The notes: generated by a model from the letters alone, not told the origin. Counted from the first letter of the stretch, positions 1-64,000 are shown. The stretch is 64,000 nucleotides of DNA from Candidatus Liptonbacteria bacterium (GCA_016182095.1 JACOXY010000011.1:3794-67793); one strand, 5' to 3'. Translations and numbers: made by a program.

Positions 1-58
1 TGGCTGCCATTGGATTGATCACTTCTTATTTTTAAATAACTGGAGCAAACCGAAAAGA

Positions 59-427
59 TTGGAATTATTCTTAACACCCGACATGACCACCAACTCCTCC
101 ATAGAACTAGAAAATGGCGCGGTATTTACCATGACGCTTACCGAACGGGGCAGTCCCTATATCGGCGTGCAAGACTACGTTGAGTTGCGCGCAGGAGACA
201 AAACTGCGAAAATAATTGACGATTCGCGCTATATTGCCGAGGGACCAAATGGAATTATCCGCAAAAAAACCATCAACAAAATGAAAAACTATCGCCTGAT
301 GTACGAAACGATAAGTAAAAAAATCGCCGAAGGCGGCAAAGGCGACTCGCTGGAGTCAGTAAAAGTTTCCACCGAAGCGATGCTGGATTTGGAGGAGGGG
401 TTTCAAAAACAATATCAAAACTTATAA
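59..427 (+). CDS. hypothetical protein (122 aa)
   Basis: Clean ORF with ATG start, followed by a weak hairpin plus T-run; no recognisable motifs. Confidence 0.35.
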   Translation: MELFLTPDMTTNSSIELENGAVFTMTLTERGSPYIGVQDYVELRAGDKTAKIIDDSRYIAEGPNGIIRKKTINKMKNYRLMYETISKKIAEGGKGDSLESVKVSTEAMLDLEEGFQKQYQNL

Positions 428-598
428 AAATACCAGCATGATGGCTGGCTTTAATTGTTTTTTGGTTTCGCTTGCTTCTTTTGCAAACACGTCAGAAGCT
501 TGATTGCTCAAGATGTCAGAGTTGAGTTTGAACGATAATCCTTGCGTGTCTTGTGTTTTTCGCGAGGAATTCGTACTGTACCTCTTCTAATTTGCAGT

Positions 599-838
599 TC
601 ATTCCGCCGCATCTCGGAGCAATGACGCACTCCCTGCCAGACACTCTGTAGAGAATCGTGATGCGCTTGTTGAGGTAGTCGGGCTTAAGATATTGGCAAT
701 CTCTTGTAGTACCTGCTCTGCGGTAACTTTTCTTAATCCTTTGCACGCCGGACAGCAATCGCGGCCAGATTCTCTGCCGTCTTCAGTATCTCCGTTAAGA
801 ACCCAACCCCTACCATTGCAATGAAAACAGTCGCGCAT
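599..838 (-). CDS. small zinc-ribbon protein (CxxC...CxxC), start reassigned to the ATG at 838
   Basis: Product begins MRDCFHCNGRGW and has a second CCPAC pair. A strong SD (taaggaga) sits 6 nt upstream of the ATG at 836-838; the track's GTG start at 856 lacks an SD. Confidence 0.45.
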   Translation of the reverse strand: MRDCFHCNGRGWVLNGDTEDGRESGRDCCPACKGLRKVTAEQVLQEIANILSPTTSTSASRFSTECLAGSASLLRDAAE

Positions 839-938
839 TGTATTCTCCTTATCCACCAGAGCGCTGAAACTACAGTATCACGGCGACTTATTTAGTGCAA
901 TGGCATGGTAGCGTGCAACAACGGGCCAGCTCATGAAT

Positions 939-1017
939 CCACAACATTCCAACATTCTGCTCGCCATGCCGAAGCTTTATGCGAAGCGAAGGATGGCAGA
1001 ATGTTAGAATGTTGTGG
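939..1017. repeat. Family-1 palindromic element, copy A: 22 bp inverted arms (1 mismatch) around a 35 bp interior
   Basis: Left arm ccacaacattccaacattctgc and right arm gcagaatgttagaatgttgtgg match each other and the arms of copies at 2507, 2824 and 22178. It lies just upstream of the 599..838 gene. Confidence 0.8.
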
Positions 1018-1062
1018 AGTAAGCTGAAATATTAGATAGCCTTCTTCCTTCTCATTGGTTTT

Positions 1063-1596
1063 CTAGGAGCACCGAAGATCGCCAAAATGTGAATGGAGCT
1101 CGCTTGCAGCAAATACAAGATATACTTTTTCCTTTTCATCCACAAGCAACATAGGCAAATGTTCTTCATACCAACTTGACCACGGTGACAATTCAAACAC
1201 TTCATCATCTGCAAAGTACACCTCTACAGGAAGCGGAGCGTTGGAGTCTGAAGAAAAAGAGGGCGTTAGCATATCCGCATATGCGTTTTGTATCTCCTCG
1301 CGTGATAGCTTACTTGCGCGAAATTGCCCCGCAATGTAGTCGCAATGGTTTGAATTGCCGAAGTTCCCAACATATGCCAATTTTGAAAGGGGCCGCGAGT
1401 TAATCGGATGTGCCGCGTCAATAACCGCATGGAGGTGCTTTTGAAGCGTCCGCAGGCGGTACTCATGTAGCGGTATTGTTGATGCCGTGGGGATAGCGAG
1501 AACACCAAAGATGACGCCAACAAACAATGCTACACCTCCGAGGATAACAAATCTTGGTCGTTCACGAAAAACGGTTTTTATTTTTTCTGCAACCAT
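1063..1596 (-). CDS. hypothetical membrane-anchored protein (one N-terminal TM helix)
   Basis: ORF with a hydrophobic N-terminal segment (FVILGGVALFVGVIFGVLAI); overlaps the upstream ORF by 19 bp, which suggests an operon. Confidence 0.45.
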   Translation of the reverse strand: MVAEKIKTVFRERPRFVILGGVALFVGVIFGVLAIPTASTIPLHEYRLRTLQKHLHAVIDAAHPINSRPLSKLAYVGNFGNSNHCDYIAGQFRASKLSREEIQNAYADMLTPSFSSDSNAPLPVEVYFADDEVFELSPWSSWYEEHLPMLLVDEKEKVYLVFAASELHSHFGDLRCS

Positions 1597-2519
1597 AGTT
1601 TTGAAAGCCGGTAAAACTCGCCGGAAATTTGTTTACCGCGTTTATCTGATTTACGATCTTCTTTTTGTTCTGGATCGCCGTATCCCTTATGATAACGTGT
1701 AGCAATAATGTCCAGATGGCGTAAAAGGTCAATATGCTCCGACCACAGGTCAATAACGAAACGTATGAATGCGGCGGCAAAAAAGATGTTGTGCTCTGGC
1801 AAAATGAGATAAGTGTAAAGGTGCGCGCGTCCGGCATTGGTAAGTCGCTTGTATGGCAATTTTTTGTCGGACAAATTTGGGTGATATATTCCTTTCTTTA
1901 TAAGGTCGTGCGCGGTATCTATTTTTACTTGCGCGAGACCAACTGACGCGTCATATCCAACTATTCGCGCGGCGAGTTCCGCAACCATATCCTTGAATGG
2001 CTCAATGCGTGCAATTTCGTCAATCAAAACCGCGCCCAAGAGATACGGATCAATGTCAAATTTCTCTGCCGCTTCAAATATCAGCAAGCGGTGCGGGACA
2101 AATTTTGCTTTGACTGCGGCTTTAAGTACTTTCGGCTGATTAACAGGCTCAATAAATGGCTGCCCTTCTTCAAGCGAAGCGATATATAGTTCGACGTATC
2201 TACTGAGTATTGGCGTGCTGTTCGCGTGGCGCGTGCCGTCCATAAACGCCAAAAGCGCGCGGCTCGTAATAGAAAGCTGGTCAAATTCATCCTGTTTTGA
2301 AATCTTTTGATTGGTGTGCAGATACGCTCCTGAAGCGCGCCTCACAACATGCGCGCCATATATTCCCCCTCTCGCTGCACGGTTAAGCGCCTCTTCAAGC
2401 GCAAACGCTTTCAGTGTATCCGAGGCGAAAGCAAGACTTTTTTTTCTTGTATCTGTTATGACTAAAATTATTTTAATGCTCATGCGCTTATTATATATCA
2501 TCTCACAACATTCTAACAT
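1578..2519 (-). CDS. hypothetical protein; start uncertain
   Basis: Long ORF. The annotated ATG at 2519 lies inside palindrome B, so the internal ATGs at 2501 or 2483 are more plausible starts. No clear family motif. Confidence 0.45.
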   Translation of the reverse strand: MLECCEMIYNKRMSIKIILVITDTRKKSLAFASDTLKAFALEEALNRAARGGIYGAHVVRRASGAYLHTNQKISKQDEFDQLSITSRALLAFMDGTRHANSTPILSRYVELYIASLEEGQPFIEPVNQPKVLKAAVKAKFVPHRLLIFEAAEKFDIDPYLLGAVLIDEIARIEPFKDMVAELAARIVGYDASVGLAQVKIDTAHDLIKKGIYHPNLSDKKLPYKRLTNAGRAHLYTYLILPEHNIFFAAAFIRFVIDLWSEHIDLLRHLDIIATRYHKGYGDPEQKEDRKSDKRGKQISGEFYRLSKLWLQKK

Positions 2520-2540
2520 TCTGCAGAATGTTAGAATGTT
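2507..2540. repeat. Family-1 palindrome, copy B: perfect 34 bp palindrome aacattctaacattctgcagaatgttagaatgtt
   Basis: Perfect reverse-complement symmetry around a central ctgcag. It overlaps the stop of the ArsR-like gene and the annotated start of 1578..2519. Confidence 0.85.
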
Positions 2541-2797
2541 TGCATGAACTTAAAAAATGCTTTTCCGTAAGGAGAGAGCAGATGAGTTACCTCTCGGCCT
2601 CTGTATTTTTTATTTAAAAGACCAGCGTGAACAAGCGCGCGGGTGTGCTGGGAAATGGTTTTGAAGTTTCCGCCAAGTTTTTCCGTAATTTCAAAAACCG
2701 TGATTCCTTCATGTTTGTGAACGATATCAAGAATTGCAATGCGCCAGTGATTTGCCGCGCCTTTGAAATATCGCTCTAATTGCTTTGGTGTTTTCAT
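2531..2797 (-). CDS. ArsR/SmtB-family winged-helix transcriptional regulator
   Basis: HWRIAILDIV...ITVFEITEKLGGNFKTISQHTRALVHAGLL matches the ArsR helix-turn-helix and wing. The gene is flanked on both sides by Family-1 palindromes. Confidence 0.65.
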   Translation of the reverse strand: MKTPKQLERYFKGAANHWRIAILDIVHKHEGITVFEITEKLGGNFKTISQHTRALVHAGLLNKKYRGREVTHLLSPYGKAFFKFMQTF

Positions 2798-2823
2798 AAA
2801 AATTATCTTATCACATTACTTAC

Positions 2824-2857
2824 AATATTCCAACATTCTGCAGAATGTTGGAATATT
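2824..2857. repeat. Family-1 palindrome, copy C: perfect 34 bp palindrome aatattccaacattctgcagaatgttggaatatt
   Basis: Perfect palindrome located between the stop of the GT4 gene (2859) and the start of the regulator gene (2797). Confidence 0.85.
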
Positions 2858-2858
2858 A

Positions 2859-4079
2859 TTATATAAACAATTTTGAATATTCTGCGAGCTGACGCTCAAA
2901 AGTGTAGTTTTCTTGGATAAGTTTTTTTTCGGCATCACCCATAACTTTTCTTTTATTTTTATCTTTCATGAGGCTGACGACTTCTTTAGCAAATTCTTGA
3001 GGATTATCTCGCACCACAAAATGTTCGGCGTCTTTAGCTCCAGTGATTCCTTCGGCGCCTACGGCAGTTGTTACGACCGCCGTACCAGTTGCCATAGATT
3101 CTAATACCTTGTTTTGCACCCCAGCTCCAATACGCATTGGAGCAACAGAAACGGCAGCTTTTTCCAATTCGTATTTAACATCGGGTACGTCTGCGTTTAC
3201 TTTTATATCATATTTACCATTAAGCCCCATTATATATGCCGTTGGGCTAGAGCCAACAATCTCAAAGCTTGTCTCGGGTGCTTCCTTTTTTATATAAGGG
3301 CAATAAATTTCTTCAACAAAATATCGCACCGCATCCTCGTTTTGGTGGGTTCTTAAGTTGCCTTCAAAAATAATGAGATTGGGATCACGCTCTTTTTCTT
3401 CTGTGATTAGAAAATTCTCCATAACTCCATTTCCCATTACTTTGAGCTTGCCTTTATATCTATTTTTTGTATTTCTGTTAAGATATTCGGCGTCTATCCG
3501 AGAAACTACCACGCCAGCATCAAACTTTTCCAAACACTGCTTTTCGTATTCGCGCACACGGCCTTCTTCAATTTTGTAGATTAGTCCCATAAGTCCGCGG
3601 CTGCCTTGTTCGCGACTCCGTTTGTAGTTTAAAGATATAGCGTCCGTAAGCTCAATAACTTTGGTAATGCTTCGACTCCGCTCAGCACCTACGGCATACG
3701 GCGCCATACGGATAAGGTGCGCCAAAATACCACCATACGAAGCGTTAGCGAGCGTGTCGTTTATCAAGCGCTGCATTTTTCTGGAATGATAATAGCTCAC
3801 CTGTAGCGGCTTGCGGCTAAAAAATCCAAGCGCGGCGTTAAGATATGACTGCCACCACGGGAGCCAAACAGTAACCACCTTTGAAAATACGTCATCGCGC
3901 TGAATCGTTTTTTCTTGCCCATCCTCAGTGAAAGAAAGCAGGGTCAAATTAAACCCCGCGCGTTTTAGCTCTTTGCAAACATGATAGATGCGCAGTTTAT
4001 CGCCACCAATAACAGGATAGGGATAGCGGGATGTGAGAACTAGAAGTTTCTTCATAAAAACATTAAAACATGCAAACAA
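2859..4079 (-). CDS. glycosyltransferase family 4 (GT-B, group 1)
   Basis: The C-terminal GT1 region ...FVEEIYCPYIKKEAPETSFEIVGSSP...MRIGAGVQNKVLESMATGTAVVTT... is typical of Glycos_transf_1. Confidence 0.8.
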   Translation of the reverse strand: MFACFNVFMKKLLVLTSRYPYPVIGGDKLRIYHVCKELKRAGFNLTLLSFTEDGQEKTIQRDDVFSKVVTVWLPWWQSYLNAALGFFSRKPLQVSYYHSRKMQRLINDTLANASYGGILAHLIRMAPYAVGAERSRSITKVIELTDAISLNYKRSREQGSRGLMGLIYKIEEGRVREYEKQCLEKFDAGVVVSRIDAEYLNRNTKNRYKGKLKVMGNGVMENFLITEEKERDPNLIIFEGNLRTHQNEDAVRYFVEEIYCPYIKKEAPETSFEIVGSSPTAYIMGLNGKYDIKVNADVPDVKYELEKAAVSVAPMRIGAGVQNKVLESMATGTAVVTTAVGAEGITGAKDAEHFVVRDNPQEFAKEVVSLMKDKNKRKVMGDAEKKLIQENYTFERQLAEYSKLFI

Positions 4080-4130
4080 TAAAACAAAAATCGTTGTTCT
4101 CTTGTTTTGTTGTTCTTTTGTTCTTTTATC

Positions 4131-5087
4131 CTAACGCACTATTCCCATCTTTCTTAAAATATTTACCAGCAATTTTGTTGGATAAAAGATCCAGTTCACG
4201 CTCAATACATAATCGCGAAACCAACGGTAGCGCGTCATATGGTTCATAGTCCTAATTGCCCAATCAAGATGGGCTGGCTTAAAATCAGCCCAGTCGCGCA
4301 TAAAATCCATATCAAGTTCTATTTCTTCCTCTTTGAAACTCCCCTGCTTTGCCGCATAAGCGAGAGTCACATGCTTCGCCTTATTTGGATCAAGACCCAC
4401 CAATCTCATGGCAGTCGCATCAAGCGCGACAGGATCGGTGCTCCCCAAAATAATATCAAGCGAGCGAGGACGGCCATTGGTAGGCCCCCTATCATCCATG
4501 CCGATTATTCCGTCCATTATGCAAAGCTTTGGTTTAAGCAAGCCATTAATATCAACGATTAAGCTATCAAGAGAGTGATGGAGCGCGATCCTGTCGTGTC
4601 TCGGCACGCATCCCCATTGGTTTTTTAGAGAGCCGGTAAAATAGGTTAAGGCGTGCGTCTTTAACTTAGGCATGGTTATAAATACATCCGCATCTAAAAC
4701 AATTTCTGGCATTGGTCCTAAAAGTTTGTTGCCCACATCACGCGCCTGGCTTTTAGAAAGATTGACAACTTTAACTCCGAGCTTATCGGCAAGTTCGTAA
4801 ATCTTCGTGCTTTTAAAAGCTGCCTCCGCAGGCGCACGATATGAGTGCGCCTCAACCAGCGTGATGTTTTTGGTCTGCCCTTTGAGTTTACCTACGAGCG
4901 CGTAAATTACCTTCGGGTCCGTATTCGCATTGCATACTTTTTTCGCGTCAAACTCACAGAGATTAAGCTTAATAACCACCCGCGCGCTGGGTTTTACAAT
5001 TTCTTTCCAGTTCAGCTTCTCCAGAATACTCCGTACCGCCCCTTCTACGCCCTCGTTTTTTGTTGATCGGACTACTACGCGCGACAT
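4131..5087 (-). CDS. DUF362-like conserved protein
   Basis: The N-terminal pattern VVIKLNLCEFD...NANTDPKVIYALVGKL...ITLVEAHS resembles DUF362 family proteins; function unknown. Confidence 0.4.
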   Translation of the reverse strand: MSRVVVRSTKNEGVEGAVRSILEKLNWKEIVKPSARVVIKLNLCEFDAKKVCNANTDPKVIYALVGKLKGQTKNITLVEAHSYRAPAEAAFKSTKIYELADKLGVKVVNLSKSQARDVGNKLLGPMPEIVLDADVFITMPKLKTHALTYFTGSLKNQWGCVPRHDRIALHHSLDSLIVDINGLLKPKLCIMDGIIGMDDRGPTNGRPRSLDIILGSTDPVALDATAMRLVGLDPNKAKHVTLAYAAKQGSFKEEEIELDMDFMRDWADFKPAHLDWAIRTMNHMTRYRWFRDYVLSVNWIFYPTKLLVNILRKMGIVR

Positions 5088-5111
5088 AAAATCATTGAAT
5101 ATGGATGATTT

Positions 5112-5139
5112 ATCTCACACATAATATTATGTGTGAGAT
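5112..5139. promoter_or_regulatory. perfect 28 bp palindrome (hairpin or operator) between hicA and the DUF362-like gene
   Basis: atctcacacataatattatgtgtgagat is a perfect palindrome followed by a T-rich stretch on the plus strand. It could be a terminator for the hicBA transcript or an operator. Confidence 0.35.
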
Positions 5140-5373
5140 TTATTTTCCAAGCCATTCGTTCTTAGGAATTCCAGATTGCGCAATAATTCCTTTTAGAGTT
5201 CTGGGTTTCAACGCTCGCGCACCGTGAAAAGGCACGCTAACCTGCCGAAAAATGCCGCCGTATTTACCAACATAATAAAAATGGCTGCCGCGTGTATGAT
5301 TGTGCACAAAGCCACGATCTTTCAAAAAGCGCACAGCATCTTCGGCAGTCCAATTGTATAAACCACGCGGCAT
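5140..5373 (-). CDS. hicA: HicA-family toxin (mRNA interferase, YcfA-like)
   Basis: 77 aa with AEDAVRFLKDRGF...TRGSHFYY...VPFHGARALKPRTLKGIIAQSGI, which matches the HicA/YcfA fold signature. Confidence 0.7.
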   Translation of the reverse strand: MPRGLYNWTAEDAVRFLKDRGFVHNHTRGSHFYYVGKYGGIFRQVSVPFHGARALKPRTLKGIIAQSGIPKNEWLGK

Positions 5374-5382
5374 AAAACCTTA

Positions 5383-5709
5383 TTATGTTCTTAGCCGCGC
5401 AAGATTCAGCTCGCCAACCGTAAAAATATCTTTTAAGGTTCTCTTCTGGGCTTTTGCTTCGTGTCCAGAACGCCAGAGATTCTCATACTCTTTGTCGGAT
5501 TTTTGGTTTAAAATGTTTGGTCTTGCCTTAACTTTCTTGGCTGACTCCACATAACCCTCAACTGCTTCAAAAAGCAGAAGCATCGCCTCCTGCGGCGTAG
5601 TTCCAGATTCTATAATATTAAACTCCAATCCAACTGCGTACCAATCGGTACCATCCTTAAAAACCACATATCGCACCATGCCTTTTTGTAAGGTATTTTT
5701 ATATTTCAT
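5383..5709 (-). CDS. hicB: HicB-family antitoxin (UPF0150-like N-terminal domain)
   Basis: YVVFKDGTDWYAVGLEFNIIESGTTPQEAMLLLFEAVEGYVE matches the HicB N-terminal domain. The gene sits immediately upstream of hicA on the same strand. Confidence 0.6.
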   Translation of the reverse strand: MKYKNTLQKGMVRYVVFKDGTDWYAVGLEFNIIESGTTPQEAMLLLFEAVEGYVESAKKVKARPNILNQKSDKEYENLWRSGHEAKAQKRTLKDIFTVGELNLARLRT

Positions 5710-5730
5710 GCTTTTATATTACCCCACCCA

Positions 5731-5991
5731 ATGAAAAATAGCAATTTGACAAGGTTTATTTTTTATGCTAAAAATAGCAGAAGTAGTGGATGGGCCATTG
5801 CGAAATTGAAGGGGGCTCATGTGGACTCAGGTGATAGAACCAAGGCCGTGGAGTTCTGTGCTGACTGTGGATCAATCCTAGTTCCAAAAGTAGTGCAGAT
5901 TGGATACGATCGCCAAACCAGCAAGCCGATTTACATCACTGAGAAAAACTGCCCAACTTGGTGGCGATGGCATAGCCATCCAGCAGACTAA
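5731..5991 (+). CDS. hypothetical small protein (86 aa)
   Basis: ORF followed by an intrinsic terminator at 6021-6047; no motifs recognised. Confidence 0.3.
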   Translation: MKNSNLTRFIFYAKNSRSSGWAIAKLKGAHVDSGDRTKAVEFCADCGSILVPKVVQIGYDRQTSKPIYITEKNCPTWWRWHSHPAD

Positions 5992-6020
5992 CCCAGACCT
6001 TCGTTCCCGCGTCCTATTCG

Positions 6021-6047
6021 CCCCACCATTCGGTGGGGCATTCTTTT
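6021..6047 (+). terminator. rho-independent terminator
   Basis: Hairpin ccccacc-attc-ggtgggg followed by cattctttt. Confidence 0.5.
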
Positions 6048-6146
6048 AGCTTTGTATTACCACAAAATTCCCCAACAATAGCATATACCGATAGAAGCGA
6101 GGGCATACTGTAAGCCCTCACAGCTTCCAATGGGACAAGTCCATCT

Positions 6147-8024
6147 TTAGATTTCTCTAACTAATATAAAATTTTCCAAAACCAACACATCCATCTTAGT
6201 CCTTAAAAAACAATCTATCGCTTCCTGTGGTTTATTTACAATCGGTTCATTTTCGTTAAAGGAGGTATTGAGCAAAATCGGCACGCCGGTAATCTGCCTA
6301 AAGGCGTCAATGAGCTGCCAGTAAAGAGGATTTTCTTTTTTGGACACGGTCTGTAGGCGCCCCGTACCGTCGGCATGCGTTACTGCGGGAATTTTCGCGC
6401 GCATTTCCGGTTTTATGGTATAAACTTTTTCCATAAAAGGCACTGCTGGAAAACCAATTTGGAGAGGTCGTACCTCCCCTGGAGGAACGACCTCCGCACC
6501 GCGCGGATCCAAAAAGTAGTCGCTAACATATTCCTCTAAAATTGATGGCGCAAACGGGCGAAAGCTTTCCCGTTTTTTTATTTTCAAATTTAAAATATCC
6601 TTCATGTCCGGCCGCGCAGGATTCGCAAGGATACTCCTATTCCCTAAAGCGCGCGGACCCCATTCGGTGCGCCCCTGAAACCAACCAACAATTTTGCCTT
6701 CCGCAAGCAGTTGCGCTGTTTTTTGTATAAGCATAGTTTCACCCAACTCCTGGACATCGCAAGTCCTAAGGACTTGCGATGTCCTTATATTGGCATCCAA
6801 AATGCTTTTAATTTCGCCATTATGATATTCCGGTCCCCAATAGGAGTGGACCATCGTAAAATTGCGTTCTTTATTCAAAATCTGATTCCAAACGTAAAAT
6901 GCCGCGCCTAAAGCTCCTCCGGCATCGTAGCCGGCTGGCTGAATAAAAACTTCTTTAAACGGAGAGTTTTTGAATATCTGACCGTTTGCCAAACTATTCT
7001 GCGCGGTACCTCCGGCAAAACAAAGATTTGTGCTCCTCGTTTCCTTGTGGAGTTTGTTAAGCAGAGCAAAAAAAACTTCTTCGTATATCGCCTGCGCGGA
7101 GGCGGCAATGTCTTTGTGCTTTTGGGTAAGCTCTGCGCTCTCTTCTCTGCTCGGCCCCAAAAGATCTTCTAACTTATTTGAGTAAAGCTTAGATAATTCC
7201 GGATATCCGCCCTCCCATGCCATTTTTACCTCGCCTTTTGCATGTAAAAAATATTCTTGGCTCAATTCAAAGATACCAGCGGCAGCGCTTCGACTTTGCT
7301 CAGCGGCTAAATTGTTAGCTCCTAAGCCCGTCGCAGAACTTCCCCTGTCTAGTTTTATACGCACAATTTCGCGCATTTCTTTCAGATATTTCGGCTTTCC
7401 AAAAGCCGCGAGCCCCATGACCTTATATTCATCGCCAAATTTCCAAAATCCCAAGAATTGTGTAATCGCAGTGTAAAAAAAACCGATAGAATCCGGATAA
7501 TTAATCTCTCCTAAAATTTTCATCTTATTTCCTTCGCCAACCCCCCACATAGCGCTTGAAAAATCTCCCATACCGTCAACCGAGAGAAGTGCCGCTTCCT
7601 CAAAGGGGGAAACAAAAAACGCGGAGGCAAGATGCGCAAGGTGATGCGAGATATTATAAAACTTAGCGCTAATCTGCGACTCCTTAATACCCAAAGCTTT
7701 GGCGAGTTCTTCCTTAACACCGACAACCTTGCGCTTATTTACAAATCTATTCCAAAGAGAGCGGAAACTTGGAAGGTTTTTCAACACAAACCAGATTTTT
7801 TTCCAATAGTTAGCCTTCGGGTCGCGATTCAAGGCAATATGCGAAACATCTTGAATGCGAATCCCGGCAAAATCCAAACAAAACTTAATAGACTCGCTAG
7901 GGAATCCGGCCCAATGCTTTACACGTCTAATACGCTCCTCTTCAATGGCAGCGACGAGCTTGCCATCTTTTATCAAACACGCGGCGGAATCGGCATGATA
8001 GGCGTTTATGCCAAGTACGTACAT
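6147..8024 (-). CDS. O-carbamoyltransferase (NodU/CmcH/NovN family)
   Basis: N-terminus MYVLGINAYHADSAACL..., then WGPRALGNRSILANP, NTSFNENEPIV and AVTHADGTGRLQTV, all hallmark blocks of CmcH_NodU carbamoyltransferases. Confidence 0.85.
   Translation of the reverse strand: MYVLGINAYHADSAACLIKDGKLVAAIEEERIRRVKHWAGFPSESIKFCLDFAGIRIQDVSHIALNRDPKANYWKKIWFVLKNLPSFRSLWNRFVNKRKVVGVKEELAKALGIKESQISAKFYNISHHLAHLASAFFVSPFEEAALLSVDGMGDFSSAMWGVGEGNKMKILGEINYPDSIGFFYTAITQFLGFWKFGDEYKVMGLAAFGKPKYLKEMREIVRIKLDRGSSATGLGANNLAAEQSRSAAAGIFELSQEYFLHAKGEVKMAWEGGYPELSKLYSNKLEDLLGPSREESAELTQKHKDIAASAQAIYEEVFFALLNKLHKETRSTNLCFAGGTAQNSLANGQIFKNSPFKEVFIQPAGYDAGGALGAAFYVWNQILNKERNFTMVHSYWGPEYHNGEIKSILDANIRTSQVLRTCDVQELGETMLIQKTAQLLAEGKIVGWFQGRTEWGPRALGNRSILANPARPDMKDILNLKIKKRESFRPFAPSILEEYVSDYFLDPRGAEVVPPGEVRPLQIGFPAVPFMEKVYTIKPEMRAKIPAVTHADGTGRLQTVSKKENPLYWQLIDAFRQITGVPILLNTSFNENEPIVNKPQEAIDCFLRTKMDVLVLENFILVREI
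6752..6784. repeat. Family-2 palindrome, copy 1 (16 bp arms), in-frame inside the carbamoyltransferase CDS
   Basis: ggacatcgcaagtcct-a-aggacttgcgatgtcc. A near-identical 34 bp copy lies intergenic at 45354..45387. Confidence 0.75.
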
Positions 8025-8030
8025 AATAAA

Positions 8031-8058
8031 TAGGGTTTAGGGTTTAGGGTTTAGGGTT
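8031..8058. repeat. (TTTAGGG)4 heptamer microsatellite spanning the stop codon of the GT2 gene
   Basis: tagggtttagggtttagggtttagggtt. It encodes the C-terminal ...TLNPKP* of 8037..8897 and ends 6 bp before the next gene's ATG. Confidence 0.85.
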
Positions 8059-8897
8059 CTCTTCTTTAGCTCATATATCTTAGAGTCGACTAAAAATCTG
8101 TACCAAAATCCCTGAAGGGTGTGCCATATTAACCCCGGTATACCGTCCAAGAATCCTAAACGAATAAAATAACGATATTTAAAGTATAGAAGAGCCCTCA
8201 AAAATGGAGGTAATTTATAATAAAAATTTTCCTTGTACCATCGCTTTTTTTCGGGATCAGAACCATGCCTGTCTGCCTTTATTGTTGTATTGTTCTGTTG
8301 TTCTGTTGTTTGAAGGTAAGCCTCCGCCTCCCTGGTCGCGTATTTATTGTGCTTTTCTATCCAAACAGACAAATTTTTCCTGTCATGTTCCTCAAAATCA
8401 TTTTGTAAATTAATAGTTTTCCCGCTAGATAAAATTACATGCTCATCCATCTCTCGTTCCTCATAACGGCCAGCATCTCTCCTCCAGAGACGCAAAAACC
8501 AAGCCGGATAATATCCGCCATGTTTAATCCACCTATTCATAAAGTAAACTCTCCTTTTTAAATAAAACCCCGTTGTTTCTCTTGTTAATTTGTTAAATTG
8601 TTCATTGATTTCATTCCATGTTTCGGGGAGCATTATCTCGTCCGCGTCCAAGCGCAAGATCCAGTCATTTTTAATAGCAACAGTGTCGAGTGCCCAGTTA
8701 AACTGCTCGGCCTGGTTTACGAACCTTCTCTGATGTACCTTGTCGGTATATTTTTTAACAATTTCCAGGGTTTTGTCGCGGCTCATGGAATCAACCACTA
8801 TAATCTCATCTACCCAATCGGCAATACTTTGCAGGCAGTTTTCAATATTTAGCTCTTCGTTGTAAGTAAGGATTATGGCGCTAATTGGCAATTTCAT
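8037..8897 (-). CDS. glycosyltransferase family 2 (LPS-core-type, WaaE/KdtX-like)
   Basis: AIILTYNEELNIENCL...VVDSMSRDKT...RLDADE carries the GT2 DxD motif and fold signature. Confidence 0.75.
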   Translation of the reverse strand: MKLPISAIILTYNEELNIENCLQSIADWVDEIIVVDSMSRDKTLEIVKKYTDKVHQRRFVNQAEQFNWALDTVAIKNDWILRLDADEIMLPETWNEINEQFNKLTRETTGFYLKRRVYFMNRWIKHGGYYPAWFLRLWRRDAGRYEEREMDEHVILSSGKTINLQNDFEEHDRKNLSVWIEKHNKYATREAEAYLQTTEQQNNTTIKADRHGSDPEKKRWYKENFYYKLPPFLRALLYFKYRYFIRLGFLDGIPGLIWHTLQGFWYRFLVDSKIYELKKRTLNPKP

Positions 8898-8908
8898 TGT
8901 TGAAGTAA

Positions 8909-9478
8909 TTAAAATAAGCTCTGCGGTAGGAACGTTTTTATATCTTCTGGTCGTAATAGCCTTACATCATCAGCGACTTTTGTAAGCCCGAATGACTGGC
9001 CTTTTGCAACTCCCACATATTGAACTCTCTTATTAAAAGATTGGGTCTCTTCAACGGCCGCAACTAAATCAGTATCTGAGCTTATTAAATATGCAATATC
9101 ATATTTATCTTGACGCGCAAACCGAATCATCTCAACGGCAAGCCGTACATCCACGCCCTTTTCATGAAAGGTTTTGTCGGGATGTTGAATTAGCTGGCCA
9201 AGCGTTATTGCGATTTTTTGCTGCTGCAATTTACCAATTAGTTTTTGCTGATCAGCATACATTTTTTCTGATTTTTCGTTTCTCTGTCGCTTTAGTGCCC
9301 CCACATAATAGTGAATTTCTATAAGCTGATTTGGAATCACAAGCCACTCTGCAAACCCTCGGAAGTTAAAATCGAGTAACTTAAATTTACCATCTACTCT
9401 TGAAGAAAGCTCTTTGAGTTTAAAGTAAAAATTGTTCCCGTCTATAAAAACAAAAGCTCTTTGTTTATTTTGGTTCAT
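8909..9478 (-). CDS. NYN-domain protein (LabA-like PIN-fold RNase)
   Basis: FIDGNNFYF...GVDVRLAVEMI...ISSDTDLV are the conserved acidic motifs of NYN/LabA domains. Confidence 0.65.
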   Translation of the reverse strand: MNQNKQRAFVFIDGNNFYFKLKELSSRVDGKFKLLDFNFRGFAEWLVIPNQLIEIHYYVGALKRQRNEKSEKMYADQQKLIGKLQQQKIAITLGQLIQHPDKTFHEKGVDVRLAVEMIRFARQDKYDIAYLISSDTDLVAAVEETQSFNKRVQYVGVAKGQSFGLTKVADDVRLLRPEDIKTFLPQSLF

Positions 9479-9609
9479 GAACTAAAACTGCCGTCCCGAG
9501 CAAACCGAGAAGGCAGTGAGATTAACACTTTTACTGTAGCGCAAACCTAGAGCGGCGTCAAGTACTCCTGTGAATAACTGGGGGCGCGTATAAACATGCT
9601 GTAAAAAGC

Positions 9610-10812
9610 TCATACAAGCTCATTGTACGCCGCAAGCCACTTTTTAGCTATATTGGGCCAAGAGTATTTTTCTTCTACTAATTTTCTGCCTCGCTCGCCC
9701 AAAGCCTTCCTTAAATCGTCATCGCGTAAGAGACCTAAAATTGCCTTGGCCAATTGCTCCTCGTTTTTTTCTATCACAATTCCAGCTTTTGCTTCTCTCA
9801 CATCGGGCGTGATGCCAACTCCTTCTGTTATCACAACTGGCACGCTCCGCGCCATCGCCTCAACCACGGAGCCGCCAAAGTTTTCGGAATATGAGGGCAT
9901 AACAAACATGTCGGCGCTTTGATAGGCCGCGGCCTTATCTTCCCCGCGCAAATCTCCGGTAAAAATCACGCTGTTAGTTGGCAGTTGGTGATGAGTAGTG
10001 AGTAGTTGGATTTCCTTTTTGTAGCCCTCATCATCACCCCCAACAATTACCAAAACTAAATTGTTCTCTTGTTCTATTGTTCTATTGTTTTCTTGTCGAA
10101 CAACTTCCGCAAAGGCAGGAATTAAAGTGTCAAAGCCTTTTTTCCAGTTTAACCGCCCAAGCGAGAGCACAATTTTGGCGTTCCCGGGAATATTAAATTT
10201 TATTCTAAATTCACTCTTTAATTCCTCATTACTGTTTACTAATTTCTTTTCCATTTCCACTCCATTGGCGATCACAATCGCCTTATTTAGCGGCAATCCT
10301 AATTTTAGATACTCCTCTTTTTCCAGCTCGGTCGTAAAGTGGATCGCTGAAGCTCCCGACAAATTCTTTTTTTCTATTAAACTGATATATAACTTTTTCT
10401 TGAAACTACTTTTCTTTTCTATGAGTTCCGTGATTAAACTACCGCGTGGAGAAATAATGTACGGCTTATTAAATCTTTTAGCGTACTTGGCGCCAAAATA
10501 AGAAGCGGAAAGGAAAACAGAGGTAATGTGGATAATATCAAAATCTTTCAGTGAATCACGCAGCGCTAAACGCAAGTCTCGAGAATAGAACCAGGAACGC
10601 AAAAATCGCGACGCCTTAAAATAATAAATTTTAACGCCATCGATAATATCGGTTTTTGTCTGCAAATCATCTCCGCCATCAATATTGGTTGTATAAACAG
10701 TTACTTCGGCGCCTTCTTTCGCTACCCATTTATTCAGCCCATGAACGCTCTTAATCGGACCACCGTAGCGGTAAGCCGGAAGATAAGTTGGGACTATATG
10801 GAGAATCTTCAT
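9610..10812 (-). CDS. glycosyltransferase family 4; start reassigned to the MKILHIV ATG at 10812
   Basis: MKILHIVPTYLPAYRYGGP is a canonical GT4 N-terminus, and the C-terminus has ...FVMPSYSENFGGSVVEAMARSVPVV... The track's TTG start at 10854 adds an atypical 14 aa. Confidence 0.8.
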   Translation of the reverse strand: MKILHIVPTYLPAYRYGGPIKSVHGLNKWVAKEGAEVTVYTTNIDGGDDLQTKTDIIDGVKIYYFKASRFLRSWFYSRDLRLALRDSLKDFDIIHITSVFLSASYFGAKYAKRFNKPYIISPRGSLITELIEKKSSFKKKLYISLIEKKNLSGASAIHFTTELEKEEYLKLGLPLNKAIVIANGVEMEKKLVNSNEELKSEFRIKFNIPGNAKIVLSLGRLNWKKGFDTLIPAFAEVVRQENNRTIEQENNLVLVIVGGDDEGYKKEIQLLTTHHQLPTNSVIFTGDLRGEDKAAAYQSADMFVMPSYSENFGGSVVEAMARSVPVVITEGVGITPDVREAKAGIVIEKNEEQLAKAILGLLRDDDLRKALGERGRKLVEEKYSWPNIAKKWLAAYNELV

Positions 10813-10833
10813 GAACGAAGTAATAAGTAAAGA

Positions 10834-10877
10834 GTAATTAGTAATTAAGTTCAAGGGCCATCCTTATTACTAATTAC
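10834..10877. promoter_or_regulatory. inverted repeat in a divergent promoter region (gtaattagtaat / attactaattac, 20 bp spacer)
   Basis: Two 12 bp arms are exact reverse complements, and a third direct partial copy (agttactaat) lies at 10886-10895. All sit between divergent genes 9610..10812(-) and 10941..11213(+). Confidence 0.4.
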
Positions 10878-10940
10878 CAGTTGCTAGTTACTAATGTTTG
10901 TGTTACAAATAGCGTAGCATTATTTATCGGGGGGTTTCAA

Positions 10941-11213
10941 ATGATTAAGCATGAAGTTGTGAACGGCTTTGAAGACGTGAGGCATCTTAAAGCAGTAATC
11001 ATTACAGAGCCGCCGTGGATCTTTCCGGAGCTTTATGGCATTGTGCAAAATAGCGACAAAAGCCCGCGCTTCTCTGATGTTCTTGCCAAACTTGAAATTA
11101 AGCCCTTGGAATTTATTGAGTTAATAGACGATAAGTTTAATGGGAGGCCGCACTACAAGTTACAGATTGGCATCACGGCAGTGGGGCATAAGTTAGCGAT
11201 TATCGCCTGCTAA
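10941..11213 (+). CDS. hypothetical protein (91 aa), start at the ATG with SD
   Basis: ggggg SD 7 nt upstream of the ATG at 10941; the track's TTG at 10881 is less likely. No motifs. Confidence 0.35.
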   Translation: MIKHEVVNGFEDVRHLKAVIITEPPWIFPELYGIVQNSDKSPRFSDVLAKLEIKPLEFIELIDDKFNGRPHYKLQIGITAVGHKLAIIAC

Positions 11214-11224
11214 ATAGCAGCACA

Positions 11225-11947
11225 TCAGCCAGAATCATTGGCTGATTTTCTTTCCCCTTTGCGGCTTACCCCGCTAAGCATTCTATAGTATTTCCTATAT
11301 AATCTTCCTGGCTTCCTCTTCGCGGCCAGAAAAAATTTAACAATGAATTTCAAATAAAAATAGAGCGTCTTTGATATTAAAGATTTTTTTACAAATAAAA
11401 CGTCGCCATTGTTGGTTAGTGAAAAGGGAATGCAATAAAATCCGGCTGATTCCAGTTTTGCTTTAATTTTCTCCACTCTGGGTTTTAATTCTGGATATAA
11501 GAAATCATGAAATTCAATGGTCATTTGATTAACATCCTTAAGATCATCAGGGGTCGCGGCTCCCAGTATCTGAACCTCTTCGCCCTCGATATCTATTTTT
11601 ATTAAGTCCACCTTTCCGTTCTGTTTTAAGATATTTGTGAATGCCACACTTGGGACTCGTATACTTGACTCTGATTTTTCAACCACCGTAATATCCATCC
11701 CCCGCCCCCAGGATAAATCTAAGTAACCATCCTCAACGCCCACAGCTTTGTTTATCTTTTGTACGAGATTATTAGCTGGAATGCGTTCAAAAAGTTCCCG
11801 TAGTGGCTCAAAGGTCAAGACCTTACAGCCAAAATCTTCGGATATGCGCCGCGCGAATTCACCCCTGTTACCGCCCAAATCCAAAACAAAAGAATTTTCG
11901 TCCAAAAGATTTCCCAAAAAGTTGTGTTCGCAGATTTCTTTAATCAT
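11225..11947 (-). CDS. FkbM-family methyltransferase
   Basis: LDLGGNRGEF...TFEP...KIDIEGEE is the Methyltransf_21 (FkbM) signature. Confidence 0.7.
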   Translation of the reverse strand: MIKEICEHNFLGNLLDENSFVLDLGGNRGEFARRISEDFGCKVLTFEPLRELFERIPANNLVQKINKAVGVEDGYLDLSWGRGMDITVVEKSESSIRVPSVAFTNILKQNGKVDLIKIDIEGEEVQILGAATPDDLKDVNQMTIEFHDFLYPELKPRVEKIKAKLESAGFYCIPFSLTNNGDVLFVKKSLISKTLYFYLKFIVKFFLAAKRKPGRLYRKYYRMLSGVSRKGERKSANDSG

Positions 11948-13085
11948 TTAACACTTTTTTATACGCATCAACTATTTTACTTCCATAGTCATTCCATGTA
12001 AAACCGGAAGAGACCCTCTCTTTGGCCGACCGCCCCATTTGCAAGCGTCTTTCGGAATTTTTATATAAGTAAAGAAGTTTTTCCTTTAGTAAATTTACAT
12101 CGCGAATCGGTATTACAAAACCATCAAGACCGTCGCGTACGATATCCTCGCCCCCGGTATTAGTAGTACAGATTACCGGCAGCCCGCAAGCCATAGCTTG
12201 CGGCTGGACCATGGCTAAACCTTCTTCAATAGACATCAAACAAAATACAGAGCCCTGCGAATAATATTTATAAAGTTCTTTTTGCGGCACATGTCCAATA
12301 TAGTTAAACTTTCCGTCATATTTTTTAAAGAAGGGTTTTATTTCGTCGTTTATTGAACCAATGAGCATCAATTCGGAATTGGGTAGGTTTAGCTCGGCAA
12401 AAGCCCGCAATAAGTAATGAACGCCCTTCCTTAAGCTCATGCCACCAGCAAAAATAATTCTAAAAACATTGTCCTCTTTTTTTACTTGCCGAAACGAAGA
12501 CAAGTCCGCTCCATAAGGAACGTGAATTAGTTTGGATTCGGGAAATCCTTTCTCCAAAAAAGTTCTTTTTACATAAAGGGAGGGTATAGAGATGAAATCC
12601 GCTTCATTGTATTCTTCAATCTCTTTCTGGACTACTTTAGGATGCCCAAGCTGCGACTTCAGGCCAAATTTTTCGTACTCCTCTTTTAAAATACTGTGCT
12701 GAAAACTTATGTGCGAGCTACCTCTTTCAATAATGGTCACTGCTCCTGCTTTTTTTGCCGCGCGCAAAGTATGCAAAGCATAACTTGACCAGGCGACGCA
12801 AATGTCCGCTCCGCTGACTTTTTTGGATGCCCATTTATCAAAAACTTCACAATTCAGATATTGCGGATTGCCGAAACTTCGAAGAAAGCCCGGCAATTTT
12901 CTATATCCCCTTCCTATGGCCTCCACCAAAATATTTGAGAAAATCTTTTCCTTTGGAATGCCGTATTTTTGAACTTCCGACTTTGGATAAGAAGTTATTA
13001 AGCTTTTTAGGTGGCCGCGTTTTTGCAATTCTTCTGCTAAATTAAAAGCATGAAAACGACCGGCAACTGAAATAATTATCCTCAT
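11940..13085 (-). CDS. glycosyltransferase family 4
   Basis: FAGGMSLRKGVHYLLRAF...MLIGS...FCLMSIEEGLAMVQPQAMACGLPVICT matches the GT1 C-terminal domain. Confidence 0.8.
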   Translation of the reverse strand: MRIIISVAGRFHAFNLAEELQKRGHLKSLITSYPKSEVQKYGIPKEKIFSNILVEAIGRGYRKLPGFLRSFGNPQYLNCEVFDKWASKKVSGADICVAWSSYALHTLRAAKKAGAVTIIERGSSHISFQHSILKEEYEKFGLKSQLGHPKVVQKEIEEYNEADFISIPSLYVKRTFLEKGFPESKLIHVPYGADLSSFRQVKKEDNVFRIIFAGGMSLRKGVHYLLRAFAELNLPNSELMLIGSINDEIKPFFKKYDGKFNYIGHVPQKELYKYYSQGSVFCLMSIEEGLAMVQPQAMACGLPVICTTNTGGEDIVRDGLDGFVIPIRDVNLLKEKLLYLYKNSERRLQMGRSAKERVSSGFTWNDYGSKIVDAYKKVLND

Positions 13086-13091
13086 AATAAA

Positions 13092-13991
13092 TCAGGCCAA
13101 TAATCCGTTTAATCCTTTTTTGTTGGAATCGCAATACTCATAGAAATAATTTTCCCAGTACGCGCATATTTTTTCGTACTCAGGCGCGCCGACGCCATAC
13201 ATGCTGTCAAATTCGGGCCGGGAAGTATTATCGCTTCTTTCTTCAAAAAATTTAAACCATTTTTGGTATTCTTCCAAATCTTCGGGCGTCCCCCATTGAC
13301 AAAAGTAATCCACCGGGTACACCAACGAACGTAACCCGTCTCTAATTAAAAAGTTAAACAGCAAGCTCATGTAATATTCGCCGTTAACCGGCGTTCCGTC
13401 ATGCAAAACTTTCGCGCAGTAATGTTTTAAATTTTCGCCGGTACTAAAATAAAATGTGCCGGCTTGTTGCCAAGTGTCCATTTTATTAGCGGTAAAGAAA
13501 TATTTTTCTCTAATCTCTGACGCATAGCCGAATTGATCAGTTTTCACGCCGGCGTATAAATTAGGGCCCAAAAGATGGGGATGGAATCCGCGATAGCAAA
13601 CCGAAGCGCTGGCTATTTTTTTGTCCGCAACAGTTTTCTTAAAATCTTTATAGTCCCATAACATAAAAAAATCGCAATAATTAACTATTACCGGCTCTTC
13701 ATTTTTTATAAACGAAGAGGCTTCTGCGATTGAATAGACAGGGCCTAATTTATGGGGCTTAATTGGCATGATTTTAGCCTCCGGCTTCAGAGATAAAAGT
13801 TTGTCTGCCAAATTAGTGCTTGCGAGATGGTCTTCGGCGCAGATAAAAACAAAATCTTTTTCTTCGGGGAATAAGTTAATTACGTACTCAATTATCGGTT
13901 TGCCGGCAACTTCAATTAACGGCTTTATGGCCGCGTAACCTTTATCTACAAATCGCTGTCCGCGGCCACTCATGGGAATAATGATTTGCAT
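13092..13991 (-). CDS. sugar/alcohol-phosphate nucleotidyltransferase (LicC/NTP_transf_3-like), paralog 1
   Basis: N-terminal IIPMSGRGQRF...KPLIEVAGKPII is the nucleotidyltransferase glycine-rich loop. It has a long C-terminal extension and is paralogous to 14715..15536. Confidence 0.55.
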   Translation of the reverse strand: MQIIIPMSGRGQRFVDKGYAAIKPLIEVAGKPIIEYVINLFPEEKDFVFICAEDHLASTNLADKLLSLKPEAKIMPIKPHKLGPVYSIAEASSFIKNEEPVIVNYCDFFMLWDYKDFKKTVADKKIASASVCYRGFHPHLLGPNLYAGVKTDQFGYASEIREKYFFTANKMDTWQQAGTFYFSTGENLKHYCAKVLHDGTPVNGEYYMSLLFNFLIRDGLRSLVYPVDYFCQWGTPEDLEEYQKWFKFFEERSDNTSRPEFDSMYGVGAPEYEKICAYWENYFYEYCDSNKKGLNGLLA

Positions 13992-13995
13992 AAGT

Positions 13996-14703
13996 TTAAC
14001 TATTGGCGTTATTTCTTAAAGCCCATATGTATTTGATTGACCGCCAAATTGTTTTTAACTTACTCTTCCAGGAAAACGCCCATTTTGACTCTCCATAAAT
14101 TCTATTTGGGAAATAAACATTAATAGTTTCTATTTCATAGCCATTATTTTGAGCCACGCACAGCAGGTAAAGATCAAGCGAGAAATCCTTTGGGGGGTTT
14201 TTCATTAAAGAGATCAATCCTCTGGGAAACAATTTCGGCTGAGCGTTAATCTCCGCGAACTTCCTGCGCAAAATTAAACTGGCGACAACCGCCATTCCAA
14301 AACTAAAAATTATCTGCGATAAAGCGCGGTTTATTCTCCAACCTTTTACAACCAATTTTTCGCTGCTATGGCCCGCGTACACATCATGCGCCCTAAAGAC
14401 GTCTGCCGCGGAAGTCTGCATGTCACTGTGTGTCCAGGCCACCATATCTCCCCGCGCCTCTTTTAACCCCGTCATTATAGCATGGCCATATCCACGGTTA
14501 GGCTGATAAGAGATCAGTTTGGCGAACCCATATTTTTCCTTCGGCAATATACACTCAAAAATACTAAGCGTGTCGTCTTTTGACCCGTCGTTCACACAAA
14601 TCAGTTCAAATTCATATAGGTTTGAAAATTCCGCGAAAGCCTCAAGCACAAGAGGGATGTTTCGCGATTCATTATAGAAGGGAATGATGATTGACAGTTT
14701 CAT
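13996..14703 (-). CDS. GT2-family polyprenyl-phosphate glycosyltransferase (DPM1/ArnC-like)
   Basis: LSIIIPFYNESRNI...CVNDGSKDDT...YQPNRGYGHAIMTGL with a C-terminal TM segment. Confidence 0.7.
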   Translation of the reverse strand: MKLSIIIPFYNESRNIPLVLEAFAEFSNLYEFELICVNDGSKDDTLSIFECILPKEKYGFAKLISYQPNRGYGHAIMTGLKEARGDMVAWTHSDMQTSAADVFRAHDVYAGHSSEKLVVKGWRINRALSQIIFSFGMAVVASLILRRKFAEINAQPKLFPRGLISLMKNPPKDFSLDLYLLCVAQNNGYEIETINVYFPNRIYGESKWAFSWKSKLKTIWRSIKYIWALRNNANS

Positions 14704-14714
14704 AGTATATAAAA

Positions 14715-15536
14715 TTAAAGCTTTGCCTGCGTTTTGAAATATTCATGCCAAAAATCATATCCGTCCTTATTTTTGATTTCCAGATTGCCGCTCTTGATAT
14801 TTTTTTCCCAGAAGCAATATTCCTCGTAGTCGGCCGGAGTTCCCCACCCGATATATTTAACGGGGAAAGAAATCGCTCGATGCCGAAGCTCACAGGCAAG
14901 AGCAATCATAGAATCTATGTAGAATTCTCCTTTGACTTTAACATTTCTGCTGACTAATTCATGAGCCAACTCTAAAAAATATTTTCCGCTCTTAAAAATA
15001 AAAGAGCCGGTTATGGCAAAATCGTTAAAAGGATCTGCGCTTATGGGAACTTTTACCGAAACTCCATGAATGTTGTTTTCATTATCCTGTCTTAACCAGC
15101 CCCACGCCTGAGGGTTGCGCGACAAATTCGGCTGCCGGGTAAAACTGAAAACTATCAAATCGGCCGATTTATCGGATAATATTTTTTTTAAGTTTTCTTC
15201 GTCATAAACCATCCCAAAATCGCAAGCGCCGACAAAAAGCGGCTCGTCATTATTAAAGTATTCCTTGGCAACCAAACAAGAATTAAGCTGTCCTTTCGGA
15301 TCGGGATCGACCAGTATTTTTACATTTTTACCAGCTGATTCGAGAGTTTTGATAAGCTCTTTTTCCAAAAGATGCTCGTTTCTAACGACAAAAGTCCAGA
15401 TGTCGCTTTCTGGCATTCCCCGAATAGCTCTCAAAATCATTGGCTTACCCGAAACCGGAATAAGAGGCTTCGATTGTTTATAGCCTGCCTCCACGAAACG
15501 CTGTCCACGGCCTGCCATTAAAACAACATTAATCAT
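14715..15536 (-). CDS. sugar/alcohol-phosphate nucleotidyltransferase (LicC-like), paralog 2
   Basis: MINVVLMAGRGQRF...KPLIPVSGKPMI has the same loop as 13092..13991. Confidence 0.55.
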   Translation of the reverse strand: MINVVLMAGRGQRFVEAGYKQSKPLIPVSGKPMILRAIRGMPESDIWTFVVRNEHLLEKELIKTLESAGKNVKILVDPDPKGQLNSCLVAKEYFNNDEPLFVGACDFGMVYDEENLKKILSDKSADLIVFSFTRQPNLSRNPQAWGWLRQDNENNIHGVSVKVPISADPFNDFAITGSFIFKSGKYFLELAHELVSRNVKVKGEFYIDSMIALACELRHRAISFPVKYIGWGTPADYEEYCFWEKNIKSGNLEIKNKDGYDFWHEYFKTQAKL

Positions 15537-15567
15537 TGTTTAAAATATTTAAAAAATAAGATCGCGG

Positions 15568-16164
15568 TTATTTCCAAAAATCAACATATTCTTTCCCGAC
15601 CATAACGGCATCCAATCTAAAATTTATTTCTTTTATCTTTTCAATGTAGCGCTTAATATCTTCCGGACGGCCCCATCGATCAGGAGAGACGAGGCAGGTT
15701 TTAAAATTTTCCATGAGTAGCTTTCCTGTCTGGATATTTAGCGGCAATTTGGTATTCGTGTCTATCCACACCCAATCCACCAGATTTTTTTGCGCTAACG
15801 CCATTTCGATCGGCTCGGCCTCGCTATATCTAACCGCGATTTCTCTCACGCCATCCTTGCGAGAAGCGCGGTAAAGGTAAGGAAATTCAACATCCAAAAG
15901 AAAATAATTTGATTTAGGAATATTATATTTTTTAGCCAACTGAATACAGCGATTTTCTATACCGACTTCTTTAATATTGAAAACGATAAAGGCGTGATTA
16001 AATTTTTTTAAATATTCTTCCAAATCATCGCCGGTTCCCGGGTCATGATTCAAGTAAAGGGTGCCGTTGCGATTGTCATGGCGCACGTCAATCTCCACTC
16101 CATTTTCCTTTGGTACCGCATTCAATTCTTCAATCTTATTTACTCTATGTTCAATAATTAACAT
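15568..16164 (-). CDS. glycerophosphodiester phosphodiesterase-like (GDPD/GP-PDE fold) protein
   Basis: IEHRVN...GVEIDVRHD resembles the GP-PDE catalytic His/Glu-Asp blocks; this is a weak assignment. Confidence 0.35.
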   Translation of the reverse strand: MLIIEHRVNKIEELNAVPKENGVEIDVRHDNRNGTLYLNHDPGTGDDLEEYLKKFNHAFIVFNIKEVGIENRCIQLAKKYNIPKSNYFLLDVEFPYLYRASRKDGVREIAVRYSEAEPIEMALAQKNLVDWVWIDTNTKLPLNIQTGKLLMENFKTCLVSPDRWGRPEDIKRYIEKIKEINFRLDAVMVGKEYVDFWK

Positions 16165-16194
16165 ATAAATTGATTTTGTTCGTATCTCAAGCTC

Positions 16195-17091
16195 CTAGGA
16201 AACCATCTTTAATCTTATTTTCTCTTTGCTCATATTTTTGATATAAAAAACGTCGCTTTCGTTGATAAATTTGGGGGTCCCCTTTATAGATTTTATCCCG
16301 CCAATAATATAATCCGCAGCGGAAGCAATTTCATAATAACCCGTTTTTTTAAATTCCGAAATTTCTCCCAAATTGACATCCGAAAAAACAGCGGAGTCGG
16401 GAAAGAGGTGTTTGGAAAAATCAATCGGTTTATTTAATAGCTGGAATGGCCCTATATTAAAATTGAAGAGGTAATTTTCAATAGTTTTATTCATTTCGGC
16501 GTGTAAATTCAGTGCCTTGTCGTCTCCATGGCCGTGTGTAATTACTCCGTGGTTTTCCAAAAAAATGATCTGTGGTAGCTCCATTTTCCGGCTCATCCTG
16601 TAAATAGCGAGGGCAAGATTAAAACCTGGATTATAATATGGAACAAAAAGAGTGTCTTGGCCTTTAAAAATTTCCTTTAAAACTTTTTCGCCTCCCTCCA
16701 TGCAATTAAATACATTGGCGTAAACACTGTGGGAATGTATGACATACTCCGAATCAAAAACCGCATGCATCCCGGCTTCTATGGAAGCTTCCCCAAAACT
16801 TTCGTCCCCGAAGCTATTTTTTTGAATCCATAAGTTGAAGTCATTTTCCGACTTCGCAAAGGATGCCTCTTCTAAACCCTGTCTCACCTTTTCAAAATCG
16901 CAGGCAATGTAGCCCTTATTCTCTTTTAAATCTTTAAGCAAGCAGCCCGATGCTTTTACGTACATTTTTTTACCTATCTTAACCGAAATATTGCCTCCGG
17001 CGCCCTGCGCGTAAGCGGGCGAAGACCCGATATTTTGCGACAGCCGGAAAAAATTGTTTAGTTTGTTCATTTCTTTAAAATACCTGCCCAT
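16195..17091 (-). CDS. class II aldolase/adducin-family protein
   Basis: GNISVK..., VIHSHSVYA and ENHGVITHGHG match the zinc-binding His blocks of class II aldolases and MtnB-like dehydratases. Confidence 0.55.
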   Translation of the reverse strand: MGRYFKEMNKLNNFFRLSQNIGSSPAYAQGAGGNISVKIGKKMYVKASGCLLKDLKENKGYIACDFEKVRQGLEEASFAKSENDFNLWIQKNSFGDESFGEASIEAGMHAVFDSEYVIHSHSVYANVFNCMEGGEKVLKEIFKGQDTLFVPYYNPGFNLALAIYRMSRKMELPQIIFLENHGVITHGHGDDKALNLHAEMNKTIENYLFNFNIGPFQLLNKPIDFSKHLFPDSAVFSDVNLGEISEFKKTGYYEIASAADYIIGGIKSIKGTPKFINESDVFYIKNMSKEKIRLKMVS

Positions 17092-19225
17092 CTAATTTCA
17101 TTTTAGAAAAAATAAAGTAACAAGTGAATAACTGAAGCAAGCCGTTATAATCATCCTCCCAAGAAGGCTCACACTCAATAATATCGTTTAGTTCCGGGAT
17201 TAAACTCATGGCGATGTCGCCCACTTCTTGTTTCGAGATCACGCCGCACAGCTCAAGATACTGATGATCGTCTTCATAATAGCGGTTTGTGAAGAGCCCC
17301 TCGCACCGCGCAAGTTCCGTCAAAAACGGATCTACATTGACATTATTTTCAAATTTTAACTTAAGTATGAGATCCAAGTTAATTTCATCGCCTAAATTAT
17401 CAATGTCGTTCTTGCTTAAAACCGAGACAACTATATCCGCATGTTTTTCCTGGCTTTGGATATATTTTAACGAGTCCCCCTCTCGAGATTTTATCTGATT
17501 TAGCACTTTAGCTTTGTCATAACCTCGCTCTTTTGTGTCGCGAGAAACCTTCCAATGAGCGCGCAGTTCTTCTGACGGTTTAAGAAAAATCTTAAGATCA
17601 AATAGCGTCCTCATTCTATCCAAATAAAAAGAGTGAAGACCCTGAAATATTATAACCCTCCTGGCGCTCAACCTCTTCGGAATTGTGAATTTCCCGCTTT
17701 GATGGTCGTAGAAACTTCTTTGAATACTTACGCCCCCTTTAAGACTCGAGGCATTCGCAAGTTCCGCATGAAGACTATTGGCGCGCGGATCCAAGTGAGT
17801 GTACTTCGACCAGTTAGCGTCTCCACGCTCCCATTTGTGCATGTCATCTCCCTCTATAATTAAAGTGTTTTTTCTTCCAAAGGCGGCGGAAAGCAAGGTG
17901 GCAAAGGTATTTTTCCCGGCACCAGAATCCCCGGCTATTCCTATTAGATACGACTGATATTTAATTTTGTATTGGACATTGCTCTCAATTCCCCTCTTGT
18001 AGATCCACAAAATATTAACGAGTAGAGTTCCTTGAAGAAGCGTAAAAGCAATATTGACCAATTTTTCCGCATCGACGCCAATGCCGACCAGATACTCATA
18101 AAGATTCGGTCCATTTGCAAAATTCGGAGCAACCAACTGAAAGACCTGCGGGAAATCGGAACTCTTGGTTATTAAAAAGTAAATAAAGTAAAAAGCGTTA
18201 AGCAGTAAGAATGTGAATTTGGGAGCATTACCTTCTTTAATGTAAAAGTAGATAAAAAACGGAATAATCCAGTAATACCAGCCCGGCATAGGAGGGATGA
18301 AAAGAGTCAAAATACCAAAGCTAAAACCCAGAAACATAAGAAAAATGTCCCTATTAAAACTTTTATAGGTTAAGCTCTTTATAAGCAAAGCGAGGTAGGC
18401 AAGCGGAACAAAATATAAGACGAGCGAGTCGCTAAACTTATAATTAAAATCAAATATTTTTATCTGCTCTTTGTTATTTAAAACAATTTCCCTGAATGCT
18501 GGTGAATATAAATAATCAAGATTTATAAGGGCGAAAAGCACAATGGGCATAAGGGCCAAAACCACAGCGCGAACCCAATCAACTTTTTTAAGCAGTAAGT
18601 AAACAAAAGCAAACGGAATTACTAGTATCATACCGGTTTTTGCCGCTACCGCGAAGGAAAGCAAAAGGAATGATTGGACATACATCTCCTTGAACAAAAG
18701 ATAAAGCGCGGCAAACAAAAACATCATAGGAATTGCATCAAGCTGGCCGTGGACATAATTGATGTAGAATAAAATCGGAGAACACCAATAATATACAAGC
18801 ACTTTGTTTTGTTTATTTTTGAGCCATCTAGCAAGAATAATAAAAATAATGATATCGGCCGCGAGTATAGGTAGGCGGTAAATAAAGATATCTGAATTAG
18901 AAATGAGGTTAAAGTCCGATCCCAAGAATGTCGCGAGCACTACCCTGGGTATGCTTAAAATCCAAAGCATAACCCTAGGATACGGGAAGATATTAAGCTC
19001 GCCTAAACTGTAGAAAAAATCATAGGGATTCTGAAATCCACTTGCTACAAAATAATTTATAAATCGCGCGAAAAGCTTAACCAAAAAATCAGAGGCGAAT
19101 GTATAAGCAAAAACTATTTTCACCGCCAAAACACCCCAAAAAACTGGCGACTTTAAAATCACCAACTTAGAAGTTCCTTTTTTGTCGTAAAAAAATTGCG
19201 TGATGTTCGTCATAAGAATCACCAA
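17075..19225 (-). CDS. fusion protein: N-terminal polytopic membrane domain (~420 aa) + C-terminal PRK/uridine-kinase-family P-loop kinase
   Basis: About 11 predicted hydrophobic helices precede the GIAGDSGAGKNTFA Walker A motif typical of the phosphoribulokinase/uridine kinase family. Confidence 0.6.
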   Translation of the reverse strand: MVILMTNITQFFYDKKGTSKLVILKSPVFWGVLAVKIVFAYTFASDFLVKLFARFINYFVASGFQNPYDFFYSLGELNIFPYPRVMLWILSIPRVVLATFLGSDFNLISNSDIFIYRLPILAADIIIFIILARWLKNKQNKVLVYYWCSPILFYINYVHGQLDAIPMMFLFAALYLLFKEMYVQSFLLLSFAVAAKTGMILVIPFAFVYLLLKKVDWVRAVVLALMPIVLFALINLDYLYSPAFREIVLNNKEQIKIFDFNYKFSDSLVLYFVPLAYLALLIKSLTYKSFNRDIFLMFLGFSFGILTLFIPPMPGWYYWIIPFFIYFYIKEGNAPKFTFLLLNAFYFIYFLITKSSDFPQVFQLVAPNFANGPNLYEYLVGIGVDAEKLVNIAFTLLQGTLLVNILWIYKRGIESNVQYKIKYQSYLIGIAGDSGAGKNTFATLLSAAFGRKNTLIIEGDDMHKWERGDANWSKYTHLDPRANSLHAELANASSLKGGVSIQRSFYDHQSGKFTIPKRLSARRVIIFQGLHSFYLDRMRTLFDLKIFLKPSEELRAHWKVSRDTKERGYDKAKVLNQIKSREGDSLKYIQSQEKHADIVVSVLSKNDIDNLGDEINLDLILKLKFENNVNVDPFLTELARCEGLFTNRYYEDDHQYLELCGVISKQEVGDIAMSLIPELNDIIECEPSWEDDYNGLLQLFTCYFIFSKMKLDGQVF

Positions 19226-19254
19226 GGGAGAGCGGCGCCATTCCGGTTACGCGG

Positions 19255-19911
19255 TTATTTTTTAACTAAAACCGCTCTTAAGCCCGGCCCTTTCGCGCCC
19301 AGCATGTCGCGCTTATAGCTATCCCCCAGAACCATTACGTCGCCGCGCTTAAATCCAACCTTTTGAAGGGCAAGCTTAAAGATATGGGGGGCGGGTTTTT
19401 CCCTTCCCGCCTCCTCGGAGGATACAATAAAATCAATATATTTTGCAATCTTTAGAAGTTTAACCTTTTTGAATTGGATCCTGGCGGTTAGGTCGGTAAC
19501 TAAACAGATTTTAATATGATTCTCTTTGCATTCCTTTAAAAAACCCAGCGCCCCTTTTGCAAGCTTCATTTTTCCAAAAAAACTTTTCCAGTATAAAGTT
19601 TCCAAATCTAAAGTCAGATCAACATTTGTCTTCCCAAAATAATTTTCCAAAAGAGCCTGAAAATATAAAAGCCGAGAGTGGGAAGCGGCTTGAGTTGGAA
19701 TTCTTTTTTTAATCTTTTCTTTGGCTCTTTCATAAAATCGCAAAAAATCTTCGAATGAAAGTTTTTCTACTTTAGTAAATTTTTTATAACAAGCCAAAAT
19801 GGCATACTCATGACACGCGCGATAGTCGTAGAGAGTATTATCCAAGTCCAAAAGGATTGCCTTTGTTCCGCGAAGATTGATCTTTGAAAATTTCACGAGT
19901 TTTTGTTTCAT
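19255..19911 (-). CDS. HAD-superfamily hydrolase (phosphatase)
   Basis: ILLDLDNTLYD is HAD motif I, LVTDLT is motif II, and LGDSYKRDMLGA is motif IV. Confidence 0.65.
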   Translation of the reverse strand: MKQKLVKFSKINLRGTKAILLDLDNTLYDYRACHEYAILACYKKFTKVEKLSFEDFLRFYERAKEKIKKRIPTQAASHSRLLYFQALLENYFGKTNVDLTLDLETLYWKSFFGKMKLAKGALGFLKECKENHIKICLVTDLTARIQFKKVKLLKIAKYIDFIVSSEEAGREKPAPHIFKLALQKVGFKRGDVMVLGDSYKRDMLGAKGPGLRAVLVKK

Positions 19912-21491
19912 TTCTTTTTGCTTGAGGGACAGTCGTAGATACTGAAAGCATAGCCTGGCATAATTCCGGTTTCGGTTATGGGAAGGCCGAAAACTAATGG
20001 CTCTTTGCGTATGAAAAAATCGTTTGTCTTACGGCAATAATCCCAATTTGCCGGAAGCTCTTTCCAGCCGTTAAATCCTTCTCGCATTATGGTGATGCCA
20101 GTAGGATACAAAACATCCGGAACCTGATTCCAAAGACGCATTGGCCCATAATTTTCCGAAATAGCCCAGATTGTTGAATCAACATTAAGGCGCTCATCAG
20201 GATTCAGAGAAAGTTCTTTAAAAATCGCCCGAGCTTCTCTTAAAGACATCCCATCTTTAATAAAGAACGGAAAGAGCGTGAGGCGCTGAAAAAAGAATAC
20301 CGAACCCGCCACAATAACGATAAAGGCAACACTTTTTAAAATTATTGAATGACTATAATTTGTTGTCCAGTGAACAATAACCAAAAAGAAAAGGGGGGCT
20401 ATAGAAAATAAGTATTGGGCGCCGGGTCTTATGAAAATAAAATAAGAAAATATCGCCGCTGTTAATATGACGAAAAAATGCCAAAGGATTGGGGAGGGAG
20501 CGTGCTTTCTGTGCCGTGAGTACCAGAAACTCATACATAGTATGGCAAGCGCTACAATTCTTCCGGGAGAAACAGCGCCCAGTGGAGAAAAATCGGAAAG
20601 AAAGGGCTTGATTACTCCGCTTCGGGTAGTCGCCTTTTGTAATACCGGTTCCACACTGCGCCCCAAAACCACTCTGTCAATATATTCCTGCGCCCCCAGT
20701 TGGGAATTAAGCTGTGAAAAATGGTGGTACATTCCTTTTGTTGTCGGCGCCAATCCATAGCCAAAGACTTCAAGTACAAAAACAAAAGTAAAAAGCGATA
20801 CCATGAGGGCGGAAAGGCCGTATGCTAATGCTTTTTTAGGAGGGTGATAAAAAGCAAAAAAAAGACCAATTAGCGGAGCGAAGAGAATGGCGGAAGCCGG
20901 ATTTGTTGCTAGAGCCAATCCCAGCAAGAAACCGAAGAAAAGCCATAGCCATCTTAGTCGCGGCCCCAATAACCCAAGCAAAGCCAATGAGATGAGAAGC
21001 CGAGAAAGCGTTTCTGGTCTGCCAGAGTCAAAAATAATTGCGCTCGCAAGAGCAAATAATGTTGCTATATAGATAGCGACACCATACCAAGATATTTCTT
21101 GCCAGTCGGAAATTATAACTTTTTTGTAAATGACAGCCGCCGCGATAATGGTAATGGCGTAAAGAATAAAAATGGCAATATGCGCTCCTTGGGAAGTGCC
21201 AGTGGGCATAAGCCAGCTAATCACCAAGGGGAATAGTGGTGGGGATATCAAGTGTCTGCCGGTACCCGATAGATCACCAACCAGAAACTGGGGCGATAGT
21301 TGATTTACAAGTCCGCGATCCAACCTGTGATTGATGGCAGACGGAATGTAGTAGGCGGAATCACCGCCCAAAACCGGGTAAGCATTTAAGGCAAAAATAA
21401 AAAGAGTAACGATAATTAATATCGGGACAATCGTTATTAGTACCAACTTGATGTTGTTCGCTGTAAATCGCGACAAATAGTTTAACTCCAT
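19908..21491 (-). CDS. polytopic membrane protein with C-terminal soluble domain (candidate GT-C-type glycosyltransferase/polymerase), paralog 1
   Basis: More than 10 hydrophobic helices. The N-terminal block NAYPVLGGDSAYYIPSAINH and the C-terminal domain are shared with 34359..35921; YGGD is also found in 41990..43255. Confidence 0.45.
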   Translation of the reverse strand: MELNYLSRFTANNIKLVLITIVPILIIVTLFIFALNAYPVLGGDSAYYIPSAINHRLDRGLVNQLSPQFLVGDLSGTGRHLISPPLFPLVISWLMPTGTSQGAHIAIFILYAITIIAAAVIYKKVIISDWQEISWYGVAIYIATLFALASAIIFDSGRPETLSRLLISLALLGLLGPRLRWLWLFFGFLLGLALATNPASAILFAPLIGLFFAFYHPPKKALAYGLSALMVSLFTFVFVLEVFGYGLAPTTKGMYHHFSQLNSQLGAQEYIDRVVLGRSVEPVLQKATTRSGVIKPFLSDFSPLGAVSPGRIVALAILCMSFWYSRHRKHAPSPILWHFFVILTAAIFSYFIFIRPGAQYLFSIAPLFFLVIVHWTTNYSHSIILKSVAFIVIVAGSVFFFQRLTLFPFFIKDGMSLREARAIFKELSLNPDERLNVDSTIWAISENYGPMRLWNQVPDVLYPTGITIMREGFNGWKELPANWDYCRKTNDFFIRKEPLVFGLPITETGIMPGYAFSIYDCPSSKKK

Positions 21492-21508
21492 ATAAATTTA
21501 AAATTAGT

Positions 21509-22915
21509 TTATGGAAGCCAGTTGTTCCTGAATTTGTTTTCGTTTTTACTAATTTTCTCGAAGAGGGCAGTAACGCGAGAAGCCGATAATTCATGATTAA
21601 CATGCAGGTGGATGTAAAGCTGGTCCACAAGATAAAGCAGAAAAAAGTAATAAGCATCGCCTTTTTCTATATTCCAAAACTTGAGCATGCAGTCTAAAAT
21701 GCTTTGAATCTTAGTATTTTTTATAAAAAATAAATCTTGGATATTTCGTTCATATAACTCCACATAATTACCTTTTTTAAATCTACCGCCGCTTATTATC
21801 AAACTGTACAAATCGAAAATCTGCGGGAAGCCAAATCTCGCCTGCTCCCAGTCTATGACAAAAAACTTAGAACTTAGAACATTGAACATTGAACTGCTGG
21901 GGGCGGCAACACAAAGCATCTCAAAAAATGGAAACTCTCTCTTGGTAAGAGAAAAAATAAATGATTTGCTGTTTAAATTATCAACAGCTTTATCAAAAAA
22001 ATATTTTATCGACTTAAATCGTTCGTTGCTCATTTTTGATTGCAAAAATGAGAGTTCGCTTTGTATTTCGTTATAAAAATTAGATTCAGTAAAAATCTTT
22101 TCCTCTTTGGTTTTATCTGATAGTTTTTTTAAAAAATCAAGGTGGCAATTTTTAATAGCATCAATCCCGCGCGTACCACCAAACATTCCAACATTCTGCC
22201 CTAATTGGCCGAGCCAACGGGCTTTAGGCCCTAATTGGCCGAGCCAACGGGCTTTAGGCCCTAATTGGCCGAGCCAACGGGCTTTAGGCCCTAATTGGCC
22301 GAGCCAACGGGCTTTAGGCAGAATGTTGGAATGTTTGGTCTCTGATGATGGTGGTGGTGGGGAGAGAATTATGACAAGCGCTCCGCGAAAATAATCTTTG
22401 GCGAGTACCCGAGGAAAAGAAAATCCTGGTATATCTAATTTTTGTAAATAATCGAGGATTTTGGCTTCGTTCTCGCCATAAATCTCGCTTTCACGGCCAG
22501 GAAAATAAACTTTAGCGACACTCAAAAGCTTGCCGCTTTTTTCGCCAAAAATGGGAAGTATATATTTTCTGGAACCGGAGTAAACTGAAAAAGTGACCGG
22601 CTCTTCGAATTTGGTTTTAGAGGCGAGAAAAGAAAAAATCTCTTCGTTTTTGTCTACAAAAACTTTTTTTCTAAAAACAAACCACCAAACAAAATCAAGA
22701 TTAAAAATCCTTAAAAGAGTTATTTTGGCCTTACTCCAAAAATCTTTGCCTTTGTAAAGATAAAATTCTCTTAATGCGGCGGCTCGGAGATGCTTCGCGC
22801 CAAAAGGCAAAGCCACTCCGCTTTTTAAAAATTCACCGCTTAGCACCACGAATCGCGCCTCGCTAAAGCTACGAGATTTTTTTATATCTACTTTCTCAAA
22901 CAAATTCCACGGCAT
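21509..22915 (-). CDS. choline/aminoglycoside-kinase-like (APH-fold) protein carrying an in-frame 54-codon repeat insertion
   Basis: FFVIDWEQARFGFPQIFDL resembles the IDxE...FD block of choline kinase/APH. The expected HxDxxxxN catalytic motif is not evident. A 4x GPKARWLGQL repeat is encoded by the Family-1 element. Confidence 0.45.
   Translation of the reverse strand: MPWNLFEKVDIKKSRSFSEARFVVLSGEFLKSGVALPFGAKHLRAAALREFYLYKGKDFWSKAKITLLRIFNLDFVWWFVFRKKVFVDKNEEIFSFLASKTKFEEPVTFSVYSGSRKYILPIFGEKSGKLLSVAKVYFPGRESEIYGENEAKILDYLQKLDIPGFSFPRVLAKDYFRGALVIILSPPPPSSETKHSNILPKARWLGQLGPKARWLGQLGPKARWLGQLGPKARWLGQLGQNVGMFGGTRGIDAIKNCHLDFLKKLSDKTKEEKIFTESNFYNEIQSELSFLQSKMSNERFKSIKYFFDKAVDNLNSKSFIFSLTKREFPFFEMLCVAAPSSSMFNVLSSKFFVIDWEQARFGFPQIFDLYSLIISGGRFKKGNYVELYERNIQDLFFIKNTKIQSILDCMLKFWNIEKGDAYYFFLLYLVDQLYIHLHVNHELSASRVTALFEKISKNENKFRNNWLP
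22178..22339. repeat. Family-1 palindromic element, copy D: 23 bp perfect inverted arms around 4 x 30 bp tandem repeats (162 bp total), in-frame within a CDS
   Basis: Arms accaaacattccaacattctgcc / ggcagaatgttggaatgtttggt. The interior is (ctaattggccgagccaacgggctttaggcc)x4. Its length is a multiple of 3 and the host ORF stays open. Confidence 0.85.
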
Positions 22916-22990
22916 AATAATGCACCCCTATTTTACCCTAAGCGGAGAGGAATGAAAAGAAAAGCTTTTGTTGTGAATTTTTCGCCGGAA

Positions 22991-23021
22991 CATAAAACAC
23001 ATAGGTGTTACCTATGTGTTT
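22991..23021 (-). terminator. rho-independent terminator for the LbH acetyltransferase gene
   Basis: 10 bp stem aacacatagg/cctatgtgtt with a 5 nt loop, followed by a T-run on the minus-strand transcript. Confidence 0.5.
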
Positions 23022-23045
23022 GAACCCAGACATCGCCTTTTTGTA

Positions 23046-23669
23046 TCACCTGTATTCCTTGTATTCATGTATGTCATCTATCATTTTTACCTGCTTTGCG
23101 GGATTTCCCACCACCACTGCTCGTGGCGCGACAGCTTTCGTAACTACAGCTCCAGAGCCCACCAACGCACACTCGCCAATCACCACTCCAGGCATGAGCG
23201 TCGAATTCGCGCCCACAATCGCCCGGCGCTTTATCGTTACTCCCCGCAAACTTTCTTTTGTTGTCGGAAGATTCGGATAAGATGCATTCGTAATCACAAC
23301 ATTCGGCCCCACCCAGCATCCTTCCTCAAGAGTCGTGTACTCCGGCACAAAAGCCTGCGTGTGAATGCGGACACCATTTCCTATTTTAACGTGATGCTCA
23401 ACCACAGAGAGAGTGCCGATGCTTACGCTATCTCCGATGTCATTTAACTCTCTTACATTCACCTTGTTCCCCGTCTGAAAATTATTGCCAATCTTGTTTC
23501 CGGCGTAAATTACCGTATGCGAACGAATCACGGCATTGTCACCAATCACCGTTTCGAGTTCGCCCGATTTCGTTCCCCGCGGCGGCGCGCCGACGACTAC
23601 AAAGTCTTCAACAAAGCAGTTTTCCCCCAACTTCACGTTTTCGTGAATAATTGCTGTTTTGCTTATCAT
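23046..23669 (-). CDS. left-handed beta-helix (hexapeptide-repeat) sugar N/O-acetyltransferase
   Basis: Multiple [LIV]-G-x-x-x-x hexapeptide repeats (IGDNAVIRSHTVIYAGNKIGNN...) of WbbJ/PglD-like type. Confidence 0.75.
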   Translation of the reverse strand: MISKTAIIHENVKLGENCFVEDFVVVGAPPRGTKSGELETVIGDNAVIRSHTVIYAGNKIGNNFQTGNKVNVRELNDIGDSVSIGTLSVVEHHVKIGNGVRIHTQAFVPEYTTLEEGCWVGPNVVITNASYPNLPTTKESLRGVTIKRRAIVGANSTLMPGVVIGECALVGSGAVVTKAVAPRAVVVGNPAKQVKMIDDIHEYKEYR

Positions 23670-23801
23670 GTTTTTTGTTTCCTTCCTTAATAAATAACTC
23701 TATATAGAGTAAAGCATACTCTCTCTATCTTTGCAAACTGGACAAGGATTGTGTTTCATGCTATAAAGCATTCAGTAACTCGGGTCCTAAAGGAGTAGCG
23801 C

Positions 23802-24593
23802 GTGACTAGAACAGAGAGCGTTTTTGCGTCCATTGATTCACATGTGATAGCGTGGCCTATTTGCAATCTTCAGATAAGAACAAGGGGGCAATACGTCCCC
23901 GTGGAAAAAGTCAGAGACCACATTGCCGCGCGGCTTCGAGAAAATCCTCTGAAATTCGATGGCGTTTCCTGGAGACTTTGGTCCTCTTGCTACAACAACT
24001 CAACCGGGAAGCTTACACTCGACGTCGGAGTGGGACGATACAGCCAATATCGATATACAAATCTGGATCCCGAATTTCGCAGAATGTTTCCGGATCAGAG
24101 GTTGTGGTTTAATACACTAGCGCTCGGGACACTTGTAATCACCGTGGACAATAAGATCTACTTCTCCCGTCGGCCGCAAGATGCGCAACTTTCGCCAGGA
24201 CGATGGGATATCCCATGCGGGCACCCCAGCACATTTGAGCAAGCTCCAACATCAGATACAATCTTTGATGCCGTCCGCGTTGTAACCGATAAAGACGTGG
24301 AGCTTCCGCTCCGGTATGAGTTCATTCGCCCACTCATCCAAATCAGAGAAGAGCCAAAGTATGCAGATGATCTGGTGTTCGTAGCTTCGGTGAGACAGAC
24401 AAGCCAGCAGATTAAAGAAGCGCAAAAACCGGGAAGAGAAATCTCTTTCATTGACTGCGAGGCGGATTCCGTCGCACTGTTCTTGAGAGAAAATACAAAC
24501 CTCTCGCGCCCAGTGTACCTTTCTCTCTCTTATTTCGGGAGAGGCGAGTGCGGAGAGGACTGGTTCCGGCAATTTTGTAAGCACGAGAATTAA
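23802..24593 (+). CDS. hypothetical protein (263 aa), GTG start
   Basis: ORF with an aaaggag SD 7 nt before the GTG and a strong terminator after the stop. GC looks higher than the surroundings by eye. No family recognised. Confidence 0.4.
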   Translation: MTRTESVFASIDSHVIAWPICNLQIRTRGQYVPVEKVRDHIAARLRENPLKFDGVSWRLWSSCYNNSTGKLTLDVGVGRYSQYRYTNLDPEFRRMFPDQRLWFNTLALGTLVITVDNKIYFSRRPQDAQLSPGRWDIPCGHPSTFEQAPTSDTIFDAVRVVTDKDVELPLRYEFIRPLIQIREEPKYADDLVFVASVRQTSQQIKEAQKPGREISFIDCEADSVALFLRENTNLSRPVYLSLSYFGRGECGEDWFRQFCKHEN

Positions 24594-24597
24594 CCAA

Positions 24598-24630
24598 AAC
24601 GCCCGCGGCAAAAGCCCGGGCGTTTTTTTA
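24598..24630. terminator. bidirectional rho-independent terminator
   Basis: Stem aacgcccg/cgggcgtt with an 11 nt loop followed by ttttttt; the reverse complement is also followed by a T-rich tract, serving the convergent gene 24650..25342. Confidence 0.55.
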
Positions 24631-24649
24631 TTGTGCTCTCCACCTAAAA

Positions 24650-25342
24650 CTACACAACTTTTTTGAGCATAAACTTTTCTCCTTGCTCATAGACACCACC
24701 GCGCACATAGGTGAGCGGCAAGATCAAACATCCTTTCTGAATAAGCGTTCCCGGATCGCAGACCGCGGAACATCCAAGCTTTGTGCCATCGCCCAAAACC
24801 GCGCCAAACGACTTGCGCCCCGTATCTACTCCTCCTACCCGGACAGTAGTCATCGTAATCTTTGTATTCGCAAGTTGGGTACCAGCGCCTACCGTGGCAT
24901 TGTTCCCAAAAATGCTGTCTCCAATGTAGTTAAAATGCGATGCCTGCGAACCATCGAGCATGATGGTATTTTTGGCCTCCGTAGAGTTTCCGATAATACA
25001 TTTTTCTCCCGTAATCACTGGGCCTCGGATAAACGCCCCAGGACCTACAATTGACCTGGGACCAATAAACACAGGCCCGCGAATGTATGCTGTAGACTCC
25101 ACAATCGCACCATCGGAAATTATAATATTGTCGCCGTAAAGCTTAGCGCCTACACGCACCTCGCCTTTGATGCGTCCTCCGGCGGAAATGCTTTCAATTA
25201 ACTTCATGAGGTATTCATCAAGGTTGTTCAGCGCGTCCCATACAGTCTCGCTTTTATCAAAAAGCGCTTTGTGGATATATTTCGAGAGATCGAAGTAGGT
25301 TTCGGGGGCAAAGTTCTTTTTCATATCTTGATTATTCCACAC
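24650..25342 (-). CDS. hexapeptide-repeat (LbH) transferase, GlmU-C-terminal-like
   Basis: After a ~70 aa N-terminal region there are tandem hexapeptide repeats (IRGPVFIGPRSIVGPGAFIRGPVITG...). Confidence 0.55.
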   Translation of the reverse strand: MWNNQDMKKNFAPETYFDLSKYIHKALFDKSETVWDALNNLDEYLMKLIESISAGGRIKGEVRVGAKLYGDNIIISDGAIVESTAYIRGPVFIGPRSIVGPGAFIRGPVITGEKCIIGNSTEAKNTIMLDGSQASHFNYIGDSIFGNNATVGAGTQLANTKITMTTVRVGGVDTGRKSFGAVLGDGTKLGCSAVCDPGTLIQKGCLILPLTYVRGGVYEQGEKFMLKKVV

Positions 25343-25916
25343 TTTTGCGGTTTTTCATATATTTTTTCGCGAACTCCCAGGCAACAATACTCTGCCCATC
25401 AAATATTTTCCCGCTTGCAATCAAGCGGTCAACCTTACCGGGCGAGCATTCGATAGTTCGAATATCCTGTTCTGCCTCTTCGCGGCTGTGAGCCCCCCGA
25501 GAAAGACCGGATGCCAGGAACACACTCGTCCACTCGTTCGTAACGCCATTGTAGGGGCAAAACCCGCCTATTTTTTTTGTCACGCGCGCCGAAAAGCCGG
25601 TTTCTTCTTTAAGCTCCCTCACTGCCGCGACACGAGGAATTTCGCCTCTTCCCACTCCGCCACCCGGGAACTCAATGCTTTCGCGCCCCAAAAGATATCG
25701 GTACTGCCTCAAAAGAAGCACGTTCCCGCCCTGAAGCACCGGCACGATGAAGACCCCGCCTTCGGAATGATGGTAGTAGTAACTTCCCATTTTACCGCTT
25801 GGAAGCACAAACCGGTCTTCCTTAAACACCGACCATGGAGTCGTTTTAAACGAACGCGAAGAAACCGTCGCGTACGGCTTTTGCTGGTTTCGTTTTTGTG
25901 CTCGTCTCTTTTTCAT
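25332..25916 (-). CDS. NUDIX hydrolase; start reassigned to the MKKRR ATG at 25916, which overlaps the upstream stop by 4 bp
   Basis: Nudix box [27 protein letters not shown] (Gx5Ex7REUxEExGU). Confidence 0.65.
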
Positions 25917-27016
25917 TTTGTTGCGGTTGTAAAATTCTTCACAACGTCCGCGACAACGCTGACTTCTTCGGCGGTCAACTCTGGAAACATTGGGAGTGAG
26001 ATAATCCGTTCTGCCACACGCTCTGCGACAGGAAACGCCCACCGCTTATGCCCCAGGCGCGCATAAGCCCCTTGAAGGTGAAGTGGTATTGGGTAATGAA
26101 TGCCGCTTTCAATACCGCTCTCTTTGAGCGAGGCCTGAAGCCTATCGCGCTCCAGGGCCTCAATCACGTATAAATGATACGCGTGTCGTATGCCCGGGAG
26201 CACTTTTGGTATTGCTACGACACCCCCAAGTTTATCATCATATATTCGCGCAATGCTGTTTCTTTTTTCCATCCACTCATCAATATGTTTTAGTTTCGCA
26301 TCAAGAATTGCCGCCTGTAGCCCATCCAAACGACTATTAACACCTTCAAATTTATGGCTATATTTACCGACTCTTCCATGATTGGCGAACATTCTGATTT
26401 TTTCCGCAAGTTTATCGTCATTGGTAACAACTGCCCCGCCATCACCATAAGCGCCCAAATTTTTCGCAGGATAAAAGCTAAAAGTAGCCGCCGTGCCAAA
26501 AGTCCCAACTTTTTTGTCCGCATATTCCGCCCCATGAGCTTGCGCCGCATCTTCAATCACCATTAGCCCCCTGCTATTTGCTATGCGCATTATTTCATCC
26601 ATATCCGCTGGTTGTCCATAAAGATGTACCGGGATAATTGCTTTGGTTCTAGGAGTAATTGCGGCCTCAATTTCACTGGGATCAATATTGTAATACTCGT
26701 TGCAATCAACAAAAATAGGCGTGGCGCCCGCAAGAGTCACTGCCTCCGCAGTTGCAATAAAGGTGTTTACGGGAACAATTACCTCGTCTCCAGCACCAAC
26801 ACCCAAACATTTGAGCGTGATAAAAATGGCATCGGTGCCATTCCCAACGCCAATGCAATGTTTTGCACCTATATACGCGGCAAAGTTTTTCTCAAAATTT
26901 TCTACGTATTTACCCTTAATAAAGGCGGATTCTTCTATTACAGATTTTATAGCCGCAACAATTTCTTCCTTGATAGAAAGGTATTGTTTTTTAAGATCAA
27001 CAAGGGGGATTTTCAT
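25913..27016 (-). CDS. DegT/DnrJ/EryC1-family PLP-dependent sugar aminotransferase
   Basis: Full-length match with the catalytic-lysine block [19 protein letters not shown] and GVGNGTDAI. Confidence 0.85.
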
Positions 27017-27132
27017 CTCTAAAACGCTAAACTCTAATTTCTAAACTCTAAACAATTTCTCTGCTAAAGGCGGATTAGCTTTCGGCTAAAAAACTCAAAA
27101 TTTCAAACGCTTTGAAAATTATAATTTAGAGC
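27017..27132 (-). promoter_or_regulatory. conserved leader/promoter element, copy 1 (upstream of the aminotransferase gene)
   Basis: About 90% identical to 31193..31335 and 32380..32440. It contains a TTTAGAGTTTAGAAATTAGAGTTTAG motif and a small hairpin YAGCYTTCGGCTR with a compensatory change between copies. Confidence 0.55.
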
Positions 27133-28125
27133 TTAAGCGAAGCGCACAATTTGTCCGGTTTTAGCCGATTCTTTAGCCTTTTCCATAAACCTTACCAACT
27201 GTATGGCATGATCATCCAGGGCCAAAAATCTGTTACTATGATCCCCTTTTTGTATCGCTTCGACCACTCCTTCAAAAACCTTGTCATGATTAGACATCGA
27301 GCCTTTATAGGTTCCGTAGTCATTAGCTCCGGCGCCCTCCTCCAATTCATAAGTCGGAACTCCATTTACTTGGAATTGTTCAATGGTATTCAAATATTCT
27401 CCGCCGATTTTTACAGTGCCTTCCGTACCGATAAGCGTAATTGAGCCCTCAAAATTTTTATGGGTAGCACAGGTCGTATAGTTAAACGATCCGATAGCGC
27501 CATTAGCAAATTCCACTGCTATAACTCCGGCATCTTCTGTTTCAATTTTCTGTTTAAATGTGCCCATCAAAGCGTAAACCGATTTGGGCGGCCCCATAAA
27601 TTCAAGCATTAGATCGACAAAGTGGCTTGCCTGCGTAAAGAGCGCTCCGCCATCCAAAAGATGGGTTCCACGCCAAGCGTCAGCCTTATAATAATCTTCA
27701 CCCCTATTCCAAAACTAGCGATTTTGCTTTACCACATAGAGAAACTTTTGATTACGATAGGCGGCGTCAATCATGGCGCGGGCATCCTTCTCGGTAAACG
27801 CCATGGGCTTTTCACAGAGTACGTGCTTTTTGGCATTTAAGGCGGCTATGGAGTGCTCAGGGTGCAGACCTGAAGGAGTACAAATGTTTATAAGGTCGAT
27901 TGAATCATCTTTAACTAAATCTTCGGCATTGTAATAAGCTTTAACGCCTTGGTATTTTTTTACGATCGCATCGACGCGATCAGAAACAAGGTCACAAACC
28001 GCCACTAATTTAGCCCCATTTACATTTTGGAGTTTTTCCGCGTGCCTAGACCCTATTTTCCCGCATCCCAAGATAGCAAATTTAACCTCGTTCATTGTGA
28101 GTTCATAATACAGCATTTTTGCCAA
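27133..28125 (-). pseudogene. Gfo/Idh/MocA-family oxidoreductase interrupted by a single in-frame TAG (27715..27717)
   Basis: The N-terminal Rossmann part (27715..28125, FAILGCGKIGSRHA...) and the C-terminal part (27133..27657) are in the same frame, separated only by an amber codon: ...VVKQNR*FWNRGEDYYKADAWRGTHLLDGGALF... Confidence 0.55.
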
Positions 28126-28163
28126 TAAATAAACCTTGACAGTTATTAAACTTTATTTTCCGG

Positions 28164-28940
28164 TTAAATGAATTCCAGAACTAACGGCAAGTGGTCAGAG
28201 ACCTCAATATTTAAAGTTTTGAGGTTGCTTACGACAACATTTTGAGATACAAATATATAATCAGACACTGTGTCGCCCTCTCCCAAAAGTAGTGGGCTTC
28301 TTGTATATTTAATCCCGTAATTTTTAGTAACATTAACCAAAACTTTTTCGATCATGCCCACGCTTAAAGTTTCCGGGGAAAGATTAAAATCTCCGCAAAG
28401 TATTTTTTTGGTAGGCGAAGATTTTTTTAAAAAATCCAAAATTATTTCCGACTGTCTGATCCTTTCGGGGTTATCAACCTTGGGCCAGGTCGGTATGCCA
28501 TGAACATTACAGATTATGTAAGAACTGCCTTTATAAGAAATTTCAACAAATTGCATATTCTCGGGAAAAACATTGTCCCCGTCTTTATCGTCTTTTGCTA
28601 CCTCATTTTTATTTTTATATGTAAAAATTTCTCCGCTTTTTTTAATTTCGGCCGTATTTTTAACAAATGTGGCTTGGCCGGATGAAAGATCAAAATTAAC
28701 GGAACTCACATAATCATATCTGTCGCATTGAGCCGAAAAGGCTCCTTTAAAATCCGGCAGGGCTGTCTCGATTTCGCCGTAAAGATTAGACCTCATTCCA
28801 TTGCTTAATTTATGAAGTCCGCTTGATGTAAAAATTTCTTGAAAACAAAAGATGTCGGTGGTCGCGGCCGATGTTTTGATAAAATCCAGAAGCGGTCCAA
28901 AAACTCTTCCCCCCCAAGCATTTAGGCAAATGAGTTTCAT
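28164..28940 (-). CDS. endonuclease/exonuclease/phosphatase (EEP) family protein
   Basis: LNAWGG..., CGDFNLSPE, ...SDHLPLVLEF are EEP catalytic blocks. Confidence 0.65.
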   Translation of the reverse strand: MKLICLNAWGGRVFGPLLDFIKTSAATTDIFCFQEIFTSSGLHKLSNGMRSNLYGEIETALPDFKGAFSAQCDRYDYVSSVNFDLSSGQATFVKNTAEIKKSGEIFTYKNKNEVAKDDKDGDNVFPENMQFVEISYKGSSYIICNVHGIPTWPKVDNPERIRQSEIILDFLKKSSPTKKILCGDFNLSPETLSVGMIEKVLVNVTKNYGIKYTRSPLLLGEGDTVSDYIFVSQNVVVSNLKTLNIEVSDHLPLVLEFI

Positions 28941-31192
28941 TGTTTGCTAAAACTTTTATCTAAATTTCTAAATGCTTTTAAAAGGCCCTCTGTGTCCTCT
29001 TTATAGCTCCAGTCGGAAATAATTTCCTTTGATTTACCTTTCATTGATTCCAGAAGTTGTTCGTTATCTATAATTTTCTTAATATAGTGAGCTAATGCCT
29101 CAATGTCGCCCAGGCGATAGACAAAACCATTTTCGCCTTGCCTTACTAAATCCACCTGCGCCCCAATAGTGTGGGGAGCAATAACCGGCAAGCCGCAAGC
29201 CATGGCTTCATTCACAGTCGCGCCCCAATCGCCTTTTATATAATCGTCGGTTCTCACAAAAATATCAGTGATAGCATAGAGCTTTATTAATTCTCTTTGG
29301 TTTTTAAAACCTAAAAATTTTACGTTCGACAGACCTTTCTTCGCTACTTCTTTTTCAAGCGGTCCTTTTAGCTCTCCGTCGCCTATCATTAGTAAGCAAG
29401 TATCAGTAATTGAGTAATCAGAAATTAGTAATTCGTACGCCTTGATTACATGCTCGGGGTGCTTGTCATGCACAAAACGCGCCGCATAAGTTATAACTTT
29501 GGCTTTTGGGTCTATGCCAAGCTCACGCTTGATTTCATCGCGGCTATTTTCATATTTTTTTGATTCTTCCATAAAAAATTCGTTCCAAACGGCATAAGGA
29601 AAATGAAATATGCGCTCTTTAGGCGCGCCAAACTCAAGGTACATTTCACGATTCCAGGTACCAATCGCCAAAAAACCGGAAACAAATCCACGGAAAATAA
29701 TTTTTAAATATAGTCGTTTAAGCAATAAAAGAAATTTTGAACGCATTACATGCTTGTCATAATTAGAAGAATTTACAACTCGCAAAAATATCGGTGTTAA
29801 AGTAATTTTTGCGGATAAAAGCGTAAGCCAGGAAGTTATGTCCATCCAACCCAAAACAATCACGGCATCGTACCTGTTTTTCAGTAACTTCCAAAAAATA
29901 CCCGGATTAAATAATCCCCAAATTGAAGGCCTGGGTTTTGGCGCGTAATTTCGCAAAAATTTTAATTTATAGCCTACAAGTAGCGGAATATCCCATTTGT
30001 AAGCGATGCTGAAAAAATCTTTATGTAATTGCGGCTTGGAAACTCCCCAGTCAACACAATAATAAACAGTTATGTCTATTCGCTGATTCTTCGCAATTTC
30101 ACGCCATAGGGGAGATTGATATTGAATAGGATGAGTCGCGACTACCGCCAACTTATATTTTTTTGGCGCTAACTGGAGCGCAAATTCTTCGGCTACTTCA
30201 GGAAGCGTTTTGTCTGTTTTAATCTCCAAAAAATTCTTCGCTTTCATTCCCCATCTACGGTACTCCTCAAGCTGACGGCCGATCTCTTCCGGAGTATGCT
30301 CTTGTCTTCTTTCATAAATTTCCGATGCGTCATTTGAAAGCAAGATCGCCAAGTCGGGTTTTGGCATAAAGAAAAAAGCTGCCTTAAAAAACCATAATGG
30401 AATTCCGTATTTTGTCTTCGGCCTCGGATCAACAAGGTGACTATAATAATATCTTTCGCCAATCACCGTTTTCCCTTTGGTTAAAAGCGGGCGAATCACA
30501 AACCAGTATCCCAAAAAGTGGTCTAGTGCATGATATAAAAATCTGAAAAATCCAGGGATCCGCGATTCGCCCGGGGGTTGCTTATTTTTGCCAAAAGAAA
30601 ACATCCCCTGCTTGGTTGGTAGGATCTTTGGCCGAAACCCAAGGTGCGCGTGCCACACAGGCACATGGAAAGCTTCCAGAATTTTTGCCGCCAGCTCTGC
30701 GGTTGCCGATTTGCCGACTCCATCGGGACCCAGCACAACCACAAAATTGCCCGGCGGGGAAAGAAGCCGTGAGGGATAAGAAAGGATATTCTTAAGCGTG
30801 CTTTTTGGCTTTTTTTCGTAAAGCATTTCGGGAATATGGTATATTTCTTTTTCATTTTTTTCCCGTTTAGCGAGCAACGCTCCCGGATTTTTCACAGGAT
30901 TAGTGAAGTCCAATCTCAAGAAAACCAGCTCATTCCCGACAAATGTGTAGAGCACCATGTATAATCCGCCAATATTTTGCCGCTCGTAAACTTTAAATCC
31001 ATTATCTAGTGCGCACTCGCCGACAAAATCGCGAACCATCCTTTCGTCTCTTTTTTCTATAACTATGTCTATATCGTTTCCTATATTTTCCGGTATGAGT
31101 TCCGCCTTCCTTAAAACTGCGTAATTTATTCCACGCTTATTTAGCCCATCAAAAAAAGAAGTGAGTATTTTAGCAACTAATGGATGAGTCAT
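28937..31192 (-). CDS. tri-domain fusion: nucleotidyltransferase-like N-domain + Tmk-like P-loop kinase + GT4 glycosyltransferase
   Basis: N-terminus NIGNDIDIVIEKRD (minimal nucleotidyltransferase fold); middle VVLGPDGVGKSATAELAAKIL (dTMP-kinase-like GxDGxGKS); C-terminus ...YAITDIFVRTDDYIKGDWGATVNEAMACGLPVIA (GT1). Confidence 0.6.
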   Translation of the reverse strand: MTHPLVAKILTSFFDGLNKRGINYAVLRKAELIPENIGNDIDIVIEKRDERMVRDFVGECALDNGFKVYERQNIGGLYMVLYTFVGNELVFLRLDFTNPVKNPGALLAKREKNEKEIYHIPEMLYEKKPKSTLKNILSYPSRLLSPPGNFVVVLGPDGVGKSATAELAAKILEAFHVPVWHAHLGFRPKILPTKQGMFSFGKNKQPPGESRIPGFFRFLYHALDHFLGYWFVIRPLLTKGKTVIGERYYYSHLVDPRPKTKYGIPLWFFKAAFFFMPKPDLAILLSNDASEIYERRQEHTPEEIGRQLEEYRRWGMKAKNFLEIKTDKTLPEVAEEFALQLAPKKYKLAVVATHPIQYQSPLWREIAKNQRIDITVYYCVDWGVSKPQLHKDFFSIAYKWDIPLLVGYKLKFLRNYAPKPRPSIWGLFNPGIFWKLLKNRYDAVIVLGWMDITSWLTLLSAKITLTPIFLRVVNSSNYDKHVMRSKFLLLLKRLYLKIIFRGFVSGFLAIGTWNREMYLEFGAPKERIFHFPYAVWNEFFMEESKKYENSRDEIKRELGIDPKAKVITYAARFVHDKHPEHVIKAYELLISDYSITDTCLLMIGDGELKGPLEKEVAKKGLSNVKFLGFKNQRELIKLYAITDIFVRTDDYIKGDWGATVNEAMACGLPVIAPHTIGAQVDLVRQGENGFVYRLGDIEALAHYIKKIIDNEQLLESMKGKSKEIISDWSYKEDTEGLLKAFRNLDKSFSKQ

Positions 31193-31335
31193 GCTATATA
31201 AAACTCTAAGCTCTAATTTCTAAACTCCAAACAATTTCTCCGCCAAAGGCGGATCAGCCTTCGGCTGAAAATATCTAAACTCAAAGTTTTAAAAAAATTG
31301 AATTTTAAGTTTGTTTAGAATTTAGGGTTTAAAAG
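31193..31335 (-). promoter_or_regulatory. conserved leader/promoter element, copy 2 (upstream of the tri-domain gene)
   Basis: See copy 1. The hairpin is cagccttcggctg here and tagctttcggcta in copy 1, with the closing pair covarying. Confidence 0.55.
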
Positions 31336-32379
31336 TTATTCAGCGATTATCTCAAACATTTTCTCCAATCTTTTTTGAAAGGTGTACTCCCTGTGAGCGC
31401 GCGCGTAAGCAGTATCCGCGATTCTTTTTCGTTCATCATCATGATGGAGATAATAATCAACTTTTTCTAATAATTCGGTCGGGTTTTTGAAAGTAACTAT
31501 TTCTTTATCAATTTCAAAAAAATTTTTAATTTCGTCCCGGTGTTCACAAAGCTGAAATCCTCCACAGCCCGCGATTTCAAAAAAACGCTGATTCACTCCC
31601 AAAAACTCTCCTTGAAACGTGTTCAAAACGATCTTGGCGCCATTAAAGGCTTTGGATTTTTCAAGTTCGGAAACTGCTCTTCCTTGATAAACTTTTTTAA
31701 CTGGGGATTTGAGCCATCGGGGAATATCTAATCCCCACAACTTAACTTTATATTTTTTGATAAGCGGCTCAAAAACTTTGGCGCGAAAATAATACATATT
31801 GCCGGCAGTAGTTATGTCACACTCATAAATTTCCTTTTCTTCTTCAGTCAATTCCACACGCTTATGCCATTTAGGCATACAGGCTTCCGGTAAATAATGC
31901 GCGCTTAAGCCTAAAGACAGCGCCCGATCTACCAGAAATCTGTCTTTAAAAAATAAGGCATCATAGGGAGCGGCAAAAAAATATTGCCTGCCGATATTGC
32001 CGGGATGATCGGGAAACCAAAGCACAATTTTAGCTCCGGTATTTTTCTTGAGGCGGCTTATGATTTCCGGTGGGGTCTTGGCGCTTACCGTTATAATCAA
32101 ATCCGGATTATTTTTCTCTATAAGACCCGCGAGCCGGCTGTAAGTTTTGAATTCATACTTGGAAGACCTCACTATCAAAGTTTCTATGGCAGCTTTTTTA
32201 GCTCGTGTAAAAAAACCAAGCCGGCCATTTTTGTCCACGCCTTTTTTAAATGAAATCCCGAGCATTTCCCGCTCGTCAACCGCAGAAACTTTATAACCCA
32301 TACTTTCCAAGGTAACCAAAATGCTCTTCGGCAAGGTATCCGCATGCTGGGGTCCAACAACAACTATATTTTTATACAT
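31336..32379 (-). CDS. CgeB-family (DUF3880 / Glyco_trans_1_2) glycosyltransferase-like protein
   Basis: C-terminus FFEIAGCGGFQLCEHRDEIKNFFEIDKEIVTFKNPTELLEKVDYYLHHDDERKRIA matches the CgeB-like domain. Confidence 0.55.
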   Translation of the reverse strand: MYKNIVVVGPQHADTLPKSILVTLESMGYKVSAVDEREMLGISFKKGVDKNGRLGFFTRAKKAAIETLIVRSSKYEFKTYSRLAGLIEKNNPDLIITVSAKTPPEIISRLKKNTGAKIVLWFPDHPGNIGRQYFFAAPYDALFFKDRFLVDRALSLGLSAHYLPEACMPKWHKRVELTEEEKEIYECDITTAGNMYYFRAKVFEPLIKKYKVKLWGLDIPRWLKSPVKKVYQGRAVSELEKSKAFNGAKIVLNTFQGEFLGVNQRFFEIAGCGGFQLCEHRDEIKNFFEIDKEIVTFKNPTELLEKVDYYLHHDDERKRIADTAYARAHREYTFQKRLEKMFEIIAE

Positions 32380-32440
32380 AGCAAACTCTAAACTCTAATT
32401 TCTAAACTCTAAACAATTTCAAAATTCAAAGCTCTAAATT
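32380..32440 (-). promoter_or_regulatory. conserved leader/promoter element, copy 3 (shorter, lacks the hairpin part)
   Basis: aaactctaaactctaatttctaaactctaaacaatttc is nearly identical to the first 40 nt of copies 1 and 2. Confidence 0.5.
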
Positions 32441-32818
32441 CTAAGATCTGCTCTTCCCGCTCTTTTCAATAATTGATCCGAAAATTCTCATAAGTTCTTC
32501 AGCTTCATTGGTGAGAACTACGCACTCTTGCTCAAGGGTAACAACATTGCCCGTGTCAAGCAACCGAAGCCAAGATCGACTTTCTTTGGCTTCTTTCCTG
32601 CAGATTTTTATTCTGTGCATACCGTCTTTTTTACTCAATGTCTCGACAAACTCTATAAAATTGGCATGCGTTGAGCCAGAGGAGCGCGCGAGCTGCTTCC
32701 CATCTTCTATGTTTCCAATAGTTCTTGGTAATTCTTTGACGAGAACACGGCATCGTTTCGCAAATAAAAAAGTTCTTTCTTCAAGATTATATGGTTTTGA
32801 GTTTTGAGTTTCCGGCAT
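32441..32818 (-). CDS. four-helix-bundle protein (23S rRNA intervening-sequence protein family, TIGR02436)
   Basis: ERTFLFAKRCRVLVKELP...ARSSGSTHANFIEFVE...KICRKEAKESRSWLRLL matches the family consensus. Confidence 0.6.
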   Translation of the reverse strand: MPETQNSKPYNLEERTFLFAKRCRVLVKELPRTIGNIEDGKQLARSSGSTHANFIEFVETLSKKDGMHRIKICRKEAKESRSWLRLLDTGNVVTLEQECVVLTNEAEELMRIFGSIIEKSGKSRS

Positions 32819-32849
32819 TTGAGTTTATTTAGAATTTAGAGTTTAGGAT

Positions 32850-34274
32850 TTAGAGTTTGTTGATGTAACTTTTTACATCAACCACATACATCTGTCGGCT
32901 ACCGTCATGCACCGAATCAAAACAAATTTGAGTACCATCACGATTCCAGCGCGGATGAAGATCGGAGCGCATTTCGCTTATATCCCACGGCTCAACGCGG
33001 CCATCGGGCAGCGTATTTGTTTTTAAGCCAGAGGGCAAGGAATGGAACTTACCAATCTCTATTTTTTTTCCGGTTATCCAATTATAAAGAATAAGCGCGC
33101 GATAATGATTTTTGTCCGGGTATGTATCTGTTATAACCCAATTTCCGTCGTATGAAAATTGCGGGTGGCCGTCTTCGGTCATTAAACCCACCGCGATACG
33201 CCTTACTTTTTCAGATTTATCATGCAACAAGAAATAACTTTGACCCGCAATTTTTTGCTTTAAACTGCCGCGCAGTAATCTCACCAATCGCAGGAGAGGC
33301 TTAAATAAAGGATTATTTAAAATTCCAATTCTTCGCAGAGCCACCGCTTGAGGACTCCATTTCCCGTAAGCTAAAATTTCCGCGTCATTACGCCAACCAA
33401 AGTGAGAAATGTGGCCCGGCAAAACGTAAATATCGCCGCCATCTGGATTCGCTGTTACAAACCGCTGCATAGATCCGCCATCGGGTAATAAGAACTTGTC
33501 GACAAAACAGATTCGCGTGCCGGATGGATTAAAGTTAACATGAGTGAGATAGTGATGCTCATTTTCTCGTGGAAAGTTATTGAGATGCGCAACATCGTGA
33601 ATAGAAATTGCTAATTTAACTTCTCCGGTCTCCAAATCAATCCGAAAAATACCGTCATCTTTAGGAAACGGCTCCTCAAGATTTAGAGTTTCGGATTTAG
33701 AGTTTAGAGTTTGATAGGCATAACCATAACCTCCATATTTTTTTAGGCGAGCAAAGTTAAGGCCCAGAGCAAACTTTCCGTTCGGACTAACCGCGTAAAT
33801 CGGGGCGGGTAGCACTTTTTTTTCGCCAGTTTCTACATCCAATATCACGGAGACAAACCGCTCTCCCTGCCTATCATTGTAGATACACTTTCTTACAATA
33901 TTGGGGTTTCGGATGTCCAACCCGGACCCATCAATATTTGGGACATCCGAAGCAACGCCACCAGGCAGCCACTGCAATCGTGAACCTTGATGAAAATTCC
34001 ATGCATTGGTCTCTGCCAATGCTACCAATGACATTTGACCATTAACATTTGACCCCGAATCAAAACCTTTGGTTTTTGACGGGGCAAGCATATCTATCAA
34101 ACAAATACGCGCGGTATCCGAAGCGGTGGGAGGACGATATATAAAATCAACTTCTTCGGCAAGTAAAAATCTGCCTGATGCATCCCACGGACACAAATCG
34201 TGAAAACCAAAGAAGTGATGTTTTGGCCCAACGGTTACACCTTTTATTGGGAACTTGGAAATAAGATTTGGCAC
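32850..34274 (-). CDS. beta-propeller (TolB/PD40-like) domain protein
   Basis: Repeated ...SPNGKF..., ...NPDGGDIYVL..., ...HPRWNRDGTQICFDS...DGSRQMYVVDV blocks typical of PD40-type propeller blades; low specificity. Confidence 0.4.
   Translation of the reverse strand: MPNLISKFPIKGVTVGPKHHFFGFHDLCPWDASGRFLLAEEVDFIYRPPTASDTARICLIDMLAPSKTKGFDSGSNVNGQMSLVALAETNAWNFHQGSRLQWLPGGVASDVPNIDGSGLDIRNPNIVRKCIYNDRQGERFVSVILDVETGEKKVLPAPIYAVSPNGKFALGLNFARLKKYGGYGYAYQTLNSKSETLNLEEPFPKDDGIFRIDLETGEVKLAISIHDVAHLNNFPRENEHHYLTHVNFNPSGTRICFVDKFLLPDGGSMQRFVTANPDGGDIYVLPGHISHFGWRNDAEILAYGKWSPQAVALRRIGILNNPLFKPLLRLVRLLRGSLKQKIAGQSYFLLHDKSEKVRRIAVGLMTEDGHPQFSYDGNWVITDTYPDKNHYRALILYNWITGKKIEIGKFHSLPSGLKTNTLPDGRVEPWDISEMRSDLHPRWNRDGTQICFDSVHDGSRQMYVVDVKSYINKL
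33680..33713. repeat. TTTAGAG/TTTAGGA heptamer cluster inside the propeller CDS (encodes ...QTLNSKSETLNLEE...)
   Basis: atttagagtttcggatttagagtttagagttt is the same heptamer family as the intergenic leader motif and the (TTTAGGG)4 repeat. Confidence 0.6.
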
Positions 34275-34358
34275 CGATATTTTCTTAATTTAATTAAGCG
34301 TATCACGCCCAAATTGTCATTGCAAAACTTTTACCAGTGCTATATTATTTGCTAGGTA

Positions 34359-35921
34359 ATGATAAATTCTCAAAATATCAAGCCTTTTTTTATTTTTTCT
34401 GCAATAACAATAATTGCCGTGTCGTTTTTAATAGCGGGTTTTAATGTGTACCCTCCTCCATCCGGGAACTCCTCGCTCTTTGTTCCGCCGGCAATAAATT
34501 TAGCCGCAGGCAACGGCCTAATAGACGATCTAAGCCACATACGCCTAAACCAAACTAAGGACGCTCGATTTATTTCTTATCCGCCATTGTATCCGGTTCT
34601 TTTAAGTATATTGATGCCAAGGACGGATTCCATTGGCGCCTTTGTCGCAATCGCGGTAATGGAAATTTTAATCATAAGCTTCACGGCCTTAATTCTCTAC
34701 AAAATCCTAAGAACCACCGGGGATAACGGGGAAATTTCCTGGTTTAATATTTTAATAATAATTTTTAGTATTTTTGCTATTGCGGGCCCCCTATTAAATT
34801 ACAACGGCACCAGACCTGAAATTGTTTTCCAGCTAATCTCGGTGGCATGGATAATGTCTGTGATATATTTAACGCGCCACAAAAATTTATGGATGTTATT
34901 GGGAATAATTATTGGGGCTGGTTTGGCCACACATCCCTTGCACGGTTTTTATTTTTCAATTTTATCCGCATTGCTTTTTTCCTATGTCACGAATACTAAA
35001 TCGGCGATTAATAACATCCTGAGGGCGGGCGTACTGGGTGTTTTAGTTTTCTTGTTAATTTTAGCTCTCTCTCCACATGGCGCGCTTGATTATCTAAACG
35101 GAATGCGCGACATGGCATTTAGATATGCGAGCACCATGATATTTTGGACCGGATCGTCGCCCCTCACTGGTTTCGAGAGTCCGCTAAACACATACGGACA
35201 AGATTTGCTGCGTTATCTGGTGTTGAGTCCGGCAAGCTTTTTCTGGGGGCCATTTGTATTATTTGTTTTGATTTTAGCGGCGAAAAACTACAAAAGGTTA
35301 AATTCGGGTATAAAATCTCCCCATTTATTCTATTTGTTTTTATTCGTTTTTTTAGCAGTGATGAGCGGCATTATTTTTCTGGGGCATGCTGACAGTATTT
35401 ATTATTTGACCATGCTTGGTTCAATATTCGTAGTAATTGCATCTTATTTAGTATCGAAAGAGAAAGTTTTCGGTCGCGTAGTTTTATTTATGCTTCTGGC
35501 TACCATGAGCATTAGCTCTCTAAGGGTCTTTGTTTTAATGCCATTTTATTTTTTGGACGGAGTCAGAATCAGTGAGGCGAGGAATATTATTGAAAACTTA
35601 AATTTGCCGGATTGCGATGATTGCGTCGGAATATCACCGGCAAACCTATGGGTACTTTCGGAAAATTATCCTTCAATAATAACCGAGCTTCAGGCGGAGC
35701 GAACAGGAGAAAATTTGGGGAAGACAGCCAAAATAATACTTTTGGGACAGCACGGTTCGAGTCTCATGGAGCCCCCAAAAGAAATAAAGGGATGCCAAAT
35801 AGAAAAAGATTACTTTGCTAAAGAAAAACCTCCAAGCTTTTTTGGCATCAAAATAGCCAATATTATCCCCGGCCATGGTTTTGCCGTCTATGAGTGTGAG
35901 ATACAAACAAAATCAATTTAG
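34359..35921 (+). CDS. polytopic membrane protein with C-terminal soluble domain, paralog 2 of 19908..21491
   Basis: N-terminal block NVYPPPSGNSSLFVPPAINLAAGNGLIDDLS aligns with paralog 1; more than 10 hydrophobic helices. Confidence 0.45.
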   Translation: MINSQNIKPFFIFSAITIIAVSFLIAGFNVYPPPSGNSSLFVPPAINLAAGNGLIDDLSHIRLNQTKDARFISYPPLYPVLLSILMPRTDSIGAFVAIAVMEILIISFTALILYKILRTTGDNGEISWFNILIIIFSIFAIAGPLLNYNGTRPEIVFQLISVAWIMSVIYLTRHKNLWMLLGIIIGAGLATHPLHGFYFSILSALLFSYVTNTKSAINNILRAGVLGVLVFLLILALSPHGALDYLNGMRDMAFRYASTMIFWTGSSPLTGFESPLNTYGQDLLRYLVLSPASFFWGPFVLFVLILAAKNYKRLNSGIKSPHLFYLFLFVFLAVMSGIIFLGHADSIYYLTMLGSIFVVIASYLVSKEKVFGRVVLFMLLATMSISSLRVFVLMPFYFLDGVRISEARNIIENLNLPDCDDCVGISPANLWVLSENYPSIITELQAERTGENLGKTAKIILLGQHGSSLMEPPKEIKGCQIEKDYFAKEKPPSFFGIKIANIIPGHGFAVYECEIQTKSI

Positions 35922-36195
35922 CGGAGCGAATTTACTAAATATGCGAGGCGCGAGGAGGAGATTAGTAGCCAAGAGCTACAGCTCCGACGATAAACGAGGC
36001 AGATTTAGGAAATGCGCCCGCCCAGGAGGGGAAGCTCAAAAATTGCTGATTTCTTTGTTACTCCTCCTTAATGTATTCTCCGAATACAATTTCGTCGTCA
36101 TGCCTTGAAATCATCTAATTTTTGAACTTCTAAATTTGATTTTGTTTGTATCTCACACTCATATAAGTGCGGGCAATGAATTGCTTTAAAAAAAC

Positions 36196-37365
36196 CTAAA
36201 TTAAGGAGTAGAGTATACCGAGCTCACCCTCGTTTAATTCCGAAGTGTTGCCAAAGTAGAAGCCGTTTTGATGAACAAAGCGGGCATTGGGACAGTCGCC
36301 ATGCGAATTGATATACTTCTTATAAAACGGCTGTGAGGTAATATCTCCTGATACAATGGGCCGAATTTCAACTCCGTTTTCGGTAAATTTATTTTTATAA
36401 CTTTCAAATGTGGTTTTGTCTTTACAAATTATGGGCATAGCAAAAGCCGAGACTGTATCCATGTGATCAACCGAAAGCGCGAGTAGGTCGTTATTTTCTT
36501 TTTTCTTTTTGTTGAAAAATTTGAAATTTTTCTCTCTGGACGCGACAACTTCATCCCAATATTGAATCTGTAAATTACCTAAAAAGCCGTTAATTTCCGT
36601 AGGGCGCACATTGTACCCCAAATCAAAAAAGGAGTAGAGCGCGTAAAAAGGATCTGTGCCATGCTCCTTATGTAAAGCTTCGAGTTTTTCTTTCGGGAGA
36701 TTTCTTCCCCAGCCATGCGCGCGAACTTTTAAGAGCATGTGGTAAAGCTCTTCGTCATCAGTACATACCATACCTCCCTCAAGCGTTGAAAGATGATGGC
36801 CAAGAAAAAAAGAAAAGGTCGAGGCAAGGCCAAAATTACCAAGCAGTCTGCCATAAGCTTTTGAGCCTAGTGATTCACAATTGTCTTCCAGAAAAACAAT
36901 TTCGCGCTCCTCACATAAACTCCTTATTTCTTTTATATCATGGCAAAAACCAAGCGCGTTAGTAAGAAAAAGGCCACGGATTTCCTTAAGATAGGGTTCC
37001 AGTTTAGAGCTTGAAACATTTAGTGATTCTTTTTCGCAATCAATCGCCACCGGCACAAGTCCCAACTGCAGAAGGGGCATGACATTGGTAGACCACGTTA
37101 TAGCCGAAACTCCGACTTTATCGCCCCTCTTCAATTTGCCTAAATTTAAAAGCGCCTGAACAAGAATAAGGTTGGCCGATGAGCCGCTGTTTACAAATAC
37201 TGCGAACTTTCTTTCTTGTTTTTTGGCGAAAGCTTCCTCATATTTTTTGCATTCTTCCCCCATGCTGAAAAACTCTGTCCGCATTACAAAATCCGCGAGC
37301 TTCCTCCGAGTCTCATTTTCATCCATAAATGCCGATTTTATTAGTTTTATTTTAAAATTGTTCAT
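36196..37365 (-). CDS. DegT-family PLP enzyme with His in place of the catalytic Lys: probable nucleotide-sugar 3-dehydratase (ColD/E1-like)
   Basis: STFSFFLGHHLSTLEGG occupies the position where aminotransferases have SF(Y)xxK. His-for-Lys is the established signature of ColD and E1 3-dehydratases. It is translationally coupled to gmd. Confidence 0.55.
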   Translation of the reverse strand: MNNFKIKLIKSAFMDENETRRKLADFVMRTEFFSMGEECKKYEEAFAKKQERKFAVFVNSGSSANLILVQALLNLGKLKRGDKVGVSAITWSTNVMPLLQLGLVPVAIDCEKESLNVSSSKLEPYLKEIRGLFLTNALGFCHDIKEIRSLCEEREIVFLEDNCESLGSKAYGRLLGNFGLASTFSFFLGHHLSTLEGGMVCTDDEELYHMLLKVRAHGWGRNLPKEKLEALHKEHGTDPFYALYSFFDLGYNVRPTEINGFLGNLQIQYWDEVVASREKNFKFFNKKKKENNDLLALSVDHMDTVSAFAMPIICKDKTTFESYKNKFTENGVEIRPIVSGDITSQPFYKKYINSHGDCPNARFVHQNGFYFGNTSELNEGELGILYSLI

Positions 37366-38432
37366 GCGAAGTTTTCTCTTTTTACACCCACAGCTTTCAA
37401 ATCATGCTCCAGCATTATTTTTACAAGTTCTTCAAAGCTAGTCTTGGGGTGCCATCCTAGTTTTTGTCTGGCTTTGGTAGCATCCCCGACAAGATTTTCA
37501 ACGTCTGCCGGGCGATGATAGTAGGCATCAATAGCGATAACAGTTTTCCCCGTTTTTACATTTACCCCCCTCTCGTCCATGCCCTCGCCTTCCCATATCA
37601 AATTAATCCCTAAATATTTACAGCACGCTTCGACAAATTCTTTTACGGAGCGGCTCTTGCCCGTAGCTATAACATAATCATCCGATTCTTTCTCTTGGAG
37701 CATGCGCCACATAACTTCAACGTAATCTTTAGCATATCCCCAATCTCTTTTGGCGTACAAGTTACCAAGATATAATTTATCGGCTTTCCCAGCCATAATA
37801 TTCGCCAAACTCATTGTTATTTTTCGCGAAACAAAATTTTCTCCTCGCCTTGGCGACTCATGATTAAAAAGAATGCCGTTAGTCGCGAAAAGGTTATATG
37901 CTTCGCGATAATTCACAGCCGCGTAGTATGCAAAAACCTTAGCCACTCCGTAGGGACTGCGTGGATGAAAAACAGTTTTCTCGTTTTGCGGAGGAGGAGC
38001 GGAACCGAACATTTCGGAGCTTGATGCCTGGTAAAATTTTGTTCCGGGGCTATCGTGACGTATAGCATCCAAAAACCTAATCGTGGAAAGTCCGGTTGCG
38101 TCACTCGTAAACTCTGGGGTTTCAAAACTAATCCCCACGTGGCTTTGGGCCCCGAGATGGTAAACCTCGTCCGGTTTTAAAGAATTAACAAGGTGCCTGA
38201 TCGAGCTTGAGTCCGTTATATCTCCATAATGCAAGATGATCGGCTGATTCACGCTTACCTTACCTTTGGTGCGGTCCAGAACCAGATGCTCGATGCGACC
38301 TCTGTTAAAAGTGCTGGCCCGCCTCACCAAACCGTGCACTTCATAGCCCTTCTCCAGCAAAAATTCTGCCAGATAAGATCCGTCTTGTCCGGTTATGCCC
38401 GTTATAAGCGCTAATTTTTTATTCCTCGACAT
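37362..38432 (-). CDS. gmd: GDP-mannose 4,6-dehydratase
   Basis: ALITGITGQDGSYLAEFLLEKGYEVHGLVRRASTFNRGRIEHL is a near-canonical Gmd N-terminus, and the full-length SDR has the Gmd C-terminal extension. Confidence 0.8.
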   Translation of the reverse strand: MSRNKKLALITGITGQDGSYLAEFLLEKGYEVHGLVRRASTFNRGRIEHLVLDRTKGKVSVNQPIILHYGDITDSSSIRHLVNSLKPDEVYHLGAQSHVGISFETPEFTSDATGLSTIRFLDAIRHDSPGTKFYQASSSEMFGSAPPPQNEKTVFHPRSPYGVAKVFAYYAAVNYREAYNLFATNGILFNHESPRRGENFVSRKITMSLANIMAGKADKLYLGNLYAKRDWGYAKDYVEVMWRMLQEKESDDYVIATGKSRSVKEFVEACCKYLGINLIWEGEGMDERGVNVKTGKTVIAIDAYYHRPADVENLVGDATKARQKLGWHPKTSFEELVKIMLEHDLKAVGVKRENFA

Positions 38433-38441
38433 ATTTAAATT

Positions 38442-39422
38442 TTACACATTGTTATTTTGAAGATTTTCCAGATCCGCATCAACCATCATTTTTAGCAGAC
38501 TCTTAAAATCAGTTTGAGGAACCCACCCTGTAACTTGCTTAATCTTGGTAATATCCGCGCGCCACTCAAAAGCCTCGGCTGGGCGCACGAATTTTTCATC
38601 TACTACAACATACTTCTTCCAATCCAATCCGACAAATCCGAATACCGCGTCCAGAACTTCCCTCACCGCATGCGTCTCTCCAGTACCAATAACATAATCA
38701 CCGGGCTTATCCTGATTAAGGATTAACTGCATCGCTTCAACATAATCGCCGGCGAAACCCCAATCCCTTTTTACATTAAGATTCCCAAGGCGCAACTCTT
38801 TTTGCATCCCCATTTTTATTTTTGCCGCCGCCAGAGTAATTTTTCTTGGCAAAAATTCCACATCAACATACGGCGAAATATGGTTAAAGATTATCCCGGT
38901 ACAAGCAAAAATTTTATGCACCTCGCGATACATTTTTGCTAAATTAAGTCCAGCTGCTTTTGAAATTCCGTAGGGACTCGTAGAATTAATTGGGGTCTCT
39001 TCGTTTTGGGGAGAAGTTTTAGCATTGCCAAAAATCTCGCTGGTGCTGGCAAAGAAAAACTTGGCATCGGGTTTTAGCTCTTTAACAGCCGAGAGGAGAT
39101 AGTGAGTGCCATTGGTATTGCATTTCAGCGTGCCAAATTCATCTTCAAACGATGGACCAATGCCAGCGATGGCCGCTAAGTGATAGACTTCATCCGGTTG
39201 TGCCTTCGCAATCAACTTACACATTGTGGGGTAATCAGCAACATCGCCCCTGTGAAGTTTTATGCTGTCTAAAACATGGCTTACCTTGTGAAGACGCGGA
39301 TTAGACTTATCAGACGCAGTCCCTCTAATCAAACCATGCACTTCATATCCTTTACCCAAGAGAAGTTTCGCCAAATACGGACCGTCTTGCCCGGCAACGC
39401 CTGTTATTAGGGCTTTTTTCAT
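38442..39422 (-). CDS. Gmd-family NDP-sugar 4,6-dehydratase/reductase paralog
   Basis: ALITGVAGQDGPYLAKLLLGKGYEVHGLIRGTAS... is Gmd-like, but the sequence is divergent. It could be a heptose-specific dehydratase (DmhA-like) or an Rmd-like reductase. Confidence 0.65.
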   Translation of the reverse strand: MKKALITGVAGQDGPYLAKLLLGKGYEVHGLIRGTASDKSNPRLHKVSHVLDSIKLHRGDVADYPTMCKLIAKAQPDEVYHLAAIAGIGPSFEDEFGTLKCNTNGTHYLLSAVKELKPDAKFFFASTSEIFGNAKTSPQNEETPINSTSPYGISKAAGLNLAKMYREVHKIFACTGIIFNHISPYVDVEFLPRKITLAAAKIKMGMQKELRLGNLNVKRDWGFAGDYVEAMQLILNQDKPGDYVIGTGETHAVREVLDAVFGFVGLDWKKYVVVDEKFVRPAEAFEWRADITKIKQVTGWVPQTDFKSLLKMMVDADLENLQNNNV

Positions 39423-39483
39423 GAAGTTATAATATCATTCGCTTAAGGGAGTGACAAGAGCGCATTAAAAAAGTGCCCCCATT

Positions 39484-40216
39484 TTAGGGGCACCCCAACT
39501 TTTCTTGAAATTTTTTCTTCAAAAAAAGTGGCAATTTATTAGGATCTCCTGCATATCCAAACATTTCAGAGAATTCCAGGCTCAACTTTCTGCCAAGAGC
39601 TCTCTGCACTTCAAACATAGATTTTCCGCCATATTTGTTTTGGTAGGCAGCGCTGAAGAATTTATATCTGCGAGCTCTTTCTGGATCCACCTTGGTGCCG
39701 TCCCAGCCCCGCTCTAAATTATCAAAACGTTCGTCAATAGGAACGGGTTCGGTGTTGGTAAGCATAATATCGACATAAAGAATGATCTTCTCCGCAAGAA
39801 CGGTCGGCCCCTCTGCTCTATTAGGAATATTTGCTCCTGTGAGATTTACTATGTCGCTCGGAATTCCCATCTCGAGTAGGATATTGGCGTCTTTTGCCTT
39901 CAACTCATCCAGGAGTTCGAGAGAAAAAGAACCGTCGTTAATTGCTCGACGCAACGCTAAAGATTCATGCTTCTTAAACCAATCATGCAAAATAAGCGCC
40001 CTGACAATGGAATGTCGTTCATGGTGTGACAGGCCTGCCATTTCGGCCAAAATATCTCCAAACACTCCAGCAACAAGACAATGCTCCGAGACATTTCGCC
40101 AAATCCCCCCCCTTTCCCAAAGTTTCCCCCTTCTTAAAGTGGGGACGAAAGGCGCTAAGATATTTTAACGCGAATCTAGAAAAATAAGCTGTTTTCCCTT
40201 GCTCACCCAGAGTCAT
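39484..40216 (-). pseudogene. HD-domain phosphohydrolase (YfbR-like) split by a frameshift at a G8 homopolymer (C8 on the plus strand, 40105..40112)
   Basis: ORF 40216..40019 (MTLGEQGKTAYFSRFALKYL...) and ORF 40065..39484 (...NVSEHCLVAGVFGDILAEMAGLSHHERHSIVRALILHD...) overlap. The second frame continues upstream through the tract. G9 or G6 would give one 244 aa HD protein. Confidence 0.55.
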
Positions 40217-40399
40217 CTCCGCCTCCTTTCAAATAGATTGGCAACCAAGAGCCACACAATGCATACCATATTTAATTAAAAATGCAAGAGATTTCGGATC
40301 AAGCCCGGAATGGCTAGATTCCAAACAACTTCACAATACTTGCGATAATCAATTATTTTCAGTTGCTCTAAACAGAGAAATAAACTATTATAAATTACA

Positions 40400-41284
40400 A
40401 TGAACTCTAAAACTATGCTTTTCGGGGGGAGCGGTCTTTTGGGCCCAGTTATTTTAGAGAGGTATCCGGAAATTATCTCGGTGGGGAGAAGCGCGCCCCC
40501 AAATCACATAAAAAACCGGCACATTAACATAAAAGATTTGGACGATTTAAGCGCTTTGGACTCACTTGACTTCGATAAAGTAATTTTCTTAATAGGAAAT
40601 TCCAATCACCATCTCATTAATGCGGAAGCGGCCATGGGAATTGATTTTAACGTTACACCACTTAAAAAAGCTCTGTTTTATTTTCAAAAAAGAAATATTA
40701 AAAAATTGATTTGCTTTTCGACTATCCTACTTTATGACGCGGAAAAAATTAAACCACCGGTAGACGAAAGCCAACCCACCAATCCTTTTGCGAATGACTA
40801 TATCTTTAGCAAGTATTTAGCAGAAGAAGTTGCAAATTTCTATAAAAACAAGGTGCCAATCATTACTATACGATTAAGCAACATTTATGGCCCAACAAAG
40901 CTAACGCGTCCCGATCTTATACCAACCTTAATCCAAGGTCTTCTATCAAAGGATGAGATAACCGTGTGGAGCAAAAAACCCGTGCGTGATTTCCTTTATC
41001 TACCCGACGCGGCCAGCGCAATCGTAAAACTTTTGGATACCGATTACACAGGAGTGGTTAATTTGGGAACCGGGAACTCCATAAGCGTCGGGGAGATTGC
41101 GGATATTTTAGAAAAGATTTCCGGCAAAAAAATTACCGATCTTAATAAAGAAGTGTCCGGTCCGATGAATTTACGCTGTGATATTTCACTTTTAAAAAAA
41201 TTAACCGGCTGGGAACCGGAACACACTACGGAAGAGGGTTTGCGCCTAACTTATAATCAGATGAAAGAGTGGGGCGTTAAATAA
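40400..41284 (+). CDS. NAD(P)-dependent epimerase/dehydratase-family (SDR) protein
   Basis: MLFGGSGLLG Rossmann motif, ...Y..SK... catalytic region, about 290 aa. Confidence 0.55.
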   Translation: MNSKTMLFGGSGLLGPVILERYPEIISVGRSAPPNHIKNRHINIKDLDDLSALDSLDFDKVIFLIGNSNHHLINAEAAMGIDFNVTPLKKALFYFQKRNIKKLICFSTILLYDAEKIKPPVDESQPTNPFANDYIFSKYLAEEVANFYKNKVPIITIRLSNIYGPTKLTRPDLIPTLIQGLLSKDEITVWSKKPVRDFLYLPDAASAIVKLLDTDYTGVVNLGTGNSISVGEIADILEKISGKKITDLNKEVSGPMNLRCDISLLKKLTGWEPEHTTEEGLRLTYNQMKEWGVK

Positions 41285-41290
41285 AATTCT

Positions 41291-42040
41291 ATGGATAATG
41301 CCCGCATCACAATTGTAATGCCAGTCTTTAATGAGGGGATAAACCTTGATATAATGCTTCGCATAATTGAAGCGATTGTTAAAAGCACTCACGAAGTTCT
41401 TGTTGTCTATGACTTTCCGGAAGACGACAGCATCCCGGTTGCCAAAGAAGTCCAAAAAGATCATTCCAACATACGGCTAGTATATAATGACATTGGACGA
41501 GGAGCAATAAATGCCATTAAAAAGGGGGTGTTGGAAGCCAAAGGAAAATATGCGGTAACTTTAATGGCTGACGATATCGGTCCCGTATTCGCCCTGGACG
41601 CTATGGCTGATCTAATGGATATGGATTGCGGAATAGTTGGCTGCACCAGATACGCTTATGGAGGAAAAGTTTTTGGCGGATCCTTGAAACAAAAAATTCT
41701 TTCCAGAGCAGCCAATTCTATATTCAGGATTGTGACTTCATCCCAACTTACCGATGCGACATTCGGACCAAAAATGTTCAAGCCCGAACTGTTCCAAAAA
41801 ATAAACATTGAATCAACCCGAGGGTGGGCAATATCTTTCGAGCTATCGATTAAAATCCAAGCAATGGGATTTCGCGTAGGTGAAGTGCCGATAACTTCTA
41901 TCAACCGGTTTTATGGCGGACAGGCAACTTTTTCACTGGGCTCATGGCTTGGAGATTATTTAAAGTGGTTCTTCACAGGAATAAAACTTTTAAGGGGCAA
42001 GGGCTTGCCGCCCCCCCTGCACAAGCGCGCCTTTGAGTAA
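41291..42040 (+). CDS. GT2-family glycosyltransferase (DPM1-like)
   Basis: ITIVMPVFNEGINL...VVYDFPEDDS...GAINAIKKG. Confidence 0.7.
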   Translation: MDNARITIVMPVFNEGINLDIMLRIIEAIVKSTHEVLVVYDFPEDDSIPVAKEVQKDHSNIRLVYNDIGRGAINAIKKGVLEAKGKYAVTLMADDIGPVFALDAMADLMDMDCGIVGCTRYAYGGKVFGGSLKQKILSRAANSIFRIVTSSQLTDATFGPKMFKPELFQKINIESTRGWAISFELSIKIQAMGFRVGEVPITSINRFYGGQATFSLGSWLGDYLKWFFTGIKLLRGKGLPPPLHKRAFE

Positions 42041-43255
42041 ATAAAAAGTATATAAGTAAGCCGCGATAGCGATAACAATAATAAAAATTTGCAGGGTGGC
42101 TGCATAATCCCATCCGGCTAATCGCAGGACAAACGGTAGCCAAGCTAAAGACATATGGATAGCAGACAATTTTATCAGCAAATTCCTGTTAATTTTTAAA
42201 AATTCTCGCATCAGAAATGGCACTGTTAAAATAAAGGCCGATGCGGCATAGCCAATAAATCTTTCGGCGCTTGGAGTCACAAAAATACTTATAAGGTAAG
42301 AGCTCGCGCCATAGGCTACGGTAACAATAAACCAAAATGGAAGCCTGCGGAATATTTCTTGGAAGTTGCGCCGAATTAGATAAAAAATTACTACCGGCAT
42401 TATTCCTAAAAGGGTGAGCAGGGCAACGAAAGTCGCGAGCATCGCTTCGGGCATAAATCCGCACGAACCGACCCGCTCGATAGAACCAAGCGGTAGCCAC
42501 GAAGGCAGAGCAAAATTATAAATTGGATCGCAATTAGCTAAAGTATTCGACCATAAGCTGATTCCTAATACATTATTAAAAAAGTAATAAGGTATCTTGA
42601 GGGCAAAATATAAAAAACTTTGAAGGTTGTGCGCGTTAGGAATGCCTAAGCTATTTATTTGTCCAGTCACAAAAATGGAAATAGCAATTATAAAAAAAGT
42701 TCCCAGGGCCAGCATCCTCTTCCCTTTGTATATACTTAGACATAAGAAAATTAGGCCGAAGAGAATGATTGATTCGCGGGTTAAAAACATAAAAAAAAGC
42801 GTCAGTAACGCCGGAATCTCCTGGTTGTAAAAAAGAAAAACAAAAAATAAAGTCGATGAAAAAAGAAAGAAAGCATCCGGCAAAAGATACTCGCTCGATA
42901 TCCCCGCAAAGTACGGCATAAAAAGAAGCGGGGCAAGCATGAGGGAAAACGGCAAAATTTTTTTAAGAACAACCGCCAAACACAAAAAAAGCAAATATAG
43001 GGCGGCGATCGTTATGAAAAGGAATGAATGCTCCGCGTCTATACCGAATATGTAATGCGCCATGCCTGCCAAAAAGGGAAAAAAAATCCTGCCCGAAAAC
43101 GGCTGAATCACATCCTGAATATCGCCTTGAAAAATTTTGAGATACCACTCAACATCTCCTCCATAAATCGGATTGAGCGGCCAGTTTAAAGCGACAATCA
43201 AAGTTGCCAAAAACAAAGCCGCAAGAAAAAAGTTTAAACTTTTTGAAGAAGTCAT
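41990..43255 (-). CDS. polytopic membrane protein (12+ helices), third member of the YGGD-motif family; candidate polymerase/GT-C
   Basis: N-terminus LNPIYGGDVEWY resembles GGDSAYY in 19908..21491. It lacks the C-terminal soluble domain and overlaps the convergent GT2 gene by 50 bp. Confidence 0.45.
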   Translation of the reverse strand: MTSSKSLNFFLAALFLATLIVALNWPLNPIYGGDVEWYLKIFQGDIQDVIQPFSGRIFFPFLAGMAHYIFGIDAEHSFLFITIAALYLLFLCLAVVLKKILPFSLMLAPLLFMPYFAGISSEYLLPDAFFLFSSTLFFVFLFYNQEIPALLTLFFMFLTRESIILFGLIFLCLSIYKGKRMLALGTFFIIAISIFVTGQINSLGIPNAHNLQSFLYFALKIPYYFFNNVLGISLWSNTLANCDPIYNFALPSWLPLGSIERVGSCGFMPEAMLATFVALLTLLGIMPVVIFYLIRRNFQEIFRRLPFWFIVTVAYGASSYLISIFVTPSAERFIGYAASAFILTVPFLMREFLKINRNLLIKLSAIHMSLAWLPFVLRLAGWDYAATLQIFIIVIAIAAYLYTFYLLKGALVQGGRQALAP

Positions 43256-44307
43256 TTATTAAAAAATCTAAGCAATAACTCATCAACTCTCTTGGGGAAT
43301 AACTCTATCCCAAACTTACTTAGAACTTTTTGCCGCAAGAAAGCGCGGTCAAGCAGCTCTTTTCTGACTTTTCCCGTTAACACATTCACTATCGACTGCG
43401 CGATTTCATGAATATCATCCGGATTGACGAGGAGCCCGATCTCGCCTCCCAAAAGAGGAGTGCCCGAACCATCCTGATTGCCGGCAATAACAGGAATACC
43501 GCAGGATAAGGCCTCAACATAAACAGCCGGCGCCCCCTCGGCTTTTGAAGGCATGGTAAAAACATCCGCAAGATTATAATAATCAACTATTTCTTCGTCG
43601 GGAATAAAGCCGGCCACGATAACCTTGTCCCCAAGATTCATTGCGTCTATTAAATTTCGTACTCGAGGCATATCATCACCCTTGCCGCCCAGCAAATAAA
43701 TCGCTTCTGTCACAGCGCTTAATATTTCCGGCATAGCTTGTATTACACGATCATACCCTTTATAACCTTCGAGCGACGAAAGCCTTGCCACCGTAAAAAT
43801 AACTTTTTTACCCTTAAGTCCGTATCTATTAATAAGCAACGTCGGTTTTCCCTTGGGAGCGAACCTGGAGCCATCAACGGGATTATAGAGAAAATAAATC
43901 TTATCTTTTAACTCGGGGAGCTGCGCTATCATTTTTTCACCGGTAAACTCTGCGACTGTAGTTATTACTTTAGCTTCCAGCAGGCTTTTTCGCTGTAAAA
44001 AGCTTCTAATATTCCAAACATCAATTCCGTGAGTGCAAACTATATACTCGTAGCCGAATAGTTTCTTGATAAAGAACCCGATTGGCGAATAATTAACATG
44101 GGCGCAAACAATTACATCGGGTTTAAAACTCACGCTTTTAAAAAAAGAATTCAAAACAAACTTAATGCCGGCCCAAGCTCCGCCGCTTTTTATTTCAACC
44201 AGAACTACGCTGTCACCGCGCGCTTTTAGAGCGGCAATAAACTTCCGGTTATATTGCTGAATACCCCCCAAAGAGTTTGTGTCAGAGGTAATATACAAAA
44301 TTTTCAT
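43252..44307 (-). CDS. glycosyltransferase family 4
   Basis: ...FTMPSKAEGAPAVYVEALSCGIPVIAG... is the GT1 C-terminal domain. Confidence 0.75.
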   Translation of the reverse strand: MKILYITSDTNSLGGIQQYNRKFIAALKARGDSVVLVEIKSGGAWAGIKFVLNSFFKSVSFKPDVIVCAHVNYSPIGFFIKKLFGYEYIVCTHGIDVWNIRSFLQRKSLLEAKVITTVAEFTGEKMIAQLPELKDKIYFLYNPVDGSRFAPKGKPTLLINRYGLKGKKVIFTVARLSSLEGYKGYDRVIQAMPEILSAVTEAIYLLGGKGDDMPRVRNLIDAMNLGDKVIVAGFIPDEEIVDYYNLADVFTMPSKAEGAPAVYVEALSCGIPVIAGNQDGSGTPLLGGEIGLLVNPDDIHEIAQSIVNVLTGKVRKELLDRAFLRQKVLSKFGIELFPKRVDELLLRFFNK

Positions 44308-44320
44308 ATTTTAAGATTCT

Positions 44321-45259
44321 TCAGATTAAACCCTCGGCTTTTAAAAGCATCTCCAACCCTCCTCTTAAAGTAACTTTCGGCCGCCAGTCCAAATCCTGCA
44401 TAATTTTGTTGTCGTCCCCCACCAAGCGGTTACGCTCAAGGTCTCCCCGCGAACGGCTCTCTTCGGAGATAAATTCTACTTCTCTTCCGGCATTCTTTAA
44501 AAGATCTTTTATAATATCGGTAACTTCTTGGATGGAATTCACGGCATTAGCGCCAACATTATAAATAGCCCCCGGCGTGCCGCGCGCGAGAAGTAGCGCG
44601 AGAACGTCCGCAACTTCCGTAACATAGATAAAGTCCCTTTCAGGAAAAAGATTGCCGAGTTTTATGCTATTAACGCCCGATTTCAACTGCGAAACAATTT
44701 CCGGAATTACCTGGGGAATTCCGGCAAATGGCCCATAAATACTAAATGGCCGCAAAATAAAATAAGTCATCCCATTTTTTTCACACTCTTCCCGCGCCGC
44801 CCCCTCTCCTTCTAACTTGCTTTTGCCATAAACTTCAAAGGGTTCGGTGGGGTGGGTTTCTTTTATGGGCTCGTCCGATGGCCTGTATACGGAAGAGGTT
44901 GAGATATGTATAAATCGCGGCTTGTCTTGAAGTCTAGCGGCGGCATGAATAACGTTTTTCGCTCCGAGAACGTTAACGGCAAATGCCTTTTGGGGATCTC
45001 TGTTGCAGTCCGGTATAAAGTGAAGCGCGGCCAAAAAATAAACGGCGCCCGGCTTAATCTCATCTGTAAAGTTTTTTACCGCCTCCATATCGCGCACATC
45101 TCCCCGCTTAATCACTATCTTATCTTTCATGTCCTCTAAGTTAGACATTCTGCCGGTTGAAAAATCATCAAAAACCGCCACCGAATGTCCTTCATTTAAT
45201 AATTTCCTTGCAAGATTATTTCCCACAAAACCAGCGCCGCCGAAGAGTAAGGTCGTCAT
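44321..45259 (-). CDS. NAD-dependent NDP-sugar epimerase/reductase (SDR)
   Basis: MTTLLFGGAGFVGNNLARKLL...YGKSK... are classic extended-SDR motifs. Confidence 0.7.
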   Translation of the reverse strand: MTTLLFGGAGFVGNNLARKLLNEGHSVAVFDDFSTGRMSNLEDMKDKIVIKRGDVRDMEAVKNFTDEIKPGAVYFLAALHFIPDCNRDPQKAFAVNVLGAKNVIHAAARLQDKPRFIHISTSSVYRPSDEPIKETHPTEPFEVYGKSKLEGEGAAREECEKNGMTYFILRPFSIYGPFAGIPQVIPEIVSQLKSGVNSIKLGNLFPERDFIYVTEVADVLALLLARGTPGAIYNVGANAVNSIQEVTDIIKDLLKNAGREVEFISEESRSRGDLERNRLVGDDNKIMQDLDWRPKVTLRGGLEMLLKAEGLI

Positions 45260-45353
45260 AATATTTTGATTTTACCTCCTGGAAATATGGAAGTCAAAAT
45301 ACTGGCACACAAAAAAGCCGCTCCAGATGCTGTGCGGAAGCCGCTTCACATAA

Positions 45354-45387
45354 GGACATCGCAAGTCCTTAAGGACTTGCGATGTCC
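45354..45387. repeat. Family-2 palindrome, copy 2: perfect 34 bp palindrome ggacatcgcaagtccttaaggacttgcgatgtcc (intergenic)
   Basis: Perfect palindrome whose arms are identical to the copy at 6752..6784 inside the carbamoyltransferase CDS. Confidence 0.8.
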
Positions 45388-45445
45388 AGAATGTTCCGGT
45401 ATTTTTATGACGCCCTTCGAACAGTCTCAATCCTTATTTTCCAGT

Positions 45446-46171
45446 TTATGAAAAAAATTCGTGAGCGGAAGCATAGCGCTCCGGTGTGCCGATATCCAAG
45501 AATTTTCCGTCAAATATAAATCCAGTAGCCCTCCCGGCCAACCTGGGAAAAACGTCTCGTTCTAAAGAAAACTTTTCGTTGTCGGGAAAATACTTTGCAA
45601 TTTTTTTGTTCATAACATAACAGCCGGCATTTACAAAACTATCCGTCTTCTCCTTATTTTTCTCCGCAAAGGCAGTCATTTCTCCGCTCCGCGCCAATGT
45701 CACGTTTCCACAATCGGCTCTCCCGTTTTTTTCTGCAAGTGCCAGAGAAAGGGGGGGCTGTTTTTTTAGATAATTTTCATAAAACTTTTGAAAATCTAAT
45801 TTAGGAAACGTATCACCATTTATGACAAAAAAGTGCTTGCTTTTTACGCAGGGCAAGGCAAGCTTCACCGCCCCCCCTGTATCCAGGGGCGACTCTTCCT
45901 TAGAAAAAACAAATTCGGCCTCTTGCGCATAGCGGCTTTTTTTAAAATATCTCTCTATGTGCTCCCCCATGTGTCCAGTGCAAAAGATAATCCGGCGAAA
46001 GCCCTGCCGCAGGAGTTCCTTCACCACAAGCGCGAGAAACGGCTTTTTGCCTAATTCCGCCATTGGTTTTGGTCGATCTGAAATAACCGGCCGGAGCCGA
46101 GTGCCTAATCCGCCGCACAAAATCAAAATATCAATGTTATTAAGCAAGTTGAGGGTGCTTTTTCTGCTCAT
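45446..46171 (-). CDS. sugar-1-phosphate nucleotidyltransferase (HddC/ManC-like)
   Basis: ILCGGLGTRLRPV...KPM is the canonical NTP_transferase loop. It lies adjacent to a GHMP kinase and contains two intact G/C7 homopolymer tracts. Confidence 0.7.
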   Translation of the reverse strand: MSRKSTLNLLNNIDILILCGGLGTRLRPVISDRPKPMAELGKKPFLALVVKELLRQGFRRIIFCTGHMGEHIERYFKKSRYAQEAEFVFSKEESPLDTGGAVKLALPCVKSKHFFVINGDTFPKLDFQKFYENYLKKQPPLSLALAEKNGRADCGNVTLARSGEMTAFAEKNKEKTDSFVNAGCYVMNKKIAKYFPDNEKFSLERDVFPRLAGRATGFIFDGKFLDIGTPERYASAHEFFS

Positions 46172-47141
46172 AGATTATTTGGCTACCGTCATTTTCGAAA
46201 CTAAAGGGAATATGAAGCAGTTTGCTTAAGCTTGTTTTAATTCGGCCGTGCAGTTCTGGATTAGCGAAAAATAGCAGAAATCCTCCGCCTCCCGCGCCCA
46301 GAAGTTTCCCCCCTGAAGCGCCGGCGCCTCTTCCGGCGTCGTAGGCTTCGTCAATAAGAGAGTTGGTTATTTTTGAAGACAGGCTTCTTTTTAACTGCCA
46401 AGTTTCGTGAAGCATTTTTCCAAAATCGTTTAGGTCTCCTCCTTGCAAAACTTTCACTGCGTCATCCACCATGGTGAGCATCGCTTTTAATTCGTTTGAT
46501 TTTTGCGGAGTATTTTTTACCTGTTCAGCCGCTATTTCCGAGGCATAGCGGGAACGGCCAGTGAAAAATAGCATTAGGTGATCCTGAAAAAATTTTTTTC
46601 TCGCATCGCTTAAAATTATGGGCTCGATTTTTATCTTCTCTTTTCCGCCAAAAGAAATTTTATTTAAACCTCCGTAAGCGGCGGCAACCTGATCTTGGCA
46701 GCCAACATTTTCCCTTAGTAAATTCTGCTCAATGTGTATCGCATCCTTGGCAAGCCTTTCCCGACTTACTCTTTCTCCTTTCAGAGCGCTCAAGGCGTGC
46801 AGAAGACCAACGGTGAAGGAGGAGCTAGAGCCCATTCCGGAACGAGCCGGCAAATCGTCAAAATTATGGATTTCAACCCCATCTTTTATGCCCACAAAAT
46901 TTAAGGCGTGTCTTACAACCGGATGCTCTATCTCATCTACTGAATTCACAAGTTCAACTTTTGAATAAGCAATCCTTGAGCGGTGATCAAAAAACTGCGG
47001 CAAAAACCTCGCGCTGATATGGCAATATTTATCTATTGAAGTGGAAAGCACGGAACCGCCGCCACTGCTTTCAAACCAGGCTGGATAGTCGGTGCCTCCG
47101 CCAAAAAAAGAAATTCGGAGAGGACTTCTGGTAATTATCAT
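46140..47141 (-). CDS. GHMP-family sugar kinase (HddA-like heptose-7-phosphate kinase candidate)
   Basis: PARSGMGSSSSFTVGLLHAL is GHMP motif II. Operon context: nucleotidyltransferase plus GmhA/GmhB elsewhere in the island. Confidence 0.65.
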   Translation of the reverse strand: MIITRSPLRISFFGGGTDYPAWFESSGGGSVLSTSIDKYCHISARFLPQFFDHRSRIAYSKVELVNSVDEIEHPVVRHALNFVGIKDGVEIHNFDDLPARSGMGSSSSFTVGLLHALSALKGERVSRERLAKDAIHIEQNLLRENVGCQDQVAAAYGGLNKISFGGKEKIKIEPIILSDARKKFFQDHLMLFFTGRSRYASEIAAEQVKNTPQKSNELKAMLTMVDDAVKVLQGGDLNDFGKMLHETWQLKRSLSSKITNSLIDEAYDAGRGAGASGGKLLGAGGGGFLLFFANPELHGRIKTSLSKLLHIPFSFENDGSQIIYEQKKHPQLA

Positions 47142-47233
47142 AAAAAAACATTTTCATTGGGCATTAATGAATACTTTAACCATAAAACTTTTTTGATGTT
47201 TTGCAAATATTTACAAAAGATAAAAAAATTGTA

Positions 47234-47269
47234 TAAAAAACCCCGAACCAATGTTCGGGGCGCTTTTTT
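47234..47269. terminator. bidirectional intrinsic terminator
   Basis: Stem ccccgaac/gttcgggg with a 4 nt loop, flanked by an A-run upstream and a T-run downstream. Confidence 0.55.
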
Positions 47270-48194
47270 ATGTCCAGTTCAAAATTTTTTGCGTGACACT
47301 CTCGACATCTAATCCATATTTCTTCCAAATAACTTCTCTGCCGCCAAGATCGAAAACAAAGGTGTCCCTCTGTCCGATGCGAAGAAGAGGCTTCCTATAA
47401 TCGTTATCCACAAAAACTTCCGCAATGGCACTGCCCATGCCTCCAGCCAGAAAATCTTCTTCAAGAGTGACAACCTTGTCCACTCCTTCCAGATATTGGA
47501 ACAGAAAATTCTGGTTAATGGGCTTTAGGCGGAATAGATCAATTACTCGCGCGCTGACTCCTTTTTCTTCAAGCTGGTCTGCAACCCTACACGCCTGATG
47601 AACCATGACACCAGTAGAGATAATGGCAACATCTTTGCCTTTACACGCCAAACCAACACCGGAGCAAAAATCAATCTTATTGTTTTCATAAAGATTCGGC
47701 AGGTAACCCCTGTCAAACCTGATGTATTGGGGACCGTTATGGTTGTAAGAAATTTCGGCCAAAGCTTCCGCGGTCATATTATCGGCAGGACTCCAAATCG
47801 TAAGATTAGGCCAAACGCGCATCGCGGCTATTACTCCAACTGCGTGGTGAGTCGGCCCCATGATGTCATAAGCATAACCAGCTCCTACGCCAAGCGCAGT
47901 GATGGGTAGATTCATGGCGCACATATCAAGCTTTACGAACTCCAGGCATCTAAGCGTGATAAAAGGGTCAATGGCATAAATCCAAACCCTTCTTCCTTCT
48001 AAGGCGTGGCCGCAAGCCATTCCAACCGCCTGCTCTTCGGCAATTCCGACATTTCGAAACTGTCCGGGAAGTTCGGAAATTTGGTCCATGCTTTTGGCGC
48101 CATTATCGGCGCTGATCAGCATCGTTTTCTTATCTTTCAAAAAGACTTTATATAATGCGTCAAAAAAGGCATCCCGTTGAACTAAGCCCTTCAC
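47268..48194 (-). CDS. transketolase, C-terminal (pyrimidine-binding) subunit
   Basis: ...AEEQAVGMACGHALEGRRVW..., ...MRVWPNLTIWSPAD... match the Transket_pyr and C-terminal domains of split transketolases. Confidence 0.8.
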   Translation of the reverse strand: MKGLVQRDAFFDALYKVFLKDKKTMLISADNGAKSMDQISELPGQFRNVGIAEEQAVGMACGHALEGRRVWIYAIDPFITLRCLEFVKLDMCAMNLPITALGVGAGYAYDIMGPTHHAVGVIAAMRVWPNLTIWSPADNMTAEALAEISYNHNGPQYIRFDRGYLPNLYENNKIDFCSGVGLACKGKDVAIISTGVMVHQACRVADQLEEKGVSARVIDLFRLKPINQNFLFQYLEGVDKVVTLEEDFLAGGMGSAIAEVFVDNDYRKPLLRIGQRDTFVFDLGGREVIWKKYGLDVESVTQKILNWT

Positions 48195-49084
48195 AGCGCA
48201 CCTCCTTTTAAAGCTTGGGCTTCGAGTTTTTGTTCTTCTTCGCGAAGGCCCGCCATTACTGCTTCAAGGATCTCGCCTGTAGGAACTTTATAGTGCCACC
48301 CGCGTTTTCCTTCAATTGCCGAAGCTCCCTTGCCTTTAATGGTTTCCATTAGAACAGCAAGCGGCTTACTGGAGTTTCTGCCACGGATACTGCTTAAAGC
48401 TTTAAAAATTTCCGGGAACGAATGTCCGTTTGCCGTACGAGTTTCAAAACCGAAAGCTTGAAATTTTTCTGGTAAAGGATCCATATAAACGTCTCGCTGA
48501 GTTTCACAGCTGTCCGTAAATCCGATAGTAAATTGATGATTTCTGTTTACAATCAAAACCAAATTATTAAGCCCCAGGCGGCGCGCGGTTAGCATCGCTT
48601 CCCAGTTTGAGCCTTCATAAAGTTCACCATCTCCCGTAAGACAAATAGTGAGCCACGACTTTCCATCAAGCTTGGCTGAATCAGCCATGCCGGTCGCAAT
48701 CGGCAAACCATGGCCTAAGGATCCGGTCAAAACATCAATACCTTTGGTGTGTGGCTCGGAATGAACGCCTAAAGTGCTTTCTTCACCCAAAAAATTATCA
48801 AGGTCTTTAAGCGGGAAGAATCCAACATCGGCAAGGACAGGATAAAGGCCGAGGCCCGCCTGTCCTTCGCTCAAGATAAATCTATCGCGATTTTCCCATT
48901 GAGGATTTTCGGAATCAAAGTTCAAAATCTTCCCGTGATAAAGCGCGACAAAGAGCTCTGCCAATGAAAAGGCCGTGGTTACGTGGCCACTCTTACCCTT
49001 AACCGCCATTTCCAAAACTGTTCTGCGCAACCAATTTGCTTTTCTTTTTAAGTAAAGGAGTTCGCCCTTATTTATCTTTTCCAT
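48191..49084 (-). CDS. transketolase, N-terminal (TPP-binding) subunit
   Basis: GHVTTAFSLAELFVALY..., GSLGHGLPIATGMA, ICLTGDGELYEGSNWEA are the TPP-binding blocks. It overlaps the C-subunit gene by 4 bp. Confidence 0.8.
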   Translation of the reverse strand: MEKINKGELLYLKRKANWLRRTVLEMAVKGKSGHVTTAFSLAELFVALYHGKILNFDSENPQWENRDRFILSEGQAGLGLYPVLADVGFFPLKDLDNFLGEESTLGVHSEPHTKGIDVLTGSLGHGLPIATGMADSAKLDGKSWLTICLTGDGELYEGSNWEAMLTARRLGLNNLVLIVNRNHQFTIGFTDSCETQRDVYMDPLPEKFQAFGFETRTANGHSFPEIFKALSSIRGRNSSKPLAVLMETIKGKGASAIEGKRGWHYKVPTGEILEAVMAGLREEEQKLEAQALKGGAL

Positions 49085-49238
49085 TTTCCTATACCTCCTA
49101 TTTCCGATACCTCCTATAAACTGCCATCAGTATATGCACAGGCCATCAAAATAGTCAATTATTTGTAGCCCCTTGCAAAGAGCCTGGAAATTTTGTATAG
49201 TTTGTTTTAGTAAATAAACAAACATCGAGAGGAACAAA

Positions 49239-50753
49239 ATGGGTCGGAATATGGATGTACTGCTAATAGCTCCGGGTGATAGAATCGAAATTTACCAGGC
49301 TCTTGGAAAAAGTCAGAGCGCCTTGGAAACGCCGGTCTGGGCCGGACTTCTGGCAACTTTCTTAAGAAAAAAGGGTTACTCGGTACACATAATCGACGCC
49401 AATGCGGAGGGGCTTGAAGCCAACGAAGTAGCCAGGCGCGCCGCGGAAGTAAATGCCGTTTTGAATGTAATCGTGTGTTACGGCCACCAGCCGAACGCCT
49501 CGACTCAAGTCATGCCTCACGCGGGAAGAATTGTAAGAGCAATAAAAGAAGAAAATTCGAGCCGCAAAGTCATTATGGTGGGTGGCCATGTAGCGGCTCT
49601 GCCGGAACAAACACTACGCGAAGAGATGGCGGATTTCGTCTGTACTGGAGAGGGGCCTTATACGCTGTCTGCCCTTACCGAAGCTTTGAAAAACAACGCT
49701 ACGGATTACAAGGAAGTTCCCGGGGTTATTTATAGGGAAGATGGTGGCGTTATCAGAACCAAGCCCGCAAAAAATGTGACCAAGCTTGATGAAGAAATGC
49801 CGGGAATGGCTTACGACCTGCTGCCGATGCATCTCTACAGAGCTCACGGATGGCATTGCTATGGGCACGACGACAAACGTGAGCCCTACGCATCACTTTA
49901 CACGACGCTGGGATGCCCATTTCACTGCACATTTTGTCCAATTCAGGCGCCATTCAAAGAGGGAGAGAGTGCGCTGGGGTACAAGCCCTCCCTTAATAGT
50001 TATCGTAGGTGGAGCGCCAAAACTATTGGGGATCAACTTGAACTTTTGGCAAAAAATTATGGAATTTATAATGTTAAATTCGCGGATGAAATGTTTGTTT
50101 ATCACAAGCGCCATGTTTTAGAGCTCTGTAATGATATTATCGGCCGCGGGCTTGATCTAAATACATGGGCCTACGTGCGCATCGATACTGCCGGAGACGA
50201 CGAACAGCTTGAGTTGCTGCGGAAGGCGGGCGTGCGCTGGCTCTGCCCGGGAATCGAGTCTGGCGACACCAAGGTGCGAGATGATGTGGATAAGAGCTTT
50301 GCTCAAGAGAGCATTTTTACCACCATAGAACGCATCAGAAAACATGGCATTTATGTTATCGGCAACTATTTATTCGGCCTTCCAGAAGATGATTTGAATA
50401 GCATGCAGAAAACGCTCACACTTGCCATGGAACTAAATTGCGAGCATGCCAACTTCTATTCGGCGATGGCATATCCCGGATCACAGCTTTATCGGTACGC
50501 CTTGGAAAAGCAATGGCCCCTGCCAAAGAGCTGGGGTGGATTTTCCCAGCATTCCGTGGATTCAGCTCCGCTTCCCACAAACCACCTCACAGGAGCGCAA
50601 GTGCTTGAATTCCGCGACTGGGCATGGACCACATATTTCACAAATCCTAATTACTTGGCAATGGTTGAACGAACTTTCGGCAAAAACACCGCCGACAAGA
50701 TCAGGAAGAAAGCCACAGTTAAACTCGTAAGAAATAATGTCCCCGTAAAGTAA
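49239..50753 (+). CDS. B12-binding-domain radical SAM enzyme (class B)
   Basis: The N-terminal cobalamin-binding-like domain is followed by LGCPFHCTFCP (CxxxCxxC) and an SPASM-less C-terminus. It has a gagagga SD. Confidence 0.75.
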   Translation: MGRNMDVLLIAPGDRIEIYQALGKSQSALETPVWAGLLATFLRKKGYSVHIIDANAEGLEANEVARRAAEVNAVLNVIVCYGHQPNASTQVMPHAGRIVRAIKEENSSRKVIMVGGHVAALPEQTLREEMADFVCTGEGPYTLSALTEALKNNATDYKEVPGVIYREDGGVIRTKPAKNVTKLDEEMPGMAYDLLPMHLYRAHGWHCYGHDDKREPYASLYTTLGCPFHCTFCPIQAPFKEGESALGYKPSLNSYRRWSAKTIGDQLELLAKNYGIYNVKFADEMFVYHKRHVLELCNDIIGRGLDLNTWAYVRIDTAGDDEQLELLRKAGVRWLCPGIESGDTKVRDDVDKSFAQESIFTTIERIRKHGIYVIGNYLFGLPEDDLNSMQKTLTLAMELNCEHANFYSAMAYPGSQLYRYALEKQWPLPKSWGGFSQHSVDSAPLPTNHLTGAQVLEFRDWAWTTYFTNPNYLAMVERTFGKNTADKIRKKATVKLVRNNVPVK

Positions 50754-50764
50754 GTAAAAAATCG

Positions 50765-50797
50765 GTCCGCTGTTTTCACGGCGGACTTTTTTGTTTT
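50765..50797 (+). terminator. rho-independent terminator
   Basis: gtccgc-(10 nt)-gcggac followed by ttttttgtttt. Confidence 0.5.
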
Positions 50798-50823
50798 AAA
50801 AGGATCCAGGCCTCTCTGCCGAT

Positions 50824-51402
50824 TTAGGGGGTTCTTTTTAAAATATTTTCAACTTTTTTCACAAAAGAAGCCATCCCCTTTCTCATGATTATTTTCTTAA
50901 GTTTCTGTTTTTCGCTGTCAAACTGGATATAGCCCACATGGTCTTCGCCTGGATACTTGAAATCTATTGAAACATCTTCCCAAAGTTTTTTTAGACGATC
51001 ATAGACGGCGATATCAGCGGGGTCGGAGAGAAGCGCGTCCCCTTTGGTTCTGCGCCGCATACGCTCTTTGGCAATCTTTTCGCTACAGACCACTTCTAAT
51101 ACAAGCGCCCGCTTCCCGCAGCCAGAAGCTACGCCATATAACTGATGCCTTCTGAAAAGATAGCGGTTCACAGAATCAATAATAACGCCCTTGCCCAACC
51201 GCAGATATTTTGCCGCGAGAACATCTATCTCCCGTAGTGTTGCGTCCTGTGATTTGGGCATACGCTTTATGCCACGCCTGCGGCGAATCTCATTTTGGTC
51301 TATAAGAATATAACTCGATAACTCCTTTTCCAGGAGGCGAGCTCGAACAGTTTTCCCCGCTCCAGGAAGGCCGCAGATCAATATAAGAAACTTTTCTTGC
51401 AT
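50824..51402 (-). CDS. P-loop kinase (AAA_33 / zeta-toxin-like fold)
   Basis: ILICGLPGAGKT Walker A; about 190 aa single domain. Confidence 0.5.
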   Translation of the reverse strand: MQEKFLILICGLPGAGKTVRARLLEKELSSYILIDQNEIRRRRGIKRMPKSQDATLREIDVLAAKYLRLGKGVIIDSVNRYLFRRHQLYGVASGCGKRALVLEVVCSEKIAKERMRRRTKGDALLSDPADIAVYDRLKKLWEDVSIDFKYPGEDHVGYIQFDSEKQKLKKIIMRKGMASFVKKVENILKRTP

Positions 51403-51439
51403 TAAATATACTATGAGACTTTATGAAAAATAAGTCAAT

Positions 51440-51469
51440 AAAAAAGCCGAGAAACAGGGGTCTCTCGGC
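51440..51469 (-). terminator. rho-independent terminator
   Basis: On the minus strand, gccgaga-(10 nt)-tctcggc followed by tttttt. Confidence 0.55.
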
Positions 51470-51521
51470 ATTGTGACTAAAGCAAACCAGATCAGATCAG
51501 ATTTTCGCTGCTATCCCCGCA

Positions 51522-51899
51522 TCACGAAGCAATCGCGTTTTTTATAGCGCGGATGCTTTGCAGTTCTCTGGAAGATCCCCGATTCTCAACAAACTCAAGT
51601 AGGTCGTCAAGGGGATGTTCCTCGTTTTTCGCATAAATGCTATAATTCTCGATCCACTCCTCCTTTGCCAGGACTTGTCCTGATACATCCAACAGCTCTA
51701 CTGTTTTGACCAAACCATCGTCGCAACCTGAGGTTAGACTAGATAAATCGGTTCTTGTGATGCGCAGAATTACAGGCGAACAATTTTCTCCAGTAAACTT
51801 GAAAACGCCGTTTTGCCCCAGAACGGGCTCTACCTCCATCATAACTACCCTGTCTACTAACTCTTGCCAAGCTCTCAAAGATGCTTGCTGTGATGCCAT
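51522..51899 (-). CDS. hypothetical protein (125 aa)
   Basis: ORF with a downstream terminator; no motifs recognised. Confidence 0.35.
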   Translation of the reverse strand: MASQQASLRAWQELVDRVVMMEVEPVLGQNGVFKFTGENCSPVILRITRTDLSSLTSGCDDGLVKTVELLDVSGQVLAKEEWIENYSIYAKNEEHPLDDLLEFVENRGSSRELQSIRAIKNAIAS

Positions 51900-52049
51900 A
51901 CTATCTTTCTCTCTTTCTCTAACTTGCGATTTACTGCTGGCATCATATTATATCTAAACCCCAAAAATGTCAATAGCATTGCACACACACAACATTGACA
52001 TTAAGCCCAGTAGATTGTTACCATAGCCACAGTTACTTATTGAAAGGGA

Positions 52050-52829
52050 TTGGGCGTGAAAACATCGGAAGTTGGTTCGTTCACAATTAATTTAGCAAAA
52101 AGAGCGGGGGGGCTTATTTTTGATTTCCATAAACGAAGACTTGAGCAAATTTGGGCAGATCGCACTCACTTTAAAACCGCAGCTGACGACGCCAGCGATA
52201 AGTTAATAAGAGAAGCTATTGCCGCTGCTTTTCCTCATCACAACATACATTCCGAAGAGGGTGGATATTTAAATAGAAATTCCGAATACACCTGGGTATG
52301 CGACGCCGTAGACGGAACTATAAATTTATGGAGTGGGTTTACAGATCACTTTGCGGTATCCTTAGCCCTTTGTCAGAATAATGTACCCATTGTTGGTGTG
52401 GTTTATGCCCCCAAAAGACATGAGTTATATTTCGCAGAACAGGGGTTGGGCGCCTATTTAAACGGCAAACCAATTTGTGCTTCAAAAGAAATTAATATTA
52501 ACCATGTTTTAATGGGAGTGGATGCGGGGAAAAAAAATAGAACAGATCATCTGCTAATTTTGGATAGTCTGCTCCAAGATAGCGGAATTAATTGTGACCT
52601 AAGAACGGGCTGCGCTTCTGTGCCGCTCTGTCTTGCCGCAAGCGGAGCAATTCATGCTTATATGGCAACGAGCTTAGAACCAGAAGACATGGCGGCAGCA
52701 GTTATTATAAACAAAGAGGCCGGCAACAAAGTAACCAACATAGAATGCGGAGATTGGAAATTGGGTGATAAATCAATTTTGACTGCAAACCCAGAATTAC
52801 ATCAAAAAATTTTAAAGTTAATAAGTTGA
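52050..52829 (+). CDS. inositol-monophosphatase-family phosphatase (CysQ/SuhB-like), GTG start
   Basis: WVCDAVDGTINLWSG matches the IMPase W-x-DP-x-DGT motif; downstream block ...GVDAG... Confidence 0.6.
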   Translation: MGVKTSEVGSFTINLAKRAGGLIFDFHKRRLEQIWADRTHFKTAADDASDKLIREAIAAAFPHHNIHSEEGGYLNRNSEYTWVCDAVDGTINLWSGFTDHFAVSLALCQNNVPIVGVVYAPKRHELYFAEQGLGAYLNGKPICASKEININHVLMGVDAGKKNRTDHLLILDSLLQDSGINCDLRTGCASVPLCLAASGAIHAYMATSLEPEDMAAAVIINKEAGNKVTNIECGDWKLGDKSILTANPELHQKILKLIS

Positions 52830-52915
52830 TAATTCCCTTATCAAAATTGCGCTTCAGGCGCAATTTTTTGTTCTTGACCTTAGCGAATAAAAAAGTTAGG
52901 ATACGAACGTACATT

Positions 52916-53422
52916 ATGGCTCAAATTGAACCAAAAGACCTTCCTCTAATCAGGGAAAAACATTGCAATCAAAAAATCGTTTATTGTTCGGGTGTTTTTG
53001 ATCTTATACATCCGGGACATGTGCTGTTTTTTGAGGATTGCAAAAAATTTGGGGATGTTTTAGTTGTTGGAGTGGGCGGGGACACAAATTTAAAAAAAAT
53101 AAAGGGCAATGACCGGCCGATTATGAATAAATACATGCGCATGAAAATGGTCGATTCACTAAAACCAGTTGACTATTGTTTTTTGAGTTCCCATACGCCA
53201 GTCAATCATCCGTTAGAATTTATTGAAACGGTTTTTAAATTATTGAAGCCCGATACATACATAATCAACGCAGATGCTTCAGAAATTCTCTATCGCGAAG
53301 AAATGGCAAAAAAAAATAACGTTGGTTTAAAAATTTTACCTCGGTGGTGCCCTGATGAATTTGAAAATATCTCAACTACTAAACTTATAGAAAAAATTAA
53401 AGGCGGAAATAGGACTTTTTGA
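52916..53422 (+). CDS. cytidylyltransferase-family protein (HxGH nucleotidyltransferase, TagD/RfaE-domain-II-like); start set to the MAQIEP ATG
   Basis: CSGVFDLIHPGHVLFFEDCKKFGDVLVVGV contains the HxGH motif of CTP_transf_like enzymes. A possible promoter TTGACC-17-TAGGAT lies at 52873-52901. Confidence 0.55.
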   Translation: MAQIEPKDLPLIREKHCNQKIVYCSGVFDLIHPGHVLFFEDCKKFGDVLVVGVGGDTNLKKIKGNDRPIMNKYMRMKMVDSLKPVDYCFLSSHTPVNHPLEFIETVFKLLKPDTYIINADASEILYREEMAKKNNVGLKILPRWCPDEFENISTTKLIEKIKGGNRTF

Positions 53423-53477
53423 CGAAATAAGTAAAGTTTGTTATATTCCGTGTAGCATACAGTATTGGGAGGGAGAA

Positions 53478-54047
53478 ATGGGGAAGCCTACATTGAAAGC
53501 TCCGGTGCCCGGCGAGATCCGTACGGTGATTAAAGCATATGGAAGACACGTGTATTTTCAAAACTTTTTATTACCAAATGGGCAAACAATAGAATACCTT
53601 CTTCATGGTGGCGGTTCCGCAAATGCCGTAATGATTCTAGCAATCACAAAAGCCGGTAACGTTATCGCGGTAAATCAGTTTCGCTATGGCCCAAAAAATT
53701 TTGTTTTAGAGGTTCCCGGAGGAAACAAAAAAGGGGCGCAGAGCCTGGAAGAAGCTTTATCTGCCGAACTAATGGAAGAAACTGGATATGAGCACGGAGA
53801 ATTGATATGGTTAAGTAATAATGGGGTTTATTTTGACCCTTCATGTTCCGGGAGCCAATTTGCCGCCGCGCTAGCGATAGACTGTGTTCAGACAGCGGAA
53901 CCAAATCCAGAACCCAGTGAAATTCTGGAAACAATAGAAATTCCGCTAAAAGATTGGGTAGCTAAAATTTTTAGAGGAGAGATTAGAGACTCCAAAACTA
54001 TCACCACAACTTTTCTGGCTCTCCCGCGCTTGGGTTGGAAAATTTAG
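53478..54047 (+). CDS. NUDIX-like hydrolase (divergent Nudix box)
   Basis: EVPGGNKKGAQSLEEALSAELMEETGY is Nudix-box-like, with RE replaced by AE; it has a gggaggg SD. Confidence 0.45.
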   Translation: MGKPTLKAPVPGEIRTVIKAYGRHVYFQNFLLPNGQTIEYLLHGGGSANAVMILAITKAGNVIAVNQFRYGPKNFVLEVPGGNKKGAQSLEEALSAELMEETGYEHGELIWLSNNGVYFDPSCSGSQFAAALAIDCVQTAEPNPEPSEILETIEIPLKDWVAKIFRGEIRDSKTITTTFLALPRLGWKI

Positions 54048-54158
54048 GCATTAAAACTCGCAAATATTGTTTGCGAGTTTTTTGACAGGAAATTGACAAA
54101 AAAAAAGTAAATGATAGAATGCCAGTAGTTAATTTTACTTAGAAAGATAGAGGATAAA

Positions 54159-54863
54159 ATGAAGATTTTGGAGCCGCGAATTGTTTTTTCTTCTGGCATG
54201 ATTGCCGCCGGAAAAAGTACAACCTGTAGAGGTTTGGTGCGAGAAATTGCAAACGCGTTTTACCTTGACCGTGATGATATGATTTTCCCGCTTCTTCATG
54301 TGGCGCCCACAGTCTCAAAAGAATTGCCGCCGTTTGAAGAATATGTCAAAAATGACAATGTTTTTCCTGATAATGCCAGGATGGTGGATACGCCCTTCGG
54401 TGAAATGATTCAAATTTATCCTGCCAATCATTATCACAGACGGCACAGCCGAGACCAGGTTTACCTTATTCAGGCCAGGCTCGCATCCAGAGGATTAGAC
54501 CTTGGTAAGGTACCGGTGCTGGATTGTTTTTTGATGAGACAGATTGATGACGGCAGTTTAGGGCGCTTCATCGAGCAACCGCTATTTCGAGGGTACCTCA
54601 AGTATTTAATCCACTTCGTAGTTAGTCCGGAGGCTTGCTTTGAAAGAATTAAGGCGCGCAAAGGAGACAAGGAGGCGGAGGAGAGAAGCCGCGGAATGTT
54701 TGAAATTGAATCGTTTAAGAAAACACTAAGTGAAAAGCACGAGAGAATCCCCAGGGGGTTAAAAGATCTTAAATATCTGCTAATGGACACGACCGATAAA
54801 TCAACCGAAAAATGCGTTTCAGAGTGTCTCTCCTATATTTCCGGACCGTCTCCCTACATGTAA
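54159..54863 (+). CDS. P-loop kinase (AAA_33/zeta-like)
   Basis: SSGMIAAGKST Walker A; agagga SD. Confidence 0.5.
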   Translation: MKILEPRIVFSSGMIAAGKSTTCRGLVREIANAFYLDRDDMIFPLLHVAPTVSKELPPFEEYVKNDNVFPDNARMVDTPFGEMIQIYPANHYHRRHSRDQVYLIQARLASRGLDLGKVPVLDCFLMRQIDDGSLGRFIEQPLFRGYLKYLIHFVVSPEACFERIKARKGDKEAEERSRGMFEIESFKKTLSEKHERIPRGLKDLKYLLMDTTDKSTEKCVSECLSYISGPSPYM

Positions 54864-54876
54864 AAGCAAACCAAAG

Positions 54877-54906
54877 GCAGCGGACCATGCGCTGCTTTTT
54901 TATTTT
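54877..54906. terminator. bidirectional intrinsic terminator
   Basis: gcagcg-(7 nt)-cgctgc followed by tttttttattttt; it also sits at the 3' end of the convergent gmhB-like gene. Confidence 0.55.
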
Positions 54907-55496
54907 TCTAATATATATCTCACGGCATCCAAAGCGTTTTGCGCTTTAGATGTGGGCTTAACGTCATTCTTAAAGGCATTGCCCGACTTTGGAACTCTAC
55001 TGTTTGCCAGAGATTCAATCATAATAGTCTTGCAGCCCGCAGCCTCGCCAGCGGCAATGTCGGTAACCATATCGCCCAACATCCAGCTTTTCTTTAAATT
55101 AATATTCAAATCTTTGGCCGCCTTAATGATCATGCCCGGAGCCGGCTTGCGGCACCCGCACACTGTCCTATATTTTAAGGCGCGCTCCGGAACATCGGGG
55201 TGTGTTTCCGGATGATGCGGGCAAAAATAAAATCGGTCAATAAGACCTCCTAATTTTCTATTAATAAATTCGTGAAGTTCAACCACATCTTCGTAACTTA
55301 CAATACCGCGCGCTATGACCGGCTGATTGGTAATAATAACATTCAGGTAACCGCGCCCCTTAAGGGCATGAAGAGCTTCGCGGACACCGTCCACAATCAC
55401 AACGTCTTCTTTTTTATATATAAATCCATAAGCCTCATTGCCCTTAGGAAGTTCAAGGATAACTCCGTCCCTGTCAAAAAAAACAGCTTTATTCAT
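54900..55496 (-). CDS. gmhB: D,D-heptose 1,7-bisphosphate phosphatase (GmhB, HAD family)
   Basis: FFDRDGVI...ITNQ...CPHHP...CGCRKPAPGM...GDMVTDIAAG is the characteristic GmhB HAD plus Zn-finger pattern. Confidence 0.75.
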   Translation of the reverse strand: MNKAVFFDRDGVILELPKGNEAYGFIYKKEDVVIVDGVREALHALKGRGYLNVIITNQPVIARGIVSYEDVVELHEFINRKLGGLIDRFYFCPHHPETHPDVPERALKYRTVCGCRKPAPGMIIKAAKDLNINLKKSWMLGDMVTDIAAGEAAGCKTIMIESLANSRVPKSGNAFKNDVKPTSKAQNALDAVRYILEK

Positions 55497-55504
55497 ATTA
55501 GAGA

Positions 55505-56662
55505 CTAAACCACAAAGCGGCCCTGCTTATCTAAAAAGAAGTTTTTGCTATAAATATCAGGGTTTTGCTTTCTAAAAAACGAGCGGATAACCCAGTCAAA
55601 AAATCTCTTAATCACGCGAGGGAGCGCGCAAGCTACAGACATAAATTTTTCGTAAAAAGAATAATCGGCAAAAAGCAGCCCAGAAACATCTTGCTTCAAG
55701 CTAACTTTTAAAAAGCTTCCATCAAGGCGCCTCTTGATTGCTTCTGCAAAAATTGTCGCAAGCGCCTCTTTTCCAAAAAAAATTCGCATTTTTGAAACAT
55801 AACTTTTCCAGTCCCGGAAGAAGAAATTGTCGTAAAGCATTCGCCTATACCCATATCTCTTTAAAATCCCGCGAGCCGTATCATTATTAATTCCATATTT
55901 CTCGCGCAATTTCATGGAGCCCTTATGAGTCATGTAGTGCTCAATGGGGAGTTCGGTTTTTAAATATACGGCGTTTTGAGCAACAATGAAACGGCTCTCT
56001 TTTGCCGCGAGTTTTATGGGATAAATAACATCGGAACCGTATTCGTGCTGTATCATCTCCCGAAGAGGTTCGGGCAGGTTCGGCGGGGGAGCATTCAAAA
56101 AACTTTCCACGGCCAACATGGCATTTAGGGCATCTTCCTTATTGGCCATGCCAAGCATTATCATTGAAGGAATGAAAGTTCTATAGGCATTATCGCCAAA
56201 ATATTTTTTAGGGTAAATCCCGCTCTTTACTTCCGCTTCGCGGGTAAAATAATATGAGTTGTCCTTGGAAACGATGCTGAAAATTCTTCCGAGTACAGAG
56301 CTGACTCCCTCTTCCCGCTCGAAAATTTTTACACATTCTTCTATGTAATTTCTCGAAAGCCAGTCATCGTGAGCGCAGTGCTGAACATACTTTCCTTTAG
56401 CGAGGCGGAATATTTGGGTCATGCTTTTTGTATAACCCAGATTTTTTTCCGTTTTAATATAGTTTATTCTTGAATCTTTATCTTTGTACCCCTGGACTAT
56501 CTCTCCGGTATTATCTTTGCTCGCATCATCAAATACCAAAATTTCGAGATTTTTATAAGTTTGATTGGTAGCGCTCTCCAGGGCTCTCCAAATGAAATCG
56601 GCTCCGTTATAAACCGGTATCCAAATAGTAACAAGGGGGTTTGTATTTTCACTATAAATCAT
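55505..56662 (-). CDS. glycosyltransferase family 2
   Basis: VTIWIPVYNGADFI...QTYKNLEILVFDDASKDNT...HCAHDDW. Confidence 0.7.
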   Translation of the reverse strand: MIYSENTNPLVTIWIPVYNGADFIWRALESATNQTYKNLEILVFDDASKDNTGEIVQGYKDKDSRINYIKTEKNLGYTKSMTQIFRLAKGKYVQHCAHDDWLSRNYIEECVKIFEREEGVSSVLGRIFSIVSKDNSYYFTREAEVKSGIYPKKYFGDNAYRTFIPSMIMLGMANKEDALNAMLAVESFLNAPPPNLPEPLREMIQHEYGSDVIYPIKLAAKESRFIVAQNAVYLKTELPIEHYMTHKGSMKLREKYGINNDTARGILKRYGYRRMLYDNFFFRDWKSYVSKMRIFFGKEALATIFAEAIKRRLDGSFLKVSLKQDVSGLLFADYSFYEKFMSVACALPRVIKRFFDWVIRSFFRKQNPDIYSKNFFLDKQGRFVV

Positions 56663-56673
56663 TAAGGCTGGCT

Positions 56674-57612
56674 TTACGCAAAGTTTGTGTGTTCCGTATG
56701 GCGGATAATTTGATATCCCTTAACAAGTTCTTTAATGCCGCTCTGAAGAGAGTGGGCGGGCTTAAATCCGGTAGCTTCTATTTTTGCGTTTGAAACTATA
56801 TAATTCCTCTTGTCCGGATCCTCCCCTATTTCCGCTTCCAAATATACGAAGTTCGGCACGAATTTCTTTATTTCTTCGCAAAGCTCTACCTTACTTAGAT
56901 TGGCGTCGGAGAGCCCCAAATTATACGCCTGGTTTTTCATTCTATCGAAATTCTCCATACAGTGAATAAACCCGCGGACAACATCGCGGATATGTATAAA
57001 ATTGCGCTTAAAATGAGATTCAAAGAGAACAATACTGCCGTCTTTCATGGCGCGATGCACAAAGTCATTTACCAATAAATCAAGCCTCATCCTGTGGCTC
57101 ATCCCAAAAACTGTGGCGAGTCTTAACGTAATTGCGTTGCCGGATTCCAATATGGCTTTTTCCGCTTCTACCTTCAGGCGCCCATACAGAGAAATGGGGT
57201 TCAAAAAAGAATTTTCATCGCAAAAGACGGCTTTACTGCCGACACCATAGCCGCTATTGGTATTCGGGAAAATTATTCTTTGCTCCGGCTTTCGGAACTC
57301 AAGAATCATTCTAATGGCATCAAGATTGGTGGTAGTAGCCGCGACAGGATCGCGGTTGCAGGCAGGCATCCCCACGATACAAGCAAGCGGGATTATATAA
57401 TCTTTATCCGCGATATATTTTGCAACTAAGTCCTCGCTCCTTGCGTCCCCTCGAACCACAGTCAGTTTTTCATCGTAGGCGCAATCGGCAAGCGATGTCT
57501 GGCCATACATAAAGTTATCAATAACAGTTACTATATGCCCGCGGCGCAGGAGCTCCGGCACAAGCATTGACCCAATATACCCGGCTCCGCCGGTTACAAG
57601 AATTTTTGACAT
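56674..57612 (-). CDS. NAD-dependent NDP-sugar epimerase/dehydratase (SDR)
   Basis: ILVTGGAGYIGSMLVPELL...YGRLK... Confidence 0.7.
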   Translation of the reverse strand: MSKILVTGGAGYIGSMLVPELLRRGHIVTVIDNFMYGQTSLADCAYDEKLTVVRGDARSEDLVAKYIADKDYIIPLACIVGMPACNRDPVAATTTNLDAIRMILEFRKPEQRIIFPNTNSGYGVGSKAVFCDENSFLNPISLYGRLKVEAEKAILESGNAITLRLATVFGMSHRMRLDLLVNDFVHRAMKDGSIVLFESHFKRNFIHIRDVVRGFIHCMENFDRMKNQAYNLGLSDANLSKVELCEEIKKFVPNFVYLEAEIGEDPDKRNYIVSNAKIEATGFKPAHSLQSGIKELVKGYQIIRHTEHTNFA

Positions 57613-57669
57613 AGTGTTATTCTATAGAAATTTAAAAAAATGGCAACCGTAAAATAATCGCCGCATAAT

Positions 57670-58653
57670 TTAGGCTTCTTTTATCTTATTTCTCCAAAAT
57701 TCCAGAAGATAAAGCACGCTCTCCTCAAAAGAATACCTCGGTCGCCAACCGGTAGCATTTATAAATTTAGTAATGTCGGGAATCTGCAAAGTGACATCCG
57801 CGGGGCGCAAAAGAGCCGGATCAATCCGTGAGGGAATTTGAACAGTGGCTTTATTTTTTAGAACATCCAAAAAATCTCCGATTTTAATAACGGTAGGCCC
57901 TCCGATATTATAGGCTTCTCCAAATTCACATTTTTCGGCAGCTACCCAATACGACTCCATGGCGTCACGAACATCGATGAGCGTCCTCACTGAATCTAAA
58001 TTGCCATGCAAAAGCTCTTTTTGTTTGCCGGCCTCAATTAAAGCGACCTGCTTCGCCCATGAAGTCGCGAAAAGATCTTCACGCCTTGGATTCAGATACG
58101 CGAACATGCGTGTTCTCACAACTTTCATGCCGTAGGCCCTGAAATAGGTAAATCCCAAAAAGTCTCCGGCAACTTTTGAAACTGCGTATGGATTTGAGGG
58201 AATAATCGGGCAGTCTTCTTTAATGGGAACGTTTTTAGGATCTACCTGGCCATAAACTTCGCTGGTGGAACAAATTTGGATAACCGGATCGATTTCGGCC
58301 GAGCGCACAGCTTCAAATAAATTGGCGGTGCTCATGATGTTGTTCTGCATCATGGAAAGCGGTGTAAGCCAAGCAGCCCTGACGTTAGCATAAGCAGCCA
58401 AATGAAAAATAACGTCGGGCTTCACTTCTTTTAAGACCCGCAAAATGGAACTAAAATCGTTTAAGTCGCATTCGTAAATTTTTATCTTGTCTTTCAGGTG
58501 GGCGACATTGCTGTTTACGCTGGTGCTGTGCCAACGGGAAACACCGCTCACTTGAACGCCGGGGCAGTGGAGAACGATATAATCGGCCAGGTAACTGCCC
58601 CCGGAGCCGGTTATGCCTGTAATAAGAGCTTTTTTGAATATTCTTTTCTCCAT
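57670..58653 (-). CDS. Gmd/Rmd-family NDP-sugar 4,6-dehydratase or 4-reductase
   Basis: ALITGITGSGGSYLADYIV...PYAVSKVAGD... is Gmd-like but shorter; it is adjacent to a ColD-like gene. Confidence 0.65.
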   Translation of the reverse strand: MEKRIFKKALITGITGSGGSYLADYIVLHCPGVQVSGVSRWHSTSVNSNVAHLKDKIKIYECDLNDFSSILRVLKEVKPDVIFHLAAYANVRAAWLTPLSMMQNNIMSTANLFEAVRSAEIDPVIQICSTSEVYGQVDPKNVPIKEDCPIIPSNPYAVSKVAGDFLGFTYFRAYGMKVVRTRMFAYLNPRREDLFATSWAKQVALIEAGKQKELLHGNLDSVRTLIDVRDAMESYWVAAEKCEFGEAYNIGGPTVIKIGDFLDVLKNKATVQIPSRIDPALLRPADVTLQIPDITKFINATGWRPRYSFEESVLYLLEFWRNKIKEA

Positions 58654-58656
58654 TTT

Positions 58657-59856
58657 TTAACGCTTTACCGCGTCCAATACTACTTTTGAAATAAATTTTA
58701 CATCTTCGGTTTTAAGCGAAGGATGATTCGGCAAAAAGAAGCCACGATTATAAAGTTCGTCAGCCCACTTGAAATGCGCCTCGCCATACCGATTAGCCCA
58801 AAAGGGGTGAAGACCGAGATTCCCGGCCGTGTAGAGACGCGTTTCAATGCCATTTTTATGAAGAGCATCCGCCACAGTCTTTCTCTCTGCAGAATCGTTG
58901 GCCAAGGCGCAGAAATGAATACTGCATGGCACAATATCATTATCATATGACTGGGCATAAAACTTTTCACCCAGTAATTTTTTGTACAAGTGATGATTCC
59001 GGCTGCGCCGCTCCACAAGCCAATCCATTTTATCAAGTTGCCGCAAGCCCAAGAATGCCTGAAGGTCGGTTGCCCTTAAGTTGAGCCCGGGTTCATAAAA
59101 TATAAAGGGATTGTGGCTATTATCTACATTATATTTATTAAGCAGCGCCCCATGCGAATCTGGATCCAAATCCTTGCCCCAACCATGGCTTCTTGACATC
59201 AAAAGCAAATTATTAAATTCCTGATCGTCGGTCGAGACTACCCCCCCTTCAATTGTAGAAAGCTGATGCCCAAAGTAAAGCGAGAAGCTCGACATGTCGC
59301 CGAACGTTCCAGCTTTTCTCCCGCGATGCGACGCCCCCATGGCGGCACAGGCATCCTCCAAAAGAACAAATTTATATTTTTCTTTTAGAGCCAAAAGTTT
59401 ATCAATGTGCTTATGGGGAACGCCAAGAATTTGTACAAATATTACAGCTCCGGGGTCATGCTTTTTTAACAGCTCCTCCAAATAATCAACATCCAAAGCA
59501 AAGGTATCCTTATCCGCCTCGCACATGATTGGCTCAAACCCAAACTGGATTGCCGGAGTAATGGTTGTGGGCCATCCGGCAGAAGGAACAATTATTTTTT
59601 TGTTTTTAAGTTTAGACGATAATAAAAGAACATAATACATGAGGAGGTTAGCCGAAGAACCGGAGTTGCAAAACACGGAATATTTCTTTCCCCACCAGTT
59701 GCTCCATTTTTTTTCAAACTCCAAAGTTAACGGCCCCTTGGTAAGGCGGGAGTTAGTTTTAAGCCAGTCAATAAGAGCGCTTATATCCTTATCATCAATA
59801 GTGTCTTCCGCAAGATGATGTTTGATTTGCATAGTATAATTATTAGATAATACCAA
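58657..59856 (-). CDS. DegT-family PLP enzyme with His-for-Lys: probable nucleotide-sugar 3-dehydratase (ColD/E1-like), second copy
   Basis: SSFSLYFGHQLSTIEGG, with the N-terminus ...VFCNSGSSANL... Confidence 0.55.
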   Translation of the reverse strand: MVLSNNYTMQIKHHLAEDTIDDKDISALIDWLKTNSRLTKGPLTLEFEKKWSNWWGKKYSVFCNSGSSANLLMYYVLLLSSKLKNKKIIVPSAGWPTTITPAIQFGFEPIMCEADKDTFALDVDYLEELLKKHDPGAVIFVQILGVPHKHIDKLLALKEKYKFVLLEDACAAMGASHRGRKAGTFGDMSSFSLYFGHQLSTIEGGVVSTDDQEFNNLLLMSRSHGWGKDLDPDSHGALLNKYNVDNSHNPFIFYEPGLNLRATDLQAFLGLRQLDKMDWLVERRSRNHHLYKKLLGEKFYAQSYDNDIVPCSIHFCALANDSAERKTVADALHKNGIETRLYTAGNLGLHPFWANRYGEAHFKWADELYNRGFFLPNHPSLKTEDVKFISKVVLDAVKR

Positions 59857-59965
59857 TTATAAACCAAAAGCGGAGCTTTCGCCAATCACTTGAAATGCCC
59901 ACTCCCAAATGATAGTGTGACGAAGCATGTGCCAAATACACACCCGGGGACTAGAGATTTTTTAA

Positions 59966-60538
59966 ATGAGTTATAGAATTAAAACAAAAGAAATAGTTAC
60001 GAGCGCTCCAATAAATAAAAATCGATGGTGCCTGCTGGACAGGGATGGAGTGCTGGTAAAAGACAGGGGTCACACCCATAAAATATCGGATTTAGAAATT
60101 TTGCCGAACGTAACAGAAGGGCTGCGGCTTTTGAAAGATGCCGGCTTCAGATTTATTGTGGTGACTAATCAGGCGGGCATTGCCAAAAAATATTATACGC
60201 GTGAAGACGCTGATTTATTTAACTGCGAACTACAAAAGCGCTTGGCGAAAGAAAATATTTTTATTGAGGCATTTTACGTGTGCCCTCATCACCCTCATCA
60301 CACAGGAGAATGTTTTTGCAGAAAACCCAATACGGGCATGCTGGAACAGGCGCAAAAAAAATTCTTTATCAAGCCAGCATTATCAATCCTCGTCGGCGAT
60401 AAAGATTCCGACATTGAGGCCGGAAAACGTTGGGGGTGCAAGACTTTCAGAATTGCAAGCGGCCAATATCCCGCGGAAATTAAGGCCGACTACAATATTA
60501 AAAATTTGCTGGAAGTTGCGAATATTTTAAACAGATGA
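59966..60538 (+). CDS. gmhB: D,D-heptose 1,7-bisphosphate phosphatase (GmhB), second copy
   Basis: LLDRDGVL...VTNQAGIAK...CPHHPHH...CFCRKPNTGM...GDKDSDIEAG. Confidence 0.75.
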   Translation: MSYRIKTKEIVTSAPINKNRWCLLDRDGVLVKDRGHTHKISDLEILPNVTEGLRLLKDAGFRFIVVTNQAGIAKKYYTREDADLFNCELQKRLAKENIFIEAFYVCPHHPHHTGECFCRKPNTGMLEQAQKKFFIKPALSILVGDKDSDIEAGKRWGCKTFRIASGQYPAEIKADYNIKNLLEVANILNR

Positions 60539-61257
60539 AAAAAGTTATAAAACAACTGTTTCCCCGGGCAGTCGCGCTTTATCACAAAATCAATAAAACT
60601 CTGAAAGCTTTTATGGAACTTCCTCCCTATATTTACATTGAAGAAACAAACATAAAAATCCCGGCGCGCAATTGGATGGTATATGCCATATATTCCGGCG
60701 GAGGAAATATCGCGGATAAAAAACTTTACTATGAAAAAGAACTGACTTCCGAATTTAAAAAACTGCTTTCCAGCAAAAAAAATAAGGATTTTTTTGATGT
60801 TGGCGCCGGCATGGGATATTACAGCTTTATTGCCGCCGCGTCCGGAGCGCGGGTTGCCGCTTTTGAACCGGTAGACGCGCTGGCGAATTTTGTGAGGAGG
60901 GGCGCCAAAATGAACGGCCTAAAAATGTCGGTATTTAACGACCCGATCGGCGAAGACGGTAAAATTGTAACTGCCGATATAGGTATCCAAAAAACAACCA
61001 AAAAATCTATTTCTCTTGATGCTTTCGCCAAAAATCACTTCGTTCCCGGCATTATCAAAATAGATGTGGACGGCAACGAAAAAGAAATAATAGAAAACGG
61101 AGAGGGCCTCTTCAAGAATCACCCGCTTGATGTATTTTTAGAAATAAGAAAAGAAACTCAAAATTTGGCGGGGACACTTAAACGTTGGGGATTTTTTGAA
61201 AAAATGCGGCTGGGCGATAGCTCCGACTCAATGATGATTCTATTTTCAAAAAAATAA
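60535..61257 (+). CDS. FkbM-family methyltransferase
   Basis: FFDVGAGMGYYS...AFEP...IKIDVDGNE; it overlaps the upstream gene by 4 bp. Confidence 0.65.
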   Translation: MKKVIKQLFPRAVALYHKINKTLKAFMELPPYIYIEETNIKIPARNWMVYAIYSGGGNIADKKLYYEKELTSEFKKLLSSKKNKDFFDVGAGMGYYSFIAAASGARVAAFEPVDALANFVRRGAKMNGLKMSVFNDPIGEDGKIVTADIGIQKTTKKSISLDAFAKNHFVPGIIKIDVDGNEKEIIENGEGLFKNHPLDVFLEIRKETQNLAGTLKRWGFFEKMRLGDSSDSMMILFSKK

Positions 61258-61318
61258 ATTTACCGTCGTCACAAAAACAGAGCCGTGTTTATAGATGAAA
61301 TGCGCTGCGCCGCAAACC

Positions 61319-62683
61319 TCACATTATTTTTTCTATTTCTTCGCAGATGATATGTGTTAAGAGAGTGTGCACTTCCTGAATTCGGGGGGTGCTGTTCGAG
61401 GGCACAATTAAAGAAACGTCAAAAAGATCCTTTGACAATCCTCCGCTGTTTCCCAAAAAGCCAATAGTCTTTAATCCCGATTTTTTTGCGGTTTTACAGG
61501 CTTCAATAATATTTGCTGAATTGCCGCTCGTAGAAATGCCTATAAACACATCACTCTTTCTGCCCAAAGCTTCGACTTGTCTCGCAAACACGGTTTTATA
61601 CTCAAAATCATTTGCCCAGGCCGTCAGAACCGAAGTATTGGCGTTTAGGGCAATCGCCGGATAACCCCTGCGGTCCTTTCTCATAAAAGTACAAACCAAT
61701 TCAGCGGCAAAATGCTGGGCTTCGGCCGCGCTCCCGCCATTGCCAGCGATTAAAATCTTATTATCGGACGCTAAACAATCCTGAATCATCTTGATCATTG
61801 CGTTTATCGGCTGTAAAAAGTTATCTTCTATAAGAAAACTCCTTTTTAAATCAACGGATTCTTTAAAATAATTTTGGATTTTTCTTGTTTTCCCGTTTGG
61901 ATTAATCAGCCGATTATTTATTTCATAAGCCGCGCCAATAAGCCCCAAATCGACGCGCATTTTTTTACCCAACTGCAAAATTGCCCTTACGTCTTTGGGG
62001 AAACAGCCGCCCCCATAACCGCGATATCCTTCGTGGAATATCTCAAAATGGCTATCGCCTATCCTTTTGTCCTGTACCACGCAATCCTTCACAACGTCAT
62101 AATCAACGCCTTTTAGTTTTTCGCAGAGATCATAAATTTGATTCGCGAAAACTACCCTCGTTGCCAAATAAGCGTTCCCGAAATATTTTATCATCTCCGC
62201 TTCTTTGGCTTTTACAACTCTCGCGAAAGGCGCCTTAGGCAAGATTTTTAAAATCGAGGGGGCGATTTTTTTTCCTTTCGGCCCGGCAAAGCCTATAATT
62301 TGCCGGTCAGGTTTTACAAAGTCTTTATTCGCGGTCTTGGCACGAAGAAATTCGGGATTAAAAAGAATGATTTTTTTTGGATGCTGGCTTTGAAAAGAGT
62401 CGATTGAACCAGGCAATACCGTTGACTTAATCACAACTGTTTTTCCGTTATTTATAATATTTAAGGTTTCGCGTATCGCAGAATCATCATACCCGTTCTC
62501 GTTAAAGGGGGTTGGGACAGCAACAAAAATTACATTCGCTTTATTTATCTCTTCGGGCGATCCTATTTTTTTATATTTATCATAAAGATAAATGTCATAT
62601 TTATCCGAATTTCTTTTAAACCAGTTTTTCACCGCCCCCCCCACAAACCCCAAACCTACAATGCCAATTTTTGTCTTTTTCAT
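61319..62683 (-). CDS. fusion: UDP-glucose/GDP-mannose-dehydrogenase-family N-terminal region + C-terminal SIS-domain phosphoheptose isomerase (GmhA-like)
   Basis: N-terminus KIGIVGLGFVGGAV (UDPG_MGDP_dh NAD-binding); C-terminus KILIAGNGGSAAEAQHFAAEL...GISTSGNSANII (GmhA/SIS). Confidence 0.6.
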   Translation of the reverse strand: MKKTKIGIVGLGFVGGAVKNWFKRNSDKYDIYLYDKYKKIGSPEEINKANVIFVAVPTPFNENGYDDSAIRETLNIINNGKTVVIKSTVLPGSIDSFQSQHPKKIILFNPEFLRAKTANKDFVKPDRQIIGFAGPKGKKIAPSILKILPKAPFARVVKAKEAEMIKYFGNAYLATRVVFANQIYDLCEKLKGVDYDVVKDCVVQDKRIGDSHFEIFHEGYRGYGGGCFPKDVRAILQLGKKMRVDLGLIGAAYEINNRLINPNGKTRKIQNYFKESVDLKRSFLIEDNFLQPINAMIKMIQDCLASDNKILIAGNGGSAAEAQHFAAELVCTFMRKDRRGYPAIALNANTSVLTAWANDFEYKTVFARQVEALGRKSDVFIGISTSGNSANIIEACKTAKKSGLKTIGFLGNSGGLSKDLFDVSLIVPSNSTPRIQEVHTLLTHIICEEIEKIM

Positions 62684-62698
62684 ATTTTAAATTTTACT

Positions 62699-64000
62699 TT
62701 AATTGTTATTTTTATACAAAATAAAATTATCAAGCACCAACAAATCCATTTCGCTTTTTGAAAATGTGTTGTGAGCATTTTCGGGACTTGCCACAATCGG
62801 CTCTCCTTTTAAATTGAAAGAGGTATTCAAAACAATCGGAGTCCCAGTTTTATTATAAAAGGCATTGATTAATTTCCAATACCGAGGACTTTCTTCTTTG
62901 AAAACCACCTGTAATCTGCCGGTTCCATCAACGTGTGTAATCGCGGGCACTTCTTTTCTTTTTTCCTGCTTTACATGAACTACATAAAGCATAAAGCGGG
63001 CAGGGTAATGCTTGGCCGCTTCCGTGATATCAAAATATTCTTCCACTTTTTCTGCGAGCACGGAGGGGGCGAAAGGCCGGTACGGCTCTCTAAATTTTAT
63101 TTTGGTATTTACTATGTCTTTCATTTCTTCTCGGCGCGGATCTGCCAAAATAGAACGATTCCCCAGCGCTCTCGGCCCCCATTCAAATTTGCCCTGAAAC
63201 CAGCCGACAACTTTTCCTTTCGCAATTTCTCCGGCTACTCTATCAATCAAATCATCTTCGCTCTTAAAGTGCTCTGCTTTTAAATTATTATCCCTTATAA
63301 ATCTGCCGATTTCTTCTTCAGAATAAGCTTTGCCGTAATAGGCATGCTTCATTACAAAATTCCTGCTTCCCCCCAATAAAGAATGGGCCAAAAGGGCCGC
63401 CCCAAGCGCCCCCCCGGCGTCACCGGCTGCGGGCTGAATAAACATTTCTTTAATATGAGTCCCCTTTAACACTTTCCAGTTGGCTACGGAATTTAAAGCC
63501 ACGCCGCCTCCCAGGCAGATGTTTTCACAACCGGTAACCTTATAAGCTTCTTCCGTGAGTTTCATCATTGCCTCTTCGGTCAGTTTTTGAATTGAAGCCG
63601 CAATGTCCGCATAATACTCCTGTCTTTCAGCTTCCTCCTGGAACTTGGATCCGGCCGGTTTATCTCCAAAATAACTAGGCCACCCGGTATCGCGCGTAAA
63701 AAATTTTGACTTGGGATTTCTCGGGCTTCCGAAAAGTTGAATAAATTTTTTGGAAAAAGTCCGCGAGTTTGAGCGGAAAAAGGAAAAGTAACCAAGCTTT
63801 AGGGCGTAAGATCCGTCATCATAAAATTTCATCAGCTCTTTCGCCTTATCTATATATTTTGGCTTGCCATAAGGAGCCATCCCCATAACTTTGTACTCTC
63901 CTTCGTTTACCTCAAAACCCAAAAAAGCTGTAAATGCCGAGTATAGCAGTCCCAAAGAATGGGGAAAGTTGATCTCTTTGATAAATCTGATTTTATTCCC
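62699..64000 (-). CDS. O-carbamoyltransferase (NodU/CmcH family), 5'-truncated by the window edge
   Basis: GEYKVMGMAPYGKPKY, WGPRALGNRSILADP, AITHVDGTGRLQVV, NTSFNLKGEPIV align with 6147..8024. The ORF is open to the end of the window. Confidence 0.8.
   Translation of the reverse strand, partial: GNKIRFIKEINFPHSLGLLYSAFTAFLGFEVNEGEYKVMGMAPYGKPKYIDKAKELMKFYDDGSYALKLGYFSFFRSNSRTFSKKFIQLFGSPRNPKSKFFTRDTGWPSYFGDKPAGSKFQEEAERQEYYADIAASIQKLTEEAMMKLTEEAYKVTGCENICLGGGVALNSVANWKVLKGTHIKEMFIQPAAGDAGGALGAALLAHSLLGGSRNFVMKHAYYGKAYSEEEIGRFIRDNNLKAEHFKSEDDLIDRVAGEIAKGKVVGWFQGKFEWGPRALGNRSILADPRREEMKDIVNTKIKFREPYRPFAPSVLAEKVEEYFDITEAAKHYPARFMLYVVHVKQEKRKEVPAITHVDGTGRLQVVFKEESPRYWKLINAFYNKTGTPIVLNTSFNLKGEPIVASPENAHNTFSKSEMDLLVLDNFILYKNNN

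Follow-up and report, generated by a model that had tools for sequence, protein, structure and literature searches.

The 64-kb window (the whole stretch of DNA that was analysed) comes from a MAG of Candidatus Liptonbacteria (Patescibacteria/CPR) and falls within a cell-surface glycan locus of very large size. We are moderately confident that this locus encodes GDP-heptose synthesis by the standard alpha-anomer route together with tailoring of the sugar, and that the dehydrogenase half of a dehydrogenase-GmhA fusion found there is a separate, intact enzyme. The basis in hand is homology, conservation of catalytic residues, gene order and the recurrence of the fusion (Table 1); from it we infer what each enzyme does, which nucleotide is used, how the transketolase contributes and what the dehydrogenase acts on.

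Table 1. Positions and assignments of the features discussed, counted from the first nucleotide of the window
Feature	Position	Strand	Details
HddC-like nucleotidyltransferase, candidate heptose-1-phosphate guanylyltransferase	45446..46171	-	241 aa; NTP_transferase PF00483, E 1.6e-26, 93.9 bits
HddA-like GHMP kinase	46140..47141	-	333 aa; GHMP_kinases_N (PF00288) and GHMP_kinases_C (PF08544)
Split transketolase	47268..49084	-	N-terminal subunit 48191-49084, C-terminal subunit 47268-48194
GmhB1, GmhB-type HAD-IIIA phosphatase	54900..55496	-	NF006506 131.7 bits, TIGR00213 120.5 bits; last gene of the tailoring operon
Candidate GDP-heptose C4-dehydrogenase, SDR	56674..57612	-	PDB 6vo6/6vo8 match
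GDP-heptose 4,6-dehydratase-like SDR (GMD/Rmd family)	57670..58653	-	Best PDB match 7us5
ColD-type PMP-dependent C3-dehydratase-like protein	58657..59856	-	ColD 2gms E 6e-48, 167 bits; E1 3bcx 6e-36
GmhB2, GmhB-type HAD-IIIA phosphatase	59966..60538	+	NF006506 137.1 bits; copy linked to the fusion gene
FkbM-family methyltransferase	60535..61257	+	TIGR01444 51.4 bits, cutoff 37.7
Dehydrogenase-GmhA fusion	61319..62683	-	454 aa; UDPG_MGDP_dh_N PF03721 and central PF00984, then SIS_2/GmhA
GmhA (sedoheptulose-7-phosphate isomerase) domain	61319..61885	-	Fusion residues ~267-454
Short UGDH-like dehydrogenase module	61886..62683	-	Fusion residues 1-266 (Pfam match to ~260); PF03721 and PF00984
NodU/CmcH-type carbamoyltransferase	62699..64000	-	Pfam Carbam_trans_N and Carbam_trans_C; runs past the window end

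A first-pass annotation of this DNA had assigned five open reading frames (ORFs) to the GDP-heptose pathway; all five are present where it placed them, with the domains it named, and their homology matches are too strong to be due to chance. The four activities that it proposed correspond to four enzyme families in the window, whose nearest solved relatives, to judge from sequence, are heptose-pathway enzymes, and the kinase, the nucleotidyltransferase and the GmhA domain lean toward these enzymes by wide margins in their PDB matches. None of the five proteins reaches the cutoff of its NCBIfam equivalog, so that their orthology rests on rank order and genomic context. The pathway that we propose starts from sedoheptulose 7-phosphate, for which the adjacent split transketolase is a possible source and on which the isomerase, the GmhA domain of the fusion, would act. 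The isomerase product would then be phosphorylated on O1 by the HddA-like kinase, and its 7-phosphate would be removed by a GmhB-type phosphatase, more likely GmhB2, with GmhB1 as a second copy. Tailoring would fall to the C4-dehydrogenase-like SDR, the 4,6-dehydratase-like SDR and the ColD-like C3-dehydratase of the operon at 54900-59856, after which the product of the neighbouring GT2 gene would transfer the sugar. An ADP-heptose (beta) branch was considered for an RfaE-domain-II-like gene at 52826-53422 and rejected, as the window holds no PfkB-type kinase.

The kinase and the nucleotidyltransferase form the pair that had been described, with adjacent genes whose ORFs share an overlap of 32 nt. 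The kinase carries the phosphate-binding motif PARSGMGSSSS and had been expected to group with HddA and not with galactokinases; in the rank order of its NCBIfam and PDB scores, which is not a tree, it is indeed closer to the heptose kinases. Its score of 133.7 bits against HddA (NF049969, cutoff 600) compares with 95 bits for Fkp and 53 for galactokinase, with a further value of 59 bits in the comparison with galacto-, fuco- and mevalonate kinases, and its best matches in the PDB are 3k85 (4e-40), WcbL (4usm, 8.4e-34; 4usk, 5.7e-33) and the C. jejuni enzyme 4n3o (3e-31), against 5e-16 for a fucokinase and 1e-6 for a galactokinase. The best NCBIfam model for the nucleotidyltransferase is likewise HddC (NF049965, 155 bits, cutoff 300), and Y. 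pseudotuberculosis HddC (6jq8/5xhw, E 1e-39) precedes the mannose-1-phosphate guanylyltransferases of ManC type (about 1e-22). The split transketolase, which the first-pass annotation missed, is encoded on the kinase strand, 126 nt upstream, with Transketolase_N in one ORF and Transket_pyr and Transketolase_C in the other (NF004559, 212 and 141 bits); it may be the source of sedoheptulose 7-phosphate.

The GmhA domain covers positions 2-154 of the 154 of TIGR00441 (198.3 bits, cutoff 209.45), scores 193.7 bits against NF010546 and aligns with residues 10-191 of the 198 of B. pseudomallei GmhA (2xbl, E 5.6e-45). The domain retains GNGGS and STSG, its two phosphate motifs. The catalytic Glu and His that were to be expected of an isomerase are there as well, all four predicted zinc and catalytic residues (H324, E328, Q436 and H444) being kept; we take these to be H64, E68, Q175 and H183 of B. 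pseudomallei (E65 and H180 in E. coli). Stand-alone GmhA proteins of ~187 aa, up to 66% identical, are the closest relatives of the domain, and a tblastn search of the 64 kb found no second GmhA homologue besides it. Two GmhB phosphatases had been reported, and both proteins are HAD-IIIA members with GmhB as their best NCBIfam match. With 33% identity between them, they share a DRDG motif (FDRDG in GmhB1, LDRDG in GmhB2) and a zinc loop (CPHH...CGCRKP and CPHH...CFCRKP, respectively); both pass TIGR01656 and TIGR01662, and both fall short of the equivalog NF006506 (cutoff 178) and of the alpha-specific model NF050049 (92 and 106 bits for the two copies, cutoff 250).

The best corroboration of the heptose pathway comes from the operon at 54900-59856, also missed by the first-pass annotation, where GmhB1 and a GT2 gene accompany genes for proteins closely related to the enzymes that tailor GDP-heptose in C. 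jejuni. Homologues of the C4-dehydrogenase, the 4,6-dehydratase and the C3-dehydratase are clustered there in contiguous genes separated by gaps of 3-57 nt, and GmhB1 and the GT2 gene lie 8 nt apart. The candidate C4-dehydrogenase matches 6vo6/6vo8 over 310 residues at about 60% identity (E 6e-117, 393 bits), and 6vo6 is presumably C. jejuni Cj1427. The function of Cj1427 has been described (PMC10680097), as has the heptose tailoring chemistry of C. jejuni (PMC10440746; PMC10680097). The second SDR has STSEVYG and YAVSK motifs and matches 7us5, annotated as "GDP-D-glycero-D-manno-heptose 4,6-dehydratase", with an E-value of 1e-60 (209 bits), followed by the Rmd reductase 2pk3 (3e-56) and E. 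coli GMD (1.7e-35); on such scores a dehydratase would not be separable from an Rmd-type reductase, which counts against the reading that we favour. The ColD-type protein has a His at the site aligned with ColD His188, the residue mutated in 3b8x. Also to be counted against our reading is the lack of a C3/C5 epimerase, no cupin/RmlC-type ORF having been recognised among the ORFs of the window that were scanned. Two SDRs, at 44321-45259 and 40400-41284, are candidate C4-reductases, and several SDRs without an assignment might be reductases. Around the fusion gene, the FkbM-family methyltransferase gene overlaps the end of GmhB2 and converges with the fusion gene, and the carbamoyltransferase gene lies upstream of it at a distance of 16 nt; the carbamoyltransferase measures 595 aa in L086, and the full-length gene is found in independent assemblies.

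The first-pass annotation described the fusion as a SIS-domain isomerase with an N-terminal UDPG_MGDP_dh domain. The joining of the two enzymes stands; the description of the dehydrogenase part as a single domain does not, this part consisting of an NAD-binding domain and a central, catalytic domain, with GxGxxG at G10-G15 and the catalytic Cys227. No PF03720, the C-terminal domain that binds the UDP- or GDP-sugar, was detected by Pfam in the fusion, where the SIS domain comes directly after the central domain: it begins behind a linker of ~9 residues, exactly where the missing domain would start. The architecture is real and rare, as the word "unusual" in the earlier description implied, and the search for it in relatives that had been advised was successful in L001, which brings the known lineages to two. 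The L001 fusion is 59% identical, with equal junction and linker length, and is directly adjoined by a GmhB2 homologue (60% identical). No further instance occurs among the top 150 matches in a search of 1.84-billion representatives. A gapped DNA pattern (MIKYF...435 nt...GNGGS) recovers both known fusions and returned from metagenome contigs only two chance matches without the dehydrogenase, a negative result of little weight because the pattern is narrow. The fusion is rare and probably incidental, and probably arose through the loss of a stop codon between two neighbouring genes. Its maintenance in two lineages that are 59% identical could nevertheless reflect functional coupling rather than accident, and this counts against our reading.

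The dehydrogenase half has the catalytic Cys and Lys for which an alignment with Ugd and GMD had been proposed: Cys227 and Lys166 are present in the alignment with GMD (1mfz) and the UGDHs, in which T88, E111, K166, N170, C227 and D231 face T124, E157, K210, N214, C268 and D272 of GMD. R207, K230 and GxGxxG are present too, and most of this set is invariant in 67 members of the family with 54-71% identity, the residues aligned with GMD being at least nearly so. An AlphaFold2 model of the dehydrogenase domain alone is compact (pLDDT 92), and Foldseek aligns it with UGDHs at a TMq of 0.78-0.85 and a TMt of ~0.5. The module is probably a catalytically intact, independent enzyme that depends on NAD and on its Cys, as far as conserved residues can tell. 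Its own reaction would most likely be a four-electron alcohol-to-acid oxidation, as in uronic-acid formation, with another sugar of this glycan as the substrate; a nucleotide-sugar substrate is uncertain because the short dehydrogenase does not have the nucleotide-binding domain of every solved relative.

Elsewhere, the module usually stands alone. It belongs, in complete form, to a widespread family of short UGDH-like proteins of ~265 aa that consist of N-terminal and central UGDH domains; nearly all of the best 120 of 3340 matches are stand-alone proteins of ~260-290 aa, and the separation from canonical UGDHs is cleanly bimodal (<=30 versus >=126 residues after the central domain). The family occurs in CPR bacteria, in DPANN and Poseidoniales archaea and in a few other lineages, and some members are fused, at either terminus, to GT2, GT4, SDR, NTP_transferase, APS kinase or ATP-grasp domains. 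A scan of genome contigs gave at least ~15 short-family loci among the matches listed, the remainder being mostly canonical UGDHs; in this small sample the genes lie in glycan loci, mostly without heptose genes within 10 kb. They are often followed by an SDR with a TviC-like protein as its top NCBIfam match or with a strong, non-top UXS/ArnA-like match, and both kinds of neighbour are, by their matches, uronate-processing types. The two-domain form of UGDH has no solved structure or curated family, and a literature search found no paper on truncated or short UGDHs in CPR bacteria.

These habits of the family speak against the earlier suggestion that the fusion couples heptose formation to oxidation at C6/C7: the module is normally a protein of its own, resides mostly in non-heptose loci and has many unrelated fusion partners. 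Functional coupling could also take the form of a SIS domain that stands in for the UDP-binding domain: GDP-heptose, or a phosphate of heptose or sedoheptulose, would be offered by it for oxidation to a hepturonic or heptonic acid derivative. Such a role would agree with the start of the SIS domain at the very position of the missing domain, with the equal linker length of the two lineages and with the sugar- or nucleotide-binding folds of other partners (GT2, GT4, NTP_transferase, SDR). It would also agree with the retention of E111, K166, N170, R207 and the GYGG loop (222-225) before C227, which we take to be the sugar and diphosphate contacts of UGDH structures. We nonetheless regard it as unlikely. 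Most family members must function without any fused partner, and partners that sit at the N-terminus (APS kinase, GT4, NTP_transferase) do not fit a fixed geometry of replacement; the rarity of heptose genes near the module (at least ~15 loci) and the ordinary character of the GmhA domain, so similar to stand-alone GmhAs, point the same way. Moreover, the substrate and the product of GmhA both bear a phosphate on C7, and in the product this is the sole primary alcohol that an enzyme of UGDH type could oxidise. We know of no glycan that contains a hepturonic acid. A broader conjecture, to which we likewise give little credence, sees in the short UGDH-like proteins a novel type of sugar dehydrogenase that depends on its Cys, dispenses with recognition of a nucleotide handle and acts on phosphosugars, polyprenyl-diphosphate-linked sugars or substrates supplied by a partner; in the present case, a substrate derived from heptose would come from the GmhA/SIS domain, and the product would be an oxidised heptose so far unreported from glycans.

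Doubt may also be directed at the heptose itself. The kinase, the nucleotidyltransferase and the HAD phosphatases might activate another sugar while the GmhA domain serves an unrelated purpose, as could be argued from the scores of the HddA and HddC homologues far under their cutoffs, from the 14 kb between the kinase and transferase genes and GmhA, and from the ability of the locus to make other GDP-sugars, suggested by a canonical GMD at 37362-38432. We hold this to be decidedly unlikely: the ranking of scores is strongly in favour of heptose enzymes, three homologues of GDP-heptose tailoring enzymes and two GmhB-type phosphatases share the window, and a kinase homologue (41% identical) belongs to a canonical heptose cluster in the related CPR locus L002, where it adjoins GmhA and an HddC-GmhB fusion in the company of an SDR and a GT9.

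With the GDP-heptose route retained as the preferred reading, the state of the dehydrogenase half has to be considered. The first-pass annotation allowed for a degenerate NAD-binding scaffold, and a catalytically dead remnant kept for NAD binding, for oligomerisation or as a scaffold of GmhA would account for the absent nucleotide-sugar-binding domain. It would equally account for a shortened NAD domain, which Pfam matches from position 72 of the N-domain profile onward, for a score below the nucleotide-sugar dehydrogenase cutoff (TIGR03026, 151 versus 189.8 bits) and for the replacement of the second Glu of NPEFLRE by Ala throughout the subfamily, a change that also tells against our own reading. 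The catalytic set from GxGxxG to D231 is complete, however (Thr88, Glu111, Lys166, Asn170, Arg207, Cys227 and Asp231 among it), and most of it is invariant; the free-standing proteins make up a large family with strong conservation, the predicted structure is confident, and in the member P0230 an intein is inserted exactly at the catalytic Cys, so that we consider a dead remnant very improbable. That the fusion is a mere artefact or pseudogene, through an error of sequencing or assembly or a recent stop-codon loss without functional product, can be dismissed as next to negligible despite the MAG origin of the sequence, the two lineages known and the A-run frameshift that splits off the N-terminal domain in L001, for an identical, uninterrupted 454-aa ORF was recovered in the NCBI MAG and in independent assemblies of three runs (SRR12113424, SRR12113430 and SRR12113384), L001 reads through the same junction, its frameshift lies in a homopolymer about 150 codons upstream, and the functional residues of both halves are all kept.

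The heptose pathway is in itself textbook chemistry. Its presence in Liptonbacteria along with a Campylobacter-like tailoring set adds to the evidence for elaborate surface glycans in CPR bacteria, which are relevant to the attachment of these episymbionts to their hosts. A lead of greater use is the dehydrogenase half, the representative of an uncharacterised family of two-domain UGDH-like proteins that is both large and highly conserved; its substrate, once found, would fill an annotation gap in the glycan pathways of thousands of genomes. So far, the fusions to GmhA, GT2, GT4, SDR and NTP-transferase are the sole functional hints for this family.

Compared with UGDH, AlgD/GMD, TviB and WecC, the module has the same NAD-binding Rossmann domain, helical central domain and full catalytic set; it differs from them in the absence of PF03720, in an N-domain about 30 residues shorter and in the Ala of NPEFLRE. 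The fusion recalls HldE/RfaE, the kinase-adenylyltransferase, and the other GmhA fusions seen in the search (to PfkB kinase, CTP_transf_like, HAD and GT4), in that heptose enzymes are often joined to pathway neighbours, and its junction coincides with the natural N-terminus of GmhA; unlike those proteins, whose partners are heptose-pathway enzymes or glycosyltransferases, it joins GmhA to a dehydrogenase that is not known to take part in making heptose. Homologues of all three enzymes that tailor the capsular heptose of C. jejuni (the Cj1427 C4-dehydrogenase, the 7us5 4,6-dehydratase and the ColD-like C3-dehydratase of HS:5) are gathered here in one operon; the C. jejuni toolkit yields D-glycero-, 6-deoxy- and 3,6-dideoxy-heptoses, and the Liptonbacteria locus is without a recognised C3/C5 epimerase. 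As to GDP-heptose synthesis, the same four families are found as in C. jejuni (Cj1424, Cj1425, Cj1152 and an HddC guanylyltransferase), Y. pseudotuberculosis (HddC) and B. pseudomallei (WcbL and GmhA), with the catalytic and zinc residues of GmhA conserved, adjacent and overlapping genes for kinase and transferase and, as in C. jejuni (PMC10680097), a phosphatase set apart from the other pathway genes. In contrast to these systems, the Liptonbacteria locus uses very divergent CPR versions of the enzymes, all below the NCBIfam equivalog cutoffs, and adds to them the GmhA-dehydrogenase fusion, two GmhB paralogues and a split transketolase directly upstream of the kinase.

In Pfam and NCBIfam scans, the entire 64 kb (GC 38-50%, about 60 ORFs) forms one very large glycan-biosynthesis region, in which numerous GT1, GT2 and GT4 glycosyltransferases are accompanied by three DegT-type PLP enzymes, several SDRs, nucleotidyltransferases and a B12-radical-SAM enzyme; no tRNA genes were found in the window. 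A distinct branch of the locus, for a GDP-6-deoxyhexose or an amino sugar, is encoded by the cluster at 36196-39422. The pairs of carbamoyltransferase and FkbM genes suggest O-carbamoylated and O-methylated sugars, among which, if other organisms are a guide, heptose could be included. Two unusual large proteins are also encoded, one of 716 aa with a phosphoribulokinase/uridine-kinase domain at its C-terminus, the other a GT1 of 751 aa that includes a thymidylate-kinase-like domain.

Features of the glycan locus, with a related heptose cluster on contig L002 in the last line
Feature	Position	Strand	Remark
NodU/CmcH-type carbamoyltransferase, first	6147-8024	-	
FkbM methyltransferase, first	11225-11947	-	
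Unusual large protein	17075-19225	-	
Unusual large protein	28937-31192	-	
Canonical GDP-mannose 4,6-dehydratase	37362-38432	-	457 bits
Second GMD-family SDR	within 36196-39422	-	344 bits
DegT aminotransferase	within 36196-39422	-	together with both GMD-family genes
GT4	43252-44307		downstream of kinase/nucleotidyltransferase pair
SDR	44321-45259		downstream of kinase/nucleotidyltransferase pair
HddC-like nucleotidyltransferase	45446-46171	-	32-nt overlap with kinase gene
HddA-like GHMP kinase	46140-47141	-	overlaps nucleotidyltransferase gene
Split transketolase, C-terminal subunit	47268-48194	-	directly upstream of kinase, 126-nt gap
Split transketolase, N-terminal subunit	48191-49084	-	4-nt overlap with C-terminal subunit gene
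B12-binding radical-SAM enzyme	49239-50753	+	
AAA_33 P-loop kinase	50824-51402	-	
Three adjoining genes (see text)	52050-54047	+	
GmhB1 phosphatase	54900-55496	-	last in tailoring operon
6vo6-like SDR	within 54900-59856	-	third in tailoring operon; PDB 6vo6, ~60% identity, 6e-117, 393 bits
4,6-dehydratase-like SDR	within 54900-59856	-	second in tailoring operon; best solved relative 7us5, E 1e-60
ColD-type C3-dehydratase homologue	within 54900-59856	-	first in tailoring operon; 2gms, E 6e-48
GmhB2 phosphatase	59966-60538	+	
FkbM methyltransferase, second	60535-61257	+	flanks fusion gene
Dehydrogenase-GmhA fusion	61319-62683	-	454 aa
NodU/CmcH-type carbamoyltransferase, second	62699->64000	-	flanks fusion gene; continues past window end
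Compact heptose cluster	L002 12405-16807		GT9 heptosyltransferase, GHMP kinase, stand-alone GmhA, SDR, HddC-GmhB fusion

The fusion ORF is intact, running from a normal Rossmann GxGxxG motif at its start (MKKTKIGIVGLGFVGGA) through the UDP-glucose dehydrogenase (UGDH) catalytic signature GGGCFPKD at residues 224-231 to a full GmhA domain, and by tblastn the 64 kb hold no second GmhA or UGDH-like sequence. Aligned over essentially its full length with B. pseudomallei GmhA (E 5.6e-45), the GmhA domain retains the four Zn/catalytic positions H324, E328, Q436 and H444, including the catalytic Glu and His residues that the first-pass annotation expected of a phosphoheptose isomerase, as well as the phosphate motifs GNGGS and STSG; nearest to it in sequence are ordinary GmhAs that stand alone, ~187 aa long and up to 66% identical. 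Although rare, and rightly called unusual, the fusion is genuine. An identical copy was independently assembled from three sequencing runs, with constant neighbours in all three (carbamoyltransferase upstream, FkbM and GmhB2 convergent), and an NCBI protein of a Candidatus Liptonbacteria bacterium MAG, encoded on a 134-kb contig, matches it at 100% identity. The searches found it in one further lineage, on contig L001, where a 59% identical protein (P0002) has the same junction read through, with a linker of equal length and a Met kept at the former GmhA start (...KKEKMALNQYIKE); a GmhB2 homologue (60% identical) directly adjoins its gene. At 540-580 of that contig, a frameshift within an A-homopolymer run (ccaaaaaaaaac) detaches the N-terminal domain, probably through a sequencing error and not as a true split. 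Further dehydrogenase-GmhA fusions were found neither in a search of 5.8 billion clusters, nor among the best 150 matches of a search of 1.84 billion representatives, nor when metagenome contigs were scanned with a gapped DNA pattern.

Of greatest interest among the results is the family to which fusion residues 1-266 belong, a large, uncharacterised and highly conserved group of short UGDH-like, mostly stand-alone proteins of ~260-290 aa. Members 54-72% identical occur in Liptonbacteria, Jorgensenbacteria, Nealsonbacteria, Paceibacteria and Nanoarchaeota, and more distant ones, among the matches listed, in Uhrbacteria, Saccharibacteria, Dehalococcoidia, Chloroflexia, Poseidoniales archaea and a few proteobacterial MAGs. 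Across 80 GTDB loci among the matches listed, the short form and canonical UGDHs separate cleanly into two modes: short members stop at most 30 residues after the central domain, whereas canonical enzymes run on for at least 126 (the UDP-binding domain). With GDP-mannose dehydrogenase (1mfz) as the reference for catalytic residues, T88, E111, K166, N170, C227 and D231 align with T124, E157, K210, N214, C268 and D272; G12, G15, E111, K166, R207, C227, K230 and D231 are invariant in 67 family members and N170 nearly so, the sole systematic change in the fusion's subfamily being NPEFLRE to NPEFLRA. AlphaFold2 gave a confident two-domain model of the dehydrogenase half (pLDDT 92, pTM 0.89), whose best 50 PDB matches are all three-domain UGDHs (TMq 0.78-0.85, TMt ~0.5), and a 765-aa member (P0230) carries a LAGLIDADG intein immediately before the catalytic Cys (...GAGGY / CLAPEE...THN / CFPKD). 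Conservation and model together indicate a constrained and probably active enzyme; the invariant catalytic residues, the confident model and the intein at the catalytic Cys speak against the degenerate NAD-binding scaffold that had been considered. The family lacks the nucleotide-sugar-binding domain although its catalytic set is full; its substrate could be a nucleotide sugar bound differently, a phosphosugar or a lipid-linked sugar.

The other proposal of the first-pass annotation, that the fusion couples heptose formation to oxidation, is probably incorrect. Among the best matches listed, the dehydrogenase module is almost always a stand-alone protein; the genes around it are varied (Wzy, flippase, GTs, glycoside hydrolase, methyltransferases), and of ~17 independent loci among the matches listed, only 3-4 have heptose genes at a distance of up to 10 kb. 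Partners also vary: among the best 150 matches, the short dehydrogenase has as fusion partner, at one terminus or the other, GT2, GT4, SDR, NTP_transferase, APS kinase or a D-Ala-D-Ala-ligase-type ATP-grasp, and GmhA has PfkB kinase, CTP_transf_like, HAD or GT4. Beside the short dehydrogenase, an SDR is found repeatedly, with a TviC-like top NCBIfam match or a strong, non-top UXS/ArnA-like one; SDRs of these types process uronates, which fits a uronic-acid-forming role. The gene fusion, unusual as it is, is thus probably incidental, and its simplest origin would be loss of the stop codon between two adjoining glycan genes.

All ORFs previously assigned to GDP-heptose synthesis were recovered at the positions given for them, with their domains (ORF check, Pfam). 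None reaches its NCBIfam equivalog cutoff (HddA 133.7/600, HddC 155/300, GmhB ~135/178, GmhA 198.3/209.45 bits), as is expected for CPR sequences, so it is by rank order, conserved residues and context that the proteins are assigned, and these three lines agree on this pathway. The kinase resembles heptose kinases rather than galactokinases, matching solved heptose kinases (3k85, E 4e-40; B. pseudomallei WcbL, 8e-34; C. jejuni 4n3o, 3e-31) far better than fucokinase (5e-16), mevalonate kinase (2e-14) or galactokinase (1e-6); the galactokinase affinity that would have told against the first-pass annotation was not seen. The transferase matches Y. pseudotuberculosis HddC at 1e-39, compared with 1e-22 for mannose-1-P guanylyltransferases. 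GmhB1 and GmhB2 share 33% identity with one another, and each has the DxDG nucleophile motif and a CPHH...CxCRKP zinc loop, features typical of GmhB and HisB-N phosphatases.

The split transketolase could supply sedoheptulose-7-P, perhaps as a dedicated enzyme, and may equally be an ordinary housekeeping enzyme of the organism; linkage of transketolase to heptose genes was not found in the other loci examined. Among the heptose genes also sit the radical-SAM enzyme (HpnJ-like by its top match, at 161 bits for a cutoff of 578) and the AAA_33 kinase. The three adjoining genes at 52050-54047 encode an inositol-monophosphatase-family protein, an RfaE-domain-II-like protein of cytidylyltransferase fold (88 bits, cutoff 181.5) and a NudE-like Nudix hydrolase. 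A beta/ADP-heptose branch is not apparent, since scans of the 64-kb window revealed no PfkB kinase.

In the related CPR locus L002, the kinase is 41% identical to that of the window, GmhA stands alone, and HddC and GmhB form a 402-aa NTP_transferase-HAD fusion. The tailoring operon, overlooked in the first-pass annotation, has intergenic gaps of 3-57 nt and reads, in order of transcription, ColD-like, 4,6-dehydratase-like SDR, 6vo6-like SDR, GT2 and GmhB1. The ColD-like protein has a His at the residue aligned with the ColD active-site His188. The closest solved relative of the second enzyme is named 'GDP-D-glycero-D-manno-heptose 4,6-dehydratase', with Rmd reductase close behind (3e-56). PDB 6vo6, matched by the third, is presumably C. 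jejuni Cj1427, a GDP-heptose C4-dehydrogenase, and this SDR family is very widespread (8000 matches at E<1e-40, 67-84% identity). These homologues argue independently for GDP-heptose synthesis here and, with rank order, residues and context, support the predicted pathway, a known one correctly identified by sequence in a CPR genome; as a whole, the operon is similar to the set of enzymes with which C. jejuni makes 3,6-dideoxy- and D-glycero-heptoses.
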